Positions 1-64,000 of a DNA stretch of 64,000 nt are shown in pieces; positions within the stretch are counted from its first letter, which is position 1, and every line of letters starts with the position of its first letter. The notes below the pieces were generated by a model. The model saw nothing but the letters and a program-made list of their open reading frames with translations. It did not search any database and was not told the origin of the DNA. This DNA comes from Alphaproteobacteria bacterium (GTDB lineage Bacteria; Pseudomonadota; Alphaproteobacteria; UBA2966). The stretch spans positions 3,598,630 to 3,662,629 of the forward strand of contig OZ251449.1 in the NCBI GenBank assembly GCA_965242505.1, read 5' to 3'. The translations under genes were made by a program, and so were the position numbers.

Positions 1-2
1 TG

Positions 3-791
3 GACCCGGTGCACTCCGTGTTCCTGCACGAGCGCTACGCGCTTCATTTCGAGCACCGGGCCTTCGCCGTCCTGCCCAACCTCAAGTGGCGGCTCACCGG
101 CGACGGCGACGGCATGATGTACATGTCGGTGCGGCGCCTGGACGAGGACTGGATCTGGGCGCGCATCCTCCACTGCCGGATGCCGTTCGAGAGCTACGTG
201 CCGTCGGTGTGGGACCTGCCGCGGCCGACGTACTACCAGCCCGGCTTCTACCTGCGCCGGATGGTGCCCGTGGACGACCGCAACTCCATCTTCTTCGGCT
301 GGCGCGCCCACGGCGCCGACCGTTTCGTCGGCGGCGACCCGACGGAGAACGGCTGGAACCTGATCGACATGGGCGGCCAGGTCGAGAAGCCGACCTACGA
401 GGAGAAGCAGCGCGAGGCGGGCGACTGGGAGGCCCAGGGGAGCGTCTGGTACGGCGTGTCCCGTCCCGACATCGAGCATCCCGGCGCGACGGACGGCGGC
501 GTGATGATGATGCGCCGGGCGCTGCGCGACATCGTCGAGGGCAACGCGCCCGCCGCGTGGCCCCGACCGGAAGACGGCGGCGAGCCGGAGCCGACGAAGA
601 TCCTGTCCCAGGACTCCGTGCTCAACGTCAGGGAGCGTCCGGACGCGGACGAGGACTGGGCGTTGCTCGGCGCGGTCGGCGACCGGATCACCGAGGTCGT
701 CATCGAGGGCAGCGAGAAGTTCATCGGCCCGGAACGCGACGCCTGGATCATCGAGCGGATCAGGAAGATCGAGGCCGAGCACCGGGGCTGA
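3..791 (+). CDS. Rieske-type aromatic ring-hydroxylating oxygenase alpha subunit, C-terminal catalytic domain (5' end lies outside window)
   Basis: ORF 9..791 is open to the window edge; VanA/phthalate-dioxygenase-like catalytic-domain sequence; stop overlaps the next start (TGAcgATG context). Confidence 0.55.
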   Translation, partial: DPVHSVFLHERYALHFEHRAFAVLPNLKWRLTGDGDGMMYMSVRRLDEDWIWARILHCRMPFESYVPSVWDLPRPTYYQPGFYLRRMVPVDDRNSIFFGWRAHGADRFVGGDPTENGWNLIDMGGQVEKPTYEEKQREAGDWEAQGSVWYGVSRPDIEHPGATDGGVMMMRRALRDIVEGNAPAAWPRPEDGGEPEPTKILSQDSVLNVRERPDADEDWALLGAVGDRITEVVIEGSEKFIGPERDAWIIERIRKIEAEHRG

Positions 792-793
792 CG

Positions 794-1519
794 ATGGCAA
801 AGGCGGCGACGACACCGCGCGCCGCGCGCGCGCCCGAACCGGTCAAGCCCGGACGCCGGCTGGAGCGGATCGAGGGCTACGCCGTGCAGAACAAGCGGAC
901 GCCGAGCCGGCGCCTCGGGAAGCTGGACGCCACGCCGTGGCAGACGCTGGGTCCGTTCTACCCGCACGAGTTCCTCGTCGAGCCGGGCGAGAACGACATG
1001 ACGCGGATCGCCAGGGGCAAACCGCGCGCCAGGGGCGAGGTCATCGACGTCGCGGGGCGCGTGCTGGACGAGGACGGGCGGCCGGTCCGGGACTGCCTGA
1101 TCGAGGCCTGGCAGTGCAACGCGGCCGGCCGCTACCGGCACGCGGCGGACCAGTCCGACATCCCGCTCGACCCCAACTTCAACGGCGTCGGCCGGACCGT
1201 CACCGACGAGGACGGGCGCTACCGGTTCCACACGATCAAGCCGGCGGCCTATGCGGTGCCCGGCTACGACTCCTGGAAGCGGCCCCGGCACATCCACTTC
1301 TCGCTGTACGCCGCCGGCATCCTCGACCGTCTGATCACCCAGATGTACTTCCCGGGCGAGCGCCTGAACCGCCGGGACTTCATGTTCAACGCGCTTCCCG
1401 ACGACAGGGCGCGGCGGGCGCTGACGGGCAAGGCGTCCAGGGGCCCGCGCGGCGCGACGACGTACACCTTCGACATGGTGTTGCGGGGCTCCCGGGAGAC
1501 GCCGTTCTTCGAAGCCTGA
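794..1519 (+). CDS. pcaH: intradiol ring-cleavage dioxygenase, protocatechuate 3,4-dioxygenase beta-subunit-like
   Basis: 241 aa from ATG 794 inside ORF 86..1519; PcaH-like blocks (WQTLGPFYPHEF, RHIHFSLYAAG); no separate alpha (pcaG) subunit gene seen. Confidence 0.7.
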   Translation: MAKAATTPRAARAPEPVKPGRRLERIEGYAVQNKRTPSRRLGKLDATPWQTLGPFYPHEFLVEPGENDMTRIARGKPRARGEVIDVAGRVLDEDGRPVRDCLIEAWQCNAAGRYRHAADQSDIPLDPNFNGVGRTVTDEDGRYRFHTIKPAAYAVPGYDSWKRPRHIHFSLYAAGILDRLITQMYFPGERLNRRDFMFNALPDDRARRALTGKASRGPRGATTYTFDMVLRGSRETPFFEA

Positions 1520-1558
1520 TCCGCCGTCCGCCGAGAGCCGAAGCGCGAGTCGGCGCCG

Positions 1559-2884
1559 ATGCCGGACGCTCCCCCGATCAGCCCCCTTGCGGAGATCTTC
1601 TCCGAGGCGGGGCGCCTCGAGCGGTATCTGGCCTTCGAGGCGGCGCTCGCCGAGGTCGAGGCCGAGCTCGGCCTGATACCCGAGGAGGCGGCGCGGGAGA
1701 TCGCGCGGGTCGCCACGCCCGGGACCATCGACACGGAGAGGCTCGCCGCCGACGCGCGGCGGACCGGGTATCCGATCGCGCCGCTGGCGCGCCAGCTCGC
1801 GGCGGCCTGCCGCGGCGAGCTGGGGCAGTTCGTCCACTGGGGAAGCACCACGCAGGACGTCATGGACACGGCGCTCGCGATGCAGTTCCGCGACGCCTTC
1901 GCGCACGTCGAGGGAGATCTGAAGGGCCTGGCCCGGGACCTCGCCGGTCTGGCGGCGCGGCACCGGGACACGCCGATGGCGGCGCGTACCTTCGGCGGGC
2001 ACGCCCTGCCGTTCACGTTCGGCGCCAAGGTCGCGCGCTGGCTGGCGCCGGTCTGCCGCCACGTCGAGCGCCTGGAAGAGATTCGCCCGCGCGTTCTCGT
2101 GGGCCAGTTCGGCGGCGCGGCGGGGACCCTGGCGTCCTTCGGCGGGCGCGGCGCGGAGGCGCGGGAGAGGCTGCTGGCGCGTCTCGGGCTGGGCGAGGCG
2201 GTCGCCGTCTGGCACACGGCGCGGGACACGGTGGCGGAGGCGGCCTGTTTCATGGGCCTCGTCACGGCGACCCTCGGCAAGATCGGACACGACGTGGCCG
2301 CTCTCGGCGCGAGCGACGTGGGCGAGGCGTTCGAGCCCGTCTCGGGCGGGCGGGACGCCAGCAGCGCGTTGCCGCAGAAACGGAATCCGGTGTATTCGGG
2401 GCGGATCGTCGCCAACGCGCGGATCGTCGCGAGCCACGTGTCCCTCGTGCTCGACTCCGCCCGGCACGACCACGAGCGGGGACCGCAGGGGTTCGTCGAG
2501 AACATGATCGCGCCGGAGATCTTCGTCCTTGCGGGCGAGGCCCTCGCCGCCGCGCGCCACGTCGCGGCGGGCCTCCGCGTGGACGCGGCGCGGATGCGCG
2601 CCAACCTCGAGTCCTCCCGCGGGGCCGTCATGGCCGAGGCCGCGGCGATGGCGCTGGCGCCGCGCCTCGGTCGCCTGCGGGCGAAGGACCTCGTCCACGA
2701 CGCCTGCCTGCGGGCGGAGGCCGAGGCGGCGGATCTGGCGTCCGTCCTCGCGTCGATCCCGGACGTCGCCGGGCTCGTCGACGGGGACGAGCTCGCGCGG
2801 GCGATGGAGCCCCGGAACTACCTGGGCGCGGCGGGCGCGGAAGTGGACCGGACGGTGGCCCTCGCGCGGGAGATCGCCGGATGA
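1559..2884 (+). CDS. pcaB: fumarate-lyase superfamily enzyme, 3-carboxy-cis,cis-muconate cycloisomerase-like
   Basis: 441-aa ORF; adenylosuccinate-lyase/PcaB family signature (GSSALPQKRNP); lies in the aromatic cluster. Confidence 0.7.
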   Translation: MPDAPPISPLAEIFSEAGRLERYLAFEAALAEVEAELGLIPEEAAREIARVATPGTIDTERLAADARRTGYPIAPLARQLAAACRGELGQFVHWGSTTQDVMDTALAMQFRDAFAHVEGDLKGLARDLAGLAARHRDTPMAARTFGGHALPFTFGAKVARWLAPVCRHVERLEEIRPRVLVGQFGGAAGTLASFGGRGAEARERLLARLGLGEAVAVWHTARDTVAEAACFMGLVTATLGKIGHDVAALGASDVGEAFEPVSGGRDASSALPQKRNPVYSGRIVANARIVASHVSLVLDSARHDHERGPQGFVENMIAPEIFVLAGEALAAARHVAAGLRVDAARMRANLESSRGAVMAEAAAMALAPRLGRLRAKDLVHDACLRAEAEAADLASVLASIPDVAGLVDGDELARAMEPRNYLGAAGAEVDRTVALAREIAG

Positions 2885-3807
2885 CGACGACCGGCGTCCC
2901 CGCCGGCATCCCCGACTGCGAGGGGCCGGACCCCCATCCGGACCCGCCGGCGTTCACGCCGCCGCCGGGCGCCTGCGACGCGCACTTCCACGTGTTCGGC
3001 CCGTCGGACAGGTTCCCCTTCGCGCCGGACCGCAGGTACACGCCGCCCGATTCACCGCTGGAGGACTATCTCGTCCTCATGGAGAAGCTCGGCATCGAGC
3101 GCGGCGTCGTGGTCCATCCCAACCTGCACGGGAACGACAACGCGGTCACGCTCGACGCCGTCGCCCGGAGCGACGGCCGGTTCGTCGCCATCGTCAGGCT
3201 CGACGCCTCCGCCGACTTCGAGGACCTGAAGCGCCTGGACGCCCTCGGCGCGCGCGGCGTCCGCTTCGCGTTCAATCCGCGCCACGGCGGCGCCTTCGAT
3301 CCCGGGCTCTTCGACCGCGCCGCCGGCTGGTGCGCGCGGCTGGGGTGGCAGATCGAGGTGCATCCGGCGCCCGAGGACCTCGTCGGCCTGGCCGAGCGCC
3401 TGGCGCGCGCCGACGCGCCCGTCGTCATCGACCATTTCGGCCGGGTCGACGTCTCCCTCGGCCTCGACCAGGAGCCGTTCCGCGTGCTGCTGGACCTCGC
3501 CGGGGAGCGGCACGTGTGGGTGAAGCTCACGGGCGCCGACCGCATCTCGGGGACGGGGCCGCCCTACGGCGACGTCGTCCCGTTCGCCCGCGCGCTCATC
3601 GCCGCGGCGCCGGACCGCGTGGTGTGGGGAACCGACTGGCCGCACTCGGCCTGCTTCGACCCGGCGCGGATGCCGAACGACGGGGCGCTCCTCAACCTGT
3701 TGCCGGCGTTCGCCCCGGACCCCGGCGCGCGCGACAGGATACTCGTGGACAACGCGGCGCGCCTGTTCGGGTTTCCCCGGGCGCCGGAACCGGAGGGACG
3801 GACATGA
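2881..3807 (+). CDS. amidohydrolase-2 family hydrolase (LigI / 2-pyrone-4,6-dicarboxylate lactonase-like)
   Basis: ATG 2881 overlaps the pcaB stop (ATGA); HFHVFGP ... WGTDWPH metal-binding blocks typical of the amidohydrolase 2 family; in frame within spurious long ORF 937..3807. Confidence 0.65.
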   Translation: MTTTGVPAGIPDCEGPDPHPDPPAFTPPPGACDAHFHVFGPSDRFPFAPDRRYTPPDSPLEDYLVLMEKLGIERGVVVHPNLHGNDNAVTLDAVARSDGRFVAIVRLDASADFEDLKRLDALGARGVRFAFNPRHGGAFDPGLFDRAAGWCARLGWQIEVHPAPEDLVGLAERLARADAPVVIDHFGRVDVSLGLDQEPFRVLLDLAGERHVWVKLTGADRISGTGPPYGDVVPFARALIAAAPDRVVWGTDWPHSACFDPARMPNDGALLNLLPAFAPDPGARDRILVDNAARLFGFPRAPEPEGRT

Positions 3808-4682
3808 ACGTGGAGATCCGCAGGCTCGACACGGAACGGGACCGGCTGGGCGAGGGGCCGCTCTGGGACCCGCGGGACGAGGTCCTCTACTGGGTCGACT
3901 CGAACGGCTGCCGCGTCCGCCGCCTCGACCCGGCCAGCGGCGAGGTCCGCGACTGGCCGGTTCCCGAGCGGATCGGCTCCCTGGCGCTCCGCGAGTCCGG
4001 CGGCGCGGTGATTGCCCTGAAGTCGGGGTTCCACTTCCTCGACTTCGAGAGCGGGGCCGTCACGCCGATCGTCGACCCCGAGGCGGGGGAGGAGCGCACG
4101 CGCTTCAACGACGGCAAGGTCGACAGGCAGGGCCGGTTCCTCGCCGGCTCGATGGACGACATGCCCGGCATGAACGCCTTCCGCGGCGCGCTCTACCGGC
4201 TGGACCCGGACCTGAAGGCGACGCGGCTGCGGGAGGGCGTCGGGATCTCCAACGGGCCGTGCTTCAGCCCCGACGGGGGCACGTTCTACTTCGCCGACAG
4301 TCCGCGAAGGACGATCTGGGCCCACGACTACGACGGCGCGACCGGCGAGATCTCCAACATGCGCGTCTTCGCCGGTCCGGAAACGCTCGACGCCGTCCCC
4401 GACGGCGCGACGGTGGACGCCGACGGTTGCGTGTGGAGCGCCCTGGTCTCGCGCGGCCGGATCGGCTGCTTCTCGCCGGACGGCGAGCTCGTCCGCGCGG
4501 TCGACACGCCCACCGACCACCCCTCCAGCGTGACGTTCGGAGGCCCCGGCCTCGACGTCCTCTACGTCACGTCGATCTGGGAGTGGCAACGGGCGAAGAC
4601 CGGGAACGACGCCGACGGCCGCCTGTTCGCCGTATACGGCCTCGGCGCGACCGGCCTGCCCGAGCCGCGCTTCGCCGGGTAG
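3804..4682 (+). CDS. SMP-30/gluconolactonase/LRE family lactonase
   Basis: ATG 3804 overlaps the previous stop; regucalcin-like beta-propeller sequence (GEGPLWD ... NGPCFSPDG). Confidence 0.65.
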   Translation: MNVEIRRLDTERDRLGEGPLWDPRDEVLYWVDSNGCRVRRLDPASGEVRDWPVPERIGSLALRESGGAVIALKSGFHFLDFESGAVTPIVDPEAGEERTRFNDGKVDRQGRFLAGSMDDMPGMNAFRGALYRLDPDLKATRLREGVGISNGPCFSPDGGTFYFADSPRRTIWAHDYDGATGEISNMRVFAGPETLDAVPDGATVDADGCVWSALVSRGRIGCFSPDGELVRAVDTPTDHPSSVTFGGPGLDVLYVTSIWEWQRAKTGNDADGRLFAVYGLGATGLPEPRFAG

Positions 4683-4781
4683 CGCCCGGTCGCGGAGTTC
4701 GTCCGCGCCGCCGCATCGCGACCGTGAACGGCCTGCCGGGCGGTCGAGCGCGGCGTTGCGGCGTCGCGGCGTCGCGTCCGG

Positions 4782-4975
4782 ACCCCCCTCCCGACCTCCC
4801 CCCTGTCAGGGGGGAGGAGAGCGCGTGGTCAGGGGGGAGGAGTGTGAATGGTCAGGGGGGAAGCATGGATGGTCAGGGGGGAAGAGCGTCAACTGCCCCT
4901 CCGTCCCCTTCTTCTCCCTCCCCCTGGCAGGGGGAGGGTCGGGGTGGGGGTCGCGCCAAGGGGGAGGAGGGGCGC
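4782..4975. repeat. REP-like GC-rich palindromic element cluster (family found throughout window)
   Basis: CCCCTCCCGACCTCCCCCCTGTCAGGGGGGAGGAG plus CCCTCCCCCTGGCAGGGGGAGGGTCGGGGTGGGGGTCGCGCC hairpin modules; bounds approximate. Confidence 0.8.
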
Positions 4976-4977
4976 GG

Positions 4978-5622
4978 TCAGGCGTGCTCGACGGATCCGA
5001 CGATCCGGTGGATGGCGGAGACTTCCCCGGACGGGATCCGGATCTCGGCGCCGGGGTTCAGCTGCTCCAGCACGACGATGTGGTCGTCGCGGCTCCTGAA
5101 CCGTTTCACCAGGGCCTCGCCGTTCGCCTTCTGGACCACGGCGTAGCAGCCGGCGGTGACGGGCCGGGCCGGATTCACGTAGAGCAGTTCCAGCGCGCGA
5201 TACCGGGGCTCCATGGAATCGCCGGTCATGTAGACGGCGTAGGCCTGCACGGCGCCGGCGAGCAGGGCCGGCCGCGCGAGGCGTTCCGTGACCTCGCCGT
5301 CGTTGAAGAGCAGGGTGTCGCTCCCCCCGACCGCCGTCCCGTACACGGGCAGGTCTATGGCGCCGTATGCGGGAAGCTCGCGCACCCGGACGCCGGACCC
5401 GTCGCTCGCGCCCGAACGCATGGCGAGGTCGGCCTCGTTCGCGATCAGCTCGGTGGGATGGACGCCGAGGCCCGAGGCGACCCGTTCCATCCACTCCGTG
5501 CTCAACCGGCGGACGCCCCGTTCCAGCCGATGGATCTGCTGCGGCGTGGTGCCGATCCGGTCCGCGAGCCGTTGCAGCGTGAGGTCCTGGCGGAGGCGAA
5601 GCTCCCTGATCCTGTTCTTCAT
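4978..5622 (-). CDS. cI/LexA-like repressor (XRE-type HTH N-terminus plus S24 LexA-like peptidase C-terminus)
   Basis: ORF 4978..5700; start assigned to MKNRIRELR (ATG 5622), which begins a complete HTH domain; C-terminal S24 domain with GDSMEP and VKRF motifs. Confidence 0.65.
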   Translation of the reverse strand: MKNRIRELRLRQDLTLQRLADRIGTTPQQIHRLERGVRRLSTEWMERVASGLGVHPTELIANEADLAMRSGASDGSGVRVRELPAYGAIDLPVYGTAVGGSDTLLFNDGEVTERLARPALLAGAVQAYAVYMTGDSMEPRYRALELLYVNPARPVTAGCYAVVQKANGEALVKRFRSRDDHIVVLEQLNPGAEIRIPSGEVSAIHRIVGSVEHA

Positions 5623-5780
5623 GGCGGCGATGTTACCGCCGGTTTCGGAAAATATCAAACACGGGATCGGACCGGATCGGAAGTGTTTGCATTTCATCAC
5701 CGTATTGGATATGTATTGGATATAATCCGTTCATACCGCCGAGACCTCCGGCGCCGGACGTCCGCGAAAGGATCGCCCCC
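5623..5780. promoter_or_regulatory. divergent intergenic promoter/operator region (AT-richer) between repressor gene and the gene for the HTH protein
   Basis: Direct repeat GTATTGGATATGTATTGGATAT and an AAACAC...GGATCGGACCGGATCGG...GTGTTT inverted/direct repeat pattern between divergent starts. Confidence 0.4.
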
Positions 5781-6332
5781 ATGTCTCTCCCGTCTCTCCC
5801 GTCGAACGTCAAGACCGCTCCCCCGACCCGCGCCGAGCGCGGACGGCACCGGGACGTCCTCCTGGTCGGGCTGCGCATGTGCGCGGAGGCCGGGAAGGCG
5901 GAGCCGACCGTCGCGGACGCGGTGTGGGAACTGCTGATCGAGGCTGCGGACACCCTGAAGCGGTTGCCGGACCGGGAGCGGCGCTGGCTCGCGTCGGGGA
6001 CCCGTTCGTCGTGGCCGCGGGCGATTCGCGAGTACGGCGAGGCGTTCGCGGCCGCGGTGGCGAGCGGCGGGCGCTGGGAGCCGATGTCCGCCGGCCTCGC
6101 GCCGCCGTCCGCCGGCGCCATTGGACGCCTCGAGACCGTCATGGAGTGGCTGATCGGCGCGAGCCGGCGGTCGCCGCCGCGGGAGACGAACGTCGCCTTC
6201 GCGCTCGCCGCCGGGGTTCCCGTTCCGGCGATACGCCGGCGTTTCGGCATCGCCCGGCGGACCGTCTACGCCGTCCGCGACCGCGGGCTGAGAAGGATCC
6301 GCGACTGGCTGGAGGAGACGCTCGCCGAATGA
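5781..6332 (+). CDS. hypothetical protein with C-terminal sigma-70 region-4/LuxR-like HTH
   Basis: 183-aa ORF divergent from the repressor; C-terminal AIRRRFGIARRTVYAVRDRGLRRI helix-turn-helix. Confidence 0.45.
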   Translation: MSLPSLPSNVKTAPPTRAERGRHRDVLLVGLRMCAEAGKAEPTVADAVWELLIEAADTLKRLPDRERRWLASGTRSSWPRAIREYGEAFAAAVASGGRWEPMSAGLAPPSAGAIGRLETVMEWLIGASRRSPPRETNVAFALAAGVPVPAIRRRFGIARRTVYAVRDRGLRRIRDWLEETLAE

Positions 6333-6343
6333 GGCCGCCGCGC

Positions 6344-8029
6344 TCACATGAAGTCGAAATCGCAGCCCTGGTCCGCCTGGAGGACGGAGTCCACGTAGAG
6401 CTTGAGGTATCCCCGCTCGCTCCCCGGATGGGGGGGCGGGGGTTCCCAGCCCTCCCGGCGGGAGCGGAGCTCCGCCGCGTCGACGTCGAGCTCCAGCCGG
6501 CGCGCCTCGACGTCCAGGGAGATCGCGTCCCCGTCGCGGACGAGGGCGAGGGGGCCGCCGACGCAGGACTCCGGCGTGACGTGGAGGACGACCGCGCCGA
6601 ACGCGGCGCCGCTCATGCGGGCGTCGGACACGCGCACCATGTCCTTGACGCCCCGCCGGGCGAGTTTCCTCGGTATGGGCAGGTAGCCGGCCTCCGGCAT
6701 CCCGGGCGCGCCCCTGGGGCCGGCGTTCCTGAGGACGAGCACGCTGTCCGCGTCGACGTCGAGGTCCGGGTCGTCGATCCGCCGGGCGAGGTCCTCCAGG
6801 GACTCGAAGACGACCGCCCGGCCCCGGTGGGACAGGAGCTCGGGCGACGCGGCGGAATGCTTGATGACGGCGCCTCCCGGCGCGAGGTTCCCGCGCAGCA
6901 CCGCCAGCCCGCCCGAGGGCCGGACGGGCCTGTCGGGAGAGCGGACGACGTCCTGCCCGGACACGCGCTCCCCCTCCTCGATGTTCTCGCCGAGGGGGCG
7001 GCCGGTGATCGTCGGCGCGTCGAGCGCGAGATGCGGCGCGAGCTCGCGCAGCACCGCGTTCAGGCCGCCGGATTCGTGCAGGTTCTCCATGTAGTGCTCG
7101 CCCGACGGCTTGAGGTCGACGAGCACCGGCGTCTCGCGTCCGATGCGGTCGAACTCGTCGAGGTCGATGGCGAGGCCCAGCCGGCGGGCGATCGCCGCGA
7201 GATGGATCAGGGCGTTGGTGGATCCCCCGATCGCCTGGAGGACGACCAGGGCGTTGCGGAAGGCGTCGGCGGTCATGACCTCCGACGGGCGCGGCCCGGA
7301 CTCCGCCATCTCGACGGCCCGGCGGCCGGTCCGTTCGGCGATCCGCAGGCGGTCGGCGTTGACGGCGGGGATGGCGCCGCCGCCGGGCAGCATCATGCCG
7401 AGGGCCTCCGTCACGCAGGCCATGGTGCTCGCGGCGCCCATGACCATGCAGGCGCCGATGGTGGGCGCCAGGCGGCCGGTGATCTCGTCGATGTCGGCGT
7501 CGTCGAGCTCGCCGGCGCGGTAGCTCGCCCACAGGCGTCGGCAGTCGGTGCAGGCGCCCAGGCGGCGGCCCCGGTAGCGGCCCGTCATCATCGGCCCGGT
7601 GACGACGGCGGCGGCGGGGACGTCGGCGCTGGCCGCGGCCATGAGCTGGGCCGGCACGGTCTTGTCGCAGCCGCCGATCAGGACCACCGCGTCCATGGGC
7701 TGGGCGCGGATCATCTCTTCGGTGTCCATCGCCATCAGGTTCCGCAGGAACATGCTGGTGGGGTGGGAGAAGGATTCGTGGATCGAGATCGTCGGGAAGG
7801 CCATCGGCATCCCGCCGGCCAGCATGACGCCCCGCTTCACCGCCTCGACGAGCTTCGCCATGCCCCCGTGGCAGGCGTTGTAGTCGCCGCCGGTGTCGGC
7901 GATCCCGACGATGGGGCGCGTCAGGGCGTCGTCGGAATATCCCATCGCCTTGACGAAGGCGCGCCGCATGTAGAGGGAGAAGGCCTCGTCGCCGTACTGG
8001 GCGAGGCCCTTCCTCAGGCCCTTTTTCAT
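6344..8029 (-). CDS. IlvD/Edd family dehydratase (dihydroxy-acid / sugar-acid dehydratase)
   Basis: True start MKKGLRKG (ATG 8029) inside spurious 755-aa ORF 6344..8611; IlvD/EDD conserved blocks (CDKTVP, GGSTNA). Confidence 0.7.
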   Translation of the reverse strand: MKKGLRKGLAQYGDEAFSLYMRRAFVKAMGYSDDALTRPIVGIADTGGDYNACHGGMAKLVEAVKRGVMLAGGMPMAFPTISIHESFSHPTSMFLRNLMAMDTEEMIRAQPMDAVVLIGGCDKTVPAQLMAAASADVPAAAVVTGPMMTGRYRGRRLGACTDCRRLWASYRAGELDDADIDEITGRLAPTIGACMVMGAASTMACVTEALGMMLPGGGAIPAVNADRLRIAERTGRRAVEMAESGPRPSEVMTADAFRNALVVLQAIGGSTNALIHLAAIARRLGLAIDLDEFDRIGRETPVLVDLKPSGEHYMENLHESGGLNAVLRELAPHLALDAPTITGRPLGENIEEGERVSGQDVVRSPDRPVRPSGGLAVLRGNLAPGGAVIKHSAASPELLSHRGRAVVFESLEDLARRIDDPDLDVDADSVLVLRNAGPRGAPGMPEAGYLPIPRKLARRGVKDMVRVSDARMSGAAFGAVVLHVTPESCVGGPLALVRDGDAISLDVEARRLELDVDAAELRSRREGWEPPPPHPGSERGYLKLYVDSVLQADQGCDFDFM

Positions 8030-8030
8030 G

Positions 8031-8105
8031 ACCCCCCCGGCGCGACCCCTGACCCGGCCCTCCCCCTGCCAGGGGGAGGGAGAAGAAGGGGGACGGAGGG
8101 GGCGG
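8031..8105. repeat. REP-like palindromic element
   Basis: GGCGCGACCCCTGACCCGGCCCTCCCCCTGCCAGGGGGAGGGAGAAG hairpin module. Confidence 0.75.
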
Positions 8106-8163
8106 GCCGCGGCCCCGCAACGCCGCGCAATCCTCGATCCTCCGTCGGGACGAGGAACGCGGG

Positions 8164-9246
8164 CTATTCCGCCGCCCGGGCGGGGGCGGGCGCGCCGACG
8201 TCCTTCAGCGGGCCGAGCTCCTTCTCCAGCATCGGCCGGATGTCGGAGGCGAACTTCTCCATCGTGTTCATGGCCTGGACGTGGCTGGAGCCGCCCACCT
8301 GGACGTGGAACATGACGTGGCTCGGCTGGCCGGCGCGGATGTCGGCGGCCAGCCTCTCGGCGATCGTCTCGCAGTCGCCGACCAGCAGGTTGTCGGCCAT
8401 CGTCTCCAGCGGCGGCTCGTCGGGGAACGGGACCTCGGTCATCATGCCGCCGTCCATGACCTCGGCCCGCCGGCGCAGCGCCGACGCCAGCCGCATCTGG
8501 TGACGGGCGTTGTCGACGTAGGCGAGCGCCTCCTCCCGGCTTTCGGCGACGCACAGGAACCGCTGGATGCCGAGCGGCATCGCCGCCGGGTCCCGGCCCT
8601 CCGCCTTCCACGACTCCGCGATCCGCGCCCGCATCCCGGCGATGTATTCCGAGCCCTTCCAGCGCGCCGTGAACATGGGGATCAGGCCGCGCCGCGCCGC
8701 CAGGCGATGGCCGGCCTCGTTGTCGCCGGCGAGCCAGATCTCCGGGACGCCGTTCGCCGGGCGGGCGCTGATGTGGGTCTCGGGCATGGCGTAGTGCCTG
8801 CCCTCGTAGGAGAAGGTGGCGCGCGTGAAGGCGAGGTCGAGGAGGTCGAGGAACTCCTCCAGCATCTCGCGGGCCTCGGCGAGATCGGCGCCGAAGCGCT
8901 CGAACTCGTAGGGCTGGTAGCCGCTGCCGACGCCGAGGACGAGGCGTCCCGAGCTGAGCGCGTCGACCATGCCGATCTCGGCCAGTACGCGGGCCGGGTG
9001 GTAGAGGGGGGTCACGATCACGGCGGTGCCGAGGCGGATGTCGCGCGTGGCCGACGCGCAGGCGGCGGCCATCATCAGCGGCGACGGGCAGACGCAGTAG
9101 TTGGAGAAGTGGTGCTCGGCGAACCAGGCGATGTCGAAACCCAGCCAGTCGGCGTGTTTCACCTGTTCGAGGTGCTCGCGGAAGACCCGTTCGATCGCGA
9201 AGCCCTTCTCGCGATATCCCATCAGGCTGAAATGGCCGAAATCCAT
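8164..9246 (-). CDS. LLM-class (luciferase-like) flavin-dependent oxidoreductase
   Basis: Start MDFGHF (ATG 9246) preceded by GGAGAAAGACG RBS; luciferase-like monooxygenase family sequence. Confidence 0.65.
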   Translation of the reverse strand: MDFGHFSLMGYREKGFAIERVFREHLEQVKHADWLGFDIAWFAEHHFSNYCVCPSPLMMAAACASATRDIRLGTAVIVTPLYHPARVLAEIGMVDALSSGRLVLGVGSGYQPYEFERFGADLAEAREMLEEFLDLLDLAFTRATFSYEGRHYAMPETHISARPANGVPEIWLAGDNEAGHRLAARRGLIPMFTARWKGSEYIAGMRARIAESWKAEGRDPAAMPLGIQRFLCVAESREEALAYVDNARHQMRLASALRRRAEVMDGGMMTEVPFPDEPPLETMADNLLVGDCETIAERLAADIRAGQPSHVMFHVQVGGSSHVQAMNTMEKFASDIRPMLEKELGPLKDVGAPAPARAAE

Positions 9247-9316
9247 CGTCTTTCTCCAGGGTCGCCGCGCCGGGGCCGCCGCGGGCCGCGGGCCCGCCTC
9301 CGGCGCCCGTCCGGCG

Positions 9317-9358
9317 GTCGGGAAAGCGGCGTCAGGTTGCCACAGCGGGGCGGCGTTC
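9317..9358. repeat. 42-bp direct repeat (copy 1 of 3) marking the tandem-duplication unit boundary
   Basis: GGTCGGGAAAGCGGCGTCAGGTTGCCACAGCGGGGCGGCGTT, identical at 11238..11279 and 12835..12876. Confidence 0.85.
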
Positions 9359-9522
9359 GGCAAACGCCCCGAGCTTCCGGTTCTTGCCGCAAATCATCGC
9401 GAAGGATTTGTCCGGGTTGGGGGGTCAGCAGGAGGGCCGGCGTTTTCGTCAGGGTGCGGCGCACCGCACTCGCGCGGGCTGCGCGAGCTCGGTTTCGCGG
9501 CGTTGTGGCCCGGTTCGCTTCG

Positions 9523-10896
9523 TCATGTTCGTATCCCTTCGGCTGTGAGCCTGGCGATGAGCTGCTCCTGCGAGCCCGCGCCCTTCATGGAGTTGCATGC
9601 GCCACAGAGCAGTTGCAGGTTGTCGAGATGGCCACTCCCGCCCCTCGAGCGTGGAATGACGTGATCGACGGTCAGGTTGCGGAACGGGAACAGGATGCGA
9701 CACCCGCTGCACACACCTTCCTGTCGTCCGTAGAGCGAATGTTTGTGCGTCCGATAGTTGGGAAGTTCGCCCAGGTCCGTCCGCGCCGGAACGTCCTCCC
9801 GGTGCGCCACGTCGTTGAACAACGGCCCCCTGTCGTCGCGCAGGCGCTTGAGCACGAGCCGCGCCGCGAGCGGGGACAGATCGATGCCTGACCACTCGCG
9901 ATTGAGCCTGTCGGCCGCCACGAGCGCAGTGGCGCACCCGCAGAAGGGGTCGAGCACCATGTCGCCCTCGTTGCTGCTGGCGCGGATAATGCGGTCGAGC
10001 AAGGCGATGGGCTTCTGGGTCGGATAGCCGGTTGCCTCGCCTTTCTCGGTCACAGGATTAGCCACCCACAGGTCATCGACCGCTCGTCCCTGCTGTTCGT
10101 CCAAGTATCGTTTGAGGACGGGAACATTGCCCGGCGCGGTTTGAATGATCCGGCCCTTTTCGTATTCCGCCATCATCCGCTCGCGTGTCCAGCGCCACAC
10201 CCGAACGATCCCGAGGAATTCGTAAGTCAGATTCGGGCGATCCTTGTTCGGGTTCGCCAGGTTGTCGTGGCGGTAGCGCCGCCCGGTGCCCTCTTCGACG
10301 TAGCGGTAGAACTTCCGCACGTATTCAGGATCATGCGGCTCAAATTGCGGGTTCCAGCAGGGGCTGTCCCCGCGTGTGTAGAACAGTAGGGTGTCATGAC
10401 TGGACGCAAAGCGTGTTGACGCGAGGCCCTTCGCCGTCGTTCGTCGCCACACGATCTCGTTGCGGAAGCGCGGCGCCCCGATGATCGAATCCATCAGCAT
10501 CTTGAGGTAGTGCGATGCGGTCGGGTCGCAGTGCAGGTAAATCGACCCGGACGGCTTGAGCAGGCGGCGCATTTCCAGCAGCCGCACGGCCATCATGATG
10601 AGGTAGGACTTCACTCCCTTCCCGTGGGCGAACCCGGCGGCGTCGATGATGGCGTAGAGCGCGGGCTGCCGGTCGGCTATCTCGCCGTGCCATGCCTCGT
10701 CCACGTCCGAGAGGGTCCAGGTGTCCTTGAACGCAGCCCCGGCGGCTTCGGAGCCGATGGGAGCCGAGTAGTCGCGGTTCGAGTTGAACGGCGGGTCGAG
10801 GTAGATCAGATCCACCGACTCGCTGTTCATGCCCCGCATGACGTCGAGGTTGTCGCCCGTCCACAGCGTCCGGTTGCGCCAGTTCGGATCACTCAC
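9523..10896 (-). CDS. DNA methyltransferase (beta-class, DPPF motif IV then DPFCGCAT motif I) fused to C-terminal HNH endonuclease domain; paralog 1
   Basis: 457-aa ORF; motifs DPPFNSNRDY, TQKP, DPFCGCATALVAA; C-terminal HNH block CSGCRILFPFRNLTVDHVIPRSRGGSGHLDNLQLLCGACNSMKG. Confidence 0.75.
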   Translation of the reverse strand: MSDPNWRNRTLWTGDNLDVMRGMNSESVDLIYLDPPFNSNRDYSAPIGSEAAGAAFKDTWTLSDVDEAWHGEIADRQPALYAIIDAAGFAHGKGVKSYLIMMAVRLLEMRRLLKPSGSIYLHCDPTASHYLKMLMDSIIGAPRFRNEIVWRRTTAKGLASTRFASSHDTLLFYTRGDSPCWNPQFEPHDPEYVRKFYRYVEEGTGRRYRHDNLANPNKDRPNLTYEFLGIVRVWRWTRERMMAEYEKGRIIQTAPGNVPVLKRYLDEQQGRAVDDLWVANPVTEKGEATGYPTQKPIALLDRIIRASSNEGDMVLDPFCGCATALVAADRLNREWSGIDLSPLAARLVLKRLRDDRGPLFNDVAHREDVPARTDLGELPNYRTHKHSLYGRQEGVCSGCRILFPFRNLTVDHVIPRSRGGSGHLDNLQLLCGACNSMKGAGSQEQLIARLTAEGIRT

Positions 10897-11153
10897 TGGA
10901 TTGTCCGCATGATGAATCTCGCTTCAGTTCCAGGTGACTGCGCCATCGCTCCGTCCGCTTCCGGCTGCGTGGCCGCGAAGATGCTACGGTCGAGGGCTTG
11001 CCGGGCATCCTCCCGGATTTCGTCACGCCGCCATATGTCTTCGATACGTTCGATTTCCGCCGGAAGGATGAGCCGTTCACCGATCCGTTCTTCGAGCTCC
11101 GGCTGTTTTCCGCATATGAAAGGAATTGGACCGACCCGCGCACGGTCGGTCAT
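10893..11153 (-). CDS. conserved small hypothetical protein (86 aa) translationally coupled to methyltransferase-HNH gene; paralog 1
   Basis: ORF overlaps the downstream MTase start by 4 nt (ATGA); 83/86 identical to 12490..12750. Confidence 0.45.
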   Translation of the reverse strand: MTDRARVGPIPFICGKQPELEERIGERLILPAEIERIEDIWRRDEIREDARQALDRSIFAATQPEADGAMAQSPGTEARFIMRTIQ

Positions 11154-11237
11154 CTCGTCCGTTCAGGTCCGCGGCCCTTGATCGGTCGGCGCGTCGCTCA
11201 TGGTCCGGGTCTCCCGTGCGCCGCCGCCTCGCCGGCG

Positions 11238-11279
11238 GTCGGGAAAGCGGCGTCAGGTTGCCACAGCGGGGCGGCGTTG
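11238..11279. repeat. 42-bp direct repeat (copy 2 of 3)
   Basis: Identical to 9317..9358. Confidence 0.85.
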
Positions 11280-11296
11280 TGGCCCGGTTCGCTTCG

Positions 11297-12493
11297 TCAT
11301 GTTCGTATCCCTTCGGCCTTGAGCCTGGAGATGAGCTGCTCCTGCGAGCCCGCGCCCTTCATGGAGTTGCATGCGCCACAGAGCAGTTGCAGGTTGTCGA
11401 GATGGCCGCTCCCGCCCCTCGAGCGTGGAATGACGTGATCGACGGTCAGGTTGCGGAACGGGAACAGGATGCGACACCCGCTGCACACACCTTCCTGTCG
11501 TCCGTAGAGTGAATGCTTGTGCGTCCGATAGTTGGGAAGCTCGCCCAGGTCCGTCCGGGTTGGAACGTCCTCCCGGTGCGCCACGTCGTTGAACAACGGC
11601 CCCCTGTCGTCGCGCAGGCGCTTGAGCACGAGCCGCGCCGCGAGCGGGGACAGATCGATGCCTGACCACTCGCGATTGAGCCTGTCGGCCGCCACGAGCG
11701 CAGTGGCGCACCCACAGAAGGGGTCGAGGACGATGTCGCCTTCGCTGGAACTGGCCTTGACGATGCGATCCAGGAGGGCGAGCGGCTTCTGGGTGGGGTA
11801 ACCGACGGCTTCGGGCTGGTTGCCGCGCAGCGCCGGAACGTCCCAATGATCCCTCATCCAGACCAGGGTGTACGGACCTCGTTCGTCTCGATGGATCTCG
11901 ACGTTGGAGAAACCGTACTCGTGACTCAGGCGCGACTTCTCCTTCTGCGGATGGAACCTGTAATCGGGCGTCTTCGCATAGAACAGGATCGTGTCGTGCT
12001 TTCTTCCGAACCGTCGGTTGCTGACGCCTCCCGTTCTGTACAGCCAGACGATTTCGTTCAGGAAGTTCTTGCGCCCGAATACCGCATCCATGAGCGTCTT
12101 GAGATAGTGCGATGCGGTCGGGTCGCAGTGCAGATAGACCGACCCGGACGGCTTGAGCAGGCGGCGCATTTCCAGCAACCGCACGGCCATCATGATGAGG
12201 TAGGACTTCATTCCCTTCCCGTGGGCGGACCCGGCGGCGTCGATGATGGCGTAGAGCGCGGGCTGCCGGTCGGCTATCTCGCCGTGCCATGCCTCGTCCA
12301 CGTCCGAGAGGGTCCAGGTGTCCTTGAACGCAGCCTCGGCGGCTTCGGAGCCGATGGGAGCCGAGTAGTCGCGGTTCGAGTTGAACGGCGGGTCAAGGTA
12401 GATCAGATCCACCGACTCGCTGTTCATGCCCCGCATGACGTCGAGGTTGTCGCCCGTCCACAGCGTCCGGTTGCGCCAGTTCGGGTCACTCAC
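11297..12493 (-). CDS. DNA methyltransferase-HNH endonuclease fusion; paralog 2 with divergent central target-recognition segment
   Basis: 398-aa ORF; N-terminal about 140 aa and C-terminal about 170 aa nearly identical to 9523..10896, while the central about 90-150 aa are unrelated. Confidence 0.75.
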   Translation of the reverse strand: MSDPNWRNRTLWTGDNLDVMRGMNSESVDLIYLDPPFNSNRDYSAPIGSEAAEAAFKDTWTLSDVDEAWHGEIADRQPALYAIIDAAGSAHGKGMKSYLIMMAVRLLEMRRLLKPSGSVYLHCDPTASHYLKTLMDAVFGRKNFLNEIVWLYRTGGVSNRRFGRKHDTILFYAKTPDYRFHPQKEKSRLSHEYGFSNVEIHRDERGPYTLVWMRDHWDVPALRGNQPEAVGYPTQKPLALLDRIVKASSSEGDIVLDPFCGCATALVAADRLNREWSGIDLSPLAARLVLKRLRDDRGPLFNDVAHREDVPTRTDLGELPNYRTHKHSLYGRQEGVCSGCRILFPFRNLTVDHVIPRSRGGSGHLDNLQLLCGACNSMKGAGSQEQLISRLKAEGIRT

Positions 12494-12750
12494 TGGATTG
12501 CCCGCATGATGAATCTCGCTTCAGTTCCAGGTGACTGCGCCATCGCTCCGTCCGCTTCCGGTTGTGTGGCCGCGAAGAGGCTGCGGTCGAGGGCTTGCCG
12601 GGCATCTTCCCGGATTTCGTCGCGCCGCCAAATGTCTTCGATACGTTCGATTTTCGCCGGAAGGATGAGCCGTTCGCCGATCCGTTCTTCGAGCTCCGGC
12701 TGTTTTCCGCATATGAAAGGAATTGGACCGACCCGCGCGCGGTCGGTCAT
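12490..12750 (-). CDS. conserved small hypothetical protein (86 aa); paralog 2
   Basis: Near-identical to 10893..11153; overlaps the MTase start (ATGA). Confidence 0.45.
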   Translation of the reverse strand: MTDRARVGPIPFICGKQPELEERIGERLILPAKIERIEDIWRRDEIREDARQALDRSLFAATQPEADGAMAQSPGTEARFIMRAIQ

Positions 12751-12834
12751 CTCGTCCGTTCAGGTCCGCGGCCCTTGATCGGTGGGCGCGTCGCTCATGG
12801 TCCGGGTCTCCCGTGCGTCGCCGGCTCGCCGACG

Positions 12835-12876
12835 GTCGGGAAAGCGGCGTCAGGTTGCCACAGCGGGGCGGCGTTC
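12835..12876. repeat. 42-bp direct repeat (copy 3 of 3)
   Basis: Identical to 9317..9358; extended similarity to copy 1 through about 12895. Confidence 0.85.
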
Positions 12877-12929
12877 GGCAAACGCCCCGGACTCCCGGTC
12901 GAACCGGCCTGGCGCCTCGTGGAACAGCT

Positions 12930-13080
12930 CTCCTCCCCCCTGGCGTGACCCCCACCCCGACCCTCCCCCTGCAAGGGGGAGGGAGAAGAAGGGGACGCGG
13001 AGGGAGCCGTCGACGCTCCTCCTCCCCTGACCATTCATACTCCTCCCCCCTGACAGGGGGGAGGTCGGGAGGGGGGTGAG
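12930..13080. repeat. REP-like palindromic element cluster
   Basis: GGCGTGACCCCCACCCCGACCCTCCCCCTGCAAGGGGGAGGGAGAAG ... CCCCTGACAGGGGGGAGGTCGGGAGGGGGG. Confidence 0.8.
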
Positions 13081-13223
13081 CGCCGGAGGCCGCCGCGCCC
13101 GCGCCGCCCGTCTCCCGGCTCGGCCGGCCCGCCGGGACGTACACGATATTGACTTATGTGGCGGTCATGAACATTCTCATGACCTTCACAACGGTCAATT
13201 CCGGTCATATGGAGTCCGGTCGC

Positions 13224-13559
13224 ATGGCGAACAGACCGCGCGCCTACTCGCGTCTCACCAGGGAGGCGCTGGTCCTTCTGGGCAAGCAGATCAGGCTCGC
13301 CCGCAAGGGGCGGCGCATGTCCGAACACGATCTCGCCGCCCGGGCCGGTATCGCCAGGAGCACCCTGCAACGCATCGAGAAGGGCGACCCTTCGGTCGAG
13401 ATCGGCCTCGCGCTGGAGGCCGCCACCCTCACGGGCGTCGACCTGTTCGCGCCGGAGGCGACGACGCTGGCGCCGCGGATCGGCCGCGTCGACGACAAGC
13501 TCGCCCTCATGCCGGGCTCGATCCGCAAGACCCGGCGCAAGGTCGACGATGATTTCTGA
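13224..13559 (+). CDS. XRE-family helix-turn-helix transcriptional regulator
   Basis: ATG 13224 preceded by a GGAG RBS; HTH_3-like block (LARKGRRMSEHDLAARAGIARSTLQRIEKGD). Confidence 0.6.
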   Translation: MANRPRAYSRLTREALVLLGKQIRLARKGRRMSEHDLAARAGIARSTLQRIEKGDPSVEIGLALEAATLTGVDLFAPEATTLAPRIGRVDDKLALMPGSIRKTRRKVDDDF

Positions 13560-13664
13560 CGTATCGCCGCCACGGGAATGCTTCGTCTGAACGACCTCGC
13601 GTTCGAAGGACTGGAGGATCGGCTCGGCGACATCGTCGGGGACCTGCCCGACGGATAGCCCGCG

Positions 13665-13770
13665 TTTCCCCTGGCGGCGACCCCCACCCCGACCCTCCCC
13701 CTGCCAGGGGGAGGGAGAAGAGGGGGGGAGGGAGAAGGAGGGGGAGGTCGGGAGGGGGGTGGGCGCCGCG
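13665..13770. repeat. REP-like palindromic element
   Basis: Same family modules. Confidence 0.8.
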
Positions 13771-13844
13771 CCATGTGCTATAAGGCCGCCTGATCGGCGA
13801 GCGCCGCCGCCGCTTCGACTGGCCCGCGGGCCGCACGGGGAACG

Positions 13845-15479
13845 ATGTCCGAACGGGAATACGACTACATCGTCGTCGGCGCGGGGTCGGCGGGATGCGC
13901 GCTGGCCGCGCGGCTGACGGAGACCGGGCGGTTCCGCGTCCTCCTCGCGGAGGCCGGCGGCAAGGACCGCAACGTCTGGATCCACGTCCCCCTCGGCGTC
14001 GGCAAGCTGATCAACAACGAGAAGTACGCCTGGAAGTTCTTCAGCACGCCCCAGCGGCACATGAACGAGCGGATGATCTATTCGCCCCGGGGCAAGGTGC
14101 TCGGCGGGTCGAGCGCGCTGAACGGCATGGCGCACGTCTGGGGCGAGGCGGCCGTGTTCGATTCCTGGCGCGATTCGGGCCTGGTCGGCTGGGGCTTCGA
14201 CGACCTCAAGCCGTACTTCATGCGGCTCGAGAACAACGGCTACACCGATTCGCCGGACCGCGGCCACGAGGGTCCCGTCGGCATCACCGACCTCAAGGCC
14301 CGGATGCCGGATCCGCTGTCCGACGCCTTCCTGGCCGCCTGCGCCTCGGCCGGCATCGAGGAGACGCCGGACTACAACGGCGCCGCCTACGAAGGCGCGC
14401 GCTACCTGGAGCAGACGGCGCGCGAGGGGCGCCGCGTCACGACCGCCGTCGCCTATCTCCGCGGTCTCCGGCATGCGTCGAGGCTGGACGTCCGCACCGG
14501 CGCGCTGGTGGAATGGGTGCTGTTCGACGGTCGGCGGGCCGTCGGGATCTCCTACCGTCAGGGCCTACGGCGCCTGACCGCGAGGGCGCGCGGCGAGGTC
14601 CTGATCTGCGGCGGCGCCGTGAAGTCGCCCCAGATACTCGAACTGTCCGGGATCGGCCAGGGCGCGCTCCTTCAGCGCCACGGCATCCCGCTGGTCCACG
14701 ACCTCCCCGACGTCGGCGAGCACCTGAGCGACCATCTCCAGGTGCGATGCACCTACCGGACGACGTTGCCGATCACCATCAACGACGTCGTGCGCAGCCC
14801 GTACCACAGGGCCCGGCACGGGCTCCGGTATCTGCTGACCCGCAAGGGCCCGATGGCGGGCACGTCGTCCACGGCGCACGCCATCGCCCGGACGGACCCG
14901 TCGCTCCCCAGGGCCGACGCGATGGTCCGCCTCTACCAGATCAGCGGCGCGGACCGCTATTCCCGGAGCAAGGCCGGCGGCATCGACCCGTTCCCCGGCT
15001 TCACCATCGGCGGCTTCAAGCTCCATCCCGCCTCGCGCGGCTCGACGCACGTCAAGTCTCCCGACCCGGACCAGGACCCGGCCCTGAACCCCAACTATCT
15101 CGACGAACCGGAAGACAGGGACGCGGCCGTCCGCATCCTGAAGCTGATCCGGAGGATTGCGGGCCGGCCGGAGTGGCGGGACTACGTCGTCGAGGAGCGC
15201 CGGCCGGGACCGGAGGTCCGCGACGACGACGCCCTGCTCGACTACGTCAGGGATACCGGACAGACCGCGTGGCACACCGTCGGCAGCTGCCGCATGGGCG
15301 CCGCGGGATCGTCCGTGCTCGATTCGTCCCTGCGCGTGCGCGGCGTCGAACGGCTGCGCGTGATCGACGCGTCGGCGCTGCCGACGATCCCGTCGTCCAA
15401 CACCAACGCGGCGGCCATCGTCGTCGGCGAGAAGGGCGCCGATCTGGTGCTCGCGGACTCCGCCTCCGGCAACGTCTGA
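13845..15479 (+). CDS. GMC-family FAD oxidoreductase (choline dehydrogenase-like)
   Basis: 544-aa ORF; N-terminal FAD fold (DYIVVGAGSAGC) and a C-terminal GMC signature. Confidence 0.75.
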   Translation: MSEREYDYIVVGAGSAGCALAARLTETGRFRVLLAEAGGKDRNVWIHVPLGVGKLINNEKYAWKFFSTPQRHMNERMIYSPRGKVLGGSSALNGMAHVWGEAAVFDSWRDSGLVGWGFDDLKPYFMRLENNGYTDSPDRGHEGPVGITDLKARMPDPLSDAFLAACASAGIEETPDYNGAAYEGARYLEQTAREGRRVTTAVAYLRGLRHASRLDVRTGALVEWVLFDGRRAVGISYRQGLRRLTARARGEVLICGGAVKSPQILELSGIGQGALLQRHGIPLVHDLPDVGEHLSDHLQVRCTYRTTLPITINDVVRSPYHRARHGLRYLLTRKGPMAGTSSTAHAIARTDPSLPRADAMVRLYQISGADRYSRSKAGGIDPFPGFTIGGFKLHPASRGSTHVKSPDPDQDPALNPNYLDEPEDRDAAVRILKLIRRIAGRPEWRDYVVEERRPGPEVRDDDALLDYVRDTGQTAWHTVGSCRMGAAGSSVLDSSLRVRGVERLRVIDASALPTIPSSNTNAAAIVVGEKGADLVLADSASGNV

Positions 15480-15492
15480 GGGACGGCCGGAG

Positions 15493-16554
15493 TCAGGGCC
15501 GGAGGACCGTCCGGCCGACGACCTTGCCGCCCCGCCGGAGATCCTCCAGGACGCTCGTCGCCTCTTCCAGCGGTCGCGTCGCGACCGGCAGCGGCGCGAC
15601 CTTGCCGGCCATGACCAGGGCCATCAGCGCCTCCAGTTCCTCCAGGGAGCCGACGTAGGAGCCCCGCAGCGTGCGGTTGTGAAGGGGAAGGAACGGCAGC
15701 GGGAAGCGGAACCTGCCGCCGTACAGGCCGACGATCACCTGCGCGCCGCCGCGGCAGAGCGAGTCGAAGCCGAACTGCGCGGTCTCCGGGGCGCCGACGA
15801 AGTCGACCGCGGCGCGGACGCCGCCGCCGGACAGCTCCTTCACCTCCTCCGCGGCGTCGGCGGCGGCGTTGTCCACGGCGTGCGCCGCGCCGGCGTCCAG
15901 GGCCGCCCGGCGTTTCTCGGGGTCGATGTCGGCGACCACGATCCTGGCGCCGGTGAGGGCCGGCGCGACGTTCACCGCGTTGAGGCCGACGCCTCCGGCG
16001 CCGACGATGAGGAGGGTGTCGCCGTCGGCGAGCGGCATGACCTTCCGAAGCGCGCTGTAGACGGTCAGGCCGGAGCAGGCGTAGGTGCAGGCCAGCGCCT
16101 CGGGCACGTCGCCGTAGGCCACCAGATAGCGGGCGTGCGGGACGACGATGTGGTCGCTGTATCCGCCGGGCCGGCGCGTGCCCAGCGGACTCGGCGATAC
16201 GCAGTCGACCTCGCGGTCGTCCCCGCAGGCGCGGCACGCGCCGCAGCCGACCCAGGGGAAGACGACGCGCCTGTCGCCGACGGACACGCCGTCGGCGTCC
16301 GGGCCGAGGGCGACGACCTCGCCGATGACCTCGTGGCCCATGGTGAACGGGAGCTCCACGCCGCGGCTCTCGATGGTGGCGCGCTCGCCGTCGCCGAGAT
16401 CGAAGTACCCCTGCCAGACGTGCACGTCGGTATGGCACACGCCGCACGCCGCGACCTTGACGAGAACCTCCGCGCCCTGCGGGTCGGGGGTGGGGTGCTC
16501 GCGCATCTGGAGGGGTTCGCCCCATTCGACGATCTGGCAGCTTCGCATGGTCAT
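15493..16554 (-). CDS. zinc-dependent alcohol dehydrogenase (MDR family)
   Basis: 353-aa ORF; GHEVIGEV zinc-site block, GxGxxG NAD fold (VGAGGVGL), structural-zinc Cys cluster. Confidence 0.75.
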   Translation of the reverse strand: MTMRSCQIVEWGEPLQMREHPTPDPQGAEVLVKVAACGVCHTDVHVWQGYFDLGDGERATIESRGVELPFTMGHEVIGEVVALGPDADGVSVGDRRVVFPWVGCGACRACGDDREVDCVSPSPLGTRRPGGYSDHIVVPHARYLVAYGDVPEALACTYACSGLTVYSALRKVMPLADGDTLLIVGAGGVGLNAVNVAPALTGARIVVADIDPEKRRAALDAGAAHAVDNAAADAAEEVKELSGGGVRAAVDFVGAPETAQFGFDSLCRGGAQVIVGLYGGRFRFPLPFLPLHNRTLRGSYVGSLEELEALMALVMAGKVAPLPVATRPLEEATSVLEDLRRGGKVVGRTVLRP

Positions 16555-16634
16555 GGCCTCGACGTTTCGGTTTCCGTCCGGCGGCCATTGTGCGGGTTCG
16601 CCTGCGCGGAGTCACGGGCCGAGTCCGGCCGCGG

Positions 16635-16740
16635 TCCACCCCCCTCCCGACCTCCCCCCTGTTATGGGGGAGGAGTGATAATGGCTCCCTCTCCCTTGCA
16701 GGGGGAGGGTCGGGGTGGGGGTCGCGCCAGGGGGAGGAGC
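16635..16740. repeat. REP-like palindromic element
   Basis: Same family modules. Confidence 0.8.
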
Positions 16741-16757
16741 ATGAACGGCGCCCGCGC

Positions 16758-17783
16758 TCACCCCTCCGACAGCCGCGACAGCTCGTCCCGTTCGTGGCGG
16801 ACCAGCTCTCCCCCGCCCGCCAGCCGCACGCCGCGGCCGGCTTCCGCGCGGGCGATGCGCGTCGCCGTATGTCCGTCCGCGTCGAGCCGTCGGCGGGCGG
16901 CCTCGGCGGCCTCCGGCGAGAAGCCGGCGAGCAGGGCGCCGGAGGCGAGGACCCCCCACGGATCGAGGCCCAGCGCCCGGCAGATCCGGCGGCCGGGCTC
17001 GAACCACTGCACCGCCGCCTCGTCGACGACGAGCGCGACGCCCGACGCCTCCGCCAGCTCGTGCAGGCCGGCCGAAAGGCCCCCCTCGGTCGGGTCGTGC
17101 ATGGCCCGCGCGCCCAGTTCGGCCGCCCGCAAGGCCGGGGCCACGATGGAGATGCCCGGGTCCTCGATCGCGCGCGCGGCGGCGCGCAGGACGTCGTCCG
17201 GTATCCCCCGCGGGGAGCGGGCCGCCTCGGCGGCGAGCGCGGCGGCCCCCTCGACCGGCGCGGGGCCGACCTGGAGGACGGCGTCTCCGAGCGACAGGCC
17301 GCCGGTGGGCACGAACCCGCCGTCCTCGCGCAGGCCCATCATCTGCCCCACGACCACGGGCCGCGCGACGGCGTCCGTGACCTCCGTGTGTCCGCCGACG
17401 AGGGCCACGCCCATGCCGTCGAGCGCCGCGCGCATGGCCGCGAACAACGCCCGCGCCTCCGCGGCCCCGGTTCCGGGCGGCAGGAGGACGACGGCGAGGA
17501 ACCACCGCGGCCGGGCGCCCATCGCGGCGACGTCGTTGGCGTTGACGAGGGCGGCGTGGGCGCCGACGCCCGCGTCGGTGAGCGTGATCGGGTCGGCGGC
17601 CACGACCAGCGCGCCGCCGGGCACGTCGATGACGCCGGCGTCCTCGCCCACCGCGGGCGGCAGGCGGACCTCCGCCGCCGCCGCGGCGGCGCCGGACAGG
17701 AGCTCGCGGAGAAGGGACGCCGGCAGCTTGCCGGGACGGAGTCTCTCTTCGGACACGGACGATCCTCGGCCCGCATTTCCCAT
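16758..17783 (-). CDS. AIR-synthase-related (PurM-like fold) protein, HypE/ThiL-like
   Basis: 341-aa ORF with a PurM-like N-domain and C-domain pattern; start uncertain. Confidence 0.45.
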   Translation of the reverse strand: MGNAGRGSSVSEERLRPGKLPASLLRELLSGAAAAAAEVRLPPAVGEDAGVIDVPGGALVVAADPITLTDAGVGAHAALVNANDVAAMGARPRWFLAVVLLPPGTGAAEARALFAAMRAALDGMGVALVGGHTEVTDAVARPVVVGQMMGLREDGGFVPTGGLSLGDAVLQVGPAPVEGAAALAAEAARSPRGIPDDVLRAAARAIEDPGISIVAPALRAAELGARAMHDPTEGGLSAGLHELAEASGVALVVDEAAVQWFEPGRRICRALGLDPWGVLASGALLAGFSPEAAEAARRRLDADGHTATRIARAEAGRGVRLAGGGELVRHERDELSRLSEG

Positions 17784-17824
17784 GGCGGCGGGGATCGGGG
17801 AGTGTGCGGCGTCGCGGGACCGCG

Positions 17825-18000
17825 GTCCACCCCCCTCCCGACGTCCCCCCCTCTCCCTTGCAGGGGGAGGGTCGGGGTGGGGGTCACCGGCGCGCCAATT
17901 CGCACGCTTCGCACATCCTCCGGACCCCCCTCCCGACCTCCCCCCTGTCAGGGGGGAGGAGCGTCAATGGTCAGGGGGGGAGGGTCGGGGTGGGGGTCAC
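17825..18000. repeat. REP-like palindromic element cluster
   Basis: Same family modules. Confidence 0.8.
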
Positions 18001-18121
18001 CGCCGGGAGGAAGGAGCGCGAGCGCAACCGGGTCGGCCGCCTCCGGCGCGCCTTGCGGGCGGGGCCGCGCGCGCCTACCCTTCCGTCCGGCAATCGGAGG
18101 ATCGCACAGGGAGATTGGAGA

Positions 18122-18952
18122 ATGACGCACCCCGCAATGGCGCCCGGCCGCGTCGCCGTCGTCACCGGCGCGGCGAACGGCATCGGCCTCGCCGCCGTCA
18201 AGCGCTACGCCTCGTTCGGCATGAAGGTCTGCATGGCGGACGTGGACGGGGAGGCGCTGGCCGCCGCCGCCGGGGAGGTCGCGGAGATCGCCGCGGGCGG
18301 CGCCGGCGACGTGATGACGGCGCGGACCGACGTCGGCCGCCGCGAGGACGTCCTGGCGCTGAAGGAGGCCGCCTACGACCGGTTCGGCGAGGTCGCGGTC
18401 CTGATGAACAACGCGGCCACCCGGGCGCGGGCCGGAGCCCTCGACGGCCGCGAGGCGTGGGTGGAGTCGATGAACGTGAACCTGTGGGGCGTCGTCAACG
18501 GGACGCAGGCGTTCGCGCCCGCCATGATCGCGCAGGACACGCCGTGCGTCATCGTCAACACCAGCTCCAAGCAGGGCATCACGCTGCCGCCCGGCAACAC
18601 GCCCTACAACGTCGCCAAGGCGGGGGTGAAGGCCTATACCGAGCTGTTGCAGCACGAGCTCCGCAACGTCGAGGGATGCCGGGTGACGGCCCACATGCTG
18701 GTGCCCGGCTGGACCACCCGCGGCGGCTTCGAGCACCGGAAGGGCCAGTGGTCGCCCGACCAGGTGGTGGACAGGATGATCCCCGCGATCGAGCGCGGCG
18801 ACTTCTACATCGTCTGCCCCGACGACGACGTGACGCCGGAGATGGACCGCAAGCGGATCCTCTGGGGCGCCGGAGACATCGCCTACAACCGCCCGCCGCT
18901 CTCCCGCTGGCACGGCGATTACGACGAGGAGTTCGAACGCTTCGACGGGTGA
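18122..18952 (+). CDS. SDR-family short-chain dehydrogenase/reductase
   Basis: ATG 18122 after a GGAGATTGGAGA RBS; TGAANGIG cofactor motif and YNVAK catalytic motif. Confidence 0.75.
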   Translation: MTHPAMAPGRVAVVTGAANGIGLAAVKRYASFGMKVCMADVDGEALAAAAGEVAEIAAGGAGDVMTARTDVGRREDVLALKEAAYDRFGEVAVLMNNAATRARAGALDGREAWVESMNVNLWGVVNGTQAFAPAMIAQDTPCVIVNTSSKQGITLPPGNTPYNVAKAGVKAYTELLQHELRNVEGCRVTAHMLVPGWTTRGGFEHRKGQWSPDQVVDRMIPAIERGDFYIVCPDDDVTPEMDRKRILWGAGDIAYNRPPLSRWHGDYDEEFERFDG

Positions 18953-18984
18953 CGCCCGTTTCGGCCGGGCCGGCGGACCCGCGT

Positions 18985-19560
18985 CCGATCCACCCCCCTC
19001 CCTTCCCCCTCTTCTCCCTCTCCCTTGCAGGGGGAGGGTCGGGGTGGGGGTCGCGCCGGGGGAGGAGCGGCGACGGGGCCGGCGGCCGTGGTCCACCCCC
19101 CTCCCGACCTCCCCCCTGTTAGGGGGGAGGAGTGTAGGTGGTCAGGGGGGAGGAGTACGGATGGTCAGGGGGAGGAGCGTCGACGGCTCCCTCCCGTCCC
19201 CTTTCTTCTCCCTCTCCCTTGCAGGGGGAGGGTCGGGGTGGGGGTCGCGCCGGGGGAGGAGCGTCGACGGGGCCGGCGGCCGCGGTCCACCCCCCTCCCG
19301 ACCTCCCCCCTGTTAGGGGGGAGGAGTGTAGGTGGTCAGGGGGGGAGGAGTACGGATGGTCAGGGGGAGGAGCGTCGACGGCTCCCTCCCGACCCCTTTC
19401 TTCTCCCTCTCCCTTGCAGGGGGAGGGTCGGGGTGGGGGTCGCCGGCGGCGGCCGTGGTCCACCCCCCTCCCGACCTCCCCCCTGTTATGGGGGAGGAGT
19501 ACGGATGGTCAGGGGGAGGGTCGGGGTGGGGGTCCGTGTTCCCGTTCGGTATGATCGCTG
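18985..19560. repeat. array of about three tandem copies of a composite about 190-bp unit built from REP-like hairpin modules
   Basis: Repeated unit contains CTTCTCCCTCTCCCTTGCAGGGGGAGGGTCGGGGTGGGGGTCGCGCC ... CCACCCCCCTCCCGACCTCCCCCCTGTTAGGGGGGAGGAGT; no unique spacers. Confidence 0.8.
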
Positions 19561-19608
19561 AATAGCGCCTTGCCGGGAACAAACAGGGAAACTATATTCG
19601 GGACCGTC

Positions 19609-22419
19609 ATGACCCCGGACGAGTTCATCGCCAAGTGGCGCGCGTCGGAACTGAAGGAGCGCTCGGCCGCGCAGGAGCACTTCATCGACCTGTGCCGGCT
19701 GCTGGACGAGCCGACGCCGGCCGAGGCCGACCCCGCGGGCGAGACCTACTGCTTCGAGCGCGGGGCGCGCAAGGACGCCGGCGGCGACGGCTGGGCCGAC
19801 GTGTGGAAGCGCCACTGCTTCGCCTGGGAGTACAAGGGCCGGCGCGCCGACCTCGACGCCGCCTTCAACCAGCTGCGGCAGTACGCGCTGGCGCTGGAGA
19901 ACCCGCCGCTGCTGATCGTCTCGGACATGGCGCGGTTCCGCATCCGCACCAACTGGACCAACAGCGTGAGCGAAACGCGCGAGTTCGCGCTGGAGGACCT
20001 CGCCGACGCGGCGGTTCGCGAGAAGCTCAAGTGGGCGATGTCGGACCCGGAGCGGCTGCGTCCGGGGGAGAGCCGGCAGGCGCTGACGGAGCGGGCGGCG
20101 TCGGCGTTCGCGGCCCTGGCGCAGTCGTTGCGGGGACGCGGCCACGAGGCGCGCGCGGTGGCGCATTTCGTGAACCGGCTGGTGTTCTGCATGTTCGCGG
20201 AGGACGTGGGGCTGCTGCCCGACAGGATGTTCACGCGGATGCTCGAACACGCGCGGCGGCGGCCCGAAGGCTTCGCGGAGTTGGCGAGCCGCCTGTTCGG
20301 GGCGATGTCCGAAGGCGGCGACGTGGGGTTCGAGACGGTTTCGTGGTTCAACGGCGGCCTGTTCGACGACGACGCGGCGCTGCCGCTGGAGAAGGAGGAG
20401 ATCGAGACGGCGCTCGCGGCGGCGGCGCTGGACTGGTCGGAGATCGACCCGTCGATCCTGGGGACGCTGTTCGAACGCGGGCTGGACCCGGACAAGCGCT
20501 CGCAACTGGGGGCGCACTACACCGACCGCGACAAGATCATGCGGATCGTGGAGCCGGTGATCGTCCGCCCCTGGCTCGCCGAATGGGAGGCGGCGAAGGC
20601 GGAGATCGGGGCGGCGCTGGAGCGGGCGCGGACGCCGCGGCAGGCGGAGCGGAAGCTGCAAGACTTCCTGGGGCGGCTCCGCGCCTTCACGGTGCTGGAC
20701 CCGGCGTGCGGGTCGGGGAACTTCCTCTATCTGGCGCTGCACGCGCTGAAGGACCTGGAGCACCGGGTGCAGCTGGAGGCGGAGGCGCTGGGGCTGCAAC
20801 GGTCGTTCCCCGAGATCGGGCCGGCGAACGTCAAGGGGATCGAGGTCAACGCCTACGCGGCGGAACTGGCGCGGGTGTCGGTGTGGATCGGCGAGATCCA
20901 GTGGATGCGGCGCAACGGGTTCCTCGAGTCGCGCGATCCGATCCTGAAGCCGCTCGACACCATCGAACGCCGCGACGCGATCCTGACGCCGGAGGGCGGG
21001 GAGCCGGACTGGCCGGAGGCCGACGTCGTCATCGGCAACCCGCCGTTCCTGGGTAGTTCACGCATACAGTCGGCGCTGGGGGATGCCTATAAGGAAAATT
21101 TGCATAAGGTCTACAAGAGCCGTGTTCCCGGCGCGGCGGACCTCGTGTGTTACTGGTTCCACAAGGCCGGTGGTTTGGTGGCGCGAGGCGCGATCGCCCG
21201 CGCCGGTCTGGTGGCGACAAACTCGATCCGGGGCGGGCGTAACCGCACCGTGCTCGACCGGATCGTTGAACAGGGCGCCATTTTCGACGCTTGGTCGGAT
21301 GAGCCGTGGGTGGTGGATGGCGCAGCGGTGCGGGTGTCGCTGGTGTGCTTTGCCGGCCGCAGCGAGGCTTCCGAGTATCGTTTGAACGGAATGCTTGCCC
21401 CGGGTATTTCCGCGGACTTGGTGGCTTCTTCATCGCGGGCCTTGGGACGTTCGGCGCGTCGGTTGCGGGCAAACCGAGGGGCCTGCTTCCGGTCAGGGGA
21501 AAAAGGGGGAGCGTTCGATATTTCCGGTCAATTGGCGCGTGAGTGGCTTTGCCTGCCCGCGAACCCGAATGGCAGACCCAATTCCGACGTTCTCCGGCCG
21601 TGGATCAACGGTCTGGACGTAACCCGTCGTCCACTCGATCAATGGATCATCGACTTCGGTTACGAAATGAGCGAAGCCGATGCGGCGCTCTATGAGAAGC
21701 CTTTTGCTCATATCGCAACGCATGTGAAGCCTGCGCGATCACGGAATCGGGTGGGGGCGCTCAAGATGTCCTGGTGGCGGCATCGCCGCTTCGTGGCGGA
21801 GCTCCGTGAGGCTCTGAACGGGTTGACGCGCTACATCGCCACTCCCCGCGTCGCCAAGCATCGGTTGTTCGTCTGGTGCGACGCCCGGATTTCTCCCGAC
21901 TCCGCCTTGACGGTGGTGGCCCGCGACGACGACACGACCTTCGGCATCCTCCACAGCCGCTTTCACGAGGCATGGTCGCTGCGGTTGGGCACTTGGTTGG
22001 GGAAAGGCAACGACCCGCGCTACACCCCCACCACCACTTTCGAGACCTTTCCCTTCCCGGAAGGACTCTCGCCCGATGTTCCCGCCGCCGACTATGCGAA
22101 CGACCCCCGCGCCGCCGCCATCGCCGAGGCCGCCCGTCGTCTGGTGGACTTACGCGACCGCTGGCTGAATCCGCCCGAATGGGTGGAGTGGGTGGACGAA
22201 CCGGTTCCGGGCTACCCCAGGCGCCCCGTCCCCCGCGATGAAGCGGCTGCGAAGGAACTCAGGAAGCGCACCTTGACCAACCTCTACAACGCCCGCCCCC
22301 AATGGCTGGCGGACGCCCACGCCGCCCTCGACGCCGCCGTGGCGGCGGCCTATGGTTGGGATGCGGAAATCGCCGAGGAAGAAGCGCTGCGGGAGCTGCT
22401 GGCGTTGAACTTGAGATAG
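19609..22419 (+). CDS. MmeI-family type IIL restriction-modification enzyme (N-terminal PD-ExK nuclease plus gamma-class N6-adenine methyltransferase plus TRD)
   Basis: N-terminus FIAKWRASELKERSAAQEHFIDLCRLL and (D)...EYK nuclease block match the MmeI architecture; NPPF motif IV; ORF 19570 starts at TTG, and ATG 19609 (MTPDEFIAKW) is the preferred start. Confidence 0.7.
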   Translation: MTPDEFIAKWRASELKERSAAQEHFIDLCRLLDEPTPAEADPAGETYCFERGARKDAGGDGWADVWKRHCFAWEYKGRRADLDAAFNQLRQYALALENPPLLIVSDMARFRIRTNWTNSVSETREFALEDLADAAVREKLKWAMSDPERLRPGESRQALTERAASAFAALAQSLRGRGHEARAVAHFVNRLVFCMFAEDVGLLPDRMFTRMLEHARRRPEGFAELASRLFGAMSEGGDVGFETVSWFNGGLFDDDAALPLEKEEIETALAAAALDWSEIDPSILGTLFERGLDPDKRSQLGAHYTDRDKIMRIVEPVIVRPWLAEWEAAKAEIGAALERARTPRQAERKLQDFLGRLRAFTVLDPACGSGNFLYLALHALKDLEHRVQLEAEALGLQRSFPEIGPANVKGIEVNAYAAELARVSVWIGEIQWMRRNGFLESRDPILKPLDTIERRDAILTPEGGEPDWPEADVVIGNPPFLGSSRIQSALGDAYKENLHKVYKSRVPGAADLVCYWFHKAGGLVARGAIARAGLVATNSIRGGRNRTVLDRIVEQGAIFDAWSDEPWVVDGAAVRVSLVCFAGRSEASEYRLNGMLAPGISADLVASSSRALGRSARRLRANRGACFRSGEKGGAFDISGQLAREWLCLPANPNGRPNSDVLRPWINGLDVTRRPLDQWIIDFGYEMSEADAALYEKPFAHIATHVKPARSRNRVGALKMSWWRHRRFVAELREALNGLTRYIATPRVAKHRLFVWCDARISPDSALTVVARDDDTTFGILHSRFHEAWSLRLGTWLGKGNDPRYTPTTTFETFPFPEGLSPDVPAADYANDPRAAAIAEAARRLVDLRDRWLNPPEWVEWVDEPVPGYPRRPVPRDEAAAKELRKRTLTNLYNARPQWLADAHAALDAAVAAAYGWDAEIAEEEALRELLALNLR

Positions 22420-22449
22420 TGAGACCGTTTGAGAAAGGAGTCGATAACA

Positions 22450-24120
22450 ATGGACAAAGAAAAGAAACGATTTCTGCAACAAGGTAAACTCGATGATCTG
22501 AGACATGATCGCAAGTTGAATGAAATGCTCACGGTATATGAATCCAATATCGGAAAATGGCATAATCATGGAACCTATAGTGTGCTGATCCCAAATCAAA
22601 TAGCCGATCATATTCTTTCCAGTTCTTCTTGGGATTTTCGTCATGGTCAGGGAACTCCGGGAAGGATGATTCGTAATTACGGTCATAACAAATCTGTCAA
22701 ATACCTCCGATACGGTAACGACGATGGTATGGAGCCATTGGTTATTGTTCGACATTTTTCGGGAATCAAAGACGATCATGTGGAGTTAAGTGAAGAATTC
22801 CGTTTGTTGCATAATCTGTATCATGATCGGAAAAAAGATCGATTCATCAAGATCGTTGATGGTGGAGAAGAGCAAGTGGTTGCCTGTGTTAAGCCTGACT
22901 TGATTGAGGTGCGGCTTAAGGAAATTCGACAATTTCTGTCAATAAAAGAAATGTATCTTTCTATGCAATTCGATTATATCGAATACTCCGACTTGTCGCT
23001 CTCTGAAATGAATTTACCTGCAAAAGAAGATGAAGAAAAGAGAGAAGGGGATATGCATTGGTTTTGGAACTGTGGCGAAGATCCTACCAGTACAGATTAC
23101 AAGTCGTTTAGCCGCTTGCTCGGAAAGCGTCTTTATGGTCCTCTGCCCAAATCGAAAAGTGGATTCGATGAGAGTAAGAAAGAATATGAGGAGTTTGTAA
23201 TAGGTATCGATGAAGATGGGAACGAAGTGAAGTTTACGTCGGATCCGGATATGTTGGCCGATTATTTCGGTGCGAACCCAGATGCGCCGAATTATCTTAC
23301 ATCTGTATATTTTAACAAAGAAGTTCTTGATAAATACTATCATCATTCGAGCAGATATACTGTTGAAGATTCTTTGCTTCGATGTGGATCCTTTTGGGTT
23401 CTTTGTATGGACAATCATCATGAAGACAAAGTTTGCGTATGGCTGGGAGACTTAGGGAGGGCCCTTCCGTACAAAGAACAGCTGCACTGGCGGGCGCATA
23501 ATATCATTCCACAAGGTAACATAAGCGAAACCTTTTACCGCAATCAAATTTTGGCAGAACCTATGAATTCAACGAATCCAGAACATGTCTTTCGGAGACA
23601 CTTTCATGATCTCCATGGTTTATGCCAGACTCGACTTGGATGGCCTATCTTCCTTCAGCTGGAACCTGAAGATCGACATCACTTGACGACGATGAGAGTT
23701 CCATCATCCAACGAACAAAGGGAATTCGATGAACTGATCCTCGGACTCACAAAGATACTTATAGATTCTTTGAATGTAAAAGGACTGAGAGGGATTGCGC
23801 CAAACAGAGGAAGGAACAAAAATCCCGGCAGCATCGACACGCTGCAAGAAGCACTGGATGCCATTGGTGTAACAGATTATGATGAACATGTGTCATTTTT
23901 GCGGGATCTTCAAAACCTGAGATCGTCGGGATCGGCGCATAGAAAGGGAAAGAGGTATAGCATGATTTCTGAAAAATTTGGTATGACCGAACACCATCGT
24001 CAGGATGTTTTCAAGACGATACTTGGAAAATCCTGTGATTTTTTGAGTTATTTGATCTGTCTTGTCGAAAGTGGCCGTATCGGCAACAACGATAGCTCCG
24101 GGTCCGCGTCTAGCGCTTGA
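22450..24120 (+). CDS. hypothetical protein, 556 aa, strongly AT-rich ORFan directly downstream of MmeI-like gene
   Basis: ATG 22450 with a consensus AAAGGAG RBS 9 nt upstream; about 38% GC against about 70% in flanks; no recognisable domain. Confidence 0.6.
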   Translation: MDKEKKRFLQQGKLDDLRHDRKLNEMLTVYESNIGKWHNHGTYSVLIPNQIADHILSSSSWDFRHGQGTPGRMIRNYGHNKSVKYLRYGNDDGMEPLVIVRHFSGIKDDHVELSEEFRLLHNLYHDRKKDRFIKIVDGGEEQVVACVKPDLIEVRLKEIRQFLSIKEMYLSMQFDYIEYSDLSLSEMNLPAKEDEEKREGDMHWFWNCGEDPTSTDYKSFSRLLGKRLYGPLPKSKSGFDESKKEYEEFVIGIDEDGNEVKFTSDPDMLADYFGANPDAPNYLTSVYFNKEVLDKYYHHSSRYTVEDSLLRCGSFWVLCMDNHHEDKVCVWLGDLGRALPYKEQLHWRAHNIIPQGNISETFYRNQILAEPMNSTNPEHVFRRHFHDLHGLCQTRLGWPIFLQLEPEDRHHLTTMRVPSSNEQREFDELILGLTKILIDSLNVKGLRGIAPNRGRNKNPGSIDTLQEALDAIGVTDYDEHVSFLRDLQNLRSSGSAHRKGKRYSMISEKFGMTEHHRQDVFKTILGKSCDFLSYLICLVESGRIGNNDSSGSASSA

Positions 24121-24299
24121 AGTGGATGGCTGAGAGATCGGGGAACCTACGAGCGTCGCCTCCCTGTCACGTCCCCCGCTCGCGGTGGACGGACAGGTTC
24201 ATGCGCGTCGACAACGTCGTCCGCGCCTTGCGCGGGGTGCGGCCCGGACCATGACGAGGCGGCTCCTGGAACGAGCGATCCCGACCGGCGGCGCGTCCG

Positions 24300-24445
24300 G
24301 ACCCCCCTCCCGACCTCCCCCCTGTCAGGGGGGAGGAGAAGAAGGGGTACAGGGGGAGGAGTATTTAGTGGTCAGGGGGGAAGGGGTGTCGTCGGCCCCT
24401 CCGTCCCCCCTCTTCTCCCTTCCCCTTGCAGGGGAGAGGAGCGCC
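24300..24445. repeat. REP-like palindromic element cluster
   Basis: Same family modules. Confidence 0.8.
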
Positions 24446-24468
24446 AAGGGACCCTGCGGCGGCCTGCG

Positions 24469-25305
24469 TCAGTTCAGCAGGGCCGCGTACTCGTCGAGCT
24501 TCTTCAGCGCCTCGTCGCGCGCGGAGGACGGCATCTCCAGCAGGACGCGGGTGGCGCCGGCCGCCTCGTAGGCCTCGACCGTCTCCCGGTCGGGCGTAGG
24601 GCGGAACACCGTGACGGAAAGGGTCGACATGTCGCGGCCGGCCTCGTCGGCCACGGCCCCGAGCTTGGCCATCGTCTCCTCGGGCGTCCCGGCGGGGGCG
24701 GCCCGCGGCAGCCAGCCGTCGCAGAACTCCACGACGCGGCGGAGCGTGTGGACCGACTCGCCGCCGAGGATGATCGGCGGATGCGGCTTCTGCGCGGGCT
24801 TGGGATAGCACCACGACGGCTCGACGTCGACGTAGTCGCCATGGAACGAGGCCTCCTCCTCGGTCCACAGGGCCTTCATGGCGAGCAGGCGCTCGCGCAG
24901 CAGCTTGAACCGCGTCCGGGGGTCGGTGCCGTGGTTCTCCATCTCCTCGAGGTTCCAGCCGCCGCCGGCGCCGAGGATGAACCGGCCGCCGGACAGCGCG
25001 TCGAGGCTGGCGACGGCCTTGGCCGTGACGATGGGGTCGCGCTGGATGATGAGGCAGATCCCGGTGCCGAGCTTCAGGGTGCTGGTGGCGGACGCCGCGA
25101 ACGAGAGCGCCACGAACGGATCGTGCGTGCGGACGTAGCGCCGGGGCAGCTCGCCGCCGCCGGGAAACGGCGACCTGCGGCTGGTCGGGATGTGCGTGTG
25201 TTCGCACAGGAACAACGATTCGAAGCCGCGGGCCTCGAGCTCCCTGGCGAGCTCGGGAACCTCGATCGCGTAGTCGGTGGGAAAGAAGAAAACGCCCTTG
25301 TGCAT
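24469..25305 (-). CDS. LLM-class F420/flavin-dependent oxidoreductase (luciferase-like)
   Basis: Start MHKGVFFFPTDY (ATG 25305) after a GGAGGA RBS; luciferase-like TIM-barrel family. Confidence 0.65.
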   Translation of the reverse strand: MHKGVFFFPTDYAIEVPELARELEARGFESLFLCEHTHIPTSRRSPFPGGGELPRRYVRTHDPFVALSFAASATSTLKLGTGICLIIQRDPIVTAKAVASLDALSGGRFILGAGGGWNLEEMENHGTDPRTRFKLLRERLLAMKALWTEEEASFHGDYVDVEPSWCYPKPAQKPHPPIILGGESVHTLRRVVEFCDGWLPRAAPAGTPEETMAKLGAVADEAGRDMSTLSVTVFRPTPDRETVEAYEAAGATRVLLEMPSSARDEALKKLDEYAALLN

Positions 25306-25426
25306 GCCTGATCCTCCAAGCGTTCGGGAAGCCGGCGCGCCGGTGGGCCGCGCCGCGGCCGCCATTTAATCGGGCGCGGCGGGCGGAGTCCACGAACCGG
25401 CGGCGGTGGCGCGCCCGGCCTCCTCC

Positions 25427-25735
<309 letters not shown>

Positions 25736-25779
25736 CCTGCGGCGCCGTCGTCGGCGTTCGCCATGTTTCGATGAAAAAT

Positions 25780-25895
25780 AATCGATATGAGAAATATATG
25801 TTGCATTATTCGCCCGTTTGTGTCATATATCCATCCGATCACGGATAAGGAACGCCGCGGTCGCGGGCGGCGGCCCGGCCATCACGGGCGTTCGG
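25780..25895 (+). promoter_or_regulatory. AT-rich promoter-like region upstream of terminase-like gene
   Basis: Local AT-rich stretch with TTGCAT and TGTGTCATATAT elements in an otherwise 70% GC context. Confidence 0.35.
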
Positions 25896-27422
25896 ATGAC
25901 GGGACAGGACCTCCTCGCCGTGTTGCCGAAGGAAGCGGCGTCGCGAGACTGGCGGCTCGGCAACCTCTACTCGATCGTCGACGCGCGCGGGGAGCGGGTC
26001 CGCTTCGCGCCCAACGACGTCCAGGCCGGGCTGCTGCGGGAGCTGCACACCTGCAACGTCATCCTCAAGGCGCGGCAGCTCGGGTTCACCACGTTGATCC
26101 AGCTGTTCATGCTGGACATGTGCCTGTTCGGCGACAACGTGCGCGCCGGCACGATCGCGCACACGCTGGGGGACGCCGAGCGGATCTTCCGGGACAAGAT
26201 CAGGTTCCCCTACGACTGCCTGCCGCCCGAGGTGAAGGAGCGCGCGCCCGCGGTCCAGAACTCCGCGCGGACGCTGACCCTCGCCAACAACTCGTCGCTC
26301 CGGGTGGGGACCAGCCTGCGTTCGGGCACGTTCCAGGTCCTCCACGTATCGGAGTTCGGGCGCATCGCGGCGCGGCGGCCGGACCAGGCGCGCGAGATCA
26401 GGACCGGCGCCCTCAACACCGTGCAGGCCGGCCAGCGCGTCTTCATCGAGTCGACGGCCGAGGGCCGCGGCGGCGCGTTCCACGACCTCTGCAAGCAGGC
26501 CGAGGCGCTGGCCGAGACCGGACGGCCCCTGTCGCCGCTCGACTTCAAGTTCCACTTCCATCCCTGGCACAGCGACCCGAAGCACCGCCTCGACCCCGAG
26601 GGAATCGCGCTGAGCGACGAGGACCGCGCCTATTTCGCCAGGATCGAGGCCGAGACCGGCGCCGTCCTCGACGCGGGCCAGCGCGCCTGGTACGCGCGCA
26701 AGGCGGCCGTCCAGGGCGAGGACATGCTCCGGGAGTATCCGTCGACGCCCGGCGAGGCCTTCGCCGGCGCCGTCGAGGGCGCCTATTTCGGGAAGGAGCT
26801 GTCGCGGGCGCGGCGCGAGGCCCGCGTCCGCCATGTGCCCGTCGAGCCCGCGCTTCCCGTCAACACCTTCTGGGACCTCGGCGTCGACGACGAGACGGCG
26901 ATCTGGTTCCACCAGCAGGCGGGCCCCGAGCACCGGTTCGTCGACTACTACGAGAACTCCGGCGAAGGGCTGGACCACTACGTCCGGGTGCTCCGCGACA
27001 AGGCGGCCGCGCGGGGCTTCGTCTACGGCGCCCACTTCCTGCCCCACGACGTGCAGGTCACCTCGTTGTCGACGGGCAGGACGCGACTCGACACCCTGAA
27101 GGGGCTCGGCGTGGCGCCGGCGCGCGTCGTGCCCAGGACCGGCAACGTGGCCGAGGACATCCAGGCCGCGCGCAACGCCGTCGCCGCGTGCTGGTTCGAC
27201 GAGACCCGCTGCGCCAGGGGCCTGAAGGCGCTGGAGAGTTATCGCAAGGAGTGGGACGACAGGCTGGGGACGTTCAGGAACCGTCCCCGGCACGACTGGG
27301 CGAGTCACGGGGCGGACGCCTTCCGCTGCTTCGCGGTGGGATACCGCGCGACCGAGGGAGGCGGGAGCCGCCGCCGCGCCGCCGCCGCCGCGACGGAGAC
27401 GATGGACAGCCCGTGGGGCTGA
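25896..27422 (+). CDS. phage terminase large-subunit-like protein (lone)
   Basis: 508 aa from ATG 25896; terminase-like N-terminal ATPase region (VILKARQLGFTTL) and C-terminal nuclease-like block (HDWASHGADAFR); no other phage structural genes nearby. Confidence 0.45.
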   Translation: MTGQDLLAVLPKEAASRDWRLGNLYSIVDARGERVRFAPNDVQAGLLRELHTCNVILKARQLGFTTLIQLFMLDMCLFGDNVRAGTIAHTLGDAERIFRDKIRFPYDCLPPEVKERAPAVQNSARTLTLANNSSLRVGTSLRSGTFQVLHVSEFGRIAARRPDQAREIRTGALNTVQAGQRVFIESTAEGRGGAFHDLCKQAEALAETGRPLSPLDFKFHFHPWHSDPKHRLDPEGIALSDEDRAYFARIEAETGAVLDAGQRAWYARKAAVQGEDMLREYPSTPGEAFAGAVEGAYFGKELSRARREARVRHVPVEPALPVNTFWDLGVDDETAIWFHQQAGPEHRFVDYYENSGEGLDHYVRVLRDKAAARGFVYGAHFLPHDVQVTSLSTGRTRLDTLKGLGVAPARVVPRTGNVAEDIQAARNAVAACWFDETRCARGLKALESYRKEWDDRLGTFRNRPRHDWASHGADAFRCFAVGYRATEGGGSRRRAAAAATETMDSPWG

Positions 27423-27563
27423 TCCGTTTCTCCCGGCGTTATCATCGGCGGCGATTCGCGTTATCCTGATCCGTCGGGGGAAACGCCATGGCCGGCGTCG
27501 GCGCCCCGGTCCGCGGAGCCTCCGGACTCCGGCGTCCGCGGGCGGATCGAAGGGAGGAACGGC

Positions 27564-28286
27564 ATGCGTCCATCCGGTCGCCGCGCGGACGAGCTTCGGG
27601 ACGTGGCGCTCGAGCCCGGGTTCGCCATGCACGCCGAAGGGTCGTGCATGGCGCGCTTCGGCGACACCCACGTCCTGTGTACGGCCAGCGTCGACGAACG
27701 CGTACCGCCCTGGTTGCGCAACACGGGCCGCGGCTGGGTCACGGCCGAATACGGGATGCTGCCGCGCTCGACCCACGAGCGCACGGACCGCGAGGCCGCG
27801 CGCGGCCGCCAGGGCGGGCGCACCCTCGAAATCCAGAGGTTGATCGGCCGCAGTCTGCGGGCGGTGTGCGACCTGACCGCCTTCGGCGAGCGCCAGATCA
27901 GGGTGGACTGCGACGTCATCCAGGCCGACGGCGGGACGCGCACCGCCGCGATCACCGGGGGGTTCGTGGCCCTCCACGGGGCGTTCGCGCGGATGAAGGC
28001 CGCCGGGGTCGCGCGGGCCGATCCGCTGTCCGACCACGTCGCCGCCGTGAGCTGCGGCATCGTCCAGGGGACGCCGGTCCTCGACCTCGACTACGCGGAG
28101 GACTCGAGCGCGGACGCCGACGCCAACTTCGTGTTCACGGGCGCGGGCGCCATCGTGGAGGCGCAGGGTACGGCGGAGAAGGCCCCGTTCTCCGAGCGGC
28201 GGTTCCTCGAACTCCTCGCCCTGGCGCGCGGCGGCTGCGAGCGGCTGGTGGCGCTGCAACGCGCCGCGCTCCGCGAGGGCGCCTGA
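27564..28286 (+). CDS. rph: ribonuclease PH
   Basis: 240-aa ORF with strong RNase PH family similarity ([12 protein letters not shown] ... TGGFVAL). Confidence 0.9.
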
Positions 28287-28301
28287 CGCCGGGCCGGGAA
28301 C

Positions 28302-28907
28302 TTGGCGCGGACGTTTCGCGGGAGGCGGCTGGCGATCGCGAGCCACAACGCGGGCAAGGCGCGCGAGATCGCCGATCTGCTCCGCCCCTTCGGCGTGGAC
28401 GCCGCGCACGCGGCCGCCCTCGGCCTGGACGAGCCGGAAGAGGACGGCGACTCCTTCGCCGAGAACGCCCGCATCAAGGCCGCCGCGGCGGCGGCCGCGG
28501 CGGGGATGCCGGCGCTCGCCGACGATTCCGGGCTGGTCGTCCGCGCGTTGAACGGCGAACCCGGGATCCGTTCGGCGCGGTGGGCGGGACCCGACAGGGA
28601 CTTCTCCCGGGCGATGGCCGAGGTGGAGCGCCGGCTGGCGCGGACGGGCGGGGACGACCGCGCGGCGCGTTTCGTGTCGGCGCTCTGCCTCGCCTGGCCG
28701 GACGGCCACGCCGAGACGTTCGTCGGGCGCGTCGACGGCCGCCTCGTCTGGCCGCCGCGCGGGGACAAGGGGTTCGGCTACGACCCCATGTTCGCGGCCG
28801 ACGGACGCCGGACGACGTTCGGCGAGATGGACCCCGCCGACAAACACGCCATCAGCCACCGCGCCGACGCCTTCCGCAAGCTCGTCGATGCCTGCTTCGG
28901 CCGCTGA
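28302..28907 (+). CDS. rdgB: RdgB/HAM1-family non-canonical purine NTP pyrophosphatase
   Basis: [13 protein letters not shown]-terminal motif and KGFGYDPMF motif; non-ATG start, exact start uncertain. Confidence 0.8.
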
Positions 28908-30135
28908 GCCGGGCGCCGGGCGCCGGAGGGGGCCGCCGGCGGCGGCGGACCCCGGGTTCGCGGTCTACGTCCACTGGCCGTTCTGCGCCTCCAAGTGCCC
29001 GTACTGCGACTTCAACAGCCACGTCCGCGACGCGATCGACCAGGAGAGATGGGGCCGGGCCCTGATCGCCGATCTCGAAAGCGCCCTGGACGCCGCTCCG
29101 GCGGAGGTCGTCCGGCCCGCGGCGAGCGTGTTCTTCGGCGGCGGCACGCCGTCCCTGATGGCGCCGGAGACGGTGGACGGCGCGCTCGGCGCGCTCGCGC
29201 GGCGGGGCCTCGTGGACGGAGACGCCGAAGTGACGCTGGAGGCCAACCCCTCCTCGGCGGAGGCCGGGCGGTTCGCCGACTACCGCGCCGCCGGGGTCAA
29301 CCGGCTGTCCGTCGGGGTTCAGTCCCTCGACGACGGGGCGCTCCGCGCTCTCGGGCGCGCGCACGGCGCGGCGGAAGCCGTGGACGCCGTCGCGGCGGCC
29401 CGCGAGGCGTTCGATCGCGTGTCCTTCGACCTGATCTACGCCAGGGCGGGGCAGACGCCCCGTTCCTGGCGCGGCGAACTGGAGCGGGCCCTGGCGCTGC
29501 GCCCGACGCACGTCTCGCTCTACCAGTTGACGATCGAGCGGGGCACGCGGTTCCACGAGGCGTATGCGCGGGGGGAACTCGCGCCGCCGGGCGAGGACGA
29601 CGCGGCGGCGATGTACGAGGAGACGACGGCCCGCTGCCGGGCCGCGGGCCTCGACGCCTACGAGGTCTCGAACTTCGCGGCGCCGGGCGAGGAGTGCCGG
29701 CACAACCTGGTCTACTGGCGGTCGGGCGACTGGCTCGGGGTCGGACCCGGCGCCCATGGCCGCGCGGGACGGGGGGAGGGCCGGACCGCGACCCGCCGCT
29801 GGCGCAGTCCCGAGAAATGGCTGGGGGCCGTCGAGGGGGCGGGTTCGGGACTCGAGGCTTGGGAAACGCTGGACGCGCCCGCGCGCGCCGCCGAGGCGCT
29901 GATGATGGGGCTGCGCCTGACGGAAGGCGTGTCCGCCGAGCGTTTCGAGCGGACGGTCGGGCGGACCCTGGAGGAGTGCGTCGACGCCGGGCGCCTGCGG
30001 CGGCTCGTCCGCGGCGGCTTCCTCGAAACCTCGCGGACCGGCGCGCGGACGACGCCCCGGGGGCGCATGGTGCTGAACGCCGTGCTCGGCGAGCTCCTTC
30101 CGGAGGGCGGGTCCGGTCGCTCCGGACCGCCGTGA
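28888..30135 (+). CDS. hemW: radical-SAM heme chaperone HemW / coproporphyrinogen-III-oxidase-like
   Basis: CxxxCxxC ([10 protein letters not shown]) followed by HemN-like blocks; conserved rph-rdgB-hemW order; start may lie slightly downstream. Confidence 0.8.
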
Positions 30136-30141
30136 CGTCGA

Positions 30142-30429
30142 TCAGTCGAAGGGCTTGTGGAGGCGGTGGCCGGATAGCGCCCCCAGGATCAACGGCGCCG
30201 ACGCGCCGATGTTGACCGCCAGAATCGGGTTCAGATCGACGCCTTCGGAGGCCCGGTGCGCGAGCACCAGCAGGCCGCCCATGAGGACCATGAATACGGT
30301 AACCCCCCAGTACGGCCAGCTCTTCGCGTAGTCGGGGATGCCTTTGTGGAGTTCCTCGCGGACGCGGAACCACTTGAGGGCCTCCGAGGCGATGCCGCCC
30401 ATGAGACCCCAGAAGAATTCCGTTCCCAT
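30142..30429 (-). CDS. small membrane protein (two predicted TM helices), hypothetical
   Basis: 95-aa ORF with hydrophobic segments; lower GC than the flanks. Confidence 0.4.
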   Translation of the reverse strand: MGTEFFWGLMGGIASEALKWFRVREELHKGIPDYAKSWPYWGVTVFMVLMGGLLVLAHRASEGVDLNPILAVNIGASAPLILGALSGHRLHKPFD

Positions 30430-30451
30430 GCGAGTCCCGTCCCGCGGGTGT

Positions 30452-30778
30452 TCAGAACGACTTGCTGGCGTAGACCTGAAGGTCGTCGATGATGTCCCGC
30501 ATCTTCATCGGGCGGGACTTCAACGTGTAGATGATCCGCCGATCCCGGGACATGCGCTGGCGTATCTCGGAGCGATGCTGGTCGAGAAGGCGTTTCACGC
30601 GTTCCGGTTCCAATCCGGTGTCTCTCACGATGCCCTCGACGGTCCTGAAGTCCCACTTCGGATCCTCGAGCGCCGAATGCACCCTGGACCATTCGTTCAT
30701 GTCCGCCACCTTTCCGCAACTCGAGCCGGCGCCCGGCAACCACCGTATCATGGTGTCCCGGTCCGGGGATTGCAACAT
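30452..30778 (-). CDS. hypothetical protein
   Basis: 108-aa ORF (possibly starting at the internal MNEWSR); adjacent to the small membrane protein. Confidence 0.35.
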   Translation of the reverse strand: MLQSPDRDTMIRWLPGAGSSCGKVADMNEWSRVHSALEDPKWDFRTVEGIVRDTGLEPERVKRLLDQHRSEIRQRMSRDRRIIYTLKSRPMKMRDIIDDLQVYASKSF

Positions 30779-30873
30779 TTCAGTCGCCGTTCGAAGGGCC
30801 TGGAGGCTCCGCCTCGTCCGGACGAGACACTCGAGCCGTTCCGGCTCGATGCGGGCCCGTCGCGGCGAGCCCG

Positions 30874-30920
30874 CGGCCTACGACGCGCCCGCCGGCGGCG
30901 CGAAGGCCTCCGGCGCCTCG
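30874..30920. repeat. 47-bp direct repeat, copy A (duplicate of lpoA 3' end)
   Basis: CGGCCTACGACGCGCCCGCCGGCGGCGCGAAGGCCTCCGGCGCCTCG, identical to 32673..32719. Confidence 0.85.
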
Positions 30921-30945
30921 CCGTCTCCCCGGGCCTCGGCGGACG

Positions 30946-31614
30946 TCAGCTCCAGACGTCCTCTTTCGCCTCCCAATACGCCTTGACCTCGCCGAACCGG
31001 TCGACCCTGTTCTGTATCTTGACGATCTCCCCTGGATAGAATGCGGCCATTGCCTCGCATAGTTGCAGCATCCACGCCCTCCGGGAGTATCGGTCCACTA
31101 CACGGATACGGTTGGCGTCGGCGATCTGGATTTGACCCCAGCCCAGCGCGCCAATGGTCAGACACGTCCAATCGATGAACTCGATGGGGGAAAACAAGAC
31201 CTCCGACACGTCGATCCGGGTCCCTTCGACGGCGTACCTGATCATGATGAGGGAAAAGACGTTGACGTCGGTTTCGTAAAAACGGGCGAGGCGCTCCACG
31301 GACGTCAGGTTGGGCATGCTGAATTTGGCGTCTTCCCGGTGCGTCTTGACGTCCACGACCGAATAGAAGCCTTCCTTGTCCGTGAACGCCATGTCCGCCA
31401 TGGCGCGGCGCGAGAAGTCGCTCGAGTATTCGCTGCACCAGTCTCCGAGAAAGCCGTCGAATTTCTCCGCCACGAGCGACTCCAGCGCGTCGCCGACCGC
31501 TCTCGGACTACCCGACGTCCGGGGAGAAAGAAAGTCCTGGTGCGCATTGACGTACTCCCTGATGGCCGAGGCCACTCCGTGACAATGCCCTTCGTAGTAG
31601 AAGCCCGACCTCAT
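30946..31614 (-). CDS. type II restriction endonuclease (PD-(D/E)XK)
   Basis: 222 aa from MRSGFYYEG; 14 nt downstream of the methyltransferase gene on the same strand; VVDVK catalytic-like block. Confidence 0.55.
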   Translation of the reverse strand: MRSGFYYEGHCHGVASAIREYVNAHQDFLSPRTSGSPRAVGDALESLVAEKFDGFLGDWCSEYSSDFSRRAMADMAFTDKEGFYSVVDVKTHREDAKFSMPNLTSVERLARFYETDVNVFSLIMIRYAVEGTRIDVSEVLFSPIEFIDWTCLTIGALGWGQIQIADANRIRVVDRYSRRAWMLQLCEAMAAFYPGEIVKIQNRVDRFGEVKAYWEAKEDVWS

Positions 31615-31628
31615 GAGAGAAGATCCGC

Positions 31629-32597
31629 TCAGTCCGAACGGGGACCGGGTTTCGCGCGTTGACCGGCGCGCGTGTTTCTCTCCCAGAATACGCCGTCTGC
31701 ATACCCCTGGATGGACGGATCGCGCCGCGCGGCGGCGATGCGCTTCAGCGCCCAGCACAGGTATTCGGCGTCGGCGTCGATCCCGCACCAGCGCCGCCCC
31801 AGTTTCTGGGCCACGACGGCGGTGGTGCCGCTGCCGAGGAACGGGTCGAAGACCAGATCCCCTTTCCTCGAACTCGCGAGAACGAGCTTCGCGATCAGCT
31901 TTTCCGGCTTCTGGGTGGGATGGTCGGTGTTTTCCGGCATCGACCAGAACGGAACCGTCACGTCGGTCCAGATGTTCGACGGGTGCGTGAGACGGTAGGC
32001 GCCGGCCTCTTCCCGTTCCCAGCCCTTCGGTTGCCCCTCCGTCCTGTAGGGCGCGAGGACCCGACGCTTCAGCTTCACCGCCCCGACGTCGAAGTGATAC
32101 CGGTTCGACATCGTGCAGAACCAGATGTCCTCCATGTTGTTCTTCCAGTTCGCCTGCGCGCCGCGTCCCTTTTCACGTTCCCAGGTGATCCTGTTCCGAA
32201 CATGGAATCTCGATTCCAGTATGGGCGAGATCAGCATGGAGGTTCGCCAGTCCGCGCACGCATACAGCGTGGCTTCCGGCTTCATCGCCGGAACCAGCGC
32301 ATCGACGACTTCGCGGAACCAGGATACGTAAGCGTCGCTCTCCCTTCTTCGGAACGGATTTCCGTTGAAGTTCCTGGACAGGTTGTAGGGAGGGTCGAGG
32401 ATCAGAAGATCGATGAACGCGGACGGCAGATGTCCCGCCACGTCGAATACGTCTCCCACGACGAGCCGGCCTTCGACGTCCCGCTGGGTTACGGGCGCTC
32501 CCACCCGCAGGAGTTCGGGGCGCAGGCGGGCGATTTCCTCGTCCGTGCACGACAGCGTCCGGTTTCCGGGCGCGCGTTTTCGCATGTGAACTGCCAT
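31629..32597 (-). CDS. type II DNA methyltransferase (beta-class N6A/N4C; DPPY motif IV, FDPFLGSGTT motif I)
   Basis: 322-aa ORF with canonical motifs; forms an M-R operon with 30946..31614. Confidence 0.8.
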   Translation of the reverse strand: MAVHMRKRAPGNRTLSCTDEEIARLRPELLRVGAPVTQRDVEGRLVVGDVFDVAGHLPSAFIDLLILDPPYNLSRNFNGNPFRRRESDAYVSWFREVVDALVPAMKPEATLYACADWRTSMLISPILESRFHVRNRITWEREKGRGAQANWKNNMEDIWFCTMSNRYHFDVGAVKLKRRVLAPYRTEGQPKGWEREEAGAYRLTHPSNIWTDVTVPFWSMPENTDHPTQKPEKLIAKLVLASSRKGDLVFDPFLGSGTTAVVAQKLGRRWCGIDADAEYLCWALKRIAAARRDPSIQGYADGVFWERNTRAGQRAKPGPRSD

Positions 32598-32672
32598 ATG
32601 GGGATGGGGTTCGTGGAGCAGGGGGGAGACGGCACGACCATCAGGGCCGCGGGCTCGAATCCCCTCGCCGCC

Positions 32673-32719
32673 CGGCCTACGACGCGCCCGCCGGCGGCGC
32701 GAAGGCCTCCGGCGCCTCG
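32673..32719. repeat. 47-bp direct repeat, copy B (native 3' end of lpoA-like gene)
   Basis: Identical to 30874..30920. Confidence 0.85.
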
Positions 32720-34143
32720 TCGATCACGCGGCGCCCCCGCGGCCCGATCTCGATCACCGCCAGCCCCCGTTCGGCGATGCCGTCGCGCCGGAAACGGAAT
32801 ATGCCGTCCACGCCGGCGAAGCCGCTGGGTTGGGTCAGCGCGGCCGCGGAGAAGTCCGGCTCCGCCGCGCCCCGCATGAGCGCCGCGGCGAGCGCCACCG
32901 CGTCGTAGGCGACGCTGGCTATCCGGGGCGGCGCGTAGCCGTGGCGCTCCTCGAAGCGTTTCGCGAACGCCGCCGCCGCTTCCGGCGGCGGGCCCGCGAA
33001 CCAGCCGCCGACCAGCGCGGGTTCCCGGCCCAGCATGGGTTCGTCCCAAAGACCGGTCCCGAGAAACCTGACCTCGGCGGGGTCGATGTCGTAGAAGGGA
33101 AGGAGAGGCGCGATGGCGCGCAGGCGCGCGCCCCCGTCCGCCAGCATGACGGCCCGGCGCTCCGGGGGAGCGGCCGTGAGGCCCTCGCGCCGCGGGAGCG
33201 CCGGGTCCCGGCGCCAGCCGTGGCCGGCCAGGCGGCGCACCGGTTCGAAATAGTCGTCCGCGTCCGGCGGGTAGCGCTCGATCCGGGAGATCCGACCGCC
33301 GTTCCTCAGGATCGAATCCTCGAACGCGGCGACGACGGCCTCGCCGTAGGACGTTTCCGGGGCGAGCGCGGCGAACCGCCGGATGCCGCGCCGGGCGGCG
33401 AACCCGACCACCCGCTCGACCTGCTGGTCGGGCATGAAACCGAGAAGATAGACCCCGTCCCCCGCCACGAGCGGGTCGGTGGAAAACGCGATGACGTTCA
33501 CGCCGCGTTCTCGCGCCGGCCCGGCGGCGGCGGCGGCGGCGGCGGCGAACACCGGCCCGAGGATCAACCGCGCGCCTTCCCGCAGCGCGGCTTCGGCGGC
33601 GGCGCGGGCGCCGTCGGGAGTCCCGCCCGTGTCCCGGGGAAGGAGGGTGAGCCGGGCATCGCCGATCTCGAACAGGGCGATCAACGCGGCGTCGAGCAGG
33701 GCCTGCCCGAGCGCCCGCTCTCCGCCCGAAAGCGGCAGCAGAAGCGCGATGCGGACGGGTCCCTCGGCGTCGGGGGGCGGCGTCGGCGCGACGGCCGGGG
33801 GGTCCTCCGCCGGCGTTTCCGCGACGACCGGCGGGACCGGCGAAACCGGCGGAACGGGCTCCGGCCCTCCCCGCGGACGGTTCCCGGCGTCGTCGTCCGT
33901 CGCGGGCGCCGGCTTCGTCCCGGTTTCCAGGACCGGCCGGCTCTGTCCGGGGTCTGGCCGATCGGGCGCTTGGGCGGGTAGTTTGGGCGGCGCGCACGCC
34001 GAAACCGCGAGGGCCGCAGCGAACCATGTCACGGCGAAGAACCGGCGGGCGATCCGGCGCCCGGACGTCGAGGATCGGCGCAACCGAGAGTCCCTCCGCG
34101 GTCCCTTTTCCCGACCGCGAACGTACTCCCCGCGCGCCGGCAA
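32677..34143 (-). CDS. lpoA: LpoA-like lipoprotein (penicillin-binding-protein activator; periplasmic-binding-protein type-1 fold)
   Basis: Lipobox AVSAC signal, Pro-rich linker, LIVBP-like domain; divergent from rsmI as at the E. coli lpoA/rsmI locus; start uncertain. Confidence 0.55.
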   Translation of the reverse strand: MPARGEYVRGREKGPRRDSRLRRSSTSGRRIARRFFAVTWFAAALAVSACAPPKLPAQAPDRPDPGQSRPVLETGTKPAPATDDDAGNRPRGGPEPVPPVSPVPPVVAETPAEDPPAVAPTPPPDAEGPVRIALLLPLSGGERALGQALLDAALIALFEIGDARLTLLPRDTGGTPDGARAAAEAALREGARLILGPVFAAAAAAAAGPARERGVNVIAFSTDPLVAGDGVYLLGFMPDQQVERVVGFAARRGIRRFAALAPETSYGEAVVAAFEDSILRNGGRISRIERYPPDADDYFEPVRRLAGHGWRRDPALPRREGLTAAPPERRAVMLADGGARLRAIAPLLPFYDIDPAEVRFLGTGLWDEPMLGREPALVGGWFAGPPPEAAAAFAKRFEERHGYAPPRIASVAYDAVALAAALMRGAAEPDFSAAALTQPSGFAGVDGIFRFRRDGIAERGLAVIEIGPRGRRVIDEAPEAFAPPAGAS

Positions 34144-34199
34144 GTAAACGACCGGAGCCGGAGCGGTCCGGCCCGGCGGCCGCGCCGGCCGGCCTGATC

Positions 34200-35036
34200 G
34201 TGGCCGCGACGCCGATCGGCAATCTGGGAGACGTCACCGTGCGGGCGCTGGAGACCCTGGAGCGGGTGGACGTCATCGCCTGCGAGGACACGCGCATCAC
34301 CCGCCGCCTCCTCGACCGCTACGGCATCGGCACGCCGACGCTCACCTATCACGAGCACAACGCGGAGCGCGTCCGGCCGCGCCTCGTCGCCCGGTTGGCG
34401 GACGGGGACTCCGTCGCCCTGGCGGCGGACGCGGGAACGCCCCTGATCTCCGATCCCGGGTTCAAGCTGGTCCGCGCGGCCATCGACGCCGGCGTGCCGG
34501 TGACGACCCTGCCCGGGCCGACCGCCATGGCCGCGGCGTTGACCGTCGGCGGGCTGCCCACGGACCGGTTCATGTTCGCCGGATTCCTGCCGAACAGGCC
34601 GGCGGCGCGGCGGCGGGAGCTGGAAGGGTTGCGCGGCGTCGACGCCACGCTGGTGTTCTACGAATCGCCCCGCCGCCTCGCCGCGGCGCTGGCGGACATG
34701 GCCGACGCGCTGGGGCCGCGCGAGGCCGCCGTGGCGCGCGAGCTGACGAAACGGCACGAGGACGTCGCGCGCGGCCTCCTCGGCGACCTGGCGCGGAGGG
34801 TCGCCGAGGCGCCGCCGCGGGGCGAGGTCACGGTCGTGGTCGGCCCGCCCGCGGAACGGGAGGTGGGAGACCGGGCGCTGGACGACGCGCTGCGGCGGGC
34901 GCTGGCGCGGTCCGGCCCGCGCGGCGCCGTCGACCGGGTGGTCGCGGACACGGGCGCGTCCCGCCGGCGCGTCTACCGGCGCGCGCTGGAGCTCCGGAAA
35001 CGGCTCCCGGCCGCCTCCGACGCGGACGGCGCGTAA
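34200..35036 (+). CDS. rsmI: 16S rRNA (cytidine1402-2'-O)-methyltransferase
   Basis: Tetrapyrrole-methylase fold (VAATPIGNLGD ... ACEDTR); GTG start at 34200 inferred, ORF opens at 34026. Confidence 0.8.
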   Translation: MAATPIGNLGDVTVRALETLERVDVIACEDTRITRRLLDRYGIGTPTLTYHEHNAERVRPRLVARLADGDSVALAADAGTPLISDPGFKLVRAAIDAGVPVTTLPGPTAMAAALTVGGLPTDRFMFAGFLPNRPAARRRELEGLRGVDATLVFYESPRRLAAALADMADALGPREAAVARELTKRHEDVARGLLGDLARRVAEAPPRGEVTVVVGPPAEREVGDRALDDALRRALARSGPRGAVDRVVADTGASRRRVYRRALELRKRLPAASDADGA

Positions 35037-35404
35037 TGCCGCGGGACGCGGCGGCGCGCCGCCGGCGGGAACGGGCCGGCCGCCTCGCGGAATCGTTCTG
35101 CGCCTGGCATCTGAGGCTCCGGGGATACGCCATCCTGGCCAGACGGTTCCGGGGCCCGGCCGGCGAGATCGACATCGTCGCCCGCCGGGGAAGCGCCGTC
35201 GTCTTCGTCGAGGTCAAGCTGCGGCGCACCGTGGCCGACGCGCTCGAGTCCGTGGGGCCGCGGCAACGGCGCCGGATCGCCGCGACGGCGGGGGTCTTTC
35301 TCGCCTCCCGGCCCTGGCTGTCCGGGCTCGACGCGCGCTTCGACGTCATGCTCGCGGTTCCGTGGCGGCTTCCCGTGCACGTCGCCGACGCATGGCGTGT
35401 ATAG
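35036..35404 (+). CDS. yraN: YraN-family (UPF0102) protein
   Basis: 122-aa ORF overlapping the rsmI stop; GEIDIVA ... VFVEVK motif. Confidence 0.8.
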   Translation: MPRDAAARRRRERAGRLAESFCAWHLRLRGYAILARRFRGPAGEIDIVARRGSAVVFVEVKLRRTVADALESVGPRQRRRIAATAGVFLASRPWLSGLDARFDVMLAVPWRLPVHVADAWRV

Positions 35405-35674
35405 CCGCCGCGCCGTTGACGGGCCGCGCCGCGCCAAGTTATCGTCCCTCTTGGCTGGCGCCGGAGTCACTATGTACCGCCCTTGCCTCATGCCTTCGGG
35501 AGAGCTCCGGGAAAGGCGGCCGGAACGGCGCCAGCCGCTTCTATCGGAGAACCGCCATGCCAAGTGACATTATGGATGGCGAGTCGGGCGCGGGAGCGAG
35601 GCGCTGCGCGTCGTGACGGCGCGTCGCGGCTCCCGTCGCCCGGAGCGGAGCTTCAGCCGGAGCGGAACACCACC

Positions 35675-36292
35675 ATGACGTCGCGCGCATCCCGCCGGGC
35701 CCGGACCGCCCTTCCGCCGCTTCTTCTGGCGGCGGCGCTCGGCGCCTGCGCCGCCCCCCCCTTCGTCGCCGGCGGCGCGGCGACCGTCGGGATCGCCGCC
35801 GTCCAGGAACGTTCGGTGGGCGCGGCGATCGACGACACGTCCATCCAGTTGCAGGTCAAGCACTACCTGTTGCAGGCCAGCGGCGACCTTTTCATCCGGG
35901 TGAGCAGCGAGGTCCACGAGGGGCGGGTCCTGCTGACCGGCGCCGTCCCCACCCCCGAGGACCGGGTCGAGGCGGTCCGGCTGGCCTGGCAGGCCGACGG
36001 CGTTCTGGAGGTTCTCAACGAGCTCCAGGTCGCCGACCGCGGCGGCGTCATCAGCTACCTGAAGGACGTGAGGATCACCGCGCAGTTGAGATACCAGATG
36101 CTGCGCGACCGCGACGTCTCCGACGTCAACTTCTCGGTCGAGACGGTGAACGGGATCGTCTATCTCATGGGGATCTCCCGCACGGAGGCGGAGCTCGAGA
36201 AGGTCACGATGCACGCGCGGAACATCGCCGGCGTGCGAAAGGTGATCAGCCACGTGCGCCTGAGCGGCGACTCGCGCCGCGGGAAGAGCTGA
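35675..36292 (+). CDS. BON-domain lipoprotein (OsmY/DolP-like)
   Basis: Start MTSRASRR with an LGAC lipobox; two BON domains; position matches E. coli yraP/dolP. Confidence 0.65.
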   Translation: MTSRASRRARTALPPLLLAAALGACAAPPFVAGGAATVGIAAVQERSVGAAIDDTSIQLQVKHYLLQASGDLFIRVSSEVHEGRVLLTGAVPTPEDRVEAVRLAWQADGVLEVLNELQVADRGGVISYLKDVRITAQLRYQMLRDRDVSDVNFSVETVNGIVYLMGISRTEAELEKVTMHARNIAGVRKVISHVRLSGDSRRGKS

Positions 36293-36323
36293 CGCCCGGC
36301 GGCGCGGCGGGCGGGCGGCGGCA

Positions 36324-37151
36324 TTGGACCCGAACGAGGCCGAGCGGATCCTGACGGAGGCGGAGAGCGATCCGGACCGGGCCGTCGACCTCGCGCTCAC
36401 GGCCCTGGCGCTGGCCGCCCTCGACCGCCCGCGGGTCTCGCTGGACCGCTACCGCCGGCATCTGGACGACCTCGCCGACGACACGGCGCGCCACGCCGGC
36501 GGGGCGGACGGCGCCGACGCGCGCGCCGCGGTCCTGGCCGGAGTCCTGGGGCGCGAGTACGGGTACGAAGGCGATCTGGCGACCTACGACGACCTCCAGA
36601 ACGCGAACCTGATGCGCGTGATCGACCGGCGCCGGGGACTGCCGGTCGCGCTCGGCATCCTCTACATCCATGCCGGGCGGGCCCAGGGGTGGCCGGTGGC
36701 CGGCGTCAACTTCCCCGGCCACTTCCTTCTGCGCGTGGAAGGGGGCGGTGGGCGCGCGATCCTCGACCCGTTCGCTCCCGAACGCAGACCGGGGGCGAAC
36801 GACCTGCGGGAACTGTTCAAGCGGCTCGCCGGAGAGGACGCGGAACTCGAGGCGCGTTTCTTCGACGCCGTCGGCGACCGCGACGTCCTGTTGCGGCTTC
36901 AGAACAACGTCAAGTCGCGCGCGCTCGGGTCGGGAGACGTCGTCCGCGCCGCGAACGTCGCGAGGTCGATGGTCCGGATCGCGCCGGAACACGCGAACGC
37001 CTGGTACGAGCTCGGGCTGCTCGAGGCGCGGACGGACAACCTCCGGTCGGCCGTCGCGGCGCTCGGGACGTTCCTGGAGAAATCCACCCACGACGCCGCC
37101 AGGCGCCGCGCGGCGGCGTTGATTCAGGAGCTGCGCGCCAGGCTGAATTGA
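36324..37151 (+). CDS. transglutaminase-like/TPR protein, SirB1 (YchA) family
   Basis: [10 protein letters not shown] block characteristic of UPF0162/SirB1. Confidence 0.55.
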
Positions 37152-37252
37152 GCGCGGCCGGCGGCTGGCCTATGTTCCGCCCGCGCGGAGGCCGGCGCCG
37201 GCGAGCGGGGCGCGCTCGCGGCCGGCCCTCGAAACCGGCGGGGAGATCCCGG

Positions 37253-38218
37253 ATGAGCCTTACCGTCGCAATTCAGATGGACCCCATGGAGTCCATCGAC
37301 ATCGACGCGGACAGCACCTTCGCGCTGGCGCTGGAGGCCCAGGCCCGCGGCCACGCGCTCCATCATTACCTGCCGCGGGACCTGAGCCTTCGGGAAGGCC
37401 GGGTCGTCGCCGCCGCCGCGCCGCTCGCCGTCCGCCGCGAGGCCGGCGGCCATTTCTCCCTGGGCGCCGCCGAATCCGTCGATCTCGCGGCCATGGACGT
37501 GGTGCTGATGCGCCAGGACCCGCCGTTCGACATGGCCTACGTCGCGGCCACCCACCTCCTCGAACACGTCCATCCCGAGACGCTGGTGGTCAACGACCCG
37601 GCGCACGTGCGCAACGCCCCGGAGAAGCTGTTCGTCACGCGCTTCGGCGAGCTCATGCCGCCCACCCTGATCACGGCGGACGCCGGGGAGATCCACGACT
37701 TCCGCGAGAGGCACGAGGACATCGTCATCAAGCCGCTGTTCGGGAACGGAGGCGCCGGCGTCTTCCACGTCGCCCCCGGGGACGAGAACCTCAACGCGCT
37801 CATCGAGATGTTCGCCGCATTCCACCGCGAACCCGTCATGGCGCAGAAGTACCTGCCGGCGATCCGCGAAGGGGACAAGCGGATCATCCTCGTGGAGGGG
37901 GAGGCCGTGGGCGGCGTGACCCGGGTTCCCAGGGAGGGCGAGGCCCGCGCCAACCTGCACGTCGGCGCCCGGCCGGAGAAGACCGCCATCACGGCGCGGG
38001 AGCGGGAGATCTGCGAGGCCATCGGACCGAGCCTGCGGGAGAACGGCCTCGTCTTCGTCGGCATCGACGTGATCGGCGGGTTCCTCACCGAGATCAACGT
38101 CACGTCGCCCACCGGCATCCAGGAGATCGACCGTTTCGACGGAGTCAACCTTTCGGGCCGGATCTGGGACGCGATCGAGGAGCGCCATCGCGCCCTCCCG
38201 AAGGCCGCGAAGACGTGA
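37253..38218 (+). CDS. gshB: glutathione synthetase
   Basis: Start [11 protein letters not shown] inside ORF 36689..38218; ATP-grasp GshB family. Confidence 0.85.
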
Positions 38219-38254
38219 GCGGCCGTTCGACAGGGGCCCGCCGACCGGCGGTCT

Positions 38255-38335
38255 CCCGTCCCCTCTTATTCTCCCTCCCCCTTGCAGGGGGAGGGTCGGG
38301 GTGGGGGTCGCGCCGGGGGGAGGAGCGCGAACGGA
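38255..38335. repeat. REP-like palindromic element
   Basis: Same family modules. Confidence 0.8.
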
Positions 38336-38429
38336 CCCTGCGCGCCGGACCGGACGCAGCCGGAAACCGCCCCTGATCGTTCCATTGACGCCCTGGCGAG
38401 GGCGTACTCGGAACCCGGAGGGAGTCGGC

Positions 38430-39947
38430 ATGGTCGCGCGGGTGGGCACGGTAGCGTTCCAGGGCGTCGAGGTGCTCGACGTCGACGTGCAGGTGCAGGT
38501 CGCGCGCGGGGTGCCGGCCTTTCGCATCGTCGGCCTGCCCGACAAGGCCGTCGCCGAAAGCCGGGAGCGGGTGCGGGCGGCCCTGTCGGCCATGGGGCTG
38601 GCGCTCCCGGCCAGGCGCATCACCGTCAATCTCTCGCCGGCGGACCTGCTGAAGGAGGGCAGCCATTTCGACCTGCCCATCGCCCTCGGCCTGCTCACGG
38701 CCATGGACGTCGTGCCCGCCGACGCCCTCGACTCCTATGCGGCCCTCGGCGAGCTGGCGCTGGACGGCGCGGTCGCTCCCGTGGCCGGCGCCCTGCCGGC
38801 GGCCATCCACGCCGCGGCGGCCGACCGGGGCCTGGTCTGTCCGGCGCCCTGCGGCGGAGAGGCGGCGTGGGCGGGCGACGTCGAGATCGTGGCCGCGCCG
38901 TCGCTGCTCGCGTTCGTCAACCACGTCAAGGGGACGCAGGTCCTGTCCCGGCCCGAACCGGTGGCGGCGAACGACGCCGCGGCGATCCCGGACCTTCGCG
39001 ACATCAAGGGCCAGGAGAGCGCGAAGCGCGTCCTCGAAGTGGCGGCGGCGGGCGGCCACAACCTGTTGATGTGCGGGCCGCCGGGCTCCGGCAAGTCGAT
39101 GCTGGCGGCGCGGTTGCCGGGCCTGTTGCCGGCGATGGACGCCCACGAGATGCTCGAGGTCAGCATCGTCCAGTCGGTCGCCGGGCTGCTCGCGGGCCGC
39201 GGCCTCACCAACCGCCGGCCGTTCCGCGACCCGCACCATTCCACCTCGCCGGCCGCCATGGTCGGGGGCGGGATCCGGGCCCAGCCCGGGGAGATCTCGC
39301 TCGCCCACAACGGCGTGCTCTTCCTCGACGAGCTGCCGGAGTTTCCGCGGCCCGTCCTCGAATCGCTGCGCCAGCCGCTGGAGGTCGGGCGGATCACCGT
39401 GGCGCGCGCGAACGGGCACGTCACCTACCCGGCGCGGTTCCAGCTCGTCGCCGCCATGAACCCCTGCAAGTGCGGCCACTTCGGCGATCCGGCGCAGGGT
39501 TGCTCGCGGGTCCCGGGCTGCGCCCGCGACTACCAGGCGAGGCTGTCGGGCCCGTTCCTGGACCGCATCGACCTGCGGATCGAGGTGCCGGCGGTCGAGG
39601 TCTCCGATCTCGCGCTCCCGCCTCCCGCGGAGGGGACGGGGGAGGTCGCCGCGCGGGTGGCCACGGCCCGCGAGGTCCAGCGAAGCCGCCTCCGGGACGC
39701 CTCGGCGGGCGCGGTGCGGACCAACGCGGCAATGGACGGCGAACTGCTGGAACGCCTCGCCGCGCCCGACGCCGCCGGCGCGCGGCTGCTGGCCGAGGCG
39801 GCGGAGCGCCTGCGCCTCACCGCCCGGGGCTATCACCGGGTGCTGCGCGTCGCCCGCACCCTCGCCGATCTCGACGGCGCCGGCGGGGTCGGCCGGCTCC
39901 ACGTCGCCGAGGCGCTGAGCTACCGGCGGATGGCGGGGGTCTCCTGA
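38430..39947 (+). CDS. comM: YifB/ComM-family Mg-chelatase-like AAA+ ATPase
   Basis: Start MVARVGT; Walker A GPPGSGKS; Lon-like N-domain; C-terminal conserved region. Confidence 0.85.
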   Translation: MVARVGTVAFQGVEVLDVDVQVQVARGVPAFRIVGLPDKAVAESRERVRAALSAMGLALPARRITVNLSPADLLKEGSHFDLPIALGLLTAMDVVPADALDSYAALGELALDGAVAPVAGALPAAIHAAAADRGLVCPAPCGGEAAWAGDVEIVAAPSLLAFVNHVKGTQVLSRPEPVAANDAAAIPDLRDIKGQESAKRVLEVAAAGGHNLLMCGPPGSGKSMLAARLPGLLPAMDAHEMLEVSIVQSVAGLLAGRGLTNRRPFRDPHHSTSPAAMVGGGIRAQPGEISLAHNGVLFLDELPEFPRPVLESLRQPLEVGRITVARANGHVTYPARFQLVAAMNPCKCGHFGDPAQGCSRVPGCARDYQARLSGPFLDRIDLRIEVPAVEVSDLALPPPAEGTGEVAARVATAREVQRSRLRDASAGAVRTNAAMDGELLERLAAPDAAGARLLAEAAERLRLTARGYHRVLRVARTLADLDGAGGVGRLHVAEALSYRRMAGVS

Positions 39948-40005
39948 ATTGCGGAAATCGCGCGCTTGACCGAAAGAGGTATGAAGGAAAGTGCCGAAAT
40001 AACGC

Positions 40006-40033
40006 TTGACAGTCTCGGCACTCTCATTTAATG
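40006..40033 (+). promoter_or_regulatory. sigma-70-like promoter for IS1595-family transposase
   Basis: TTGACA (40006..40011), 15-16 nt spacer, TTTAAT/TTAATG; followed by an AAGGGGA RBS. Confidence 0.4.
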
Positions 40034-40059
40034 TCCGATTATTTCAAGGGGATATGGAC

Positions 40060-41040
40060 ATGTCGAAGGAAACCCCCAGAAAAGCCTACCGCGAAGGCAT
40101 CAGCATGGTCGAGCTGTTCCGGCGCTGGCCGGACGACGCGACTGCCGAGGCGTGGTTTGTCGCCCGCCGCTGGCCGGAAGGTGGCCACTGCCCGCATTGT
40201 GGCTCGACCGATGTGCAGTCCGGCGCGAAGCATAAGACCATGCCTTACCGCTGCCGGGCGAAGGAATGCGCAAAGCGGTTTTCCGCGAAGACCGGCACGG
40301 TCATGGAAGGCTCAAAGCTTGGCTTCCAAGTCTGGATGATCGCCACTTATCTGCTTTCGACTAGCCTGAAATCGGTTTCGAGCATGAAGCTGCATCGGGA
40401 TTTGAACATCAACCAGCGCAGCGCATGGTTCCTCGCCCATCGGCTGCGGGTCGCCTTGGCTGATCGGGAAGATGTATTCTCTGGCCCGATAGAGGCGGAT
40501 GAGACCTATGTGGGCGGCCGCCGGACCAACATGCCGAAGGCGAAGCGAAAAGAGCAGACAGGCCGCGGCACAGTCGGCAAGACAGCCGTCGTCAGCGTGA
40601 AGGATCGCGCGACAAGTCGTATTCATGTACAAGTCATCCCTTCCACTGATGGCGAAACCCTGCGATCCTTTATCCGCGACCATGCAGGGGAGGGAACCGT
40701 GGTCTACACGGACGGGCGTGGTGGCTACTGCGGGCTGGCGGCCGACTTCAAGCATGAGTCGGTCAATCATTCGGTCGATGAATATGTTCGCGGCATGGCC
40801 CATATGCAGGGCATCAAGAGCTTTTTGGTGATGCTGGATCGGGCGCATAAGGGACCATTCCACAAGTTCTCGCCGAAGTATTTTGACCGGTATGTGCAAA
40901 AAGTCTCTGAGTGCCACAACGCCCGTGACCGGGATATCATCGACATCATGGCGGCCTTCGCGGAAGGCGCGGTTGAGAAGCGTCTCCGCTACCGGGATTT
41001 GATTGCCGACAACAGCCTGCCTTTGGGGGCGCAGTCATGA
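40060..41040 (+). CDS. IS1595-family transposase (zinc-ribbon plus DDE)
   Basis: CPHCGS ... C..C zinc ribbon and an ISXO2-like DDE domain; ATG 40060 (or 40054). Confidence 0.8.
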   Translation: MSKETPRKAYREGISMVELFRRWPDDATAEAWFVARRWPEGGHCPHCGSTDVQSGAKHKTMPYRCRAKECAKRFSAKTGTVMEGSKLGFQVWMIATYLLSTSLKSVSSMKLHRDLNINQRSAWFLAHRLRVALADREDVFSGPIEADETYVGGRRTNMPKAKRKEQTGRGTVGKTAVVSVKDRATSRIHVQVIPSTDGETLRSFIRDHAGEGTVVYTDGRGGYCGLAADFKHESVNHSVDEYVRGMAHMQGIKSFLVMLDRAHKGPFHKFSPKYFDRYVQKVSECHNARDRDIIDIMAAFAEGAVEKRLRYRDLIADNSLPLGAQS

Positions 41041-42434
41041 TCGTGACGGCGGTATCCCCGCATGGAGGACCTACCGAAGAACGACAAGCATTGTCAGCGC
41101 GTTTCGCACCGCGTCTTGTCACCAGTGAGTTCTACTCCCGCAGGGTCGTCTCCTACCAAGGAAACCGTAAGGTGCCGGGCCTCCGGTGGATGAAATACAA
41201 GGAAGGTTTCTCCAGCCAGCTTGTGGCAGAATTGATTGAACAGGAGAATCCGCGCGCGGTTCTCGATCCTTTCGCTGGAATTTGCACAACGCCGCTTATC
41301 GCCGCTGGACAGGGACGCCGAGCAACAGGAATCGAAATCATGCCTGTTGGCGTGTTGGCCGGATCGGCTATTACAGAAGCGGCAAACGGTCTCTCATCGA
41401 GTGATTTCGATGAACATGCTTCTATCTTCTTGCAGTCTGTCAAAACGAAGAAATCTACCTCTGATTTCGCGTTCCCGCATGTGCGGATAACGGAGGGAGC
41501 CTTTTCCGGTGAAACAGAGAGAGAGATTGCCAAGGCAAGGCAATCTCTCTCGGAGATTGATAATGACGGATTGCGCTCACTCTTGGATTTGGCGTGTATG
41601 TCTGTCTTGGAGGAAGCTAGCTACACGCGCAAGGACGGTCAGTATCTCCGTTGGGACCGCAGGGCCAGAAGGTTGCTACGGTCGTCTGTGGATCTGGGTC
41701 CCATCCCCCGATTCTGTGACGCCTTGGAACGGCGGCTTGTGGAGATAGAGGAAGACATTGATTCACTCAAAAAGCAATTCGGGGGCGGAAAACCTAAGCT
41801 GATCATCGGATCATGCCTTGAATTGCTCAAGAGTATACCGGATGGCGAATTCGACATGGTGATTACATCACCGCCCTACGCCAATCGCTACGACTACACC
41901 CGCACATATGCACTAGAACTAGCATGGATGGGATTCGATCAAGGGGATTTTTCAGTGCTTCGCCAACGTATGCTGTCCTCGACGGTGGAAAACAAAACAA
42001 AGAGGGAAATTCTGGCAGGTGCCTATGGAACGGACTGTAGGGTATTTGATCTGGCCGCGCAAATGTATGATGGACAAGGTGCTGTCCATGAGGTGCTAAG
42101 CATTCTTAGGGAGAGAGAAGATGAGTTAAGTAACAAGAATGTACTGAAGCTCATCGAACAGTACTTTTTCGAGATGGCAATCGTCATATCTGAGCTTGGG
42201 CGCATTGTTCGCCCTGGTGGGGTTGTATTCATGGTCAATGACAATGTACAATACCACGGCGAGGAGCTGCCAGTGGATTTCATATTGTCAGATTTTGCCG
42301 AGAATTCTGGCTTTCATTGTGAGAGTATATGGAAGTTGGCCAGAGGCAAGGGGAATTCTAGCCAACAAATGGCTCGTTTCGGTCGCCGTGAACTGCGTAA
42401 ATGTGTTTATAGGTGGGTCCGATCCTATGACTGA
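41037..42434 (+). CDS. DNA methyltransferase (alpha-class N6-adenine/N4-cytosine; motif I LDPFAGICTT, motif IV SPPY)
   Basis: 465-aa ORF whose ATG overlaps the transposase stop (ATGA); about 50% GC. Confidence 0.7.
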   Translation: MIVTAVSPHGGPTEERQALSARFAPRLVTSEFYSRRVVSYQGNRKVPGLRWMKYKEGFSSQLVAELIEQENPRAVLDPFAGICTTPLIAAGQGRRATGIEIMPVGVLAGSAITEAANGLSSSDFDEHASIFLQSVKTKKSTSDFAFPHVRITEGAFSGETEREIAKARQSLSEIDNDGLRSLLDLACMSVLEEASYTRKDGQYLRWDRRARRLLRSSVDLGPIPRFCDALERRLVEIEEDIDSLKKQFGGGKPKLIIGSCLELLKSIPDGEFDMVITSPPYANRYDYTRTYALELAWMGFDQGDFSVLRQRMLSSTVENKTKREILAGAYGTDCRVFDLAAQMYDGQGAVHEVLSILREREDELSNKNVLKLIEQYFFEMAIVISELGRIVRPGGVVFMVNDNVQYHGEELPVDFILSDFAENSGFHCESIWKLARGKGNSSQQMARFGRRELRKCVYRWVRSYD

Positions 42435-43335
42435 CTACGTGCTCCGTTCCCGACTGTTTTCCGACATTCTCACCAAGCGGGAAGACAAAGCACAGCGACG
42501 CCTTATTGATGAATTCACTGACGAGTTAGACTTTGAACCCATTGACGAACTCATGATCAGCTTATCGGCTTGGGAGTATGTACTATCGCTAGGTGTCGCT
42601 CCGAAGGTTGTGTTCGCGCATCCTGATGTCCTCCGATCTCACCCAACGACTTCGCTCTACTATCGAGGCATGGCGCTTCTTTCCCGGAAGCGGGTTGGGC
42701 AGGCGGCCGCATCTGTGATGAATTGGGAGGACGGAACACGTACGATACCGATCCAACAAGACGCGGCCAAAAGGGTCGCCTGTCTCTACAACACCATGAT
42801 TTCGTCGATCATCGAAGGGTCGTCCGACTGGACGCTGGATAACGGCTACAGGAACATCCTTGCCACAATGGGGATTACGCTTGATGGCATGTTCCGCAAT
42901 AAGATCGGCGATATTGCCGAGACTCTTGTCAAAAACCGGATAGTGTCATGGCTGAAAGGTAAAGGACTTATCCCCCCGGATAGTCCGGAATGTGGGCGAT
43001 ACCTGCTGCCCGATGACACGCTCATGCAATACGGCTCGGACCCGGACATAGATTTCGTCAGGCGTGAACGGCTCATTGCTACCATTGAGATCAAAGGTGG
43101 TCGTGATCCCGCCGGTGCTCTCGAACGTCTCGGCGCTATGACAAAGAGCTTCGCCGAAACACCGCCCGGTTGTGTGAACTTTCTAGTCGCAGGCATCATA
43201 ACGCTGGAAATGCAAACGCGGCTCGATGCGATGGGGAATGTCAAAGTCTATCTGCTGGACGACGTCTCTCAAGATGGAGAGCCGTGGGATGACTTCACGA
43301 ATGAAGTCTTCCACCACGCAATCCGCGTGATCTAG
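42427..43335 (+). CDS. type II restriction endonuclease (PD-(D/E)XK; DPDID ... EIK)
   Basis: Start MTDYVLRS overlaps the MTase stop by 8 nt; 302 aa; restriction-enzyme-like block near the C-terminus. Confidence 0.5.
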   Translation: MTDYVLRSRLFSDILTKREDKAQRRLIDEFTDELDFEPIDELMISLSAWEYVLSLGVAPKVVFAHPDVLRSHPTTSLYYRGMALLSRKRVGQAAASVMNWEDGTRTIPIQQDAAKRVACLYNTMISSIIEGSSDWTLDNGYRNILATMGITLDGMFRNKIGDIAETLVKNRIVSWLKGKGLIPPDSPECGRYLLPDDTLMQYGSDPDIDFVRRERLIATIEIKGGRDPAGALERLGAMTKSFAETPPGCVNFLVAGIITLEMQTRLDAMGNVKVYLLDDVSQDGEPWDDFTNEVFHHAIRVI

Positions 43336-43556
43336 CATGGAGGGAGCGATGATCGAGAAACCGAAGCTGCAAGAGGTTGAAGTCGTGCATCCCAACTACC
43401 AGCCGAGTAAGGCTGAATTGGAGGAAGATATGCGGGTCGAGGCGGCCTTCGATGAAGCCGTGGCCGCGCTCTCCCAGCCCGTCAACATCCGCTACATCGA
43501 CCGGCCGCGATGAGCGGCCTTCGGCACTTTCCTACATAACCCCCCCTTCAAAGGAA

Positions 43557-44435
43557 GTGGAGCATTCGCCGGTCTTCTCGTTCGGTTCGGTCGAACTGTA
43601 CGAGGCCGACTGTTTCGCGTGGCTTGAAACGCAGCCCGAGAACAGCGTTCACGGCGTGGTCACCGATCCCCCGTACGGACTGGTCGAATACAGTCCGAAG
43701 GAACAGGAAAAGCTCCGCAACGGCCGAGGGGGAGTCTGGAGGCTCCCGCCCTCGTTCGACGGGCATCGAAGGTCGCCCCTGCCCAGATTCACGACGCTGA
43801 CGCGAAGCGACCTGGACGACATGCGGGAGTTCTTCACGCGCTGGGGAAGGCTCCTTCACGAGGTCCTCGTTCCGGGCGCCCACGTCTTCGTCGCGTCGAA
43901 CCCGCTCGTGTGTCATCGCGTGGCGGACGCCTTGTCCGACGCCGGCCTCGAGGCCAGGGGCGCGATCGCGCGCCTCGTCATGACGATGCGCGGCGGCGAC
44001 AGACCCAAGAACGCGCACGACGAGTTTCCCGACGTGACGGTCATGCCGCGTTCCATGTGGGAGCCGTGGCTCCTGTTCCGGAAACCTCTGGAGGGCAGGG
44101 TTCAGGACAATCTGCGGCGCTGGAAGACCGGCGGGTTGAGGCGCGTATCCGGCCGGCGGCCGTTCGGGGACGTCATCGAATCGCATCCGGCGAGGCCCGC
44201 CGAACGAAGCATCGCCCCGCATCCGTCCCTGAAACCGCAATCGTACCTGCGGCGGATCGTCCGCGCGGCGCTGCCGTTCGGAGAGGGTGTCGTGCTCGAT
44301 CCGTTCGCGGGGTCGGGCTCCACGCTCGCCGCGGCTTCCGCCCTGGGGTACCGGGCGATCGGGATCGAGATCGATCCGGAATACGTTCGGGTCGCCGGGG
44401 AAGCCGCGCCGAAACTGTCGGAACTTTCCGTCTGA
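43557..44435 (+). CDS. DNA methyltransferase (beta-class; DPPY motif IV then LDPFAGSGST motif I)
   Basis: 292 aa assuming a GTG start at 43557 after an AAAGGAAG RBS (no in-frame ATG near the N-terminus); second MTase of the island. Confidence 0.7.
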   Translation: MEHSPVFSFGSVELYEADCFAWLETQPENSVHGVVTDPPYGLVEYSPKEQEKLRNGRGGVWRLPPSFDGHRRSPLPRFTTLTRSDLDDMREFFTRWGRLLHEVLVPGAHVFVASNPLVCHRVADALSDAGLEARGAIARLVMTMRGGDRPKNAHDEFPDVTVMPRSMWEPWLLFRKPLEGRVQDNLRRWKTGGLRRVSGRRPFGDVIESHPARPAERSIAPHPSLKPQSYLRRIVRAALPFGEGVVLDPFAGSGSTLAAASALGYRAIGIEIDPEYVRVAGEAAPKLSELSV

Positions 44436-44504
44436 CGGGCGCTTGGCCCGCAATTCTCGCACCGGCGGAGGATCGAGGAGTGCGCGGCGTTGCGGAACCC
44501 CGAT

Positions 44505-44560
44505 CCACCCCCCCTCCCGACCTCCCCCCTGTCAGGGAGGAGGAGTGTGGATGGCTCTCT
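44505..44560. repeat. REP-like palindromic element
   Basis: CCACCCCCCCTCCCGACCTCCCCCCTGTCAGGGAGGAGGAG. Confidence 0.8.
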
Positions 44561-44668
44561 CCGCGCGTTCCGGACTTGACGGAGTCGTCCGGGTATACTC
44601 CGTTCACGATCGGATCGGCGGCGTCCAGCGCGCGCCCAACATAACCCGAACCGAAAAAGGAGGCTTCG

Positions 44669-45175
44669 ATGGCCTACACGCTCGAAGCGTTCGCCGCCGA
44701 TTGCAAGGCCGCGCTGATCGCGGAACCCGGTCCCGAGGGCCGCGAAAGGATCCGCGGGATGCTGGAACGCGCCTTGACGGACGACGGGTTCATGCGCGCG
44801 CACTTCGGAACCGGCCAGGACTCCGAGCGCAACGTCCTCTACCGGGATCCGGACATGGGTTTCTGCATCGTCGCGCACACCTACGCGGAGGGGACCGCGG
44901 CGGACCCGCACCATCACGGGCCTGCGTGGGCCATCTACGGCCAGGCGGAGGGGATCACGGAGATGACGGACTGGAGGTTGGTGCGGGAACCGGCGGACGG
45001 CGAAGCGGGAAAGGTCGCGGCGGAACGGACCTACACGCTCGAGCCGGGCGACGCCAAGGTCTACAACGAGGGCGACATCCACTCGCCGCGATGGGAGGGG
45101 CCGACCCGCCTGTTGCGGATCGAGGGCCGGGACATGGCCACGGTCCGGCGCGACCCGCTGGAACCGATAGCCTGA
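44669..45175 (+). CDS. cupin-domain protein
   Basis: 168-aa ORF; His-rich metal site (AHTYAEGTAADPHHHGPAWA) in a cupin fold. Confidence 0.5.
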   Translation: MAYTLEAFAADCKAALIAEPGPEGRERIRGMLERALTDDGFMRAHFGTGQDSERNVLYRDPDMGFCIVAHTYAEGTAADPHHHGPAWAIYGQAEGITEMTDWRLVREPADGEAGKVAAERTYTLEPGDAKVYNEGDIHSPRWEGPTRLLRIEGRDMATVRRDPLEPIA

Positions 45176-45204
45176 CCCGGATCGCGCGGCGTTGCGGGGC
45201 CGCG

Positions 45205-45300
45205 TCCACCCCCCCTCCCGACCTCCCCCTCTTCTTCTCCCTCCCCCTGGCGGGGGGAGGGTCGGGGTGGGGGTTGCGCCAGGGGGGAGGAGCGCGGACG
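45205..45300. repeat. REP-like palindromic element
   Basis: Same family modules. Confidence 0.8.
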
Positions 45301-45347
45301 GATCCCGCGGCGCGCCTGAAGGAGGAAGGACAACGACGCTGAAGCGG

Positions 45348-46700
45348 ATGAAGCCGTGGTTCGCCGCCGCCGCCGTCTATCGGCATCCCCGGGTCGTCGC
45401 GATCCTGTTCCTCGGGTTTTCGAGCGGGCTGCCGCTGGCGCTCACGGGCCAGACGCTGTCGCTGTGGCTCAAGGACGAAGGGCTGTCGCTCACCGCCATC
45501 GGGCTGTTCGCGGCGGTCGGCACGCCCTACGCGCTCAAGTTCCTCTGGGCGCCGGTGATGGACAAGGCGCGTATTCCGATACTCACGGCGATGCTCGGTC
45601 GCCGCCGCTCGTGGCTGATCGCCGCCCAGGCGGCCCTGATCGCGGCGACGCTCGCGCTCGGCTTCAGCGGCCCCGCGACGAACGTGGGCCTCGCCGCCGT
45701 CCTGGCGCTGGCGGTGGCGTTCGCGTCGGCGAGCCAGGACATCGTCATCGACGCCTATCGGGTCGAGATCCTCGAGGAACGCCAGCTCGCCGCCGGCGCC
45801 GCCGCCATCGTGTTCGGCTATCGCGTCGGAATGCTCGTGTCCGGGGCGGGCGCCCTCTACCTGGCGAGCGCCGTCGCGTGGCCCGTCGTCTACGCGGCGA
45901 TGGCCGCCCTGGTCCTCGTGGGGGCCGCCACGACGCTGCTCAATCCCGAGCCGGCCGCGCGGGCGGCGCCCGATTCCCTCGCCCGGGAGGCGGAGGTCGA
46001 GGCGTGGCTCGCCGGCCGGCCCCGCCTGTCGGGGCGGCTGGGCGCCGCCCTCGGCTGGCTCTACGTCGCCGTCGTCTGCCCGTTCGCCGAGTTCATGGCC
46101 CGCCCGGCGTGGGTCGCCATCCTGCTGTTCGTGGTGTTCTACAAGTTCGGCGATTCGCTGGCCGGCGTCATGACGTTCCCCTTTCTCGACGACATCGGGT
46201 TCGCCAAGATCGACATCGCCAACGTGGCGAAGGTGTTCGGCTTCGCGGCGACGCTCGCGGGCCTCGCCCTCGGCGGGGCCCTGATGGCGGGCGTGGGCCT
46301 CTACGGCAGCCTCTGGATATGCGGCGTCCTGCAACTGGCGTCGAACCTGATGTTCGCGGTCCAGGCCGCGGCGGGCGCCGACCTGGCGTTGCTGGCGGTC
46401 ACCATCGGCCTCGAGAACCTGGCCGGCGGCATGGGGACGGCGGTGTTCGTCGCCTACCTCTCGTCGCTCTGCAACGTCGCCTACACGGCGACGCAGTACG
46501 CGCTGCTGTCTTCGTTCATGGTGACCGCCCGCACGTGGCTGTCCTCGTCGGGGGGCGCGCTGGCCGAGTGGCTCGACTGGGTCGGCTTCTTCGTCCTCAC
46601 GACCGGGGCGGCCGTCCCCGGCCTGATCCTGTTGTGGTGGCTCGGCCGGGCCGGGATGCGCGCGCGGCCCGGAGACGGGAACCGTCCGGACCCGGCCTGA
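45348..46700 (+). CDS. ampG: AmpG-family muropeptide MFS transporter
   Basis: ATG 45348 after a GGAGGAAGGA RBS; 12-TM MFS with AmpG signature (GFSSGLPLAL ... LWAP). Confidence 0.8.
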   Translation: MKPWFAAAAVYRHPRVVAILFLGFSSGLPLALTGQTLSLWLKDEGLSLTAIGLFAAVGTPYALKFLWAPVMDKARIPILTAMLGRRRSWLIAAQAALIAATLALGFSGPATNVGLAAVLALAVAFASASQDIVIDAYRVEILEERQLAAGAAAIVFGYRVGMLVSGAGALYLASAVAWPVVYAAMAALVLVGAATTLLNPEPAARAAPDSLAREAEVEAWLAGRPRLSGRLGAALGWLYVAVVCPFAEFMARPAWVAILLFVVFYKFGDSLAGVMTFPFLDDIGFAKIDIANVAKVFGFAATLAGLALGGALMAGVGLYGSLWICGVLQLASNLMFAVQAAAGADLALLAVTIGLENLAGGMGTAVFVAYLSSLCNVAYTATQYALLSSFMVTARTWLSSSGGALAEWLDWVGFFVLTTGAAVPGLILLWWLGRAGMRARPGDGNRPDPA

Positions 46701-46840
46701 ACCGCCCTCGATGCGCCGCGCGAAGGTCTCGGCGCCGCCCCCGCGTCCCGGAACGGGGCGAGGACGGACGATTGCCATCCGGGAATCGCCCGCTACACTC
46801 GGCGCCGCGGGTCGGGACGATCGAAGGGCGAGGAGGCGCC

Positions 46841-47512
46841 ATGCCGGCGACGGTGGCGGGATATCCGGCGCTGACGGAGCGCAGCCGCGGCTGGCTTCGC
46901 TACCTCCACCGCAAGGCGACGACCCCGGACGACTGGGACAGGAACGGCCGGCCCCATCCCCACTGGGACAACGTCAGCGGCGAGCCGAGGCGTTCCTGGC
47001 ATCGTTTCGACCTGTTCGAGTCGAGCTACGCCATGGGCCTCATGTGCGACGCCACGCCGGCCTGGCGCGAGGTCTACGGCGCCGTCCTCGACGAGCTCGC
47101 GTTCCGCTATACGGGCTGGTGGGCGGCGGAGGACTGGCTCACGCAGATCGGCGAGGACCCGCGCCGGGACCGGTATCCGGAGGAATGGCGCGAGGCCTGG
47201 ATTCCCCCGTTCCTGCGCGGCCGTTACGACACGCCCGGCTGGACCGCCGACGGAGTCGAGCCCTGGGGCCGCCAGATCGACCCCATCCGGGCCGACGGCG
47301 CGCTGTGGCTCAAGGGGAACTTCCTCATCGTCCTCGGGCTGCACAGGTACGTCACCGGCGACGACAAGTGGAACGCGCCCTTCGAGACGATCCGCGACGG
47401 CGAGAACACCTTCACCTGGACCTATTCCGGCGTCGCCGAGCACCTCGCCCGGCAGTGGTCGTCGCGGCCCGAGGGGTGCCACTGCGAGAACACCAAGATC
47501 TGGCCCATATGA
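46841..47512 (+). CDS. hypothetical protein, N-terminal segment (223 aa) ending at in-frame TGA
   Basis: ATG 46841 after a GAGGAGG RBS; same reading frame continues after TGA 47510..47512. Confidence 0.5.
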   Translation: MPATVAGYPALTERSRGWLRYLHRKATTPDDWDRNGRPHPHWDNVSGEPRRSWHRFDLFESSYAMGLMCDATPAWREVYGAVLDELAFRYTGWWAAEDWLTQIGEDPRRDRYPEEWREAWIPPFLRGRYDTPGWTADGVEPWGRQIDPIRADGALWLKGNFLIVLGLHRYVTGDDKWNAPFETIRDGENTFTWTYSGVAEHLARQWSSRPEGCHCENTKIWPI

Positions 47513-48388
47513 CTGGCCCCCGCGGGCCTCGGTCTGAGGCTCCACGACATCAATCACCGCACGGACCTGCATCTGGCCTTCGACAACTGGTGGGAGTACG
47601 CCGTGCGCCACTACATACCCGTGCGGGACGGCAAGGTCGGCGACTGGTACACCAACTACTACGACCCGATCATCGACTACAACCACAAGGTCGGCATGAG
47701 GCCCGACGGCGGCGGGTCGTTCTTCTGGGGCAACTACGACAAGTTCCTCATGGTTCTCGGGCTGGCCCCGCAGCGCCGCGACGTGGCGCGCCAGTTCTAC
47801 GATTCGGCCGTCGAATGTCTGGGCTGGCGGTCGCTGGAGCCCGCCGACGAGCCGCCCGGCAACCCGCGGGCCACGCTCTACGGCCTGGCCTTCGCCCGTG
47901 AGTTCGGCGACCTCGGGCTCGCCGCCAAGCTCAAGGCCTGCGCCGAGGAACGCCACGAACCGACCCTCGACCCCGAGACCCTGGAGTTCACGTGGGGGTT
48001 CGGCCTGAACGAGCCGCATCCGCGCGGCCAGTTCAACGCCTCGGCCGCCATGGCGGAAGCGATCGGCGAAGGCGCCTGGTGGCGGCTGTTCAACGAGCCC
48101 TCCCTGCGCAAGTTCGTCGATCCGACGGTCCGGGGCGTCGACTTCCCGACCGTCTGCCCGAGCCAGGCGATTTACGACGAGACCCGGCGCATGCTGGTCG
48201 TGGCGACCGACGCCGGGGTCCCGGCGGCGCGAGGGCGGCCTACGACGTTCCGCGTGACCAACGTGAATCCGAAGTCCTGCGCGGTCGTCGTCGACGGCGA
48301 GAAGAACGACGACTGGCGCGAGGTCGACGGCGATATCGAGGTTTCGACCACCGTCGGCGAACACACGTTCCTGTTCAGACTGGCCTGA
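47513..48388 (+). CDS. hypothetical protein, C-terminal segment in the same frame (no ATG start; ORF track begins at internal GTG 47603)
   Basis: Open frame immediately after the TGA with no further stops; together with 46841..47512 it would encode about 515 aa. Confidence 0.4.
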   Translation: MAPAGLGLRLHDINHRTDLHLAFDNWWEYAVRHYIPVRDGKVGDWYTNYYDPIIDYNHKVGMRPDGGGSFFWGNYDKFLMVLGLAPQRRDVARQFYDSAVECLGWRSLEPADEPPGNPRATLYGLAFAREFGDLGLAAKLKACAEERHEPTLDPETLEFTWGFGLNEPHPRGQFNASAAMAEAIGEGAWWRLFNEPSLRKFVDPTVRGVDFPTVCPSQAIYDETRRMLVVATDAGVPAARGRPTTFRVTNVNPKSCAVVVDGEKNDDWREVDGDIEVSTTVGEHTFLFRLA

Positions 48389-48420
48389 GCCGCATTTCTC
48401 CCGCTGCTCGCTTTTCATAC

Positions 48421-48630
48421 TCCTCCCCCCTGCCAGGGGGAGGGAGAACGTAATGGGGGAGGGTGTGCGAAGTGTGCGGATCCTCCTTTTCACACTCCTC
48501 CCCCCTGGCGCGACCCCCACCCCGACCCTCCCCCTGCAAGGGAGAGGGAGAAGAGGGGAGCGGAAGGGAGCCATCCATACTCCTCCCCCCTGGCAGGGGG
48601 GAGGTCGGGAGGGGGGTGGATGGAGACCCG
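48421..48630. repeat. REP-like palindromic element cluster
   Basis: Same family modules including the GTGTGCGAAGTGTGCGGATCCTCCTTTTCACACTCCTCCCCCCTGGC submodule. Confidence 0.8.
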
Positions 48631-48645
48631 GCCCGGACGTCGGTT

Positions 48646-49662
48646 TCAGTGGGGTCTGGAGACCCGCATCAGGGTGTAGCGGTCCGCCGTCTCGATCACG
48701 ACGTCGACGACCTTGCCGTCCCGGAGGACGGTCATGCCGACCTTCGTTCCCGCTTCGCCCGCGCCCCAGACCCTGCGGTACATGTCGGCGAGCCCCGGCA
48801 CGGGCCGGTCGTCGACCTTCAGGATGACGTCGAGCGGCTCCAGGCCGGCCCTTTCCGCCGGCCCGTTCGAGTAGAGGCCCGCGACGACCAGGCGCCCCGC
48901 GCTCTCGGTCGTGAACATGCCGAGCCAGGGACGCGCCTCCCGGTTGGCCCGTCCCAGGGTCACGAGGTCCTGGTAGACGGGTCGAAGCAGGTCGACCGGC
49001 ACGAACATGTTGCCGGGCTCGTGTTCGTCGGGCGCCCTGCTCTCCTGGACGAACAGGGAGCCGATGCCGATCAGTTTCCCGTTCCGGTCCACGAGGGCGG
49101 TGCCGCCCCAGTTGGGGTGCGGCGGCGTCGTGAATATCGCCTCGTCGAGCAGGTATTCCCAGTAACCCGCGAATTCCCGCTTGGCCACGATCCGCGCGGC
49201 GATGGAGCCGCCGCCGTCCGCGTGGCCGGCGACGACGACCGGATCGCCCGGCGCGGCGGCCGCGGCCTCGCCGATCCCGATCGGCGCCGCGTCGAGGGGC
49301 GCCAGACTCCGTATCAGGCCGAAACCGGTCTCGTAGTCGTAGGCCACCGTCTCGCCGGCCACCTCGTCGCCGCGGGCGGTCCGAAGGGTGACCGTCGCGG
49401 CCTCGCTGACCAGATACCCGATGGTGAGAACGAGGCCGTGCTCGTCGATGACCACCCCGTTCCCGGCCCGCTCCGTTCCCAGCGTCTGGGCCGTCAGGGC
49501 GTCCGGCGGGACCTCGGCGCTCAGGGACACCACCGCCGCGCTCACGGCGTCGAGATCGAAGCCCAGCTCGTCCGGATCAGGTCTCTCGAGCGCGCCCACG
49601 CCGAGTTGGATGTGGGCGATGTTGTCGAGCTTGTGGCCGTTGGTCCGCGTGATCTTCGCCAT
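48646..49662 (-). CDS. S1C-family trypsin-like serine protease with C-terminal PDZ domain (DegP/HtrA-like)
   Basis: Start MAKITRTNGH (ATG 49662) within spurious 729-aa ORF; GNSGG-like active-site region and a PDZ domain. Confidence 0.6.
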   Translation of the reverse strand: MAKITRTNGHKLDNIAHIQLGVGALERPDPDELGFDLDAVSAAVVSLSAEVPPDALTAQTLGTERAGNGVVIDEHGLVLTIGYLVSEAATVTLRTARGDEVAGETVAYDYETGFGLIRSLAPLDAAPIGIGEAAAAAPGDPVVVAGHADGGGSIAARIVAKREFAGYWEYLLDEAIFTTPPHPNWGGTALVDRNGKLIGIGSLFVQESRAPDEHEPGNMFVPVDLLRPVYQDLVTLGRANREARPWLGMFTTESAGRLVVAGLYSNGPAERAGLEPLDVILKVDDRPVPGLADMYRRVWGAGEAGTKVGMTVLRDGKVVDVVIETADRYTLMRVSRPH

Positions 49663-49866
49663 GGTTCGTGGGAACTCCGCTGCGCGCGCGCGAGCCATGT
49701 TACCCCGGCGGCGGCGGGGGAGGGTATTGAAAACCGTCCGACGCGCCATAAATCCCGTGATGTTACGGGTTGGCGCGCTCGGGTTTCGGACGGTAAAAGG
49801 GGCGCCGCATCGCCGGGCGGCGTGGAATCCCGGCCGTCCCGGCGCGCGGGGAGGACGAGAAGCGGC

Positions 49867-50841
49867 ATGACGACGATGGTCGCGATCAACGGCTTGACCA
49901 AGAGGTTCGGGCATCTCCTGGCGGTCGACAACATCGATCTCGAAGTGGCGCGGGGCGAAGTCCTCGGGTTCCTCGGGCCCAACGGTTCGGGCAAGTCGAC
50001 GACCATGAAGATGGTGACGGGATACCTGACGCCCACCTCGGGCGCGGCCGAGATCCTCGGAATCGACGTGCGGGAAGATCCGATCCGGGCCCAGCGCCGC
50101 ATCGGGTATCTTCCCGAAGGCGCCCCCGCGTACGGGGACATGACTCCGGCGGCCTATCTCGGGTTCATCGCCGACGTCCGCCGTCTGTCGGGCGGGGCCC
50201 GCCGGTCGGCGATCGCGCGCGCGGTGGAACTCACGCATCTGGACCGCGTCCTCCACCAGCCGGTGGACACGCTGTCGAAGGGCTACAAGAGGCGCGTCGG
50301 TCTGGCCCAGGCGTTGCTGCACGATCCCGACGTCCTGATTCTGGACGAACCGACGGACGGCCTCGACCCCAACCAGAAGTTCGAGGTGCGGACGCTCATC
50401 CGCGAGATGTCCGGGGAGAAGGCCATCGTCATCTCCACCCATATCCTGGAGGAGGTGGAGGCGGTGTGCAGCCGCGCCGTGATCATCTCGGAAGGCCGCG
50501 TGGTCGCCGACGGAACGCCCGACGATCTCGAGCGGCGGTCCCGCCGCTACAACGCGGTTTCGCTGTCGCTGCCGCCGGCCGGCGTCGACGCGGCGCGCGA
50601 GGGGCTGCGCGCGCTGGCGGCGGTGGCCTCGGTGGAGCGGCGGGATGCGGCGGGCGGGCGGGCCGAGCTCGTCGCGCTGCCCGCGGACGGCGGCGACATC
50701 CTGGGCGAGGTCTCCCGGCTGGTCCGCGAAAGCGGCTGGGAGGTGGACCAGATCCGCGTCGAGCGCGGCCATCTCGACGAGGTCTTCAGAGCCATCACGA
50801 CCGGCGGGGGCCTTCCGGCGGACGGAGGCGGACATGCATGA
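49867..50841 (+). CDS. ABC transporter ATP-binding protein (GldA-like)
   Basis: Walker A GPNGSGKST, LSKGYKRR signature, Walker B ILDEP. Confidence 0.85.
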   Translation: MTTMVAINGLTKRFGHLLAVDNIDLEVARGEVLGFLGPNGSGKSTTMKMVTGYLTPTSGAAEILGIDVREDPIRAQRRIGYLPEGAPAYGDMTPAAYLGFIADVRRLSGGARRSAIARAVELTHLDRVLHQPVDTLSKGYKRRVGLAQALLHDPDVLILDEPTDGLDPNQKFEVRTLIREMSGEKAIVISTHILEEVEAVCSRAVIISEGRVVADGTPDDLERRSRRYNAVSLSLPPAGVDAAREGLRALAAVASVERRDAAGGRAELVALPADGGDILGEVSRLVRESGWEVDQIRVERGHLDEVFRAITTGGGLPADGGGHA

Positions 50842-51568
50842 CGTCCGGGTGATCTGCCGGCGCGAGTTCGGCGGCTATTTCGCGACTCCGCTCGCCTACG
50901 TCTTCATCGTCATCTTTCTGGCCCTGATCGGCGCCTTCACGTTCTTCTTCGGGAACTTCTTCGTCCAGGGGCAGGCCAGTCTCGATTCCTTCTTCCTCTT
51001 CCATCCCTGGCTCTACCTGTTCCTCGTTCCGGCGATCGCGATGCGCCTGTGGGCCGAGGAGCGCAAGTCCGGCTCCATCGAGCTGCTGCTCACGCTGCCC
51101 GTCACGACGCTCAGCGCGGTGGTCGGGAAGTTCCTGGCCGCATGGTCGGTCGCGGGGGCGAGCCTGGTCCTGACGGCGCCGATATGGATCACCGTCAACT
51201 ACCTCGGTTCGCCGGACAACGGCGCGATCCTGGCGGGTTATCTCGGCAGCTTCCTCATGGCCGGCGGATACCTGGCCATCGGCGCGTTCGTCTCCGCCCT
51301 GACCCGGAACCAGGTCATCGCCTTCATCGTCGCCGCCGCGATCTGCTTCGTGTTCACGGCGAGCGGCCTCGGCGTCGTCCTCGAATTCTTCAGCGGCTGG
51401 GCGCCGCGGGCGCTGCTGGACGTCGTCGCCGGATTCAGTTTCCTCGAGCACTTCAAGGACATCGCGCGCGGCGTGATCGACGTTCGCGACGTCGTGTTCT
51501 TCTCGTCGATGATCGTCTTCTTCCTGTTCGCCAACGTCGTCGCCGTCGAATACAGGAAGAACGGATGA
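50834..51568 (+). CDS. ABC-2 family transporter permease (GldF-like)
   Basis: 244 aa, 6 TM segments; ATG overlaps the upstream stop (ATGCATGA). Confidence 0.75.
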   Translation: MHDVRVICRREFGGYFATPLAYVFIVIFLALIGAFTFFFGNFFVQGQASLDSFFLFHPWLYLFLVPAIAMRLWAEERKSGSIELLLTLPVTTLSAVVGKFLAAWSVAGASLVLTAPIWITVNYLGSPDNGAILAGYLGSFLMAGGYLAIGAFVSALTRNQVIAFIVAAAICFVFTASGLGVVLEFFSGWAPRALLDVVAGFSFLEHFKDIARGVIDVRDVVFFSSMIVFFLFANVVAVEYRKNG

Positions 51569-53523
51569 GCGCGATGCCGGGAATACGGCGCCTGTCGCGG
51601 GCCGGCGCGGTTTCGCCGGCGGGCCTCGCCGTCGCGGCGGTCCTGTTCGTCGCCGTCAACGTCCTGTTCGACGGTTCGATTCCCGGCGCCCGGATCGATC
51701 TGACGGAGGATCGGCTGTTCACGTTGTCGGGGGGCACGCGCGAAACGCTCGCCGCGATCGACGAACCCGTCGAACTGCATTTCTTCTATTCGGAACGCCT
51801 GGGGCGCGAGCTGCCGTTCTACGGAGGCTACAGCCGCCGCGTGCGGGACCTGCTGGACGAGATCGTCGCGGCCGCGGGCGGCAAGGTCGTTCTCCACGAA
51901 CGGGATCCCGCGCCGTTCTCCGACGAGGAGGACCGGGCCGTCTCCATGGGGATACAGGGCATCCCCGTGGACCAGGGCGGAGAGCTCGTCTACTTCGGAC
52001 TGGCGGGCGTCAACTCGGTGGACGACGTCGAGCTCGTGCCGTTCTTCCAGCCCGAGCGGGAGAACCTCCTGGAGTACGACCTCGCCCAGTTGATCCACGC
52101 GCTGTCCAACCCGGAGCCGACCGTCGTCGGCGTCATGAGCTCGCTGCCGATCATGGGGGACATGCGCGCGCACATGCAGGGGAGCGTTTCCGTTCCATGG
52201 GGGATCGCCGGCCGCCTGAGGACGTTCTTCGATGTCGTCAACCTGCCCCAGTCGATCGACGACCTGCCCGAGCGCATCGACGTGATGGTCGTCATCCACC
52301 CCGACGCCCTCAGCGACCGCGTCCAGTACGAGCTGGAGCAGTTCCTGTTCCGGGGCGGGCGCGCGATGCTGTTCCTCGACCCCCGGTCCGAATCGAACAA
52401 CAGGATCGGTCCGAACGACATCTCGAGCTCCGCGAACAGCCTCTCCCGTCTCATGGAGAAGTGGGGAGTCGACATCCCGGACGGTCGGCTCACGGGCGAC
52501 CGCAGCATGGCTTGGCGCGTCAACGCGGGCACCCAGCAACGCGTCGTCCCCGCGGATTACGTGGTGTGGCTCGCCGTTCCGGGCGAACGGATGAACCAGG
52601 ACGATCCGGTGACCAGCCGGCTGCCGCTCGTCAACATCGCCAGCGCGGGGTACATCGACCGCAGGGAGGACTCGCCGCTCACGCTCGAGCCCCTGATCAC
52701 CACGACCGATAATTCCGCGCCCGTCGACGTGGACCTCGTCCGGGGCCTGAGCCCCGACATCCTGGGATTGCTCGACGCATTCGAGCCGGACGAGAACGAG
52801 TACGTGATCGCCGCCCGCCTGTCCGGAGAGGTGGAGACGGCGTTTCCGGACGGTCCTCCCGAGCGCGTGATCGAGAAGACGGAGGAAGAGCTCGCCGAAG
52901 ATCCGGACAGGCCGCAACTGATGGAGTCGGAAGGGCCGATCAATCTCATCGTGGTCGCGGATTCCGATCTCGTCGAGGACCGGTTCTGGGTCCGCAAACA
53001 GCAGTTCTTCGGCCGCGAGGTGGCGCAGCCCATCGCCAGCAACGCGAATTTCGTGATCAACGCGGTGAGCAACCTCGGCGGCGGCGACGAGCTGATCGGG
53101 CTGCGTTCGCGCGGCGTCTCGCAGCGTCCCTTCGACCGGGTCGACGAGCTGCGGCGACAGGCCGAACTGAAGTTCCGGGACAAGGAGCGCGAGCTCCAGA
53201 ACACGCTGGAGGAGCTCGAAGACAAGATCGCGCTGCTGGAAGGCGTGGAGACGAAGACCGACGCCTCGACGGGCGAGATCCGGGTGGAACTGTCCCTGAC
53301 GCCGGAACAGAGGGACGAGCTGGACTCGTCGCGCCTGGAGATGGTGTCCATCCGCAAGCAGCTGCGGGACGTCCAGCGCGGGCTCCGCGAGGACGTGGAG
53401 AACCTCGAGACCTGGCTTCAGTTCGTGAACATCGGTCTCGTCCCGTTGATGGTGGCGGCCATCGCCATCGTCCTCGGCGCGGTCCGGGTCGCGCGCCGGC
53501 GGCGCGGCTACAAGGGCGGATAG
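51565..53523 (+). CDS. GldG-family ABC-transporter auxiliary protein
   Basis: 652 aa with N- and C-terminal TM anchors and a Gldg-like periplasmic domain; translationally coupled. Confidence 0.7.
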   Translation: MSAMPGIRRLSRAGAVSPAGLAVAAVLFVAVNVLFDGSIPGARIDLTEDRLFTLSGGTRETLAAIDEPVELHFFYSERLGRELPFYGGYSRRVRDLLDEIVAAAGGKVVLHERDPAPFSDEEDRAVSMGIQGIPVDQGGELVYFGLAGVNSVDDVELVPFFQPERENLLEYDLAQLIHALSNPEPTVVGVMSSLPIMGDMRAHMQGSVSVPWGIAGRLRTFFDVVNLPQSIDDLPERIDVMVVIHPDALSDRVQYELEQFLFRGGRAMLFLDPRSESNNRIGPNDISSSANSLSRLMEKWGVDIPDGRLTGDRSMAWRVNAGTQQRVVPADYVVWLAVPGERMNQDDPVTSRLPLVNIASAGYIDRREDSPLTLEPLITTTDNSAPVDVDLVRGLSPDILGLLDAFEPDENEYVIAARLSGEVETAFPDGPPERVIEKTEEELAEDPDRPQLMESEGPINLIVVADSDLVEDRFWVRKQQFFGREVAQPIASNANFVINAVSNLGGGDELIGLRSRGVSQRPFDRVDELRRQAELKFRDKERELQNTLEELEDKIALLEGVETKTDASTGEIRVELSLTPEQRDELDSSRLEMVSIRKQLRDVQRGLREDVENLETWLQFVNIGLVPLMVAAIAIVLGAVRVARRRRGYKGG

Positions 53524-53547
53524 AGGGGCGGGCGAGGGGGTCTGAAG

Positions 53548-54621
53548 ATGCGGCGCGATCTCGAACTTCCCGTTCTCGCCGGCGTCACGGCCGTCATGGT
53601 GATCGCGGCGGCCTGGGCCGTCGGCGAACGTTACGGCGGGGTCGCCCTCGAGCAGAAGGAAGGCGGCCGCGTCTTTCCGGATCTGCGCGGCCAGGCGGCG
53701 AGCGTCTCGTCCGTCGAACTGGCCCGCGCCGAGGGCGGTTTCTCGCTGGACCGCCGGCCGGAAGGATGGGCGAACATGGGCGCGGGCGGATATCCGGCGC
53801 GCCAGGCGCGAATCGAGAAGATGATCGGCGGCCTCGTGACGCTGTCCTATTTCGAGCCCAAGACGGCGCGCGCCAACCTCTATCCGAAGCTGGAGGTCGA
53901 GGACGTCGCCGGGGGCGCGAGCTCCACGAGGGTCACCGTCAAGGACGAGAGCGGCGCGGTTCTGGCCGACGTCATCGTGGGGAAGGCGAAGACCGGCGTC
54001 GCCGGCCTGGACCGCGACGGCGTCTACGTCCGCCTCCCCGGCGAGGAGAGGGCGTGGCTGGCCGAGGGCGCTCTCGACGTCCGCTACGACGCGGCGGACT
54101 GGTCCGACCGAAGCGTCGTCGACGTCCGCGCCGGCGCCGTCGGTTTCATGAGCGTGGAGCACGCGGACGGGGAGGTCGTCGAAATCCACCGCGAAAGGGC
54201 CGACGACGCGGATCTCACGATAAGGAACCTGCCTCCGGATGCCGAGATCGAGCACCAGTATCAGATCGACTACATGTCCAATCTCCTGGACAATGTCTCG
54301 TTCGTCGACGCCAGGCGCGCGGACCGGGTCGATTTCCGGGAGGGTTCCGGATTCCGCGCCACGGTCGTCTCGACCGATGGCCTCGTCGTCATGATGCGAA
54401 CCGCAGAGCCGGGGGAGGACGATACGGTCTGGGCCCAGTTCGACGCCGACGTCGCGAAGGAGTTCGAGCCGACCGACGAGGCCAGGGAAGAGGCGGAGCG
54501 GATCGGCTCCGAACTCTCCGGGTGGGCGTTTCTGCTGCCGCGGGCGAAGACCGAGCGACTGAGGGTGAGACTCGACGAAATCGTCGGGCGCAAGCAGGAT
54601 GCCGGCGGCGAGGAAGGCTGA
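53548..54621 (+). CDS. DUF4340-like protein associated with GldG ABC systems
   Basis: 357-aa ORF with an N-terminal TM; conserved position after gldG. Confidence 0.5.
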   Translation: MRRDLELPVLAGVTAVMVIAAAWAVGERYGGVALEQKEGGRVFPDLRGQAASVSSVELARAEGGFSLDRRPEGWANMGAGGYPARQARIEKMIGGLVTLSYFEPKTARANLYPKLEVEDVAGGASSTRVTVKDESGAVLADVIVGKAKTGVAGLDRDGVYVRLPGEERAWLAEGALDVRYDAADWSDRSVVDVRAGAVGFMSVEHADGEVVEIHRERADDADLTIRNLPPDAEIEHQYQIDYMSNLLDNVSFVDARRADRVDFREGSGFRATVVSTDGLVVMMRTAEPGEDDTVWAQFDADVAKEFEPTDEAREEAERIGSELSGWAFLLPRAKTERLRVRLDEIVGRKQDAGGEEG

Positions 54622-54650
54622 AGCGCCTCTCGCCGTCGCCCGAGGTCTCG

Positions 54651-55073
54651 ATGGCTCCGAAAACCGCATCCATGCCGGCCGCCCCGGAGGCGCCCGGCGT
54701 TCACGACTTCTACGTCGAGAAGGACGGGCTGCGGTACGCGGGAACGCACCTTCTGATCGATCTGATCGGCGCTCGCCGCCTCGCCGACCCGGCGGTCGTG
54801 GAAACGGCGTTGCGGCGGGCGGTCGACGAGACGGGCGCCGCCTTGCTCGACGTCGAGCTGCATTGCTTTTCCCCGCAGGGCGGCGTGACGGCCGTGGCGC
54901 TCCTCGCCGAGTCGCACATGAGCATCCATACGTGGCCCGAGACCGGGTTCGCCGCCGTGGACGTCTTCCTCTGCGGTCGCCGCGACCCCTATCGGGCCAT
55001 TCCCGCGCTCAGGGAGGCGTTCACGCCCGATCGCCTGCACGTCGTCGAGCACAAGAGGGGCCTGGTGGTTTGA
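54651..55073 (+). CDS. speD: S-adenosylmethionine decarboxylase proenzyme (small SpeH-type)
   Basis: 140 aa; LLAESHMSIHTWPE self-processing motif. Confidence 0.8.
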   Translation: MAPKTASMPAAPEAPGVHDFYVEKDGLRYAGTHLLIDLIGARRLADPAVVETALRRAVDETGAALLDVELHCFSPQGGVTAVALLAESHMSIHTWPETGFAAVDVFLCGRRDPYRAIPALREAFTPDRLHVVEHKRGLVV

Positions 55074-55915
55074 CGGACTGGTTCCGCGAGACCCTTCACC
55101 CGTCCGTGGGGCAGTCCCTCCGTATCGACAGGATCGTATACGAGGGCCGGTCCCGCCATCAGGACGTCCTGATCTTCGAAAACGAACGCCTCGGGCGCGT
55201 TCTCGCGCTCGACGGCATCGTCCAGACGACCGAGGCCGACGAGTTCTACTACCACGAGATGATCAGCCACGTGCCGATCGTCGGGCACGGCGCCGTGAAG
55301 TCGGTTCTGATCGTCGGCGGTGGAGACGGCGGCGCGCTCGAGGAGGTTCTCAAGCATCCCGTCGAGCGCGCGGTGCTCGTCGACATCGACGGGGAAGTCG
55401 TGAGCCTGTGCCGCGAGCACCTGCCCTCGATCTGCGGCGGCGCGTTCGAGGACCCTCGGGCGGAACTGGTCATCGGCGACGGCGTCGACTTCGTCCGGGA
55501 GACGGGATGCCGGTTCGACGTCGTCATCGTCGACTCGACGGACCCGGTCGGCCCGGGCCGGGCGCTGTTCGACGAGTCCTTTCATGCGTCGTGCCGCGGC
55601 GTCCTCGACGCCGGCGGCGTGATCGTGACGCAGAACGGCGTTCCGTTTTTCCAGGGCCCGGAGCTGACCCGCGCCCATCGCCGGTTCAGCCGCCTGTTCG
55701 AGCGTTCGGGGGTCTTCCTGGCGCCCGTGCCCACCTACGTCGGCGGGCACATGGCGTTCGGTTGGGCGAGCGACCGCGCCGACCTGGCGGCGACGGACGT
55801 CGAGACCCTGCGGTCGCGCCTCGATTCGCACCGGTTCGACGCCCGGTACTACAACGCGGAGGCGCACGTGTCCGCCTTCGCGCTTCCGACGTGTACGCGG
55901 ACGCTGATGTCCTGA
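55070..55915 (+). CDS. speE: polyamine aminopropyltransferase (spermidine synthase)
   Basis: TTG start overlapping the speD stop; GGGDGG motif and VDSTDPVGP active-site block. Confidence 0.8.
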   Translation: MTDWFRETLHPSVGQSLRIDRIVYEGRSRHQDVLIFENERLGRVLALDGIVQTTEADEFYYHEMISHVPIVGHGAVKSVLIVGGGDGGALEEVLKHPVERAVLVDIDGEVVSLCREHLPSICGGAFEDPRAELVIGDGVDFVRETGCRFDVVIVDSTDPVGPGRALFDESFHASCRGVLDAGGVIVTQNGVPFFQGPELTRAHRRFSRLFERSGVFLAPVPTYVGGHMAFGWASDRADLAATDVETLRSRLDSHRFDARYYNAEAHVSAFALPTCTRTLMS

Positions 55916-55953
55916 GCCGTGCGGGGCCTGAGCAACCGGATAGATGGGTAACA

Positions 55954-57171
55954 CTATAGACCGGATACATGGGTAACAGTGTTCCCGGTCTGTCCCGCTT
56001 CCGTGCGGCCCGGCCGGGCCGCACGGAAGCGGTCAAGCTTCTTCGACCTCCGATCGATGATCCCGAGGTCGACATCCGCGAAGCGGACGATCCAGTCGCC
56101 CCCGTCAGTCTCGGCCACGCCCACAGGCTCACCCCTCAGCGTCTCGCTGACGAAGACCAGATCGCCGCCCCACTTGATGGAGCCATCGGTGCGGACCCGG
56201 CGCATCGCGTGCTCGGCATCGTACTAGGGCTCCTCCAGGCGCTCGGGATGACGCCGCTCCGACGACCGGTAGAACGCCGCAGGCGGCTTCTGCCCCAAGG
56301 CCTCATGCGGACGATGGACGTTGAAGTCCTGGCGGAAGCGGTCGAAGCGGGCCTGTTGCGCGTCCGCCGTCGCCGCCGGCGGCGTCGCGGTCTCGGCCTT
56401 CAACGTCCGATGCATCCGCTCATGCCTCCCGTTCTGCTGCGGCTGACCCCGCGCAATCCGCTCCACCGCGATCCCGGCCTTGATCCATTCCACCGACAGA
56501 CGCGACAGACCCCCAGCCCCCGGACCGGCGAACGGCGCCCCGTTGTCCGAACGGATGGCCTCGGGAACCCCGTAGCGCCGGAACACCCGCCCCACCGCCG
56601 CCCCCACCGCTGCGGTCTGCGGCGGGACGATGACGCACGCCAACAGAAAGCGGCTGTAGGCGTCGGTGATCGTCAGCGGATCGCAGCGGACGCCGTCGCG
56701 GGTGCGAAACCACCCCTTGAAGTCGATACACCACACGTCGTTGGGAGCCGCCACAGGGCGGAACGGACGACACGGAGCCGCCATCCGACGGCGCCGGCGA
56801 CGGCGCGCCACCAGACCCTCCGCCCGCAGCAGGTCGCCCATCGTGCTGGCCGCCGGCCACGCCACCTCGGGGTGCTCACCCACCAACACCGCCCGCAGCT
56901 TGCGCGGACCCCAGTGCGGACGCGTGCGGCGCAAGGCGATGATCGCCTCGGCCACCGACGGCGCCATCGACCGACCATGGCGACGCGGCGCCCGCGACCG
57001 CTCGACCAGACCCTCCGGGCCGTCGCCGCGATACCGATCAAGCCACTTGTACCCGGTCTTGCGGCTGATGCCGTAGTGCTCGCACAGCGCCGTCATCGAC
57101 CACTCGCCACGCAGATAATCGGCAACGAAAACCAGCTTCTCGTCCATCGGACAGGTCTCCTTCCAAGGCAT
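55954..57171 (-). pseudogene. IS481-family transposase split by a frameshift (ORFs 56224..57171 and 55954..56205)
   Basis: N-terminal HTH plus rve integrase core in one frame; the conserved C-terminal DGSIKWGG...VGV...DG.W.V.F block sits in another frame. Confidence 0.6.
55996..56035. repeat. perfect 19-bp-arm palindrome inside IS481 element (terminator-like hairpin)
   Basis: CCGCTTCCGTGCGGCCCGG / CCGGGCCGCACGGAAGCGG. Confidence 0.7.
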
Positions 57172-57269
57172 CGGCCGCACCTCCCGCACCTCCCGACCAA
57201 CCCTCTAACCTGTTACCCATGTATCCGGTCTAAACTGTTACCTTTCTATCCGGTCTGTACCGCCGCGAC

Positions 57270-57400
57270 CCCCCTCCCGACCTCCCCCCTGTCAGGGGGG
57301 AGGAGTATGAATGGCCTCTCCGCTCCCCTTCTTCTCCCTCCCCCTTGCAGGGGGAGGGTCGGGGTGGGGGTCGCGCCAGGAGGGAGGAGCGCGAACGGCC
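57270..57400. repeat. REP-like palindromic element cluster
   Basis: Same family modules. Confidence 0.8.
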
Positions 57401-57442
57401 CCTGCGGCGGCGGCGTCGACGCGTCCGCCCCCTCGCCCGGGA

Positions 57443-57462
57443 GGCGTGAAATTAGGGTTTAC
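57443..57462 (+). promoter_or_regulatory. conserved 20-bp box GGCGTGAAATTAGGGTTTAC upstream of NHLP precursor A
   Basis: Identical box at 58221..58240 and 59144..59163, each about 110-230 nt upstream of a precursor gene. Confidence 0.5.
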
Positions 57463-57477
57463 CCCCCCCCCCCCCCC
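57462..57477. repeat. poly(C)16 homopolymer tract
   Basis: 16 consecutive C immediately after the conserved box; the other two copies have short C-rich but interrupted sequence here. Confidence 0.85.
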
Positions 57478-57570
57478 GCGCTACGTACGATGCCGAAGAC
57501 TCGATGACGGGTTCCGGTGTCTCGAACCACGGGATGGAGCATCCGTCCGAACCTTGCAGAGGAGACGATC

Positions 57571-57990
57571 ATGCGCGACGACGTTTACGGGGGTATCCAC
57601 GATGGCATGCGCCAGCAAGGCGTCATCCTTCAGGATCTCGCCAATGCCTGCCATTCCGACGAGGATCTGCTGCGCGCGCTCGAGGAGCGTCCGGAGGAAA
57701 TTCTGCGGGAGCGCGGGATCGACGTGCCGATGGATGAGGGCCTGGACGTGAAGGTCGTCCTCAACACCCGCGACACCTTCCACCTGGCCATGATTCCCGA
57801 CCCGAACCAGGAGCTCCAGGACGAGGCGCTGATGGCGGTCGCCGGCGGCAAGACCAATGGCTGTGCGAGCTCGGGGGGAACCGTCGGGAGCATTCCTTCC
57901 ACCGCGAGTTCGATCAGCTCCCTGGGCTGCGCCAGCAGCCAGTCGGGCTGCGCCAGCAGCGTGTCGGACGCGTCGAGGACGAGGCAGTAG
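57571..57990 (+). CDS. NHLP (nitrile-hydratase-leader) family RiPP precursor peptide A
   Basis: Leader ...VKVVLNTRDTFHLAMIPDPNQELQDEALMAVAGG followed by a 46-aa core rich in Ser/Thr/Gly/Cys (KTNGCASSGGTVGSIPSTASSISSLGCASSQSGCASS...); GGAGACGATC RBS. Confidence 0.75.
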   Translation: MRDDVYGGIHDGMRQQGVILQDLANACHSDEDLLRALEERPEEILRERGIDVPMDEGLDVKVVLNTRDTFHLAMIPDPNQELQDEALMAVAGGKTNGCASSGGTVGSIPSTASSISSLGCASSQSGCASSVSDASRTRQ

Positions 57991-58044
57991 CCCGCATTTC
58001 TCATGCCGGCAGGGATCGAGGGTTTCGCGGCGTTGCAGGGCCGC

Positions 58045-58175
58045 GGACCCCCCTCCCGACCTCCCCCCTGTCAGGGGGGAGGAGTATGAATGGCCTCTCC
58101 GCTCCCCTTTTTCTCCCTCTCCCTGGCAGGGGGAGGGTCGGGGTGGGGGTCGCGCCAGGAGGGAGGAGCGCGAAC
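58045..58175. repeat. REP-like palindromic element cluster
   Basis: Same family modules. Confidence 0.8.
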
Positions 58176-58220
58176 GGCCCCTGCGGCGCCTCCGTCGACG
58201 CGTCCGCCCCCTCGCTCGGG

Positions 58221-58240
58221 GGCGTGAAATTAGGGTTTAC
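58221..58240 (+). promoter_or_regulatory. conserved box GGCGTGAAATTAGGGTTTAC upstream of precursor B
   Basis: Identical to 57443..57462. Confidence 0.5.
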
Positions 58241-58450
58241 TCTCCCTCCCCCGCCATGGATTGATGCCGAAGACCCGGCGACGGAGAACAGGCAGGGTCA
58301 TATCAGTGCGTGATCGCCGCGCATCAGAGCCTGGCCGGGGGTGAGGGGCAGCCAGGCAACGGAGAACAACAAGACTGCATCGGTGGGGCGATATGGTACG
58401 CGCCCGACGTTTGGTGGAGCATCCACCCGAACTTCGCAAGGGAGACGATC

Positions 58451-58849
58451 ATGAGCGACTACGTTCACCAGGAAGGCCATCAGGAAGACGTCTACGGCGT
58501 CACTCTCCGGCGAGGCATCGTCCTTCAGGGCATCGCCGACGCCTGCCGTTCCGACGAGGATCGGCTGCGCGAGGTCGAGGAGCGTCCGAAGGACGTTCTG
58601 CGGGAGCACGGGATCGACATGCCGGTGGGCGTGGACGTGAAGGTCGTCCTCAACACCCGCGACACCTTCCACCTGGCCATGCCTCCCGACCCGAACCAGG
58701 TGCTCCAGGACGAGTCGCTGATGGCGGTCGCCGGCGGCGGCAAGACGATGGGCACGGTGGGCACGATGGCGACCACCTCGACCCTGCCTTCCTGCGTGGG
58801 CACGGCCGGAAGCGTGAGCAGCTTCGCGACCGCGAGGGACAGCCTTTAG
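58451..58849 (+). CDS. NHLP-family RiPP precursor peptide B
   Basis: Paralogous leader ending LMAVAGGGK; core TMGTVGTMATTSTLPSCVGTAGSVSSFATARDSL. Confidence 0.75.
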   Translation: MSDYVHQEGHQEDVYGVTLRRGIVLQGIADACRSDEDRLREVEERPKDVLREHGIDMPVGVDVKVVLNTRDTFHLAMPPDPNQVLQDESLMAVAGGGKTMGTVGTMATTSTLPSCVGTAGSVSSFATARDSL

Positions 58850-58934
58850 CCCGCATTTCTCATACCGCTTGTCCGCAAGCTCCATCCGGCGACGGAGGCG
58901 CCGCAGGGTCCGTTCGCGTTCCTTCCCCCTTGGA

Positions 58935-59050
58935 GCGGCCCCCACCCCGACCCTCCCCCTGCAAGGGAGAGGGAGGGGGACGGAGGGTGTGCGGATCCCC
59001 TTTTCACGCTCCTCCCCCCTGACAGGGGGGAGGTCGGGAGGGGGGTCCCG
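58935..59050. repeat. REP-like palindromic element cluster
   Basis: Same family modules. Confidence 0.8.
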
Positions 59051-59143
59051 GTCCCGCAACGCCGCGCGATCCTCGATCCCTGCCGGTATGGGAAATACGG
59101 GTCGGGATGCCGTTTCCGGCGCGAAGGCGACGGTCGTGACGGA

Positions 59144-59163
59144 GGCGTGAAATTAGGGTTTAC
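59144..59163 (+). promoter_or_regulatory. conserved box GGCGTGAAATTAGGGTTTAC upstream of precursor C
   Basis: Identical to 57443..57462. Confidence 0.5.
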
Positions 59164-59266
59164 TCCCCTCCATTATGGTGTGGATGATGCCGAAGACTTG
59201 GGGATGGGTTCCAGTATCTCGAACCGCTGGACGGAGCAGTCCCCGAACATCGCAGGGGAGACGATC

Positions 59267-59668
59267 ATGCGACACGACATCCACCAGGAAGACGCCCACG
59301 GCATCTTCCTTCAGCGCGCCCGTGTTTTCCAGAACCTCGCCGACGCCTGCCGCTCCGACGAGGATCGGCTGCGCGAGGTCGAGGAGCGTCCGAAGGAAAT
59401 TCTGCTGGAGCACGGACACGACGTTCCGGAGGACATGGACGTGAAGGTCGTCCTCAACACCCGTGACGTCTTCCACTTGGCCATGCCTCCCGATCCGAAC
59501 CAGGCGCTCCAGGACGAGGCGCTGATGGCGGTCGCCGGCGGCGGCAAGACCGCGAGCACCGCGGGCTCGGTCGGATGCGCCGGGACCGTTCCCTCGACCG
59601 CGAGCACGCTCAGCACCGCGGGCTCCGTCGGCAGCGTGGACTCGGGCGGCGCCTTGCCATGGGCGTAG
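59267..59668 (+). CDS. NHLP-family RiPP precursor peptide C
   Basis: Paralogous leader ending LMAVAGGGK; core TASTAGSVGCAGTVPSTASTLSTAGSVGSVDSGGALPWA. Confidence 0.75.
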   Translation: MRHDIHQEDAHGIFLQRARVFQNLADACRSDEDRLREVEERPKEILLEHGHDVPEDMDVKVVLNTRDVFHLAMPPDPNQALQDEALMAVAGGGKTASTAGSVGCAGTVPSTASTLSTAGSVGSVDSGGALPWA

Positions 59669-59693
59669 CGCGCCGTCCGTCGGCGCGCCGGCG

Positions 59694-61193
59694 GTGACGA
59701 CCGTCGTCCTCCCGTCCCGGCCGGGGCCTCCGTCCGCCGCGGCCGGGACGGGAGGGACGGCCGGCGACTCCCGTTCGGACGGTGAGTCGCGGCTCTATGC
59801 GCATGTGAAGCGCTTCCGTGAGCGCTGGCTGGCCGACGACCGCTTCCGCGCCGCCGTTCACGACGATCCTCGGGCCGCCGTCGCGCGCGCCGGGCTCGAT
59901 ATGGATCCTTCTCCGCTCGACTTCCTCTGGCGTTCCGGCGCGCCGATCGACCGCGCCGCGCCGTCCGTCAGCGCCTACCTGCGCGTCGAAAGCCGGGCGC
60001 GGGCCTATATCGACTTCGCCGCCGACGATGCGGGCGCGGCCGAGCCCTACCGGCTCTGGCGGGCGCGCCAGAAGGCGCGGGCCGCCTTCGCGGAAGGCTA
60101 CGTCGTGGCGCCGCTGTCCCTGCATCTGCCCTTCACCGTGGAGCTGACCCAGGGCTGCTCGCTCGGCTGCTGGTTTTGCGGGCTCTCCGCGCGGCCGCTG
60201 GAGGCGGTCCTGCGGACGGACGTCGACGCCTGGGAAGAGATGCTGCGGGCGCTGCGCGGAGTCTTCGGCGAGAGCGCCGCGCGGGGCTTCCTGTTCTGGG
60301 CGACGGACCCCCTCGACCATCCGGATTACGAGGCTCACGCGGACGCCTTCCGCCGCGTGCTCGGACGCTTCCCCACGACCACGACGGCGGCGGCGACCGC
60401 CGACTTCGACCGCGTCCGGCGCCTCATGGCCCTCTCGCGGTCCGCGGAGTATCCGTATCCGGTGCTGCGTTTCTCCGTGGTCTCGCTGCGCCGGCTGAAC
60501 GAGATCCATGCGGCGTTCTCGCCCGAGGAGCTCGCGGAGGTGGACTTCGTCATGCTCAACCGCGAGTCCATGCTCGCCCTCGCGGAGGCCGGTCACGTCC
60601 GCGACGTGGCCAGGCGCTGGCCCGAACGCGTCGAGCGCGAGCGGAGCAAGTTCCGCGAGAACAGGAGCGGCCCGTATGCCGATGACGACGAGATCTGGTC
60701 GCATCGCACCATCTGCTGCGTCTCCGGCTTCCTGATCGAGCCCATCGCCGGCCGGGTCCGTCTGATCTCCCCTGAACCCAGCTCCGACCGCTGGCCGGAC
60801 GGCAGCGTGGTCTTCGGCGAGGAGCGGTTCGCTCATGCCGGCGAGCTCGCGGGCGCGCTCGACCGGCTGATCGCCGGCCACATGGGGCCGGAGCCGCCGG
60901 AGCGTCTGGCGCTCCAGCGCGGAGTGACGGTCACGGCGCCGTTCCACGCCCAGGCGCGCGCCGAGGGCCGCGGCCATCGGGTCACCTTTACGGCGCGGCG
61001 CGACCTCGCCCACATGCCGGCCCTCGCCGAGGCCTTTCGCGGGGGCGCGCGGGTGGAGGACGCGGTCGGGCGCGTCGCCAGCCGCTTCGGGATCGAGCCC
61101 CGCCTCGCGCGCAACGACGCCGTCGACCTCTGGCGCCACGGGGCGCTGATCGAGACGATCTTCGATCTCGCCGACGCCGGGGAGCGCCCCTGA
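59694..61193 (+). CDS. radical-SAM-like protein (CxxxCxxC), candidate RiPP maturase of unusual architecture
   Basis: 499-aa ORF 26 nt after precursor C; ELTQGCSLGCWFCGLS at about residue 155; no obvious SPASM-type extra Cys clusters; GTG start. Confidence 0.5.
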   Translation: MTTVVLPSRPGPPSAAAGTGGTAGDSRSDGESRLYAHVKRFRERWLADDRFRAAVHDDPRAAVARAGLDMDPSPLDFLWRSGAPIDRAAPSVSAYLRVESRARAYIDFAADDAGAAEPYRLWRARQKARAAFAEGYVVAPLSLHLPFTVELTQGCSLGCWFCGLSARPLEAVLRTDVDAWEEMLRALRGVFGESAARGFLFWATDPLDHPDYEAHADAFRRVLGRFPTTTTAAATADFDRVRRLMALSRSAEYPYPVLRFSVVSLRRLNEIHAAFSPEELAEVDFVMLNRESMLALAEAGHVRDVARRWPERVERERSKFRENRSGPYADDDEIWSHRTICCVSGFLIEPIAGRVRLISPEPSSDRWPDGSVVFGEERFAHAGELAGALDRLIAGHMGPEPPERLALQRGVTVTAPFHAQARAEGRGHRVTFTARRDLAHMPALAEAFRGGARVEDAVGRVASRFGIEPRLARNDAVDLWRHGALIETIFDLADAGERP

Positions 61194-61215
61194 GGGGAAC
61201 GGCGCCGGCGCGGCC

Positions 61216-62064
61216 CTACGCCGCGCGCCGGTCGAAACGATCGAGGTAGCGCGGCGCGATCCGGTCCACGAACAGGAGAATGAAGACGTCCGTGGTCCCG
61301 AAGGCGTGATCGACCACGGCGCCGTCGCCGACGAAGGCGCCGAGGCGGAGGTACGCCTTGACGAGGGGCGGCAGTCCGCGGACGGCCTCGCGGAGGGTGT
61401 AGGAGCCGGGTGGAACCGTGTCCATCGGCGCGAACCGGTCGGGCCTGGCGCGCACGCGGCAGCGGACCGGCGCCAGGTAGGCGTCGTGGAGATGGCTCAG
61501 GGCGACCCGGTGCTCGTCCGGGCGCGTCCCGGGAAAGCTGGCGCAGCCGAACATGACCCCGATGCCGTGGATTCCCAGATACCGGGCTATGCCGCGCCAG
61601 AGGAGCCGGATCGTCGCGTTCGCGCGGTAGGCGGGATGCACGCAACTGCGTCCCAGTTCCAGAAGGCCCCCGCGTCGCGACGGCCCGTCGGTCAGCGGGG
61701 CCAGGTCGTACTCGGCCGCCGAATAGAAGCCGCCGCGGTCGGCCGCCGCGTCTTCCCGCAACAGTCGATAGGTCCCGACGACGGCCTCCGCGGCCGGCAG
61801 GCCGTGATCGACGACCAGCAGGTGATCGCAGACGTCGTCGAACGGATCCGCGTCCCGGCGGCTCGCCCGCGCGACCGCATCGGGCCGGGCGTCCATCTCT
61901 TCGTGGAACACGCGGAACCGCAGCGCCTGCGCGGCGGCGACCTCTTTTCGATCCTGGGCGAAGCGAACCTCCAGACGGCCTGACGCGGCGCAGGAGAACC
62001 CCTGGAACTCCCGGAACGCGAACTCCGGGAACGTTCCGTCAGGCGCTGTGAGAACGTCGGTCAC
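61216..62064 (-). CDS. GNAT-family N-acyltransferase (OlsB/hemolysin-like acyltransferase family)
   Basis: 282-aa ORF convergent with the rSAM gene; Acetyltransf_5-like sequence. Confidence 0.5.
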   Translation of the reverse strand: MTDVLTAPDGTFPEFAFREFQGFSCAASGRLEVRFAQDRKEVAAAQALRFRVFHEEMDARPDAVARASRRDADPFDDVCDHLLVVDHGLPAAEAVVGTYRLLREDAAADRGGFYSAAEYDLAPLTDGPSRRGGLLELGRSCVHPAYRANATIRLLWRGIARYLGIHGIGVMFGCASFPGTRPDEHRVALSHLHDAYLAPVRCRVRARPDRFAPMDTVPPGSYTLREAVRGLPPLVKAYLRLGAFVGDGAVVDHAFGTTDVFILLFVDRIAPRYLDRFDRRAA

Positions 62065-62179
62065 GCGGAGAGCGGAGCAGAGCCATGCGTCGTTCGCGTT
62101 ACGAACGGATGACGGTTACGTGAAACCGGAGCGCCGGTCGTGTCGACATTGTGCGAATTCGCTCGCGCGGAGTCACGAG

Positions 62180-62470
62180 GGGGAGGCGGAGGGAGCCGTC
62201 GACGCCCCTCTCCCTAGCCATCCACGCTCCTCCCCCCGGCGCGACCCCCACCCCGCCCCTCCCCCTGACCATCCACACTCCTCCCCCCTGGCAGGGGGGA
62301 GGTCGGGAGGGGGGTCCGGATGGACATGCCCCGCCGCCGGTGACCCCCACCCCGCCCCTCCCCCTGCCAGGGGGAGGGAGAAGAGGGGGACGGAGGGTGT
62401 GCGAAATGTGCGGATCGCCTTTTCACACTCCTCCCCCCTGGCAGGGGGGAGGTCGGGAGGGGGGTGGACC
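62180..62470. repeat. REP-like palindromic element cluster
   Basis: Several modules including the GTGTGCGAAATGTGCGGATCGCCTTTTCACACTCC submodule. Confidence 0.8.
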
Positions 62471-62614
62471 GCGGCCCGACGGTGTGCGGATTGTGCGGGT
62501 CGGGGTGTCGTAATCGGAAGGACCGGAGTCGCTCGCAACGCAGCATGGGGACGGTCCCCGACTATGTTGACCCCGCTTCGGGCGGTGAGGGCCCGGAGTC
62601 GTCCGTCTTCGTCG

Positions 62615-63565
62615 ATGAGGCGCGCCGCAGTGGCCCTGTTTTCGATGGACCCGGCCCGGGAATGCGAGGAGGAGCCGCGCGCGCCGGCGCCGGACGCGCT
62701 CGGCGCGTTGCTCGACGGCCACTCCGTCGAGGTGACGCCCGCGCAGGTTGCCGACGGCGGCGTCGACCGGTTCCTTGCGCGGGGAACGCGCGTCTTCGTT
62801 CCCTGGCTGCCGGGCGCTGCGGCGGATGCGACGGTCGCCGCCGCGGCCGGGTTGCGGGAGCAGGGCATGGTTCCGGTCCCCCACGTCGCGGCGCGGGCCA
62901 TGCCGGACGCCGTCTCGCTGGACAGGTTGTTGCGGCGCCTGAGATCGGAGGCGGCGGTCGACCGGGTTCTCGTCGTCGGCGGCGACGTCGCGTCGCCGGA
63001 GGGGCCTTTCGATTCCGCCCTGGGCGTTCTCGAAACGGATCTGTTGCCCGAACACGGCATCGCGCGCGTCGGTATCGGCGGATATCCCGAAGGCCATCCT
63101 CGCGTCTCCGACGGCGAGCTTCTGGACGCGCTGCTTCGGAAGCAGGACCGCGCGGCGCGGGCGGGGCTCGGCGCGTTCGTGGTGACCCAGTTCGCCTTCG
63201 ACGCCGCGCCCGTGATCGACTGGCTGCGCCGCGCGCGCGCGGCCGGCGTGCGCCTGCCCGTTCACGTGGGGGCGCCGGGGCCGGCCCGCGTCGGCGCCCT
63301 GATGCATTACGCGAAGATGTGCGGCGCCGGCCCGTCCATGAGGCTGTTGCTGCGCCACGGCAGGGGGTTGGCCGGCGCGTCGCGCGTCGCGAACGCCAGC
63401 CGCACGGTCCTCGACCTCGCGGCGCACGCCGCCGCGCATCCGGACGCCGGGCTCGGCCCCCTGCACGTCTATCCGTTCGGCGGGCTGAAGCGCGCCGCCG
63501 ACTGGACCGAGGGCCTCGGAGGCCGCGACTCCGTCCGGCCCGGATCCGCCCTCAGCGTCCGCTGA
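62615..63565 (+). CDS. methylenetetrahydrofolate reductase family protein (MetF-like)
   Basis: C-terminal about 300 aa of ORF 62048..63565 resemble an MTHFR TIM-barrel; start (62615 or 62645) uncertain. Confidence 0.45.
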   Translation: MRRAAVALFSMDPARECEEEPRAPAPDALGALLDGHSVEVTPAQVADGGVDRFLARGTRVFVPWLPGAAADATVAAAAGLREQGMVPVPHVAARAMPDAVSLDRLLRRLRSEAAVDRVLVVGGDVASPEGPFDSALGVLETDLLPEHGIARVGIGGYPEGHPRVSDGELLDALLRKQDRAARAGLGAFVVTQFAFDAAPVIDWLRRARAAGVRLPVHVGAPGPARVGALMHYAKMCGAGPSMRLLLRHGRGLAGASRVANASRTVLDLAAHAAAHPDAGLGPLHVYPFGGLKRAADWTEGLGGRDSVRPGSALSVR

Positions 63566-64000
63566 CCCGCGCCTGACGCGGCGTCAGGCCGTAGAACTGC
63601 CGGTAGCACTTGGCGAAGTGCGAGGCGGCGACGAACCCGCAGGCCATCGCCACGTCGACGACGGTCATGTCGGTTTGCAGCAGGAGCTTGCGCGCCCGGT
63701 CGAGGCGCAACTGCATGTAGTGGCGGTTGGGGGGCCGCCCCATGTGCCGCCGGAACAACCGTTCCAGCTGGCGGCGGGAAATACCGACGGCCGCCGCGAG
63801 CTCCACCTGGGAGAGCGGTTCCTCGAGGTGGGTTTCCATCAGGTGGATGGAGTCGATCAGCCTGCGGTTGTCGACGCCGAGGCGGACGGCCAGGGGCATG
63901 CGCTGGTGGTCGTGTCCTCCGCGAACGCGGTCGAGGATGCATTCCTCGGAGACGCGGTTCGCCAACTCCTCGCCGTGCTCCGCGCGGATGAGATGGAGCA
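63552..64000 (-). CDS. AraC-family transcriptional regulator (C-terminal HTH part; N-terminus beyond window end)
   Basis: Dual HTH_AraC blocks (LSQVELAAAVGISRRQLERLFR ... ASHFAKCYRQFYGLTP); frame open to position 64000. Confidence 0.6.
   Translation of the reverse strand, partial: LHLIRAEHGEELANRVSEECILDRVRGGHDHQRMPLAVRLGVDNRRLIDSIHLMETHLEEPLSQVELAAAVGISRRQLERLFRRHMGRPPNRHYMQLRLDRARKLLLQTDMTVVDVAMACGFVAASHFAKCYRQFYGLTPRQARVSGR

Follow-up and report, generated by a model that had tools for sequence, protein, structure and literature searches.

Tandem methyltransferase-HNH fusion genes with an exchanged, putative target-recognition cassette in an alphaproteobacterial genome

Two adjacent genes in the window (the whole 64,000-nucleotide stretch of alphaproteobacterial DNA analysed here) encode proteins with near-identical ends and dissimilar centres, each joining a DNA methyltransferase to an HNH nuclease domain. 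The locus raises the question of how two such copies came to stand side by side with different central segments, and of what an enzyme built in this way would do for the cell.

Organization of the array

The array is a foreign, lower-GC island (GC fraction 0.62–0.65 vs 0.70–0.75 in the flanks) holding two tandem copies of one mobile gene type. Its features are as follows, where P0001 and P0012 are related proteins from other genomes.

9311–9381, no strand: direct repeat copy 1, 71 nt; downstream array boundary, just upstream of a luciferase-like monooxygenase gene
9382–9525, minus strand: MT1 3' region; post-stop tail of 30 nt in common with unit 2, then 114 nt unique
9523–10896, minus strand: MT1, 457 aa; methyltransferase-HNH fusion with a longer centre than MT2
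9960–10505, minus strand: MT1 centre; target-recognition segment, P0012-type
10893–11153, minus strand: 86-aa ORF copy 1; stop codon overlaps the MT1 start
11232–11299, no strand: duplication junction; MT2 post-stop tail (…GGGCCACAACGCCGC) fused to a truncated 47-nt repeat (11232–11278)
11297–12493, minus strand: MT2, 398 aa; methyltransferase-HNH fusion
11726–12109, minus strand: MT2 exchanged tract, ~384 nt, aa ~129–256; carries the target-recognition cassette, P0001-type
12490–12750, minus strand: 86-aa ORF copy 2; stop codon overlaps the MT2 start (GTGA); dndC-like 3' relic
12751–12828, minus strand: leader of unit 2, 78 nt, upstream of the 86-aa ORF; duplicate in unit 1 at 11154–11231
12829–12899, no strand: direct repeat copy 3, 71 nt; upstream array boundary, with the 42-nt exact core at 12834–12875

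The ORFs, repeats and small ORFs described in an earlier note on this DNA were all recovered with coordinates at most 1 nt off, and its reading of the two genes as tandemly duplicated methyltransferase-HNH fusions is upheld by BLASTP, Pfam, and the DNA identities of the separate segments. The leader and repeat core differ between the units by 4 mismatches in 125 nt. Neither an adjacent transposase nor IS1595-type transposon ends were found at the array. An MmeI-like gene elsewhere in the window (19570–22419) is unrelated to it.

Each methyltransferase gene is preceded, as had been noted, by a near-identical 86-aa ORF, which overlaps the GTG start of the next gene by 4 nt; the two copies differ by 11 nt and 3 aa (pN/pS 0.12). 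Residues ~18–71 align at 51–69% identity with the tail at the very C-terminus of DndC-like proteins, which marks the ORF as what is left of a dndC-like gene at its 3' end. It resembles the DndC/PRK06850 PP-loop proteins in this tail but, unlike them, has no PP-loop and no catalytic body, and stop codons lie upstream; it is therefore a relic, and a hitch-hiking one. The possibility that it is a dedicated partner gene was ruled out, as it is a dndC-like 3' relic and is absent from 80 of the 80 family loci examined. Despite its relic status it is under purifying selection as an ORF, and its translation may be coupled to that of the methyltransferase gene that follows.

Domains and conservation of MT1 and MT2

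Pfam searches detected N6_N4_Mtase in both proteins (E 4e-40 and 7e-41), and likewise HNH (about 1e-12). In MT2, DPPF at aa 34 represents motif IV and DPFCGCAT at aa 257 motif I; the CxxC..DH..N..CxxCN signature of the HNH begins at aa 337. Both proteins are beta-class DPPF DNA methyltransferases, with N6-adenine probably the methylated base, and the HNH region is a Zn-finger nuclease domain fused C-terminally, after a central cassette that sits between two conserved frame modules. The HNH belongs to the PF01844 type, which also occurs in Cas9, IscB, group II introns, and phages, and the IscB and Cas9 HNH models detect it as well; nucleases of this type are usually targeted through a partner module. 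In an AlphaFold model, pLDDT is below 50 in both the HNH domain and the centre, and the domain arrangement is not readable from it.

MT1 and MT2 are 71% identical overall by BLASTP, with near-identical ends and a gapped, dissimilar centre that differs in length by 59 aa. At the DNA level the identity is 97.5% over the N-terminal 393 nt, 33% in the centre, and 93% over the C-terminal 510 nt, with pN/pS values of 0.21 in the N-module and 0.28 in the C-module. The near-identity of the ends given in the earlier note therefore stands, but its description of the centres as completely different goes too far: their shoulders are ~70% identical in DNA, and the centre is therefore a diverged homologous segment and not unrelated sequence. 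Alignments to CcrM, M.RsrI, and MboIIA place the centre between motif VIII and motifs X/I, the usual position of a beta-class target-recognition domain, in agreement with the role proposed for it before.

Duplication and exchange of the central segment

An exact 42-nt repeat, reported earlier in three copies, does occur three times (9316, 11237, and 12834) with 0 mismatches, where 0 occurrences are expected by chance, and is found nowhere else in the window. It does not bound each unit as had been thought; the array as a whole is enclosed by a 71-nt repeat, whose outer copies are 94% identical over 71 nt, and the middle copy, cut short to 47 nt, is a product of the junction. The MT2 tail and the truncated repeat have an 8-nt microhomology (AACGCCGC) in common, and the truncation of the middle repeat at this microhomology points to an illegitimate and not a repeat-mediated duplication. 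A unit of ~1.6–1.8 kb, consisting of the leader, the dndC-like relic ORF, and the methyltransferase-HNH gene, has evidently been duplicated in tandem. An empty site for the array was sought in genomes and none was found.

The source of the MT2 centre can be traced to a sister genome (locus L081), which is syntenic with window positions 38634–49703 at 94–98% identity and carries P0001 beside an MFS gene, where all that is left in the window is a 37-nt 3' stub (~45.3 kb). Compared with P0001 in DNA, MT2 is 76% identical in the N-frame, 96% in the centre, and 73% in the C-frame, the reverse of its pattern against MT1, and the boundaries of the swap are sharp, lying at MT2 nt ~385 and ~768, with 23–24 of 24 matches to P0001 per block inside the tract. 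MT1 in turn matches P0012, an IS1595 transposon-borne copy (L083/L084), over its full ORF at 81% DNA identity, with 91% aa and 81% nt identity in the centre, and the homology between them is bounded exactly by the start codon and the stop codon. The central segments thus were swapped, as first proposed: the alignments establish MT2 as a mosaic whose cassette was acquired by gene conversion from a second family member of the same genome. We infer that the duplication came before the conversion, while two separate acquisitions with later homogenisation of the frames may also have produced the array. Array anatomy, duplication, and cassette conversion, taken jointly, can be put forward with high confidence as the history written in these alignments.

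Two other accounts of this structure have to be weighed against that history. If the centres had diverged in place by rapid point mutation after duplication, with no exchange of segments, the ~70% identity remaining at their shoulders would be accounted for, but the identity changes abruptly and reciprocally, the centre lengths are 59 aa apart, and each centre has a close relative elsewhere (P0001 for MT2, P0012 for MT1) to which the similarity of the frames is lower than, or at most equal to, that of the centres. The reciprocal, abrupt segment identities of MT2 to MT1 and P0001 led to the rejection of this account, the chance of which is negligible. The tandem arrangement could also be an assembly artefact in which two strain alleles of a single locus were threaded together via common repeats, and here a metagenome-assembled genome is the probable source of the window, its relatives are all such genomes, the units are 3–4% apart, similar to the divergence between strains, and the flanks have repeats of 42–71 nt in common. 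Against this, the passage from the tail into the truncated repeat, across an 8-nt microhomology, is novel sequence that an assembler join via a repeat would not create, neither copy is broken and purifying selection acts on both, and comparable arrays are present in chromosome-level assemblies of other phyla, so that an artefact is very improbable.

Distribution and mobility of the family

The family is very large, with conserved ends and interchangeable centres. A database search returned at least 8000 proteins, and N6_N4_Mtase and HNH are both present in the best 120 of these matches. In an alignment of 32 proteins, identity between pairs is 69–93% in the frame modules and, at the median, 17% in the centres, with a correlation of only 0.20 between frame and centre identity. 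Each of the 41 proteins checked, with all array copies among them, retains methyltransferase motifs IV and I as well as a complete HNH signature. Arrays with swapped centres were also found in Flammeovirgaceae (4 copies), Bacteroidia (3 copies), and Dehalococcoidia (2 copies); the family repeatedly forms arrays of homogeneous frames and different cassettes, in three other phyla besides that of the window. Near its members there is no conserved restriction partner gene, and literature searches found no published description of it.

Members of the family move between phyla as cargo of IS1595-type transposons. For example, one contig contains two identical 3.5-kb units, each made up of a transposase, a methyltransferase-HNH gene, and three small ORFs, and each with inverted repeats at its termini and a separate 8-bp target duplication at a different site. 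Among nine further loci, inverted repeats surround the transposase and the methyltransferase-HNH gene in seven, four of which have clean 8-bp duplications. An IS1595 transposase directly adjoins the methyltransferase-HNH gene in 16 of 80 loci; in such relatives a DDE_Tnp_IS1595 transposase with a zinc ribbon lies directly upstream and its stop codon overlaps the start of the gene. The terminal inverted repeats of the transposon-borne relatives begin GGG[G/A]ATTATATAC. In the ISfinder classification, the ISNwi1/ISPna2 '+' groups of IS1595, which carry passenger genes, have ends GGnnATTAT and an 8-bp direct repeat, and the transposons of the relatives may belong to them. The relatives share with IS1595 passenger-gene elements the transposase beside the gene, the inverted repeats, the 8-bp duplications, and the occurrence of two identical copies, whereas the array in the window has no adjacent transposase and no such ends. 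Literature searches found no paper on methyltransferase-HNH cargo in IS1595 elements.

Comparison with known restriction-modification systems

Type III mod, Type IIG, and Type I specificity genes resemble the family in their conserved end frames and central variable recognition domain, with a beta-class methyltransferase, and Type III Mod proteins (EcoP15I Mod, 6k0w) score among its top hits in both structure and sequence. Unlike Type III mod systems, the family has no Res or helicase partner gene, its nuclease is an HNH domain in the same polypeptide, and its copies stand in direct tandem arrays and not as alleles or invertible shufflons; it also has no simple-sequence repeats through which phase variation could occur. 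In single-chain enzymes (Type IIG/IIL/IIC: MmeI, BpuSI, Eco57I, and TstI), as in the array, nuclease, methyltransferase, and recognition domain are joined in one polypeptide, a change of the target-recognition domain (TRD) reprograms specificity, and no separate partner gene is needed. The known single-chain enzymes combine a gamma-class methyltransferase with an N-terminal PD-(D/E)XK nuclease, in contrast to the beta-class methyltransferase and C-terminal HNH of PF01844 type found here, and to our knowledge DNA restriction has never been demonstrated for the latter combination.

Exchange of TRDs is described in other restriction-modification genes, both as 'domain movement' in Helicobacter pylori (Furuta & Kobayashi, PMC3467074, PMC3077401) and as allelic substitution (PMC2853133). 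As is proposed for MT2, specificity in such systems is altered by homologous recombination within conserved frames, between paralogues of the same genome. In addition, restriction-modification genes insert with a long target duplication, so that they lie between long direct repeats, and amplify through these (Nobusato/Furuta/Kobayashi; PMC2853133). The array is similar to these repeat-flanked units in being a lower-GC island without a mobility gene inside, in having 71-nt flanking direct repeats unique in the window, and in having tandem copies with a repeat between them; it differs in the truncation of its middle repeat at a microhomology and in that no empty-site genome was found that would mark the repeat as a duplicated target.

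Proposed function and alternatives

A single-chain restriction-modification-like enzyme type with two specificities is the most likely function of the array. The ~1.6–1.8 kb unit was duplicated in tandem with the 8-nt microhomology at the junction, and, probably afterwards, conversion from a second family member of the same genome overwrote the ~384 nt recognition cassette of one copy; of the donor locus, the 37-nt stub at ~45.3 kb is left in the window. Each protein would then bind its own DNA motif via its cassette and methylate it, and the tethered HNH would cleave at, or close to, copies of the motif that lack methylation. Support is good for the methylase part, and MT1 and MT2 are in all likelihood two active methylases of different specificities, while for the nuclease we infer a role in cassette-guided restriction that can be advanced only tentatively, at slightly under even chances. 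The explanation as a whole, from anatomy to restriction, is favoured with modest confidence.

A different role for the nuclease would follow if the proteins were solitary (orphan) methyltransferases whose HNH aids the spread of the gene itself, a nick or cut stimulating recombination and so promoting cassette conversion, array expansion, or homing, as with the retention-promoting nucleases of other transposons. The tight linkage of the family to transposases, the hits of IscB and Cas9 models to its HNH, and the frequency of gene conversion and array formation are in line with this, as is the extent of the MT1/P0012 homology from start codon to stop codon, where between paralogues the cassette alone moves. 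The insertion sites, however, are different in every genome, so there is no site-specific homing, and a DDE transposase with inverted repeats and 8-bp duplications fully explains the documented mobility. One HNH copy would be enough for a generic helper, whereas an intact HNH is kept under purifying selection in every array copy, as expected if cleavage is tied to specificity, and hypervariable cassettes are typical of defence or addiction systems and not of regulatory orphan methylases; a role in self-spread is therefore considered unlikely. The phage-derived enzyme that had also been suggested is not favoured. As prophage remnants, the genes would encode a methylase protecting phage DNA and an HNH packaging nuclease acting with terminase, and the packaging machines of phages do include HNH proteins (Kala et al. 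2014, as cited in PMC12284385). The methyltransferase part matches phrog_67, a large phage family (E 1e-56 to 1e-59), and relatives occur on 355 viral contigs, a few distant ones with an HNH and near contig ends. The viral relatives mostly match residues ~10–298 only, so most are without the HNH domain; the surroundings of the array contain no gene for a phage structural protein, terminase, or integrase, the window has 0 tRNA genes, and the neighbours at 80 cellular loci are housekeeping genes or transposases, which leaves a prophage origin with very little probability.

Cassette-directed methylation combined with HNH cutting would make each gene of the restriction-modification-like array a self-contained module. 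If this is correct, the module would serve defence, addiction, or both, and the array would give the cell two specificities.

Structure and origin of the tandem array

Two minus-strand genes for methyltransferase-HNH fusions, MT1 and MT2, make up the array, and each is preceded by a small ORF of 86 aa. The features, from the ORF list, are as follows:

9523..10896, minus strand: MT1, 457 aa, methyltransferase-HNH
10893..11153, minus strand: 86-aa ORF before MT1, its stop overlapping the MT1 GTG start by 4 nt
11297..12493, minus strand: MT2, 398 aa, methyltransferase-HNH
12490..12750, minus strand: 86-aa ORF before MT2, its stop overlapping the MT2 GTG start by 4 nt

Read along the minus strand, the array has this order:

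Unit 2: 71-nt repeat (12899-12829), 78-nt leader, 86-aa ORF, MT2, 30-nt tail
Middle: truncated 47-nt repeat (11278-11232), between the MT2 tail and the second leader copy
Unit 1: leader copy, 86-aa ORF, MT1, tail copy, 114 nt of unique sequence, 71-nt repeat (9381-9311)

The ORFs, domains, and 42-nt repeats described in an earlier note on this DNA were all recovered (ORF list, BLASTP, Pfam, and exact repeat search). As the note had observed, the 42-nt repeat occurs in three copies; these are the only ones in the window (at 9316, 11237, and 12834), where none would be expected by chance. The note's suggestion that they bound each unit does not hold, since the outer copies are longer (71 nt, 94% identical) and flank the array as a whole, while the middle copy is a 47-nt truncation. 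At the unit junction, the tail (…CCACAACGCCGC) passes straight into the repeat at an 8-nt AACGCCGC common to both, which is the signature of a microhomology-mediated tandem duplication, although duplication mediated by the repeats and followed by a microhomology deletion could give the same result. An assembly artefact is an unlikely source of the array, because the junction sequence is novel and comparable arrays are found in chromosome-level assemblies.

The GC fraction is 0.62-0.65 within the island vs. 0.70-0.75 in the surrounding DNA, and GC at third codon positions is lower in the methyltransferase genes (0.82) than in the neighboring monooxygenase gene (0.95); together, these values mark the island as foreign DNA. 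The shared parts of both units are 3-4% divergent throughout, approximately as far apart as this genome and the closest relative available. The pN/pS between MT1 and MT2 is 0.21 in the N-module and 0.28 in the C-module, and both genes have therefore been kept functional since their separation. The window contains no tRNA genes, searches for tRNA or tmRNA integration sites and for sigma-70 promoters gave nothing meaningful, and an Rfam search returned no RNA family of note. The HTH gene at 13149..13559 was rejected as a controller protein, as its PADLOC matches are weak (E 0.002-0.007), it lies outside the island, and it is not conserved beside family members.

Domain organization of MT1 and MT2

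The two proteins are 71% identical overall in BLASTP, with near-identical ends and a gapped and dissimilar center. Both match Pfam N6_N4_Mtase (PF01555) with E-values of 4e-40 and 7e-41 (138.5 and 141 bits, cut-off 26.7), and the methyltransferase part also matches the structures of M.RsrI, CcrM, MboIIA, and Type III Mod proteins. The DPPF of motif IV, a sequence that favors m6A, lies at aa 34, and the DPFCGCAT of motif I begins further along (MT2 aa 257, MT1 aa 316), with the variable segment between them; this arrangement is the circularly permuted order of the beta class, in which motif IV is N-terminal, the target-recognition domain central, and motif I (SAM binding) C-terminal. Both proteins also contain HNH/HNH_5 (PF01844/PF14279, E ~1e-12; 48 bits with a cut-off of 21.4 and 47 bits with a cut-off of 27.5), similar to the HNH domains of IscB and Cas9. 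The motifs are intact across the family: DPPF and DPF[C/A]GCAT are kept in 41/41 family proteins examined, the CxxC..DH..N..CxxCN signature (catalytic His, Asn, and two CxxC zinc ligands) is complete in all 41 proteins checked, and the HNH residues D352, H353, N367, and N376 are invariant. All methyltransferase models matched in NCBIfam and PADLOC are generic Type II and Type III ones. The structure of MT2 predicted from a 32-sequence alignment has a mean pLDDT of 65.6, falls below 50 in the HNH domain (aa 321-382) and in the center (aa 183-214), and was uninformative as a model of the HNH domain.

Exchange of the central segment by gene conversion

The earlier note had proposed a tandem duplication with exchanged recognition segments, and this is now supported to breakpoint resolution by segment identities and 24-nt blocks. 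The comparison is with locus L081 of a sister genome, which has 94-98% DNA identity to window positions 38634-49703 and carries a single family gene, P0001, between a gene for a 292-aa methylase on one side and an MFS gene on the other.

Nucleotide identity of MT2 to MT1 and to the sister-genome gene P0001
MT2 vs. MT1: N-frame 97.5%; center 33%; C-frame 93%
MT2 vs. P0001: N-frame 76%; center 96%; C-frame 73%

The switch between the two patterns is abrupt and reciprocal: MT2 nt 1-384 and 769-1197 are MT1-like, and nt ~385-768 (window ~12109-11726) are P0001-like, with 23-24 of 24 positions identical per block. This block comparison places clean swap boundaries at MT2 nt ~385 and ~768. MT2 is therefore an MT1-type frame with a conversion tract of ~384 nt from a P0001-type gene, and its center was exchanged and not mutated in place. 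In beta-class methyltransferases, the target-recognition domain follows the N-terminal catalytic motifs and precedes the motif X/I region, and alignments to CcrM, M.RsrI, and MboIIA place the exchanged segment there. The MT1 center (window 10505-9960) is of a different type, common to P0012, a family protein encoded at two compared loci (91% aa and 81% nt identity).

At the site that P0001 occupies in the sister genome, just upstream of the MFS gene, the window retains the last ~37 nt of a family gene (~45306-45342; …AARLKEEGQRR*), and the probable cassette donor thus once lay 32 kb away and was later lost. The rest of that gene is replaced by a segment (44441-45305) with a 168-aa cupin-like ORF (44669..45175) between REP-like G/C-rich palindromes. 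Intergenic, dispersed copies of this palindrome (CCCTCCCCCTGCCAGGGGGAGGG and variants) occur at 8058-8080, 12961-12983, 13678-13715, ~44510-44545, and ~45205-45275, that is, just outside the array as well as on both sides of the replacing segment. The element resembles a REP/BIME-type repeat and may be a marker of rearrangement hot spots.

The 86-aa ORF

The 86-aa ORF has no match in Pfam, NCBIfam, PADLOC, or PHROGs, one match among 5.8 billion proteins, and five weak matches when HMMER was run exhaustively against 1.84 billion representatives. In every case, the matched part is the extreme C-terminal tail of a DndC-like PP-loop protein; one of these proteins still contains the SGGKDS loop, and the best match is itself DndC-like (NCBIfam PRK06850, 3e-26; DndC TIGR03183, 2e-20). 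Only residues ~18-71 can be aligned, stop codons lie upstream of the ORF, and the PP-loop ATP-pyrophosphatase body of a DndC protein (full-length TIGR03183/PRK06850) is missing from it. A homologue is absent from all of the best 80 family loci and from the neighborhood of P0001 in the sister genome. Therefore, the ORF is no partner gene but a dndC-like relic that was duplicated along with the methyltransferase gene. A transposase remnant was also considered and rejected for want of any similarity.

Of the changes that separate the two copies, 8 are synonymous and 3 are non-synonymous, with a pN/pS of 0.12 in the ORF's own frame and ~1 or undefined in the two other frames; the synonymous excess has p ~0.001 by our own binomial estimate. 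Judged by this substitution pattern, the ORF appears to be still translated, perhaps only so that the overlapping methyltransferase start is translationally coupled to it. A hairpin with a conserved 8-bp stem (GACCGACC-N7-GGTCGGTC) followed by a T-rich run is present on the minus strand at 12726-12748 and 11129-11151, overlapping the first codons of each copy, and could act as an attenuator between units or as a regulator of ORF translation. The best homologue, on a 526-nt contig (L082), is the end of a dndC-like gene followed by the apparent start of a DUF262/GmrSD-type gene (…ELLYSGRFEVP), a neighbor suggesting that the ancestral dndC-like gene resided in a defence island.

Distribution of the family and recurrence of arrays

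A search with the MT2 protein at E ≤ 1e-10 returned at least 8000 proteins, and both domains are present in each of the 120 best matches among these (389 to 496 aa in length). In an alignment of 32 proteins, pairwise identity is 69-93% over the first ~145 aa and over the last ~170 aa, the centers belong to numerous unrelated types (median identity 17%), and the identities of frame and center are nearly uncorrelated (r = 0.20). The cassettes are both hypervariable and horizontally exchanged. With one genome scanned per species, at least 586 stretches encode family members, and the best 80 of these were used for locus comparisons. Hosts among these 80 loci include Alpha- and Gammaproteobacteria, Chloroflexota, Acidobacteriota, Poribacteria, Binatia, Bacteroidota, Cyanobacteria, Planctomycetota, Latescibacterota, and one Nitrosopumilus archaeon, and many of the record titles indicate an origin from marine-sponge symbionts, a habitat that is read from names only. 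PMC12284385 states that DNA-methylase and HNH domains are reported as enriched in sponge-symbiont metagenomes.

Further tandem arrays were found in a Flammeovirgaceae MAG (four copies, three center types), a Bacteroidia genome (three copies, three center types), and a Dehalococcoidia chromosome (two copies, two center types), with near-identical frames within each of these genomes. Both modules are under purifying selection in every array copy. Tandem arrays of the family recur, having arisen repeatedly and independently, and cassette exchange is a trait of the family. Across the best 80 loci, no conserved upstream small ORF or partner gene was found except transposases, and no Res gene or helicase, as a Type III (Mod + Res) system would have, lies beside the array.

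Short database ORFs with only the C-module were rejected as a separate architecture, as they are split or frameshifted methyltransferase-HNH genes. Apparent stand-alone HNH proteins of 95-175 aa (at L245/L246 and L247) include many 3' halves of broken methyltransferase-HNH genes, and such fragments often lie amid transposases (IS66, IS1595) and defence genes (DruA, Mrr). Viral contigs (L085-L164) carry relatives of the methyltransferase frame that are 35-58% identical, mostly end at approximately residue 298, and have no HNH, together with a few distant HNH-bearing versions near contig ends, like packaging-associated HNH genes.

Carriage by IS1595-family transposons

The only recurrent neighbor among the best 80 of at least 586 loci is an IS1595/ISXO2-type transposase, directly adjacent to the family gene in 16 of the 80. 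In ten of these, it is upstream on the same strand, its stop sometimes overlapping the gene start, and in six it is immediately downstream and convergent. For example, P0012 is encoded twice on one 401-kb contig (L083/L084), 160 kb apart, in units that are identical over 3.5 kb (0 mismatches) and contain the transposase, the methyltransferase-HNH gene, and three small ORFs. These units end in imperfect inverted repeats (GGACATTATATAC…GTGACC and GGGAATTATATAC…GTGACC) and have separate 8-bp target duplications (AATAAAAT and AAATTTTA) and separate flanking genes. The transposase and its neighboring methyltransferase-HNH gene are likewise enclosed by inverted repeats, here 23-55 nt long, in 7/9 other loci where the transposase is upstream, and four of those seven, in hosts of different phyla, have clean 8-bp duplications. 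The full combination of transposase, gene, inverted repeats, and 8-bp duplication is found in relatives only (L083/L084, L010, L036, L039, and L040). The inverted repeats, 8-bp duplications, and identical units identify the family as cargo of active IS1595-family transposons, a selfish form of mobility; the ends and the 8-bp duplication presumably place these elements in the ISNwi1-like group of ISfinder. The transposons also carry small ORFs matching no known family, such as those of 81, 66, and 52 aa in L083 (L083/L084 6368-7015), the first two of which are translationally coupled, and L039 has ~1.5 kb of extra cargo (7206-8714).

The island in the window contains no transposase and no GGnnATTAT-type ends, and no significant inverted repeats were found across 9200-13200. 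Its anatomy is like that described by Furuta et al. (PMC2853133), in which restriction-modification genes are inserted between long direct repeats and then amplified, whereas IS1595-type ends are absent from it. Insertions of the kind in PMC2853133 are defined by flanking direct repeats of >30 bp that are unique in the genome, an insert of <20 kb, and atypical GC; the array has 71-nt repeats that are 94% identical and unique within the 64-kb window, an insert of ~3.5 kb, and lower GC. Neither a syntenic locus nor an empty site was found in metagenome contigs: relatives of the monooxygenase encoded beside the array reach 75% identity at most, none of their contigs has the window's neighboring genes or matches the repeat, and exact-protein look-ups of the array-flanking genes gave no copies on record.

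The IS1595 element nearest to the array (~39978-43540) carries different cargo. This IS1595/ISXO2-type element has inverted repeats TATGAAGGAAAGTGCCGAA and TATGTAGGAAAGTGCCGAA and a plus-strand transposase gene (40006..41040), whose stop overlaps a 465-aa ORF (41037..42434, plus strand) with only a partial N6_N4_Mtase match, motif I near the N-terminus, and SPPY near aa 278. The same position in L081 is occupied by a different IS1595 element, with a transposase 45% identical and a cargo of a 281-aa SPPY methylase and a separate 190-aa HNH protein.

Other methylase-type genes are also present in the window, listed here with the ORF that follows the first of them:

19570..22419, plus strand: MmeI-like single-chain restriction-modification gene (MmeI_N, helicase spacer, methyltransferase, and TRD domains)
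22429..24120, plus strand: next gene, a 563-aa ORF with no Pfam match, in a sharply AT-rich island (GC 0.40 vs. ~0.72 in the genome)
31629..32597, minus strand: solitary N6_N4_Mtase gene
43377..44435, plus strand: solitary N6_N4_Mtase gene, 97.6% identical to its sister-genome counterpart

The 64-kb window therefore has at least six DNA-methylase-type genes.

Proposed function and alternative explanations

Each protein would be a self-contained restriction-modification-like enzyme, with the cassette directing both methylation and HNH cleavage, and the array would accordingly confer two specificities. Two observations suggest cleavage guided by the cassette: the HNH belongs to the type known from Cas9, IscB, group II introns, and phages, for which targeting normally falls to another module, and every array copy keeps its own HNH, as expected if the nuclease is coupled in cis to specificity. 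Single-chain Type IIG/IIC enzymes likewise hold nuclease and methyltransferase in one polypeptide, but those of the MmeI/BpuSI type join an N-terminal PD-(D/E)XK nuclease to a gamma-class methyltransferase, whereas MT1 and MT2 join a beta-class methyltransferase to a C-terminal HNH; MmeI domains occur in the window only in the separate gene at 19570-22419. To our knowledge, no enzyme of this architecture has been characterized, and searches of the literature found no description of a methyltransferase-HNH fusion, of methylases as IS1595 cargo, or of either in sponge symbionts.

The main rival explanation gives the HNH domain a role in recombination or mobility; against it stands the retention of an HNH by each array copy. 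A role of the HNH and methylase in phage packaging is unlikely, as most viral relatives have no HNH and there are no phage genes nearby. The reading of cassette-guided cleavage leads to a broader proposal, offered tentatively and as one that may well prove wrong: that the fusions are an unrecognized class of transposon-borne, self-contained restriction-modification enzymes, in which the cassette of a beta-class methylase aims a tethered Cas9/IscB-type HNH, which IS1595 elements have spread across phyla, apparently mostly in sponge microbiomes, as defence or addiction cargo, and which form tandem arrays of multiple specificities by gene conversion that homogenizes the frames and copies the cassettes in.

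Exchange of recognition domains, mobile restriction-modification genes, and single-chain enzymes are already familiar; what is new is the fusion of a beta-class methyltransferase with an HNH nuclease, borne by IS1595 and forming cassette-swapping arrays. If the HNH is only an aid to mobility, the finding reduces to a well-documented case of the dynamics of restriction-modification-type genes, and its importance would rise substantially if cassette-guided HNH cleavage is true. In either case, MT2 is a clean, breakpoint-resolved example of the transfer of a recognition domain between paralogues. Carriage by IS1595 across phyla could help explain the enrichment of methylase and HNH domains in sponge-symbiont metagenomes that is stated in PMC12284385. 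If the cassette does aim the HNH, the family would provide a compact (~400 aa), modular enzyme that both cuts and marks DNA, with a specificity changeable by swapping a segment of ~130 aa, and its dozens of natural cassettes in an almost invariant frame would be an attractive source of new specificities.

Follow-up and report, generated by a model that had tools for sequence, protein, structure and literature searches.

The 64,000-nt (64-kb) stretch of alphaproteobacterial DNA analysed here, which we call the window, carries what its sequence identifies as a compact type II restriction-modification (R-M) operon, in which a methyltransferase gene (M) precedes an endonuclease gene (R) and both are co-oriented with a neighboring lpoA-like gene. 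The operon lies between two identical 47-bp copies of the 3' end of that gene and, relative to strains of the same species, the cassette together with one copy of the repeat, 1,799 bp in length, is an insertion/deletion unit. We consider it probable that one illegitimate crossover between alternative cargo alleles, followed by repeat-mediated loss or amplification, explains the locus. Its features, in order of position, are:

28888..30135, plus strand: hemW-like radical-SAM gene (Radical_SAM and HemN_C domains), convergent with lpoA and forming the other border of the cargo hotspot
30142..30429, minus strand: orf95, a small gene whose product reads as a membrane protein, paired with orf108 and with a homologue in L033
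30452..30700, minus strand: orf108 (also orf82, since translation from the ATG at 30700 gives 82 aa), the first gene in the alternative cargo
30701..30873, no strand: non-coding, hypervariable spacer containing small hairpins, the ortholog of the lpoA-orf82 spacer in cassette-less relatives
30874..30920, no strand: copy A of the 47-bp repeat, duplicating the end of lpoA but non-coding
30921..30945, no strand: 25-nt spacer downstream of R, common to the cassette in L009 and L030 by three-way comparison
30946..31614, minus strand: R gene, putative type II restriction endonuclease of 222 aa (PD-(D/E)XK-like motif D74 ... D88-V-K90, and context)
31629..32597, minus strand: M gene, beta-class N6-adenine/N4-cytosine DNA methyltransferase of 322 aa (PF01555, PADLOC MTase_II)
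32598..32672, minus strand: region upstream of M, with 16 nt resembling the native flank and a T-arm-like motif, the rest presumably the M-R promoter
32673..32719, no strand: copy B of the 47-bp repeat, made up of the final 40 nt of lpoA coding sequence, its stop codon and 4 nt past that
32677..34143, minus strand: lpoA-like gene with a periplasmic-binding-protein fold, of the penicillin-binding-protein activator family (Pfam)

A repeat search of the window recovered the two copies as 47/47 identical and extending with one mismatch to 50 nt (49/50; to 30923 and 32722), at a spacing of 1799 bp. The repeat lies far beyond chance, because the 47-mer, even with up to three mismatches allowed, occurs at only these two sites in the window and has 0 matches in 100 shuffles, and because 20 first-order Markov simulations of the window gave exact direct repeats of 16-19 nt at the longest. 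The pair of copies and the two reading frames between them, both on the minus strand, thus stand as the first-pass annotation of this DNA had placed them, and PF01555 was found in M. The copies enclose a 1,752-bp insert that holds M and R and no other genes, with a GC content of 57-68% for the cassette against 72-80% for its flanks. Copy B had been taken for the last 14 codons of lpoA plus its stop; it is indeed the genuine gene end, with the stop at 32677-32679, but it spans 13 codons and 1 nt rather than 14 full codons. Copy A, described in the same annotation as a non-coding duplicate, is just that: a single ORF (30878-31438) runs through it, and this ORF overlaps R in a different frame. 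The spacer that comes after it is the one that follows lpoA in the cassette-less contigs L015 and L020-L025. The duplication has left lpoA intact (Peripla_BP_6, E=1.6e-38; LppC, 30.9 bits against a 28.8-bit cut-off in Pfam), and homologues of this gene carry the NCBI name 'penicillin-binding protein activator'. The cassette had also been held to disrupt the lpoA/rsmI-yraN-dolP synteny. It does not, because it sits on the hemW side (the 3' side) of lpoA, and the rsmI-yraN-BON genes still adjoin lpoA.

M matches PF01555 over residues 62-280 (E=3.1e-39) and the PADLOC MTase_II profile (E=1.5e-56), and its translation contains both of the motifs by which the methyltransferase of a type II R-M system is recognized, with LILDPPYNL (the catalytic DPPY) preceding DPFLGSGTT (the AdoMet-binding FxGxG). 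At the amino acid level it is 89% identical to the M of L009 and 68-71% identical to R-paired M genes in distant genomes. R is a putative nuclease, so identified by its context and by a motif whose residues D74, D88 and K90 are invariant and over which there is a weak PADLOC REase_II match (E=4e-4). It has no sequence match in Pfam, NCBIfam or PDB, and its AlphaFold2 model is poor (pLDDT 61.6) and gave no match in a Foldseek search. R has more than 4,300 homologues, one of which is named 'restriction endonuclease' by UniRef, and in L009, L026 and L027-29 it always lies directly downstream of a PF01555 gene. R evolves under purifying selection (dN/dS 0.11-0.14). The exact R protein of the window is absent from the searched collections. 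The cassette is expected to act both as a barrier to phage and foreign DNA and as an addictive selfish module.

The ORFs of the 27-37 kb interval contain no integrase or transposase domain, and the repeat search found no terminal inverted repeats pairing the ends of the cassette; it thereby lacks the signature of a transposon-like R-M unit, namely terminal inverted repeats and a short target duplication. R has no homologues in PLSDB plasmids or GenBank phages, and the IMG/VR contigs yielded only two distant relatives with 47-57% identity. A consensus scan upstream of M found no sigma-70-like promoter.

The first-pass annotation had proposed comparing the site with related genomes that lack the cassette and searching for the same R-M pair in other surroundings, and it had reasoned that a 47-mer duplicated in relatives without any R-M insertion would mark a generic repeat. 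The first of these comparisons is provided by seven metagenome contigs (L015 and L020-L025) of the same species-level population, 95-98% identical to the window. All seven have the order lpoA-orf82-orf95-hemW, a single 47-mer and no R-M cassette, and in each of them the sequence found beyond copy A in the window comes directly after lpoA. The 47-mer, present twice in the window and once in each relative, does not behave as a generic repeat. The single copy is the ortholog of copy B and 46/47 identical to it, and at one position all seven relatives have a T in common, the window having C there in both of its copies. Identity between the window and these relatives stays at 96-99% up to both junctions, with lpoA 96-97% identical to that of L015 and L020 right up to the repeat; hence there is no imported flank, and homologous allelic replacement was rejected as the source. 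In the spacer at 30701..30873 the aligned identity drops to 58-73%, mostly through indels, against 96-99% in the flanking genes. Copy A is without private substitutions, as against the approximately three expected from non-coding and cassette dS rates had it been drifting since the split from L015-type strains, which speaks for a young duplication. The second comparison found the bare two-gene M-R unit in unrelated contexts in distant bacteria, and no flanking duplications of at least 12 nt were found around it in those distant genomes.

The orf108/orf95 side of copy A (30142-30873) is itself accessory. In L002 and L003, which are more distant relatives, only 10-40 bp separate hemW from lpoA, and all of 30125-32662 is therefore absent from them. 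We found 32 homologues of orf108, which lies between lpoA and hemW in L015, L017, L020-25 and L011, and orf95 is 58% identical to the gene after the orf108 homologue in the distant genome L033. Neither gene had a family match in domain and defence profile searches. A tie of the pair to a terminase-like gene was considered and rejected, because the 534-aa gene of the window is unrelated to that of L033.

R-M insertions with long target duplications have been described before (Nobusato et al., 2000; Furuta, Abe & Kobayashi, 2010, PMC2853133), and the published Haemophilus cases have 46-bp repeats overlapping the 3' end of a gene (PMC2853133). By the published definition, R and M lie in an insert of less than 20 kb with no other mobile-element genes, bracketed by a direct repeat of more than 30 bp and high identity, which is single-copy in an insert-free relative sharing both flanks and is neither a tRNA or att site nor multicopy (Furuta et al., 2010, PMC2853133). 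The window holds M and the putative nuclease R, and only these, in 1,752 bp without mobility genes; its repeat is 47/47 identical (49/50 when extended); the seven relatives have a single copy (46/47) between flanks that are both 95-98% identical; and the repeat is the coding end of lpoA with its stop. It is a new example of this known kind of R-M insertion, which it also resembles in having an insert GC content unlike that of its host. It differs from the earlier cases in that the insertion occupies a convergent-gene junction that already holds another accessory gene pair, and in that sister lineages show alternative alleles and independent stacking joints, which speak for an unequal crossover between alleles rather than the insertion of a free element.

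Comparison across relatives shows the convergent lpoA/hemW junction to be a cargo hotspot: it may hold this M-R pair, a pair of a 274-aa REase and a 412-aa MTase, orf108/orf95, or nothing. The cassette is present at this locus in four sister lineages, accompanied by other duplicated gene ends, by a stacked second R-M system, or, in strains of the L011/L018 type, by deletion of the M gene with R left intact. The duplicated segment accordingly differs by lineage, being the lpoA end in the window, the hemW 3' end in L009, and both in L011 and L018, and it is absent in L026 and L027. One allele, R, has in its simple form the R gene directly beside hemW, as in L009, L030 and unit 2 of L018; the other, O, has the order lpoA-orf108(-orf95)-hemW, as in L015, L017 and L020-25. 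L009 and L018 contain tandem, partly duplicated units with 112-215-bp repeats, an M fragment and a stacked second R-M system. In L009 a rearrangement has destroyed the junction between lpoA and the cassette; L030 consists of a fragment of 1.75 kb. L011 and L018 share a stacking joint between the hemW equivalent of 29958 and the lpoA equivalent of 32742, with the microhomology GGT.CGCCC; these breakpoints are unlike those of the window and belong to an independent stacking event. The divergence of the R gene follows that of the hosts: dS is 0.26 between the window and L009 (core approximately 0.10) and 0.50 between the window and L011 (core approximately 0.16), the R genes of L011 and L018 are 98.9% identical, and the trees of R and of the hosts are congruent.

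The two ends of the cassette look different from each other. The R-side joint was mapped by comparing the window with the sequence downstream of R in L030 and L009 and with native lpoA. The 25-nt spacer downstream of R ends in a novel joint to copy A, at which an 8-bp microhomology, CG(G/A)CGAGG, spans 30916-30923; the partners read GACGACGAGGG in L030 and ATCGACGAGGC in lpoA, and the window-type joint reads GGGGAGACGG followed by CGAGGCGCC. The exact joint had 0 matches in a metagenome scan, and a conserved 20-mer from the 3' end of R hit 8 metagenome loci, all of them chance matches without M or R. On the M side, the 16 nt beside copy B (GCCGGGCGGCGAGGGGA in the lpoA sense, with the final 4 nt of copy B counted in) agree at 16 of 17 positions with the native 3' flank of lpoA in L002. 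Only the R-side joint thus looks novel, and the M side seems to run on into the ancestral lpoA flank with no novel joint.

We favor a crossover between alleles because the R-side joint falls on the 8-bp microhomology and the M side continues into the ancestral flank. The lpoA/hemW spacer of the clade would hold at least two alternative alleles, R (lpoA-cassette-hemW) and O. One illegitimate crossover at the GC-rich CG(A/G)CGAGG would then have joined an allele-R molecule, in the spacer 25 nt past R, to an allele-O molecule, 40 nt upstream of the stop of lpoA, stacking both cargos. The lpoA segment from the crossover point to where the alleles diverge, 4 nt past the stop, would be duplicated because it was present on both partners, and no dedicated recombinase would be necessary. 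The resulting direct repeats would permit precise loss of the cassette by RecA-type recombination, or its amplification. Several points weigh against this account. Within the window's own lineage we found no chromosome carrying allele R, in which lpoA would adjoin the cassette and hemW would come next; the parallel between R-gene and host distances fits an old stacked array homogenised by gene conversion equally well; some similarity at the joint is expected by chance, as the microhomology is short and the DNA 75% GC; and the window structure is without independent assembly confirmation, since its genome is absent from the searched collections. The first-pass annotation had offered an insertion that duplicated its target or, alternatively, a moving cassette that had captured a gene end. 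The empty sites fit such a gain, yet gain is not the sole polarity possible, and a free mobile cassette is not required, given the sister cassettes with other ends at the same locus, the tracking of host distances by R, and the single novel joint.

A stacked array of cassette, lpoA-end copy and orf108 might instead be ancestral to the clade, the seven relatives and L017 having lost the cassette by repeat recombination and the 47-mers having been kept identical by gene conversion. We regard this as rather unlikely, even though the congruent trees and proportional distances of R and host agree with it, the cassette-then-orf108 order is common to the window and L011, and repeat recombination would leave exactly the single-copy site observed. 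Homogenisation is not general, because the flanking repeats of L009, L011 and L018 have diverged by 4-7%; the window joint is unlike that of L011/L018, and the window lacks their copy of the hemW end; and all seven nearest relatives are empty and share the T against the C of both window copies. Loss of an active R-M system, moreover, is expected to be counter-selected through post-segregational killing.

De novo insertion of a free linear or circular cassette into an orf108/orf95-type chromosome, through two illegitimate joints staggered by 47 bp as in double-strand break repair, is what 'insertion with long target duplication' classically means. It would give a final structure identical to the published cases, with their 46-47-bp duplications overlapping gene 3' ends, and in distant genomes the same M-R unit does lie between housekeeping genes. 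Such an insertion nonetheless seems improbable here: the supposed M-side joint looks like uninterrupted ancestral continuity, because its 16 nt match the L002 native flank; the recurrence of the cassette at one locus in four sister lineages argues against random insertion; and the distant insertions are without flanking duplications.

Site-specific integration by an integrase supplied in trans, for which the 3' end of lpoA would be the attachment site, is very unlikely. Direct repeats that restore the 3' end of the target gene are typical of integrase-mediated islands in tRNA and protein genes, and positions 32645-32672 resemble the T-arm and acceptor strand of a tRNA, with a GGGTTCGAATCCCGT-like motif better kept in L009 and in unit 1 of L018, which could be read as the relic of a tRNA-targeting island. 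This motif adjoins the 47-bp repeat and lies outside it, and it is absent upstream of M in distant cassettes. ARAGORN (window and five loci) and Rfam (E<=1-10; window region, L009 and L018) detected no tRNA, and part of the 'acceptor' is native lpoA flank; a tRNA origin of the M-proximal end was therefore rejected. Unlike such islands, the locus has no tyrosine or serine recombinase among the ORFs of 27-37 kb and no constant attachment-site core, the duplicated segment and its identity and length vary by lineage, and the joints fall on microhomologies. No identical 47-bp att sites around unrelated cargo with a linked integrase were seen in other genomes. The mis-joining of two co-existing alleles by the assembler is likewise hardly to be believed, for although both alleles co-occur in the same metagenome series and the window's own genome is not on record in the searched collections, the partners have only about 8 bp in common at the novel joint, far under any assembler overlap, and independent assemblies of several samples (L011/L012/L013/L014 and L018/L019) contain analogous stacked arrays.

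The preferred crossover between alleles has partial parallels in known processes. As in the homology-facilitated illegitimate recombination that de Vries and Wackernagel are said to have described in natural transformation, a short GC-rich microhomology on one side is combined with extended lpoA homology on the other; the likeness is one of analogy only, and that process reportedly replaces recipient DNA as a rule rather than duplicating it. R-M systems and other defence cargo undergo allelic substitution at fixed loci, as at the hsd locus of E. coli (Furuta et al., 2010, PMC2853133). Similarly, a single lpoA/hemW locus has varying cargo in related strains; here, unlike there, the alleles are also stacked in tandem with duplicated ends of the border genes between them. 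Amplification and loss of R-M units via long flanking direct repeats have been hypothesised to form a 'virus-like life cycle' (reference 84 in PMC2853133). Direct repeats likewise bracket the unit here, and L009 and L018 have tandem units, but the window itself has no amplification.

For annotation the outcome is ordinary: lpoA is intact, the R-M cassette varies among strains, and copy A is a 47-bp non-coding relic. As to how R-M systems move without mobility genes, for which the mechanism of long target duplication has been left open with hypotheses only (PMC2853133), the locus supplies natural variants in an unusually complete series: a naive site, two alternative alleles with a single cargo each, and two stacked arrays that formed independently and whose microhomology joints are mapped, along with a stacked second R-M system, an M-deleted derivative and an associated chromosomal rearrangement. 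This series makes one mechanism testable, namely unequal crossover between alleles and then repeat-mediated loss. More tentatively, it is possible that the 'long target duplication' around many R-M insertions is the product of unequal, microhomology-mediated crossover between hotspot alleles in a transient merodiploid rather than an insertion footprint, in which case the lpoA/hemW junction would be a recombinase-free stacking site at which two different type II R-M systems and orf108/orf95 are kept apart by duplicated gene ends and may be shed or amplified via these repeats.

The methyltransferase gene (M) and the putative nuclease gene (R) of the cassette lie between exact 47-bp direct repeats, copies A and B, which are spaced 1,799 bp apart next to an lpoA-like gene:

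30142-30429: orf95, a 95-aa putative membrane protein, without family assignment
30452-30700: orf108, an 82-aa soluble protein without family assignment, with 32 homologues found
30874-30920: copy A, non-coding
30946-31614, minus strand: R, 222 aa
31629-32597, minus strand: M, matching PF01555 (E=3e-39) and PADLOC MTase_II (1.5e-56)
32673-32719: copy B, comprising the last 40 coding nt of the lpoA-like gene, its stop codon and 4 nt beyond
32677-34143, minus strand: lpoA-like gene, with Peripla_BP_6 and LppC matches

This layout confirms the first-pass annotation in its claims that a 47-bp duplication brackets M and R, and that copy B is the genuine end of lpoA while copy A is a non-coding duplicate. 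The repeat reaches 50 bp if one mismatch is allowed; the whole 64 kb holds no further site for the 47-mer at up to three mismatches, 100 shuffles yielded no match to it, and the longest repeat arising by chance in Markov simulations is 16-19 nt. The segment between the copies has a GC content of 57-68%, as against 72-80% in the flanks. The motifs of M are ordered DPPY, then FxGxG, and homologues of the lpoA-like protein carry the name penicillin-binding protein activator. The cassette is located 3' of lpoA, toward the convergent hemW (28888-30135); the break in the lpoA / rsmI-yraN-dolP synteny that had been proposed is not borne out, as rsmI, yraN and the BON gene are still contiguous with lpoA, on the side opposite to the cassette.

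Empty sites are available in seven metagenome contigs of the same species level (L015, L020-L025), which match the window at 95-98% identity on both sides. All seven have the gene order lpoA-orf82-orf95-hemW (orf82 being the orf108 counterpart), with no R-M genes and a single 47-mer; in every case this one copy is covered by both the left alignment of the window (to 30942) and the right one (from 32673). This 47-mer differs by one base from the window (T versus C in both window copies), and the spacer after it is the one that follows copy A. Identity stays at 96-99% right up to both junctions, with strong divergence, mostly in the form of indels, only in the non-coding spacer 30780-30880. This comparison, the empty-site analysis suggested in the first-pass annotation, supports the view that the R-M unit has a duplication of its target on either side. 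Between copy A and orf108, the spacer (30701-30873) is far more variable than its surroundings, with 58-73% identity to the same-species contigs and several indels even between those contigs; short perfect hairpins (GAGCCGGAACGGCTC, CTCGTCCGGACGAG) occur in it, and it is possibly the lpoA terminator region.

R has no match in Pfam, NCBIfam, PHROG or PDB sequences; an exact look-up of the protein returned no record. Of two metagenome pattern scans, one for the exact joint of the window had no hit, and one for a conserved 20-mer of the R 3' end matched 8 loci, all by chance and lacking both M and R. Its homologues number more than 4,300, at 65-94% identity, one of them labelled a restriction endonuclease by UniRef. 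In the closest genome and in two unrelated genomes R lies directly 3' of a PF01555 gene of 299-325 aa, the two overlapping by 4 bp, and a database search recovered the M-R pair with other flanks, namely between proB and proA (L026) and between an SLT/LysM gene and an M6 peptidase (L027-29). The M genes paired with R in unrelated genomes are 68-71% identical to that of the window. Residues D74 and D88-V-K90 of R are invariant and fall on adjacent predicted strands, a weak PADLOC REase_II match (E=4e-4) runs across this stretch, and the dN/dS of the gene is 0.11-0.14. We infer from context and motif that R is a putative PD-(D/E)XK type II enzyme, rather than from a demonstrated fold, because its AlphaFold2 model is mediocre (pLDDT 61.6) and has no structure match in the PDB. 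No R homologue was found on PLSDB plasmids or in GenBank phages, and IMG/VR holds only two, both distant.

In the more distant relatives L002 and L003 (80-85% identity) the gap between hemW and lpoA is 10-40 bp, and therefore the entire interval from ~30125 to 32662 is accessory, orf108 and orf95 included. Given this and the cargos observed in relatives, the lpoA-hemW spacer thus exists in three states: a naive site; allele O, with orf108 and with or without orf95 (L015-type contigs and L017); and allele R, with the cassette directly beside hemW (L009, L030 and unit 2 of L018). The orf108/orf95 pair recurs in a distant 8-Mb genome at 58-59% identity (loci L031-L034 compared); in some contigs of that genome the second gene of the pair is truncated beside a DDE transposase.

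On the M side of the window, the 16 nt past the lpoA stop (GCCGGGCGGCGAGGGGA) match the naive L002 flank (16/17 positions), and the allele O sequence departs 4 nt past that stop. Since the M side runs on as native L002-like flank, the window has only one novel joint, on the R side. There, 25 nt past the R stop are common to L009 and L030, and the window spacer ends in GGAGACGG/CGAGG, where L030 has GACGACGAGGG and native lpoA ATCGACGAGGC; the joint is an 8-bp microhomology, which also accounts for the 3 nt by which the repeat extends imperfectly. Judging from these sequences, the repeat ends distally where the homology of the two alleles ends. The most economical reading is a single illegitimate crossover that joined an allele-R molecule to an allele-O molecule, which would stack both cargos and duplicate the lpoA segment common to both molecules.

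The joint in the sister-lineage loci L011 and L018 shows an independent event of the same type with other breakpoints. L011 has the order lpoA, M-deleted cassette, 138-bp hemW-end copy, 72-bp lpoA-end copy, orf83 (an orf108 counterpart) and hemW. L018 has the same hemW-end/lpoA-end joint, with the microhomology GGT.CGCCC; upstream of it lies an unrelated type II R-M pair (1119-3178; a 274-aa REase, PADLOC PDLC03512, E=5e-81, and a 412-aa MTase), and downstream the M-deleted cassette. The 91 bp upstream of this second pair share 82% identity with the region that precedes the window-type cassette. A 900-bp deletion (L011 9938, L018 3736, equivalent to window 32577..31677) takes almost all of M and leaves R intact, at 98.9% nucleotide identity between the two loci and with a dN/dS of ~0.13 versus the window. 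R without its M would be expected to kill the cell unless a different methyltransferase gives protection or R is silent. In the closest complete genome (L009; OY282368.1), M-R lies between 112-bp direct repeats, 96% identical, that consist of the hemW end plus spacer, and a 61-bp M fragment and a hemW-end repeat occur upstream of M (8775-8939). There lpoA is 2.6 Mb from the M-R-hemW block (neighbours comEC and lexA; loci L001/L016), and therefore a rearrangement breakpoint falls at the locus; this indicates a chromosomal rearrangement that broke inside a former tandem R-M array. A T-arm-plus-acceptor-like motif occurs in a degraded version on the plus strand of the window (32645-32672), right beside copy B, and also at L009 8933-8960 (ACGGG-TTCGAAT-CCCGT-CGCCGCC) and L018 950-975 and 3633-3660. 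Neither ARAGORN nor Rfam detects a tRNA at this motif, which is restricted to this clade's cassette and partly coincides with native lpoA flank.

The distances between R genes run parallel to those between hosts: the window copy is 92.7% identical in nucleotides to that of L009 (dS 0.26 versus a core dS of ~0.10) and 86.8% to that of L011 (dS 0.50 versus ~0.16). To judge from such distances, the cassette has occupied this locus for roughly the lifetime of the lineages and is long-standing in the clade, not a recent import from outside. The stacking in the window's lineage would itself be recent, between long-standing alleles; this is favoured because copy A has no private substitution where about three would be expected since the split from L015-type strains, at the rates of non-coding and cassette sequence, and because the copies of the flanking repeats differ by 4-7% in L009, L011 and L018. 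An old array kept uniform by gene conversion, from which repeat-mediated deletion would have produced the cassette-less strains, is rather unlikely.

Other R-M-type blocks bring the total in the 64-kb window to at least four such loci. Two tandem paralogous genes at 9523-12493 (457 and 398 aa), each fusing an N6_N4 DNA methyltransferase to a C-terminal HNH nuclease, have exact repeats as long as 152 nt in common, and the stretch around them has a GC content of 62-67%. An island at 19570-24120, where GC drops to 43%, by far the window's lowest, holds an MmeI-like type IIG R-M gene (949 aa; PADLOC REase_MTase_IIG, 1018 bits) and, after it, a 563-aa ORF that matches no family. Adjoining comM (Mg-chelatase-like, 38301-39947) is a foreign block of 50-61% GC (40006-44435) with an IS1595-family transposase, a 465-aa MTase_II, an XcyI-like restriction endonuclease (PF09571) and a 352-aa N6_N4 MTase. 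The 534-aa ORF at 25818-27422 is similar to the large subunit of phage terminases (PHROG phrog_2, E=7e-26; phrog_2472, E=1e-75), with no match in Pfam; all close relatives have a 510-540-aa gene, likewise without a Pfam match, in the same position beside rph, which suggests that it is conserved rather than prophage-borne. Exact repeat families of 50-64 nt at 19010-19393 and 57267-58190, consist of palindromic blocks rich in G/C (GACCCCCCTCCCGACCTCCCCCCTGT.AGGGGGGAGG...) and resemble intergenic REP-type elements.

An "insertion with long target duplication" has been characterized by four features: R and M in an insert of <20 kb, no other mobile element, a duplication of >30 bp, and a single copy of the duplicated sequence in a related genome (Furuta, Abe and Kobayashi, 2010; PMC2853133). 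The same study covers allelic substitution of R-M systems and repeat-mediated amplification, and leaves the mechanism open. All four features are present in the window cassette, the nuclease role of R being putative, and its 47-bp repeat at the lpoA 3' end compares with the 46-bp repeats overlapping gene 3' ends in the Haemophilus cases of that study. The locus lacks the hallmarks of an integrase-mediated form, with no recombinase among the ORFs of 27-37 kb and with flanking repeats that differ between lineages, and those of a transposon-like form, with no inverted repeats. The R-M insertion with target duplication put forward in the first-pass annotation was largely right, in the bracketed unit and the empty sites if not in the disrupted synteny, and the cassette is a newly documented case of this known class. 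What it adds is modest: a natural series of loci that suggests a concrete, recombinase-free mechanism.

Follow-up and report, generated by a model that had tools for sequence, protein, structure and literature searches.

A probable IS1595-family transporter insertion sequence with a Type II restriction-modification pair downstream of comM in an alphaproteobacterial genome

Genes at the comM locus

The window analysed here is a 64-kb stretch of an alphaproteobacterial genome, and it holds, downstream of comM, a set of ORFs whose placement in the initial annotation stands. The first of these, tnp (40060..41040, forward strand), is an intact ORF coding for a 326-aa protein with a zinc ribbon and a DDE domain. 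Its assignment to the IS1595-family transposases is borne out by matches to PF12762 (DDE_Tnp_IS1595; 120.4 bits, cut-off 27) and NF033547 (150.3 bits, cut-off 75) and by the match of its N-terminal zinc ribbon to PF12760 (28.7 bits, cut-off 25.4), with the CPHCGS...CR motif kept in the alignment. This ribbon is common to all IS1595 subgroups but IS1016 (PMC8101967). A putative tnp promoter lies at 40006..40034 on the same strand (TTGACA at 40006-40011, 17 nt, and TAATGT at 40029-40034); it was read directly from the sequence, and a consensus scan did not flag it. Between its hexamers, at 40015-40022, sits TCGGCACT, an inverted copy of the core of the terminal repeat described below, and most family members whose left end is complete share this layout of promoter and inverted core.

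The stop codon of tnp overlaps the start of the following gene as ATGA (41037-41040), as had been noticed at the outset. This gene, M1 (41037..42434, forward strand), codes for a 465-aa Type II DNA methyltransferase of the alpha class, a call that the order of its motifs upholds (motif I, DPFAG, near residue 80, then SPPY near residue 277), its match to the PADLOC model MTase_II PDLC03224 reaches 6.5e-115, and it has both FxGxG-type and SPPY motifs. The next gene, R (42427..43335, forward strand; 302 aa), overlaps M1 by 8 bp (ATGACTGA) and was rightly taken for that of a PD-(D/E)XK restriction endonuclease: it scores 44.6 bits against RE_XcyI (cut-off 25) and conserves the PD...ExK motif as PD...EIK. 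Thus, M1 and R are adjacent methyltransferase and endonuclease genes with their catalytic motifs, as in a Type II restriction-modification (R-M) system. Both are intact and still under purifying selection, with a dN/dS of 0.095 for R and a pN of 0.15 with saturated synonymous sites for M1, and the pair probably continues to function as a conventional Type IIP R-M system, for which the SPPY motif of M1 suggests N4-cytosine methylation. XcyI, XmaI and Cfr9I recognise CCCGGG; this site is only mildly under-represented in the host DNA (34 observed vs 50 expected), and palindrome statistics are uninformative for CCCGGG as the specificity of the system. A sequence search of the PDB with R gave no meaningful match, and exact-sequence look-ups of Tnp, R, M1, a 168-aa neighbour, the 54-aa ORF and ComM gave no usable one.

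Beyond R lies a small ORF on the forward strand, which is real as annotated but not 59 aa long: reading from the first ATG (43337) gives 58 aa, and the more likely product is one of 54 aa from 43349 (43349..43513), a start that is preceded by the ribosome-binding site GGAGGGAG and agrees with the homologues. It has no match in Pfam, NCBIfam, PHROGs or PADLOC, and its AlphaFold model (mean pLDDT 75, pTM 0.29) has only two short helices. The last gene, M2 (43557..44435, forward strand), codes for a methyltransferase whose motif order agrees with the beta class to which it had been assigned. The outer landmarks are likewise as first described, with comM upstream and, past M2, a REP element, i.e., a short repeat (44509-44564) of which the window has 18 copies or more.

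Ends of the element and the place of M2

An inverted repeat of 19 nt, complementary at 18 of 19 positions, encloses tnp, M1, R and the small ORF and leaves M2 outside. The left copy comprises the core only (39980..39998, forward strand; TATGAAGGAAAGTGCCGAA, family consensus GGGGATTATGTAGGAAAGTGCCGAAA), and the right copy (core 43520-43538) extends at its tip to 43544 and is almost full length (43520..43544, minus strand; GGGGGTTATGTAGGAAAGTGCCGAA). With 3 mismatches permitted, no match to the 19-nt repeat arose in 100 shuffles, and about 40 homologous elements are bounded by the same repeat. The terminal inverted repeats that mark the IS1595 family are therefore present in the window, the right tip being nearly complete and the left tip replaced: the left junction (39974..39979) reads AAGAGG in place of the GGGGAT that forms the outer tip of the repeat in intact members of the family. 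The family consensus end is GGGGATTATG. Ends of the form GGnnATTAT resemble those of the ISNwi1 subgroup of ISfinder, which is marked by ends of the type ggnnatTAT and a DDEK+ER4 signature; the GGGGATTATG end, together with the motifs GIESFW...K and EF..RHN, would be compatible with this subgroup.

Between the single tnp and the right repeat stand M1 and R, genes without a role in transposition, as in a transporter IS (tIS); the window has one tnp and one repeat pair, and the arrangement of a composite transposon, with cargo between two IS copies, is not found in it. The block from 39974 to 43544 (~3.57 kb) is thus very probably one IS1595-family tIS carrying M1 and R, in a copy probably fixed in place. 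An integrase-borne island targeting comM was considered and rejected: there is no integrase, comM is intact and the insertion lies downstream of it. A megablast search of plasmids with the island found no match.

The initial annotation had drawn a larger element of 4.5 kb (39946-44460), with a 9-bp inverted match, GAATTGCGG, as its ends and an M-R-(small ORF)-M module read as a type IIS-like system with two methylases. Its five genes are indeed co-oriented and closely spaced, and the inverted match exists, at 39946-39954 and 44448-44456 and not, as had been given, at 39949..39957 and about 44447..44455. However, chance alone produces such a match (two or more occur in 18 of 100 shuffles), and its left copy, which overlaps the comM stop codon, is host DNA because it is unchanged in an IS-free relative, L079. 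The true ends are those of the 19-nt repeat, at 39980-39998 and 43520-43538 (or 43544). The composition of about 50% GC that had been ascribed to the whole 4.5 kb holds for 40000-43500, to which the GC of 47-60% is confined in a host of ~72%, but not for M2, which at 65-68% is unlike the island. Moreover, M2 lies beyond the conserved right repeat and has a homologue in 0 of 58 related loci. Three IS-free relatives (L068, L069 and L079) show the order comM-spacer-M2 with M1 and R absent there, and M2 stands downstream of comM without an IS in relatives with ComM 95% and 99% identical. Because comM-spacer-M2 occurs without the IS in close relatives, M2 is, on the evidence of gene order, a resident gene separate from the element. 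In L079 it is followed by an HNH nuclease gene of its own, and on an Enterococcus faecalis plasmid a homologue of M1 is paired with a type II nuclease, with one methylase in all, against the reading of M1 and M2 as a pair. The small ORF, in turn, adjoins the right repeat on its inner side in about 45 related elements whatever their cargo, and for this reason it is, by its position, part of the IS backbone and not of the R-M module. These observations render the 4.5-kb element with two methylases exceedingly improbable.

L079 has 96.5–97% DNA identity to the window across the locus and provides an IS-free empty site, to which the homology of the window ends at 39973 and picks up at 43549, with 182 bp absent. 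The native spacer upstream of M2 measures 216 bp, and ~12 bp of it is left after the IS and the associated deletion. The element would have entered this comM-M2 spacer, immediately upstream of M2, and read-through from the element is now the probable source of M2 transcripts.

Related elements and the cargo slot

Related loci (L-numbered, with WIN for the window copy) place the R-M pair within a wider family. The same unit of tnp, M1, R and small ORF was found inside the repeats in L011, an Alphaproteobacteria MAG, with aa identities to the window of 77% (tnp), 76% (M1) and 78% (R) and with the ATGA junction of tnp and M1 kept. A perfect 8-bp target duplication, TTCATGAA, stands on both sides of the L011 element, which interrupts a host ORF. 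Because the L011 unit is flanked by this perfect duplication, the R-M pair can be said to move as cargo of the tIS, and the original view of the R-M genes as IS1595 passengers is sustained. Perfect 8-bp duplications also surround the cargo-bearing L014, L018, L019, L022, L023, L031 and L053, a target duplication of this length is seen in at least 15 related copies, L011 included, and single MAGs hold multiple cargo-bearing copies. That the window copy itself arrived by transposition we infer from these relatives.

An alternative is that a plain IS of ~1–1.4 kb landed beside an older R-M system, such that M1 and R are neighbours and not cargo. Cargo-free minimal copies of 1386 bp do occur in a Thermohalobaculum MAG, and more distant M1-R pairs (L075-L078) lie without any transposase gene. 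Yet in the window tnp and M1 overlap with no repeat copy between them, so that IS ends tightly around the transposase alone are absent, and the right repeat follows the small ORF, downstream of R. In L011, the four genes lie within one repeat pair with a perfect target duplication, and the IS-free relatives are without M1 and R at the comM-M2 locus, which leaves chance adjacency of a plain IS very unlikely and carriage of M1 and R by the tIS as the reading adopted here. A methylase relic in the minimal 1386-bp IS (DGAFKLIVTSPP against DGEFDMVITSPP of M1) is no more than a side observation: the match has an E of 0.014 against a very small database, and a Pfam search gave none.

Across the related elements, tnp and the small ORF stand 51 to 4435 bp apart, and the genes found in between include a beta methylase with a SmaI-like nuclease, a methylase-Mrr fusion, a methylase-HNH fusion, a methyl-directed nuclease (DUF6998) and a dCTP-deaminase-like gene. 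In WIN, L011, L018, L054, L022 and L023, the leading gene of the cargo either adjoins the stop codon of tnp or overlaps it. Cargo sits in a single slot, bounded by the tnp stop on one side and the small ORF on the other, and the tnp promoter, within the left repeat region, would probably drive it as one operon, a suggestion drawn from the sequence alone. In intact relatives, the Zn-ribbon/DDE transposase would act on both repeats and move the whole unit, and insertion duplicates 8 bp of AT-rich target.

Taken further, it is conceivable, though we hold this only tentatively, that these elements form an undescribed IS1595-family tIS clade dedicated to shuttling genes for DNA modification and restriction, with the small protein as a new accessory factor or regulator. 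The slot would then be fixed between tnp and the 54-aa gene, with at least 6 different methylase/nuclease cargos exchanged in it, and cargo coupled to the tnp stop would come under the tnp promoter, which lies between two inverted copies of the repeat core. The clade is so far known mainly from marine and environmental Alphaproteobacteria MAGs. All relatives of Tnp found at or above 46% identity come from metagenome-assembled genomes, and a plasmid protein search returned nothing above 37% identity to Tnp.

State of the window copy and its relation to known systems

The sites flanking the window copy had been proposed as a place to look for a target duplication, and none is found: 39966-39979 and 43545-43554 admit several alignments, the best of which match at 3–4 of 8 positions. 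The first two catalytic D residues are present in the window Tnp (EADETY and YTDG), but the E of GIESFW is replaced by K255 and the K seven residues on by D262, so that an intact DDE(K) set is lacking in this protein. We take E255 and K262 to be catalytic because they align with the family motif (GIESFW...K) and fit the usual catalytic set of DDE transposases. In the Tnp alignment, the E is kept in 21 of 22 relatives and the K in 20 of 22, with L011 and L001 intact, and the four changes E255K, K262D, E283K and R287C fall at positions almost invariant across the clade. At columns with at least 90% conservation the window Tnp has 17 private changes, E255K and K262D included, as against 3 in L011 and L001, and its dN/dS of 0.20 is only mildly above the 0.13 of the relatives.

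An element still active and autonomous at this site, with the odd left end as a tolerated variant, might be argued for from the four full-length ORFs and from the intact 19-nt repeat core and promoter layout. Against this, the outer 6 bp are replaced in the window, and GGGGAT or GGGAAT is invariant in copies with target duplications; here there is no such duplication, the neighbouring host DNA is short by 182 bp, the DDE(K) motif carries E255K and K262D beside 15 more private changes at conserved columns, and the 64-kb window holds a single copy of the element. We consider continued activity unlikely. The 182 bp missing from the spacer, the left copy of the target and the outermost 6 bp of the left repeat would have gone at insertion or later, and the transposase would also have gained the substitutions at its assigned catalytic E and K. 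In light of the lost left tip, target copy and spacer and of the E and K substitutions, the window copy is most likely immobile and fixed in place. A parallel fossil is seen in L071-L073, where M1-R at 72–76% identity follows a tnp of this clade that a frameshift has turned into a pseudogene.

The locus offers a clean, well-bounded case of a complete Type II R-M system carried from genome to genome by a minimal transposon of ~3.6 kb, without plasmid, phage or integrase, for which the stages can be compared: the intact L011, the empty site L079 and the decaying copies of the window and L071-L073. In such decay, as exemplified by the window, the transposase and one end degenerate while the R-M genes stay selected. 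At the level of the family, a slot with varied methylases and nucleases alongside a conserved small ORF represents a possible delivery vehicle for defence genes, and should the elements be dedicated shuttles, dead copies like that of the window would show host retention of delivered R-M genes. For annotation, the promoter region of M2 has been replaced by the insertion, and M2 expression may depend on the element.

The kind of element is already known, namely an IS with passengers, and the window adds a further member: the tIS of the IS1595 family are an established class (Siguier, Gagnevin & Chandler 2009, Res Microbiol 160:232; 10.1101/2021.05.26.445724). Like these, it has one Zn-ribbon/DDE transposase and short terminal inverted repeats, carries its passengers inside the repeats downstream of tnp and has relatives with an 8-bp target duplication. 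Unlike the IS1595 family as described, with a single transposase gene (PMC8101967), it has a second backbone gene, the 54-aa ORF by the right repeat, and unlike IS1595 tIS generally, the clade has cargo made up mostly of methylases and nucleases. A parallel might also be struck with the transposon-like R-M units, among them the Neisseria gonorrhoeae Type IIG unit, in which a transposase-like gene of COG3677 is present, the inverted repeats are 26 bp long and the duplication is one of 8 bp (Furuta, Abe & Kobayashi 2010, PMC2853133); where that paper lists reports of IS-flanked R-M systems or solitary methylases, the 2009 tIS paper is among those cited. In both cases R-M genes lie together with a transposase-like gene between short inverted repeats, and the target duplication measures 8 bp. 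However, the gonococcal unit consists of a truncated Type IIG gene with an apparently inactive transposase remnant in one species, whereas the window element carries a two-gene Type IIP system tightly coupled to tnp, with an intact counterpart that retains its target duplication (L011) and a backbone that recurs with many cargos. Finally, R resembles the XcyI family (PF09571) in exceeding the curated RE_XcyI cut-off and in sharing the motif (S/T)EPDI...IE(I/V)KGG.DPAGALER with a Nostoc enzyme annotated as XcyI-family, yet its identity to that member is only 32%; similarly, the SPPY of M1 fits the N4-cytosine methylation of XcyI-family systems, from which M1 differs by its alpha motif order.

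Ends and gene content of the element

ORF calling and profile searches bear out all the frames claimed for this stretch in the initial annotation. Beyond comM, which ends at 39947, lies the IS1595-family transposase gene tnp (40060-41040; PF12760, PF12762; NF033547 at 150 bits, cut-off 75), whose stop overlaps, as ATGA, the start of M1 (41037-42434), a 465-aa DNA methyltransferase (PADLOC MTase_II, 6.5e-115) of alpha order, i.e., with DPFAG (motif I) about 200 residues before SPPY. M1 in turn overlaps by 8 bp the gene for R (42427-43335), a 302-aa XcyI-family nuclease (PF09571, 44.6 bits, cut-off 25), which is followed by a small ORF (43337-43513) and by M2, a beta-order methyltransferase gene (43557-44435). 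Against a host GC content of ~72%, 40000-43500 is at 47-60% and M2 at 65-68%.

The true inverted pair, recovered by a repeat search, is TATGAAGGAAAGTGCCGAA at 39980-39998 with its complement at 43520-43538 (18/19 complementary); no shuffle reproduces it, even with three mismatches permitted. Between its two copies lie tnp, M1, R and the small ORF, with M2 falling outside. The 9-bp inverted match previously suggested as the possible ends of a 4.5-kb element lies in fact at 39946-39954 and 44448-44456 and must be discarded as such: at least two matches arise in 18 of 100 shuffles, and its left copy, which overlaps the comM stop codon, recurs unaltered in an IS-free relative. The region contains 226 inverted pairs of 10 nt or more.

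The REP element reported after M2 is genuine. This GC-rich, CCACCCCCCCTCCCGACCTCCCCCCTGTCAGGGAGGAGGAG-like repeat of ~40-56 bp, here at 44509-44564, has at least 18 copies in the 64 kb, 92-97% identical, lying on either strand and mostly intergenic (further copies at 4783, 13039, 16639, 17925, 19096, 19290, 19463, 24302, 25538, 45184, 48568, 57269, 58048, 59009, 62269, 62424 and others), and is a REP- or MITE-like host repeat.

Related elements, the small ORF and the cargo slot

A transposase search over one genome per species yielded 58 loci, all in MAGs and mostly from Alphaproteobacteria, the closest being 77% identical. That the R-M genes are passengers of an IS1595 element, as had been proposed, is confirmed by one of these, L011 from an alphaproteobacterial MAG, where the whole unit lies between repeats with a target duplication: tnp (77%), M1 (76%), R (78%) and the small ORF keep the window order and the ATGA junction between repeats at 7230 and 11473, with TTCATGAA on both sides and a host ORF interrupted. 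This intact R-M transporter IS (tIS) also has ~620 extra bp (7256-7870) between its left repeat and tnp promoter, with two minus-strand frames of 103 and 92 aa lacking a Pfam match, the former of which looked HicB-like, and a degenerate second left-repeat-like sequence at ~7880.

In a relic (L059-L063), the R C-terminus, small ORF and right repeat survive. In three JGI metagenome contigs (L071-L073; host ~43% GC), M1-R at 72-76% identity directly follows a frameshifted tnp pseudogene of the same clade (C-terminus ...NGLNAGARS*), with the small ORF and right repeat lost; this is a second independent case of R-M cargo outliving its IS. Because no transposase gene lies near the more distant M1-R pairs (L075-L078), and an Enterococcus plasmid pairs an M1 homologue with a single type II nuclease, M1 and R form a complete two-gene system captured by the IS lineage.

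The small ORF was found by tblastn in ~45 loci, always 3' of tnp and just inside the right repeat, and is a backbone gene of this IS clade. It is protein-coding: across 47 aligned core codons from 21 loci, differences at codon positions 1/2/3 number 3139/2371/5094 and 39% of differing codon pairs are synonymous. Profile searches (Pfam, NCBIfam, PHROGs, PADLOC) give it no match, and its AlphaFold model consists of two short helices only (pLDDT 75, pTM 0.29). The smallest elements, of 1386 bp with ~15 copies in one Thermohalobaculum MAG, comprise left repeat, tnp, a 105-bp spacer, small ORF and right repeat, with repeat consensus GGGGATTATGTAGGAAAGTGCCGAAA; perfect 8-bp duplications of AT-rich targets flank them. 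Their small ORF meets no stop ahead of the right repeat and runs on into flanking DNA. Their spacer (e.g., L001, 8999-9062) encodes, in frame with the small ORF, DGAFKLIVTSPP, which resembles M1 motif IV, DGEFDMVITSPP (E = 0.014 against a small database), and these copies without cargo may have arisen by deletion from a methylase-carrying tIS.

Across related elements, tnp and the small ORF are separated by anything from 51 to 4435 bp, and a cargo slot lies between them. It variously holds a beta methylase with a SmaI-like nuclease (L018), methylase-Mrr (L054) and methylase-HNH (L022) fusions, a solitary methylase (L023 group), or a DUF6998 protein (L036 group, with several copies in one MAG; PADLOC methyl-directed nuclease, 1.8e-34). 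L020 has a dCTP-deaminase-like gene, and there are several function-unassigned lipoproteins. Two families of predicted lipoproteins (~310-520 aa) recur in this slot of different elements, in L020, L021 and L055 (minus strand) and in L026 and L029; the cargo is not exclusively R-M related. Perfect 8-bp duplications flank cargo-bearing copies in L014, L018, L019, L022, L023, L031 and L053. In the window, L011, L018, L054, L022 and L023, the leading cargo gene directly adjoins the tnp stop or overlaps it.

The empty site and decay of the window copy

The initial annotation had counted M2 as the second methylase of the R-M module. That assignment fails: M2 lies outside the right repeat, is present in IS-free relatives and lacks homologues in all 58 tnp loci. 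Its family is very large, with members ~70% identical across phyla. L068 and L069 (ComM 95% identical) have comM, a ~210-bp spacer and M2 without an IS; L079 (ComM 99%; flanks at 96.5-97% DNA identity) has comM, a 216-bp spacer, M2, a 202-aa HNH protein and an MFS gene; and L070 (ComM 94%) lacks M2 too. As IS-free relatives carry comM-spacer-M2 and L070 is without M2, the latter is a variable gene resident at this locus. Its possible partner in L079 is the neighbouring HNH nuclease, which may have been lost in the window strain.

The comM-MFS interval (window 39948-45305) is a variable hot spot across L068, L070 and L079, with a 103-aa gene in L070; M2, a 208-aa gene and an HNH fragment in L068; and the tIS, M2, a REP copy and a 168-aa gene (44669-45175; no family match) in the window. 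Not a single CTGCAG (PstI) site occurs in the 64 kb, against ~14 predicted in the host part by a Markov model, and L068 and L070 have one and two, respectively, per 17.5 kb; this suggests a long-standing CTGCAG-specific restriction system in the lineage, which could not be linked to M1/R or M2.

Homology between the window and L079 ends at 39973 and restarts at 43549, and L079 6618-6799 (182 bp) is missing from the window. The right repeat is nearly full length (GGGGGTTATG...), the left end has AAGAGG (39974-39979) in place of the outer GGGGAT, and no target duplication was detected at the junctions. From this altered tip, the lack of a duplication and the missing 182 bp, a deletion at the left junction can be inferred. 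The transposase ORF is full length, with 17 private substitutions at columns at least 90% conserved (three each in L011 and L001), including K262D, E283K, R287C and E255K; E255, in GIESFW, is assigned from this family motif as the putative third catalytic residue. R retains PD...E-x-K with a dN/dS of 0.095 relative to L011, and M1 has a pN of 0.15 with saturated synonymous sites. Most likely, the window copy is an immobile fossil with its R-M cargo still maintained.

Expression and relation to known systems

TTGACA (40006-40011), 17 nt and TAATGT form a predicted promoter between the repeat core AGTGCCGA (39990-39997) and its inverted copy TCGGCACT (40015-40022). Other members of the clade conserve this arrangement, which suggests that expression is autoregulated by a repeat-binding protein. 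The four enclosed genes would be co-transcribed, with probable read-through into M2, which keeps only ~12 bp of native upstream DNA; M1 would methylate N4-cytosine, judging from its SPPY motif.

The data directly show how the unit is built and bounded, its target duplication in relatives, its cargo slot and its empty site. These results correct both the boundaries and the module initially described, and a full set of stages is on hand: active copy, empty site and decayed copy. Transporter IS are an established class, described as confined to two families, IS66 and IS1595. Members of the latter generate 8-bp duplications and encode a transposase with a Zn ribbon and a DDE domain (PMC8101967), and transposon-like units with R-M genes, 8-bp duplications and a COG3677-type transposase remnant have already been described (PMC2853133). 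The window element belongs to this known kind and is no new kind of system; what could be new is the conserved gene adjoining the right repeat and the strong methylase/nuclease bias of the cargo.
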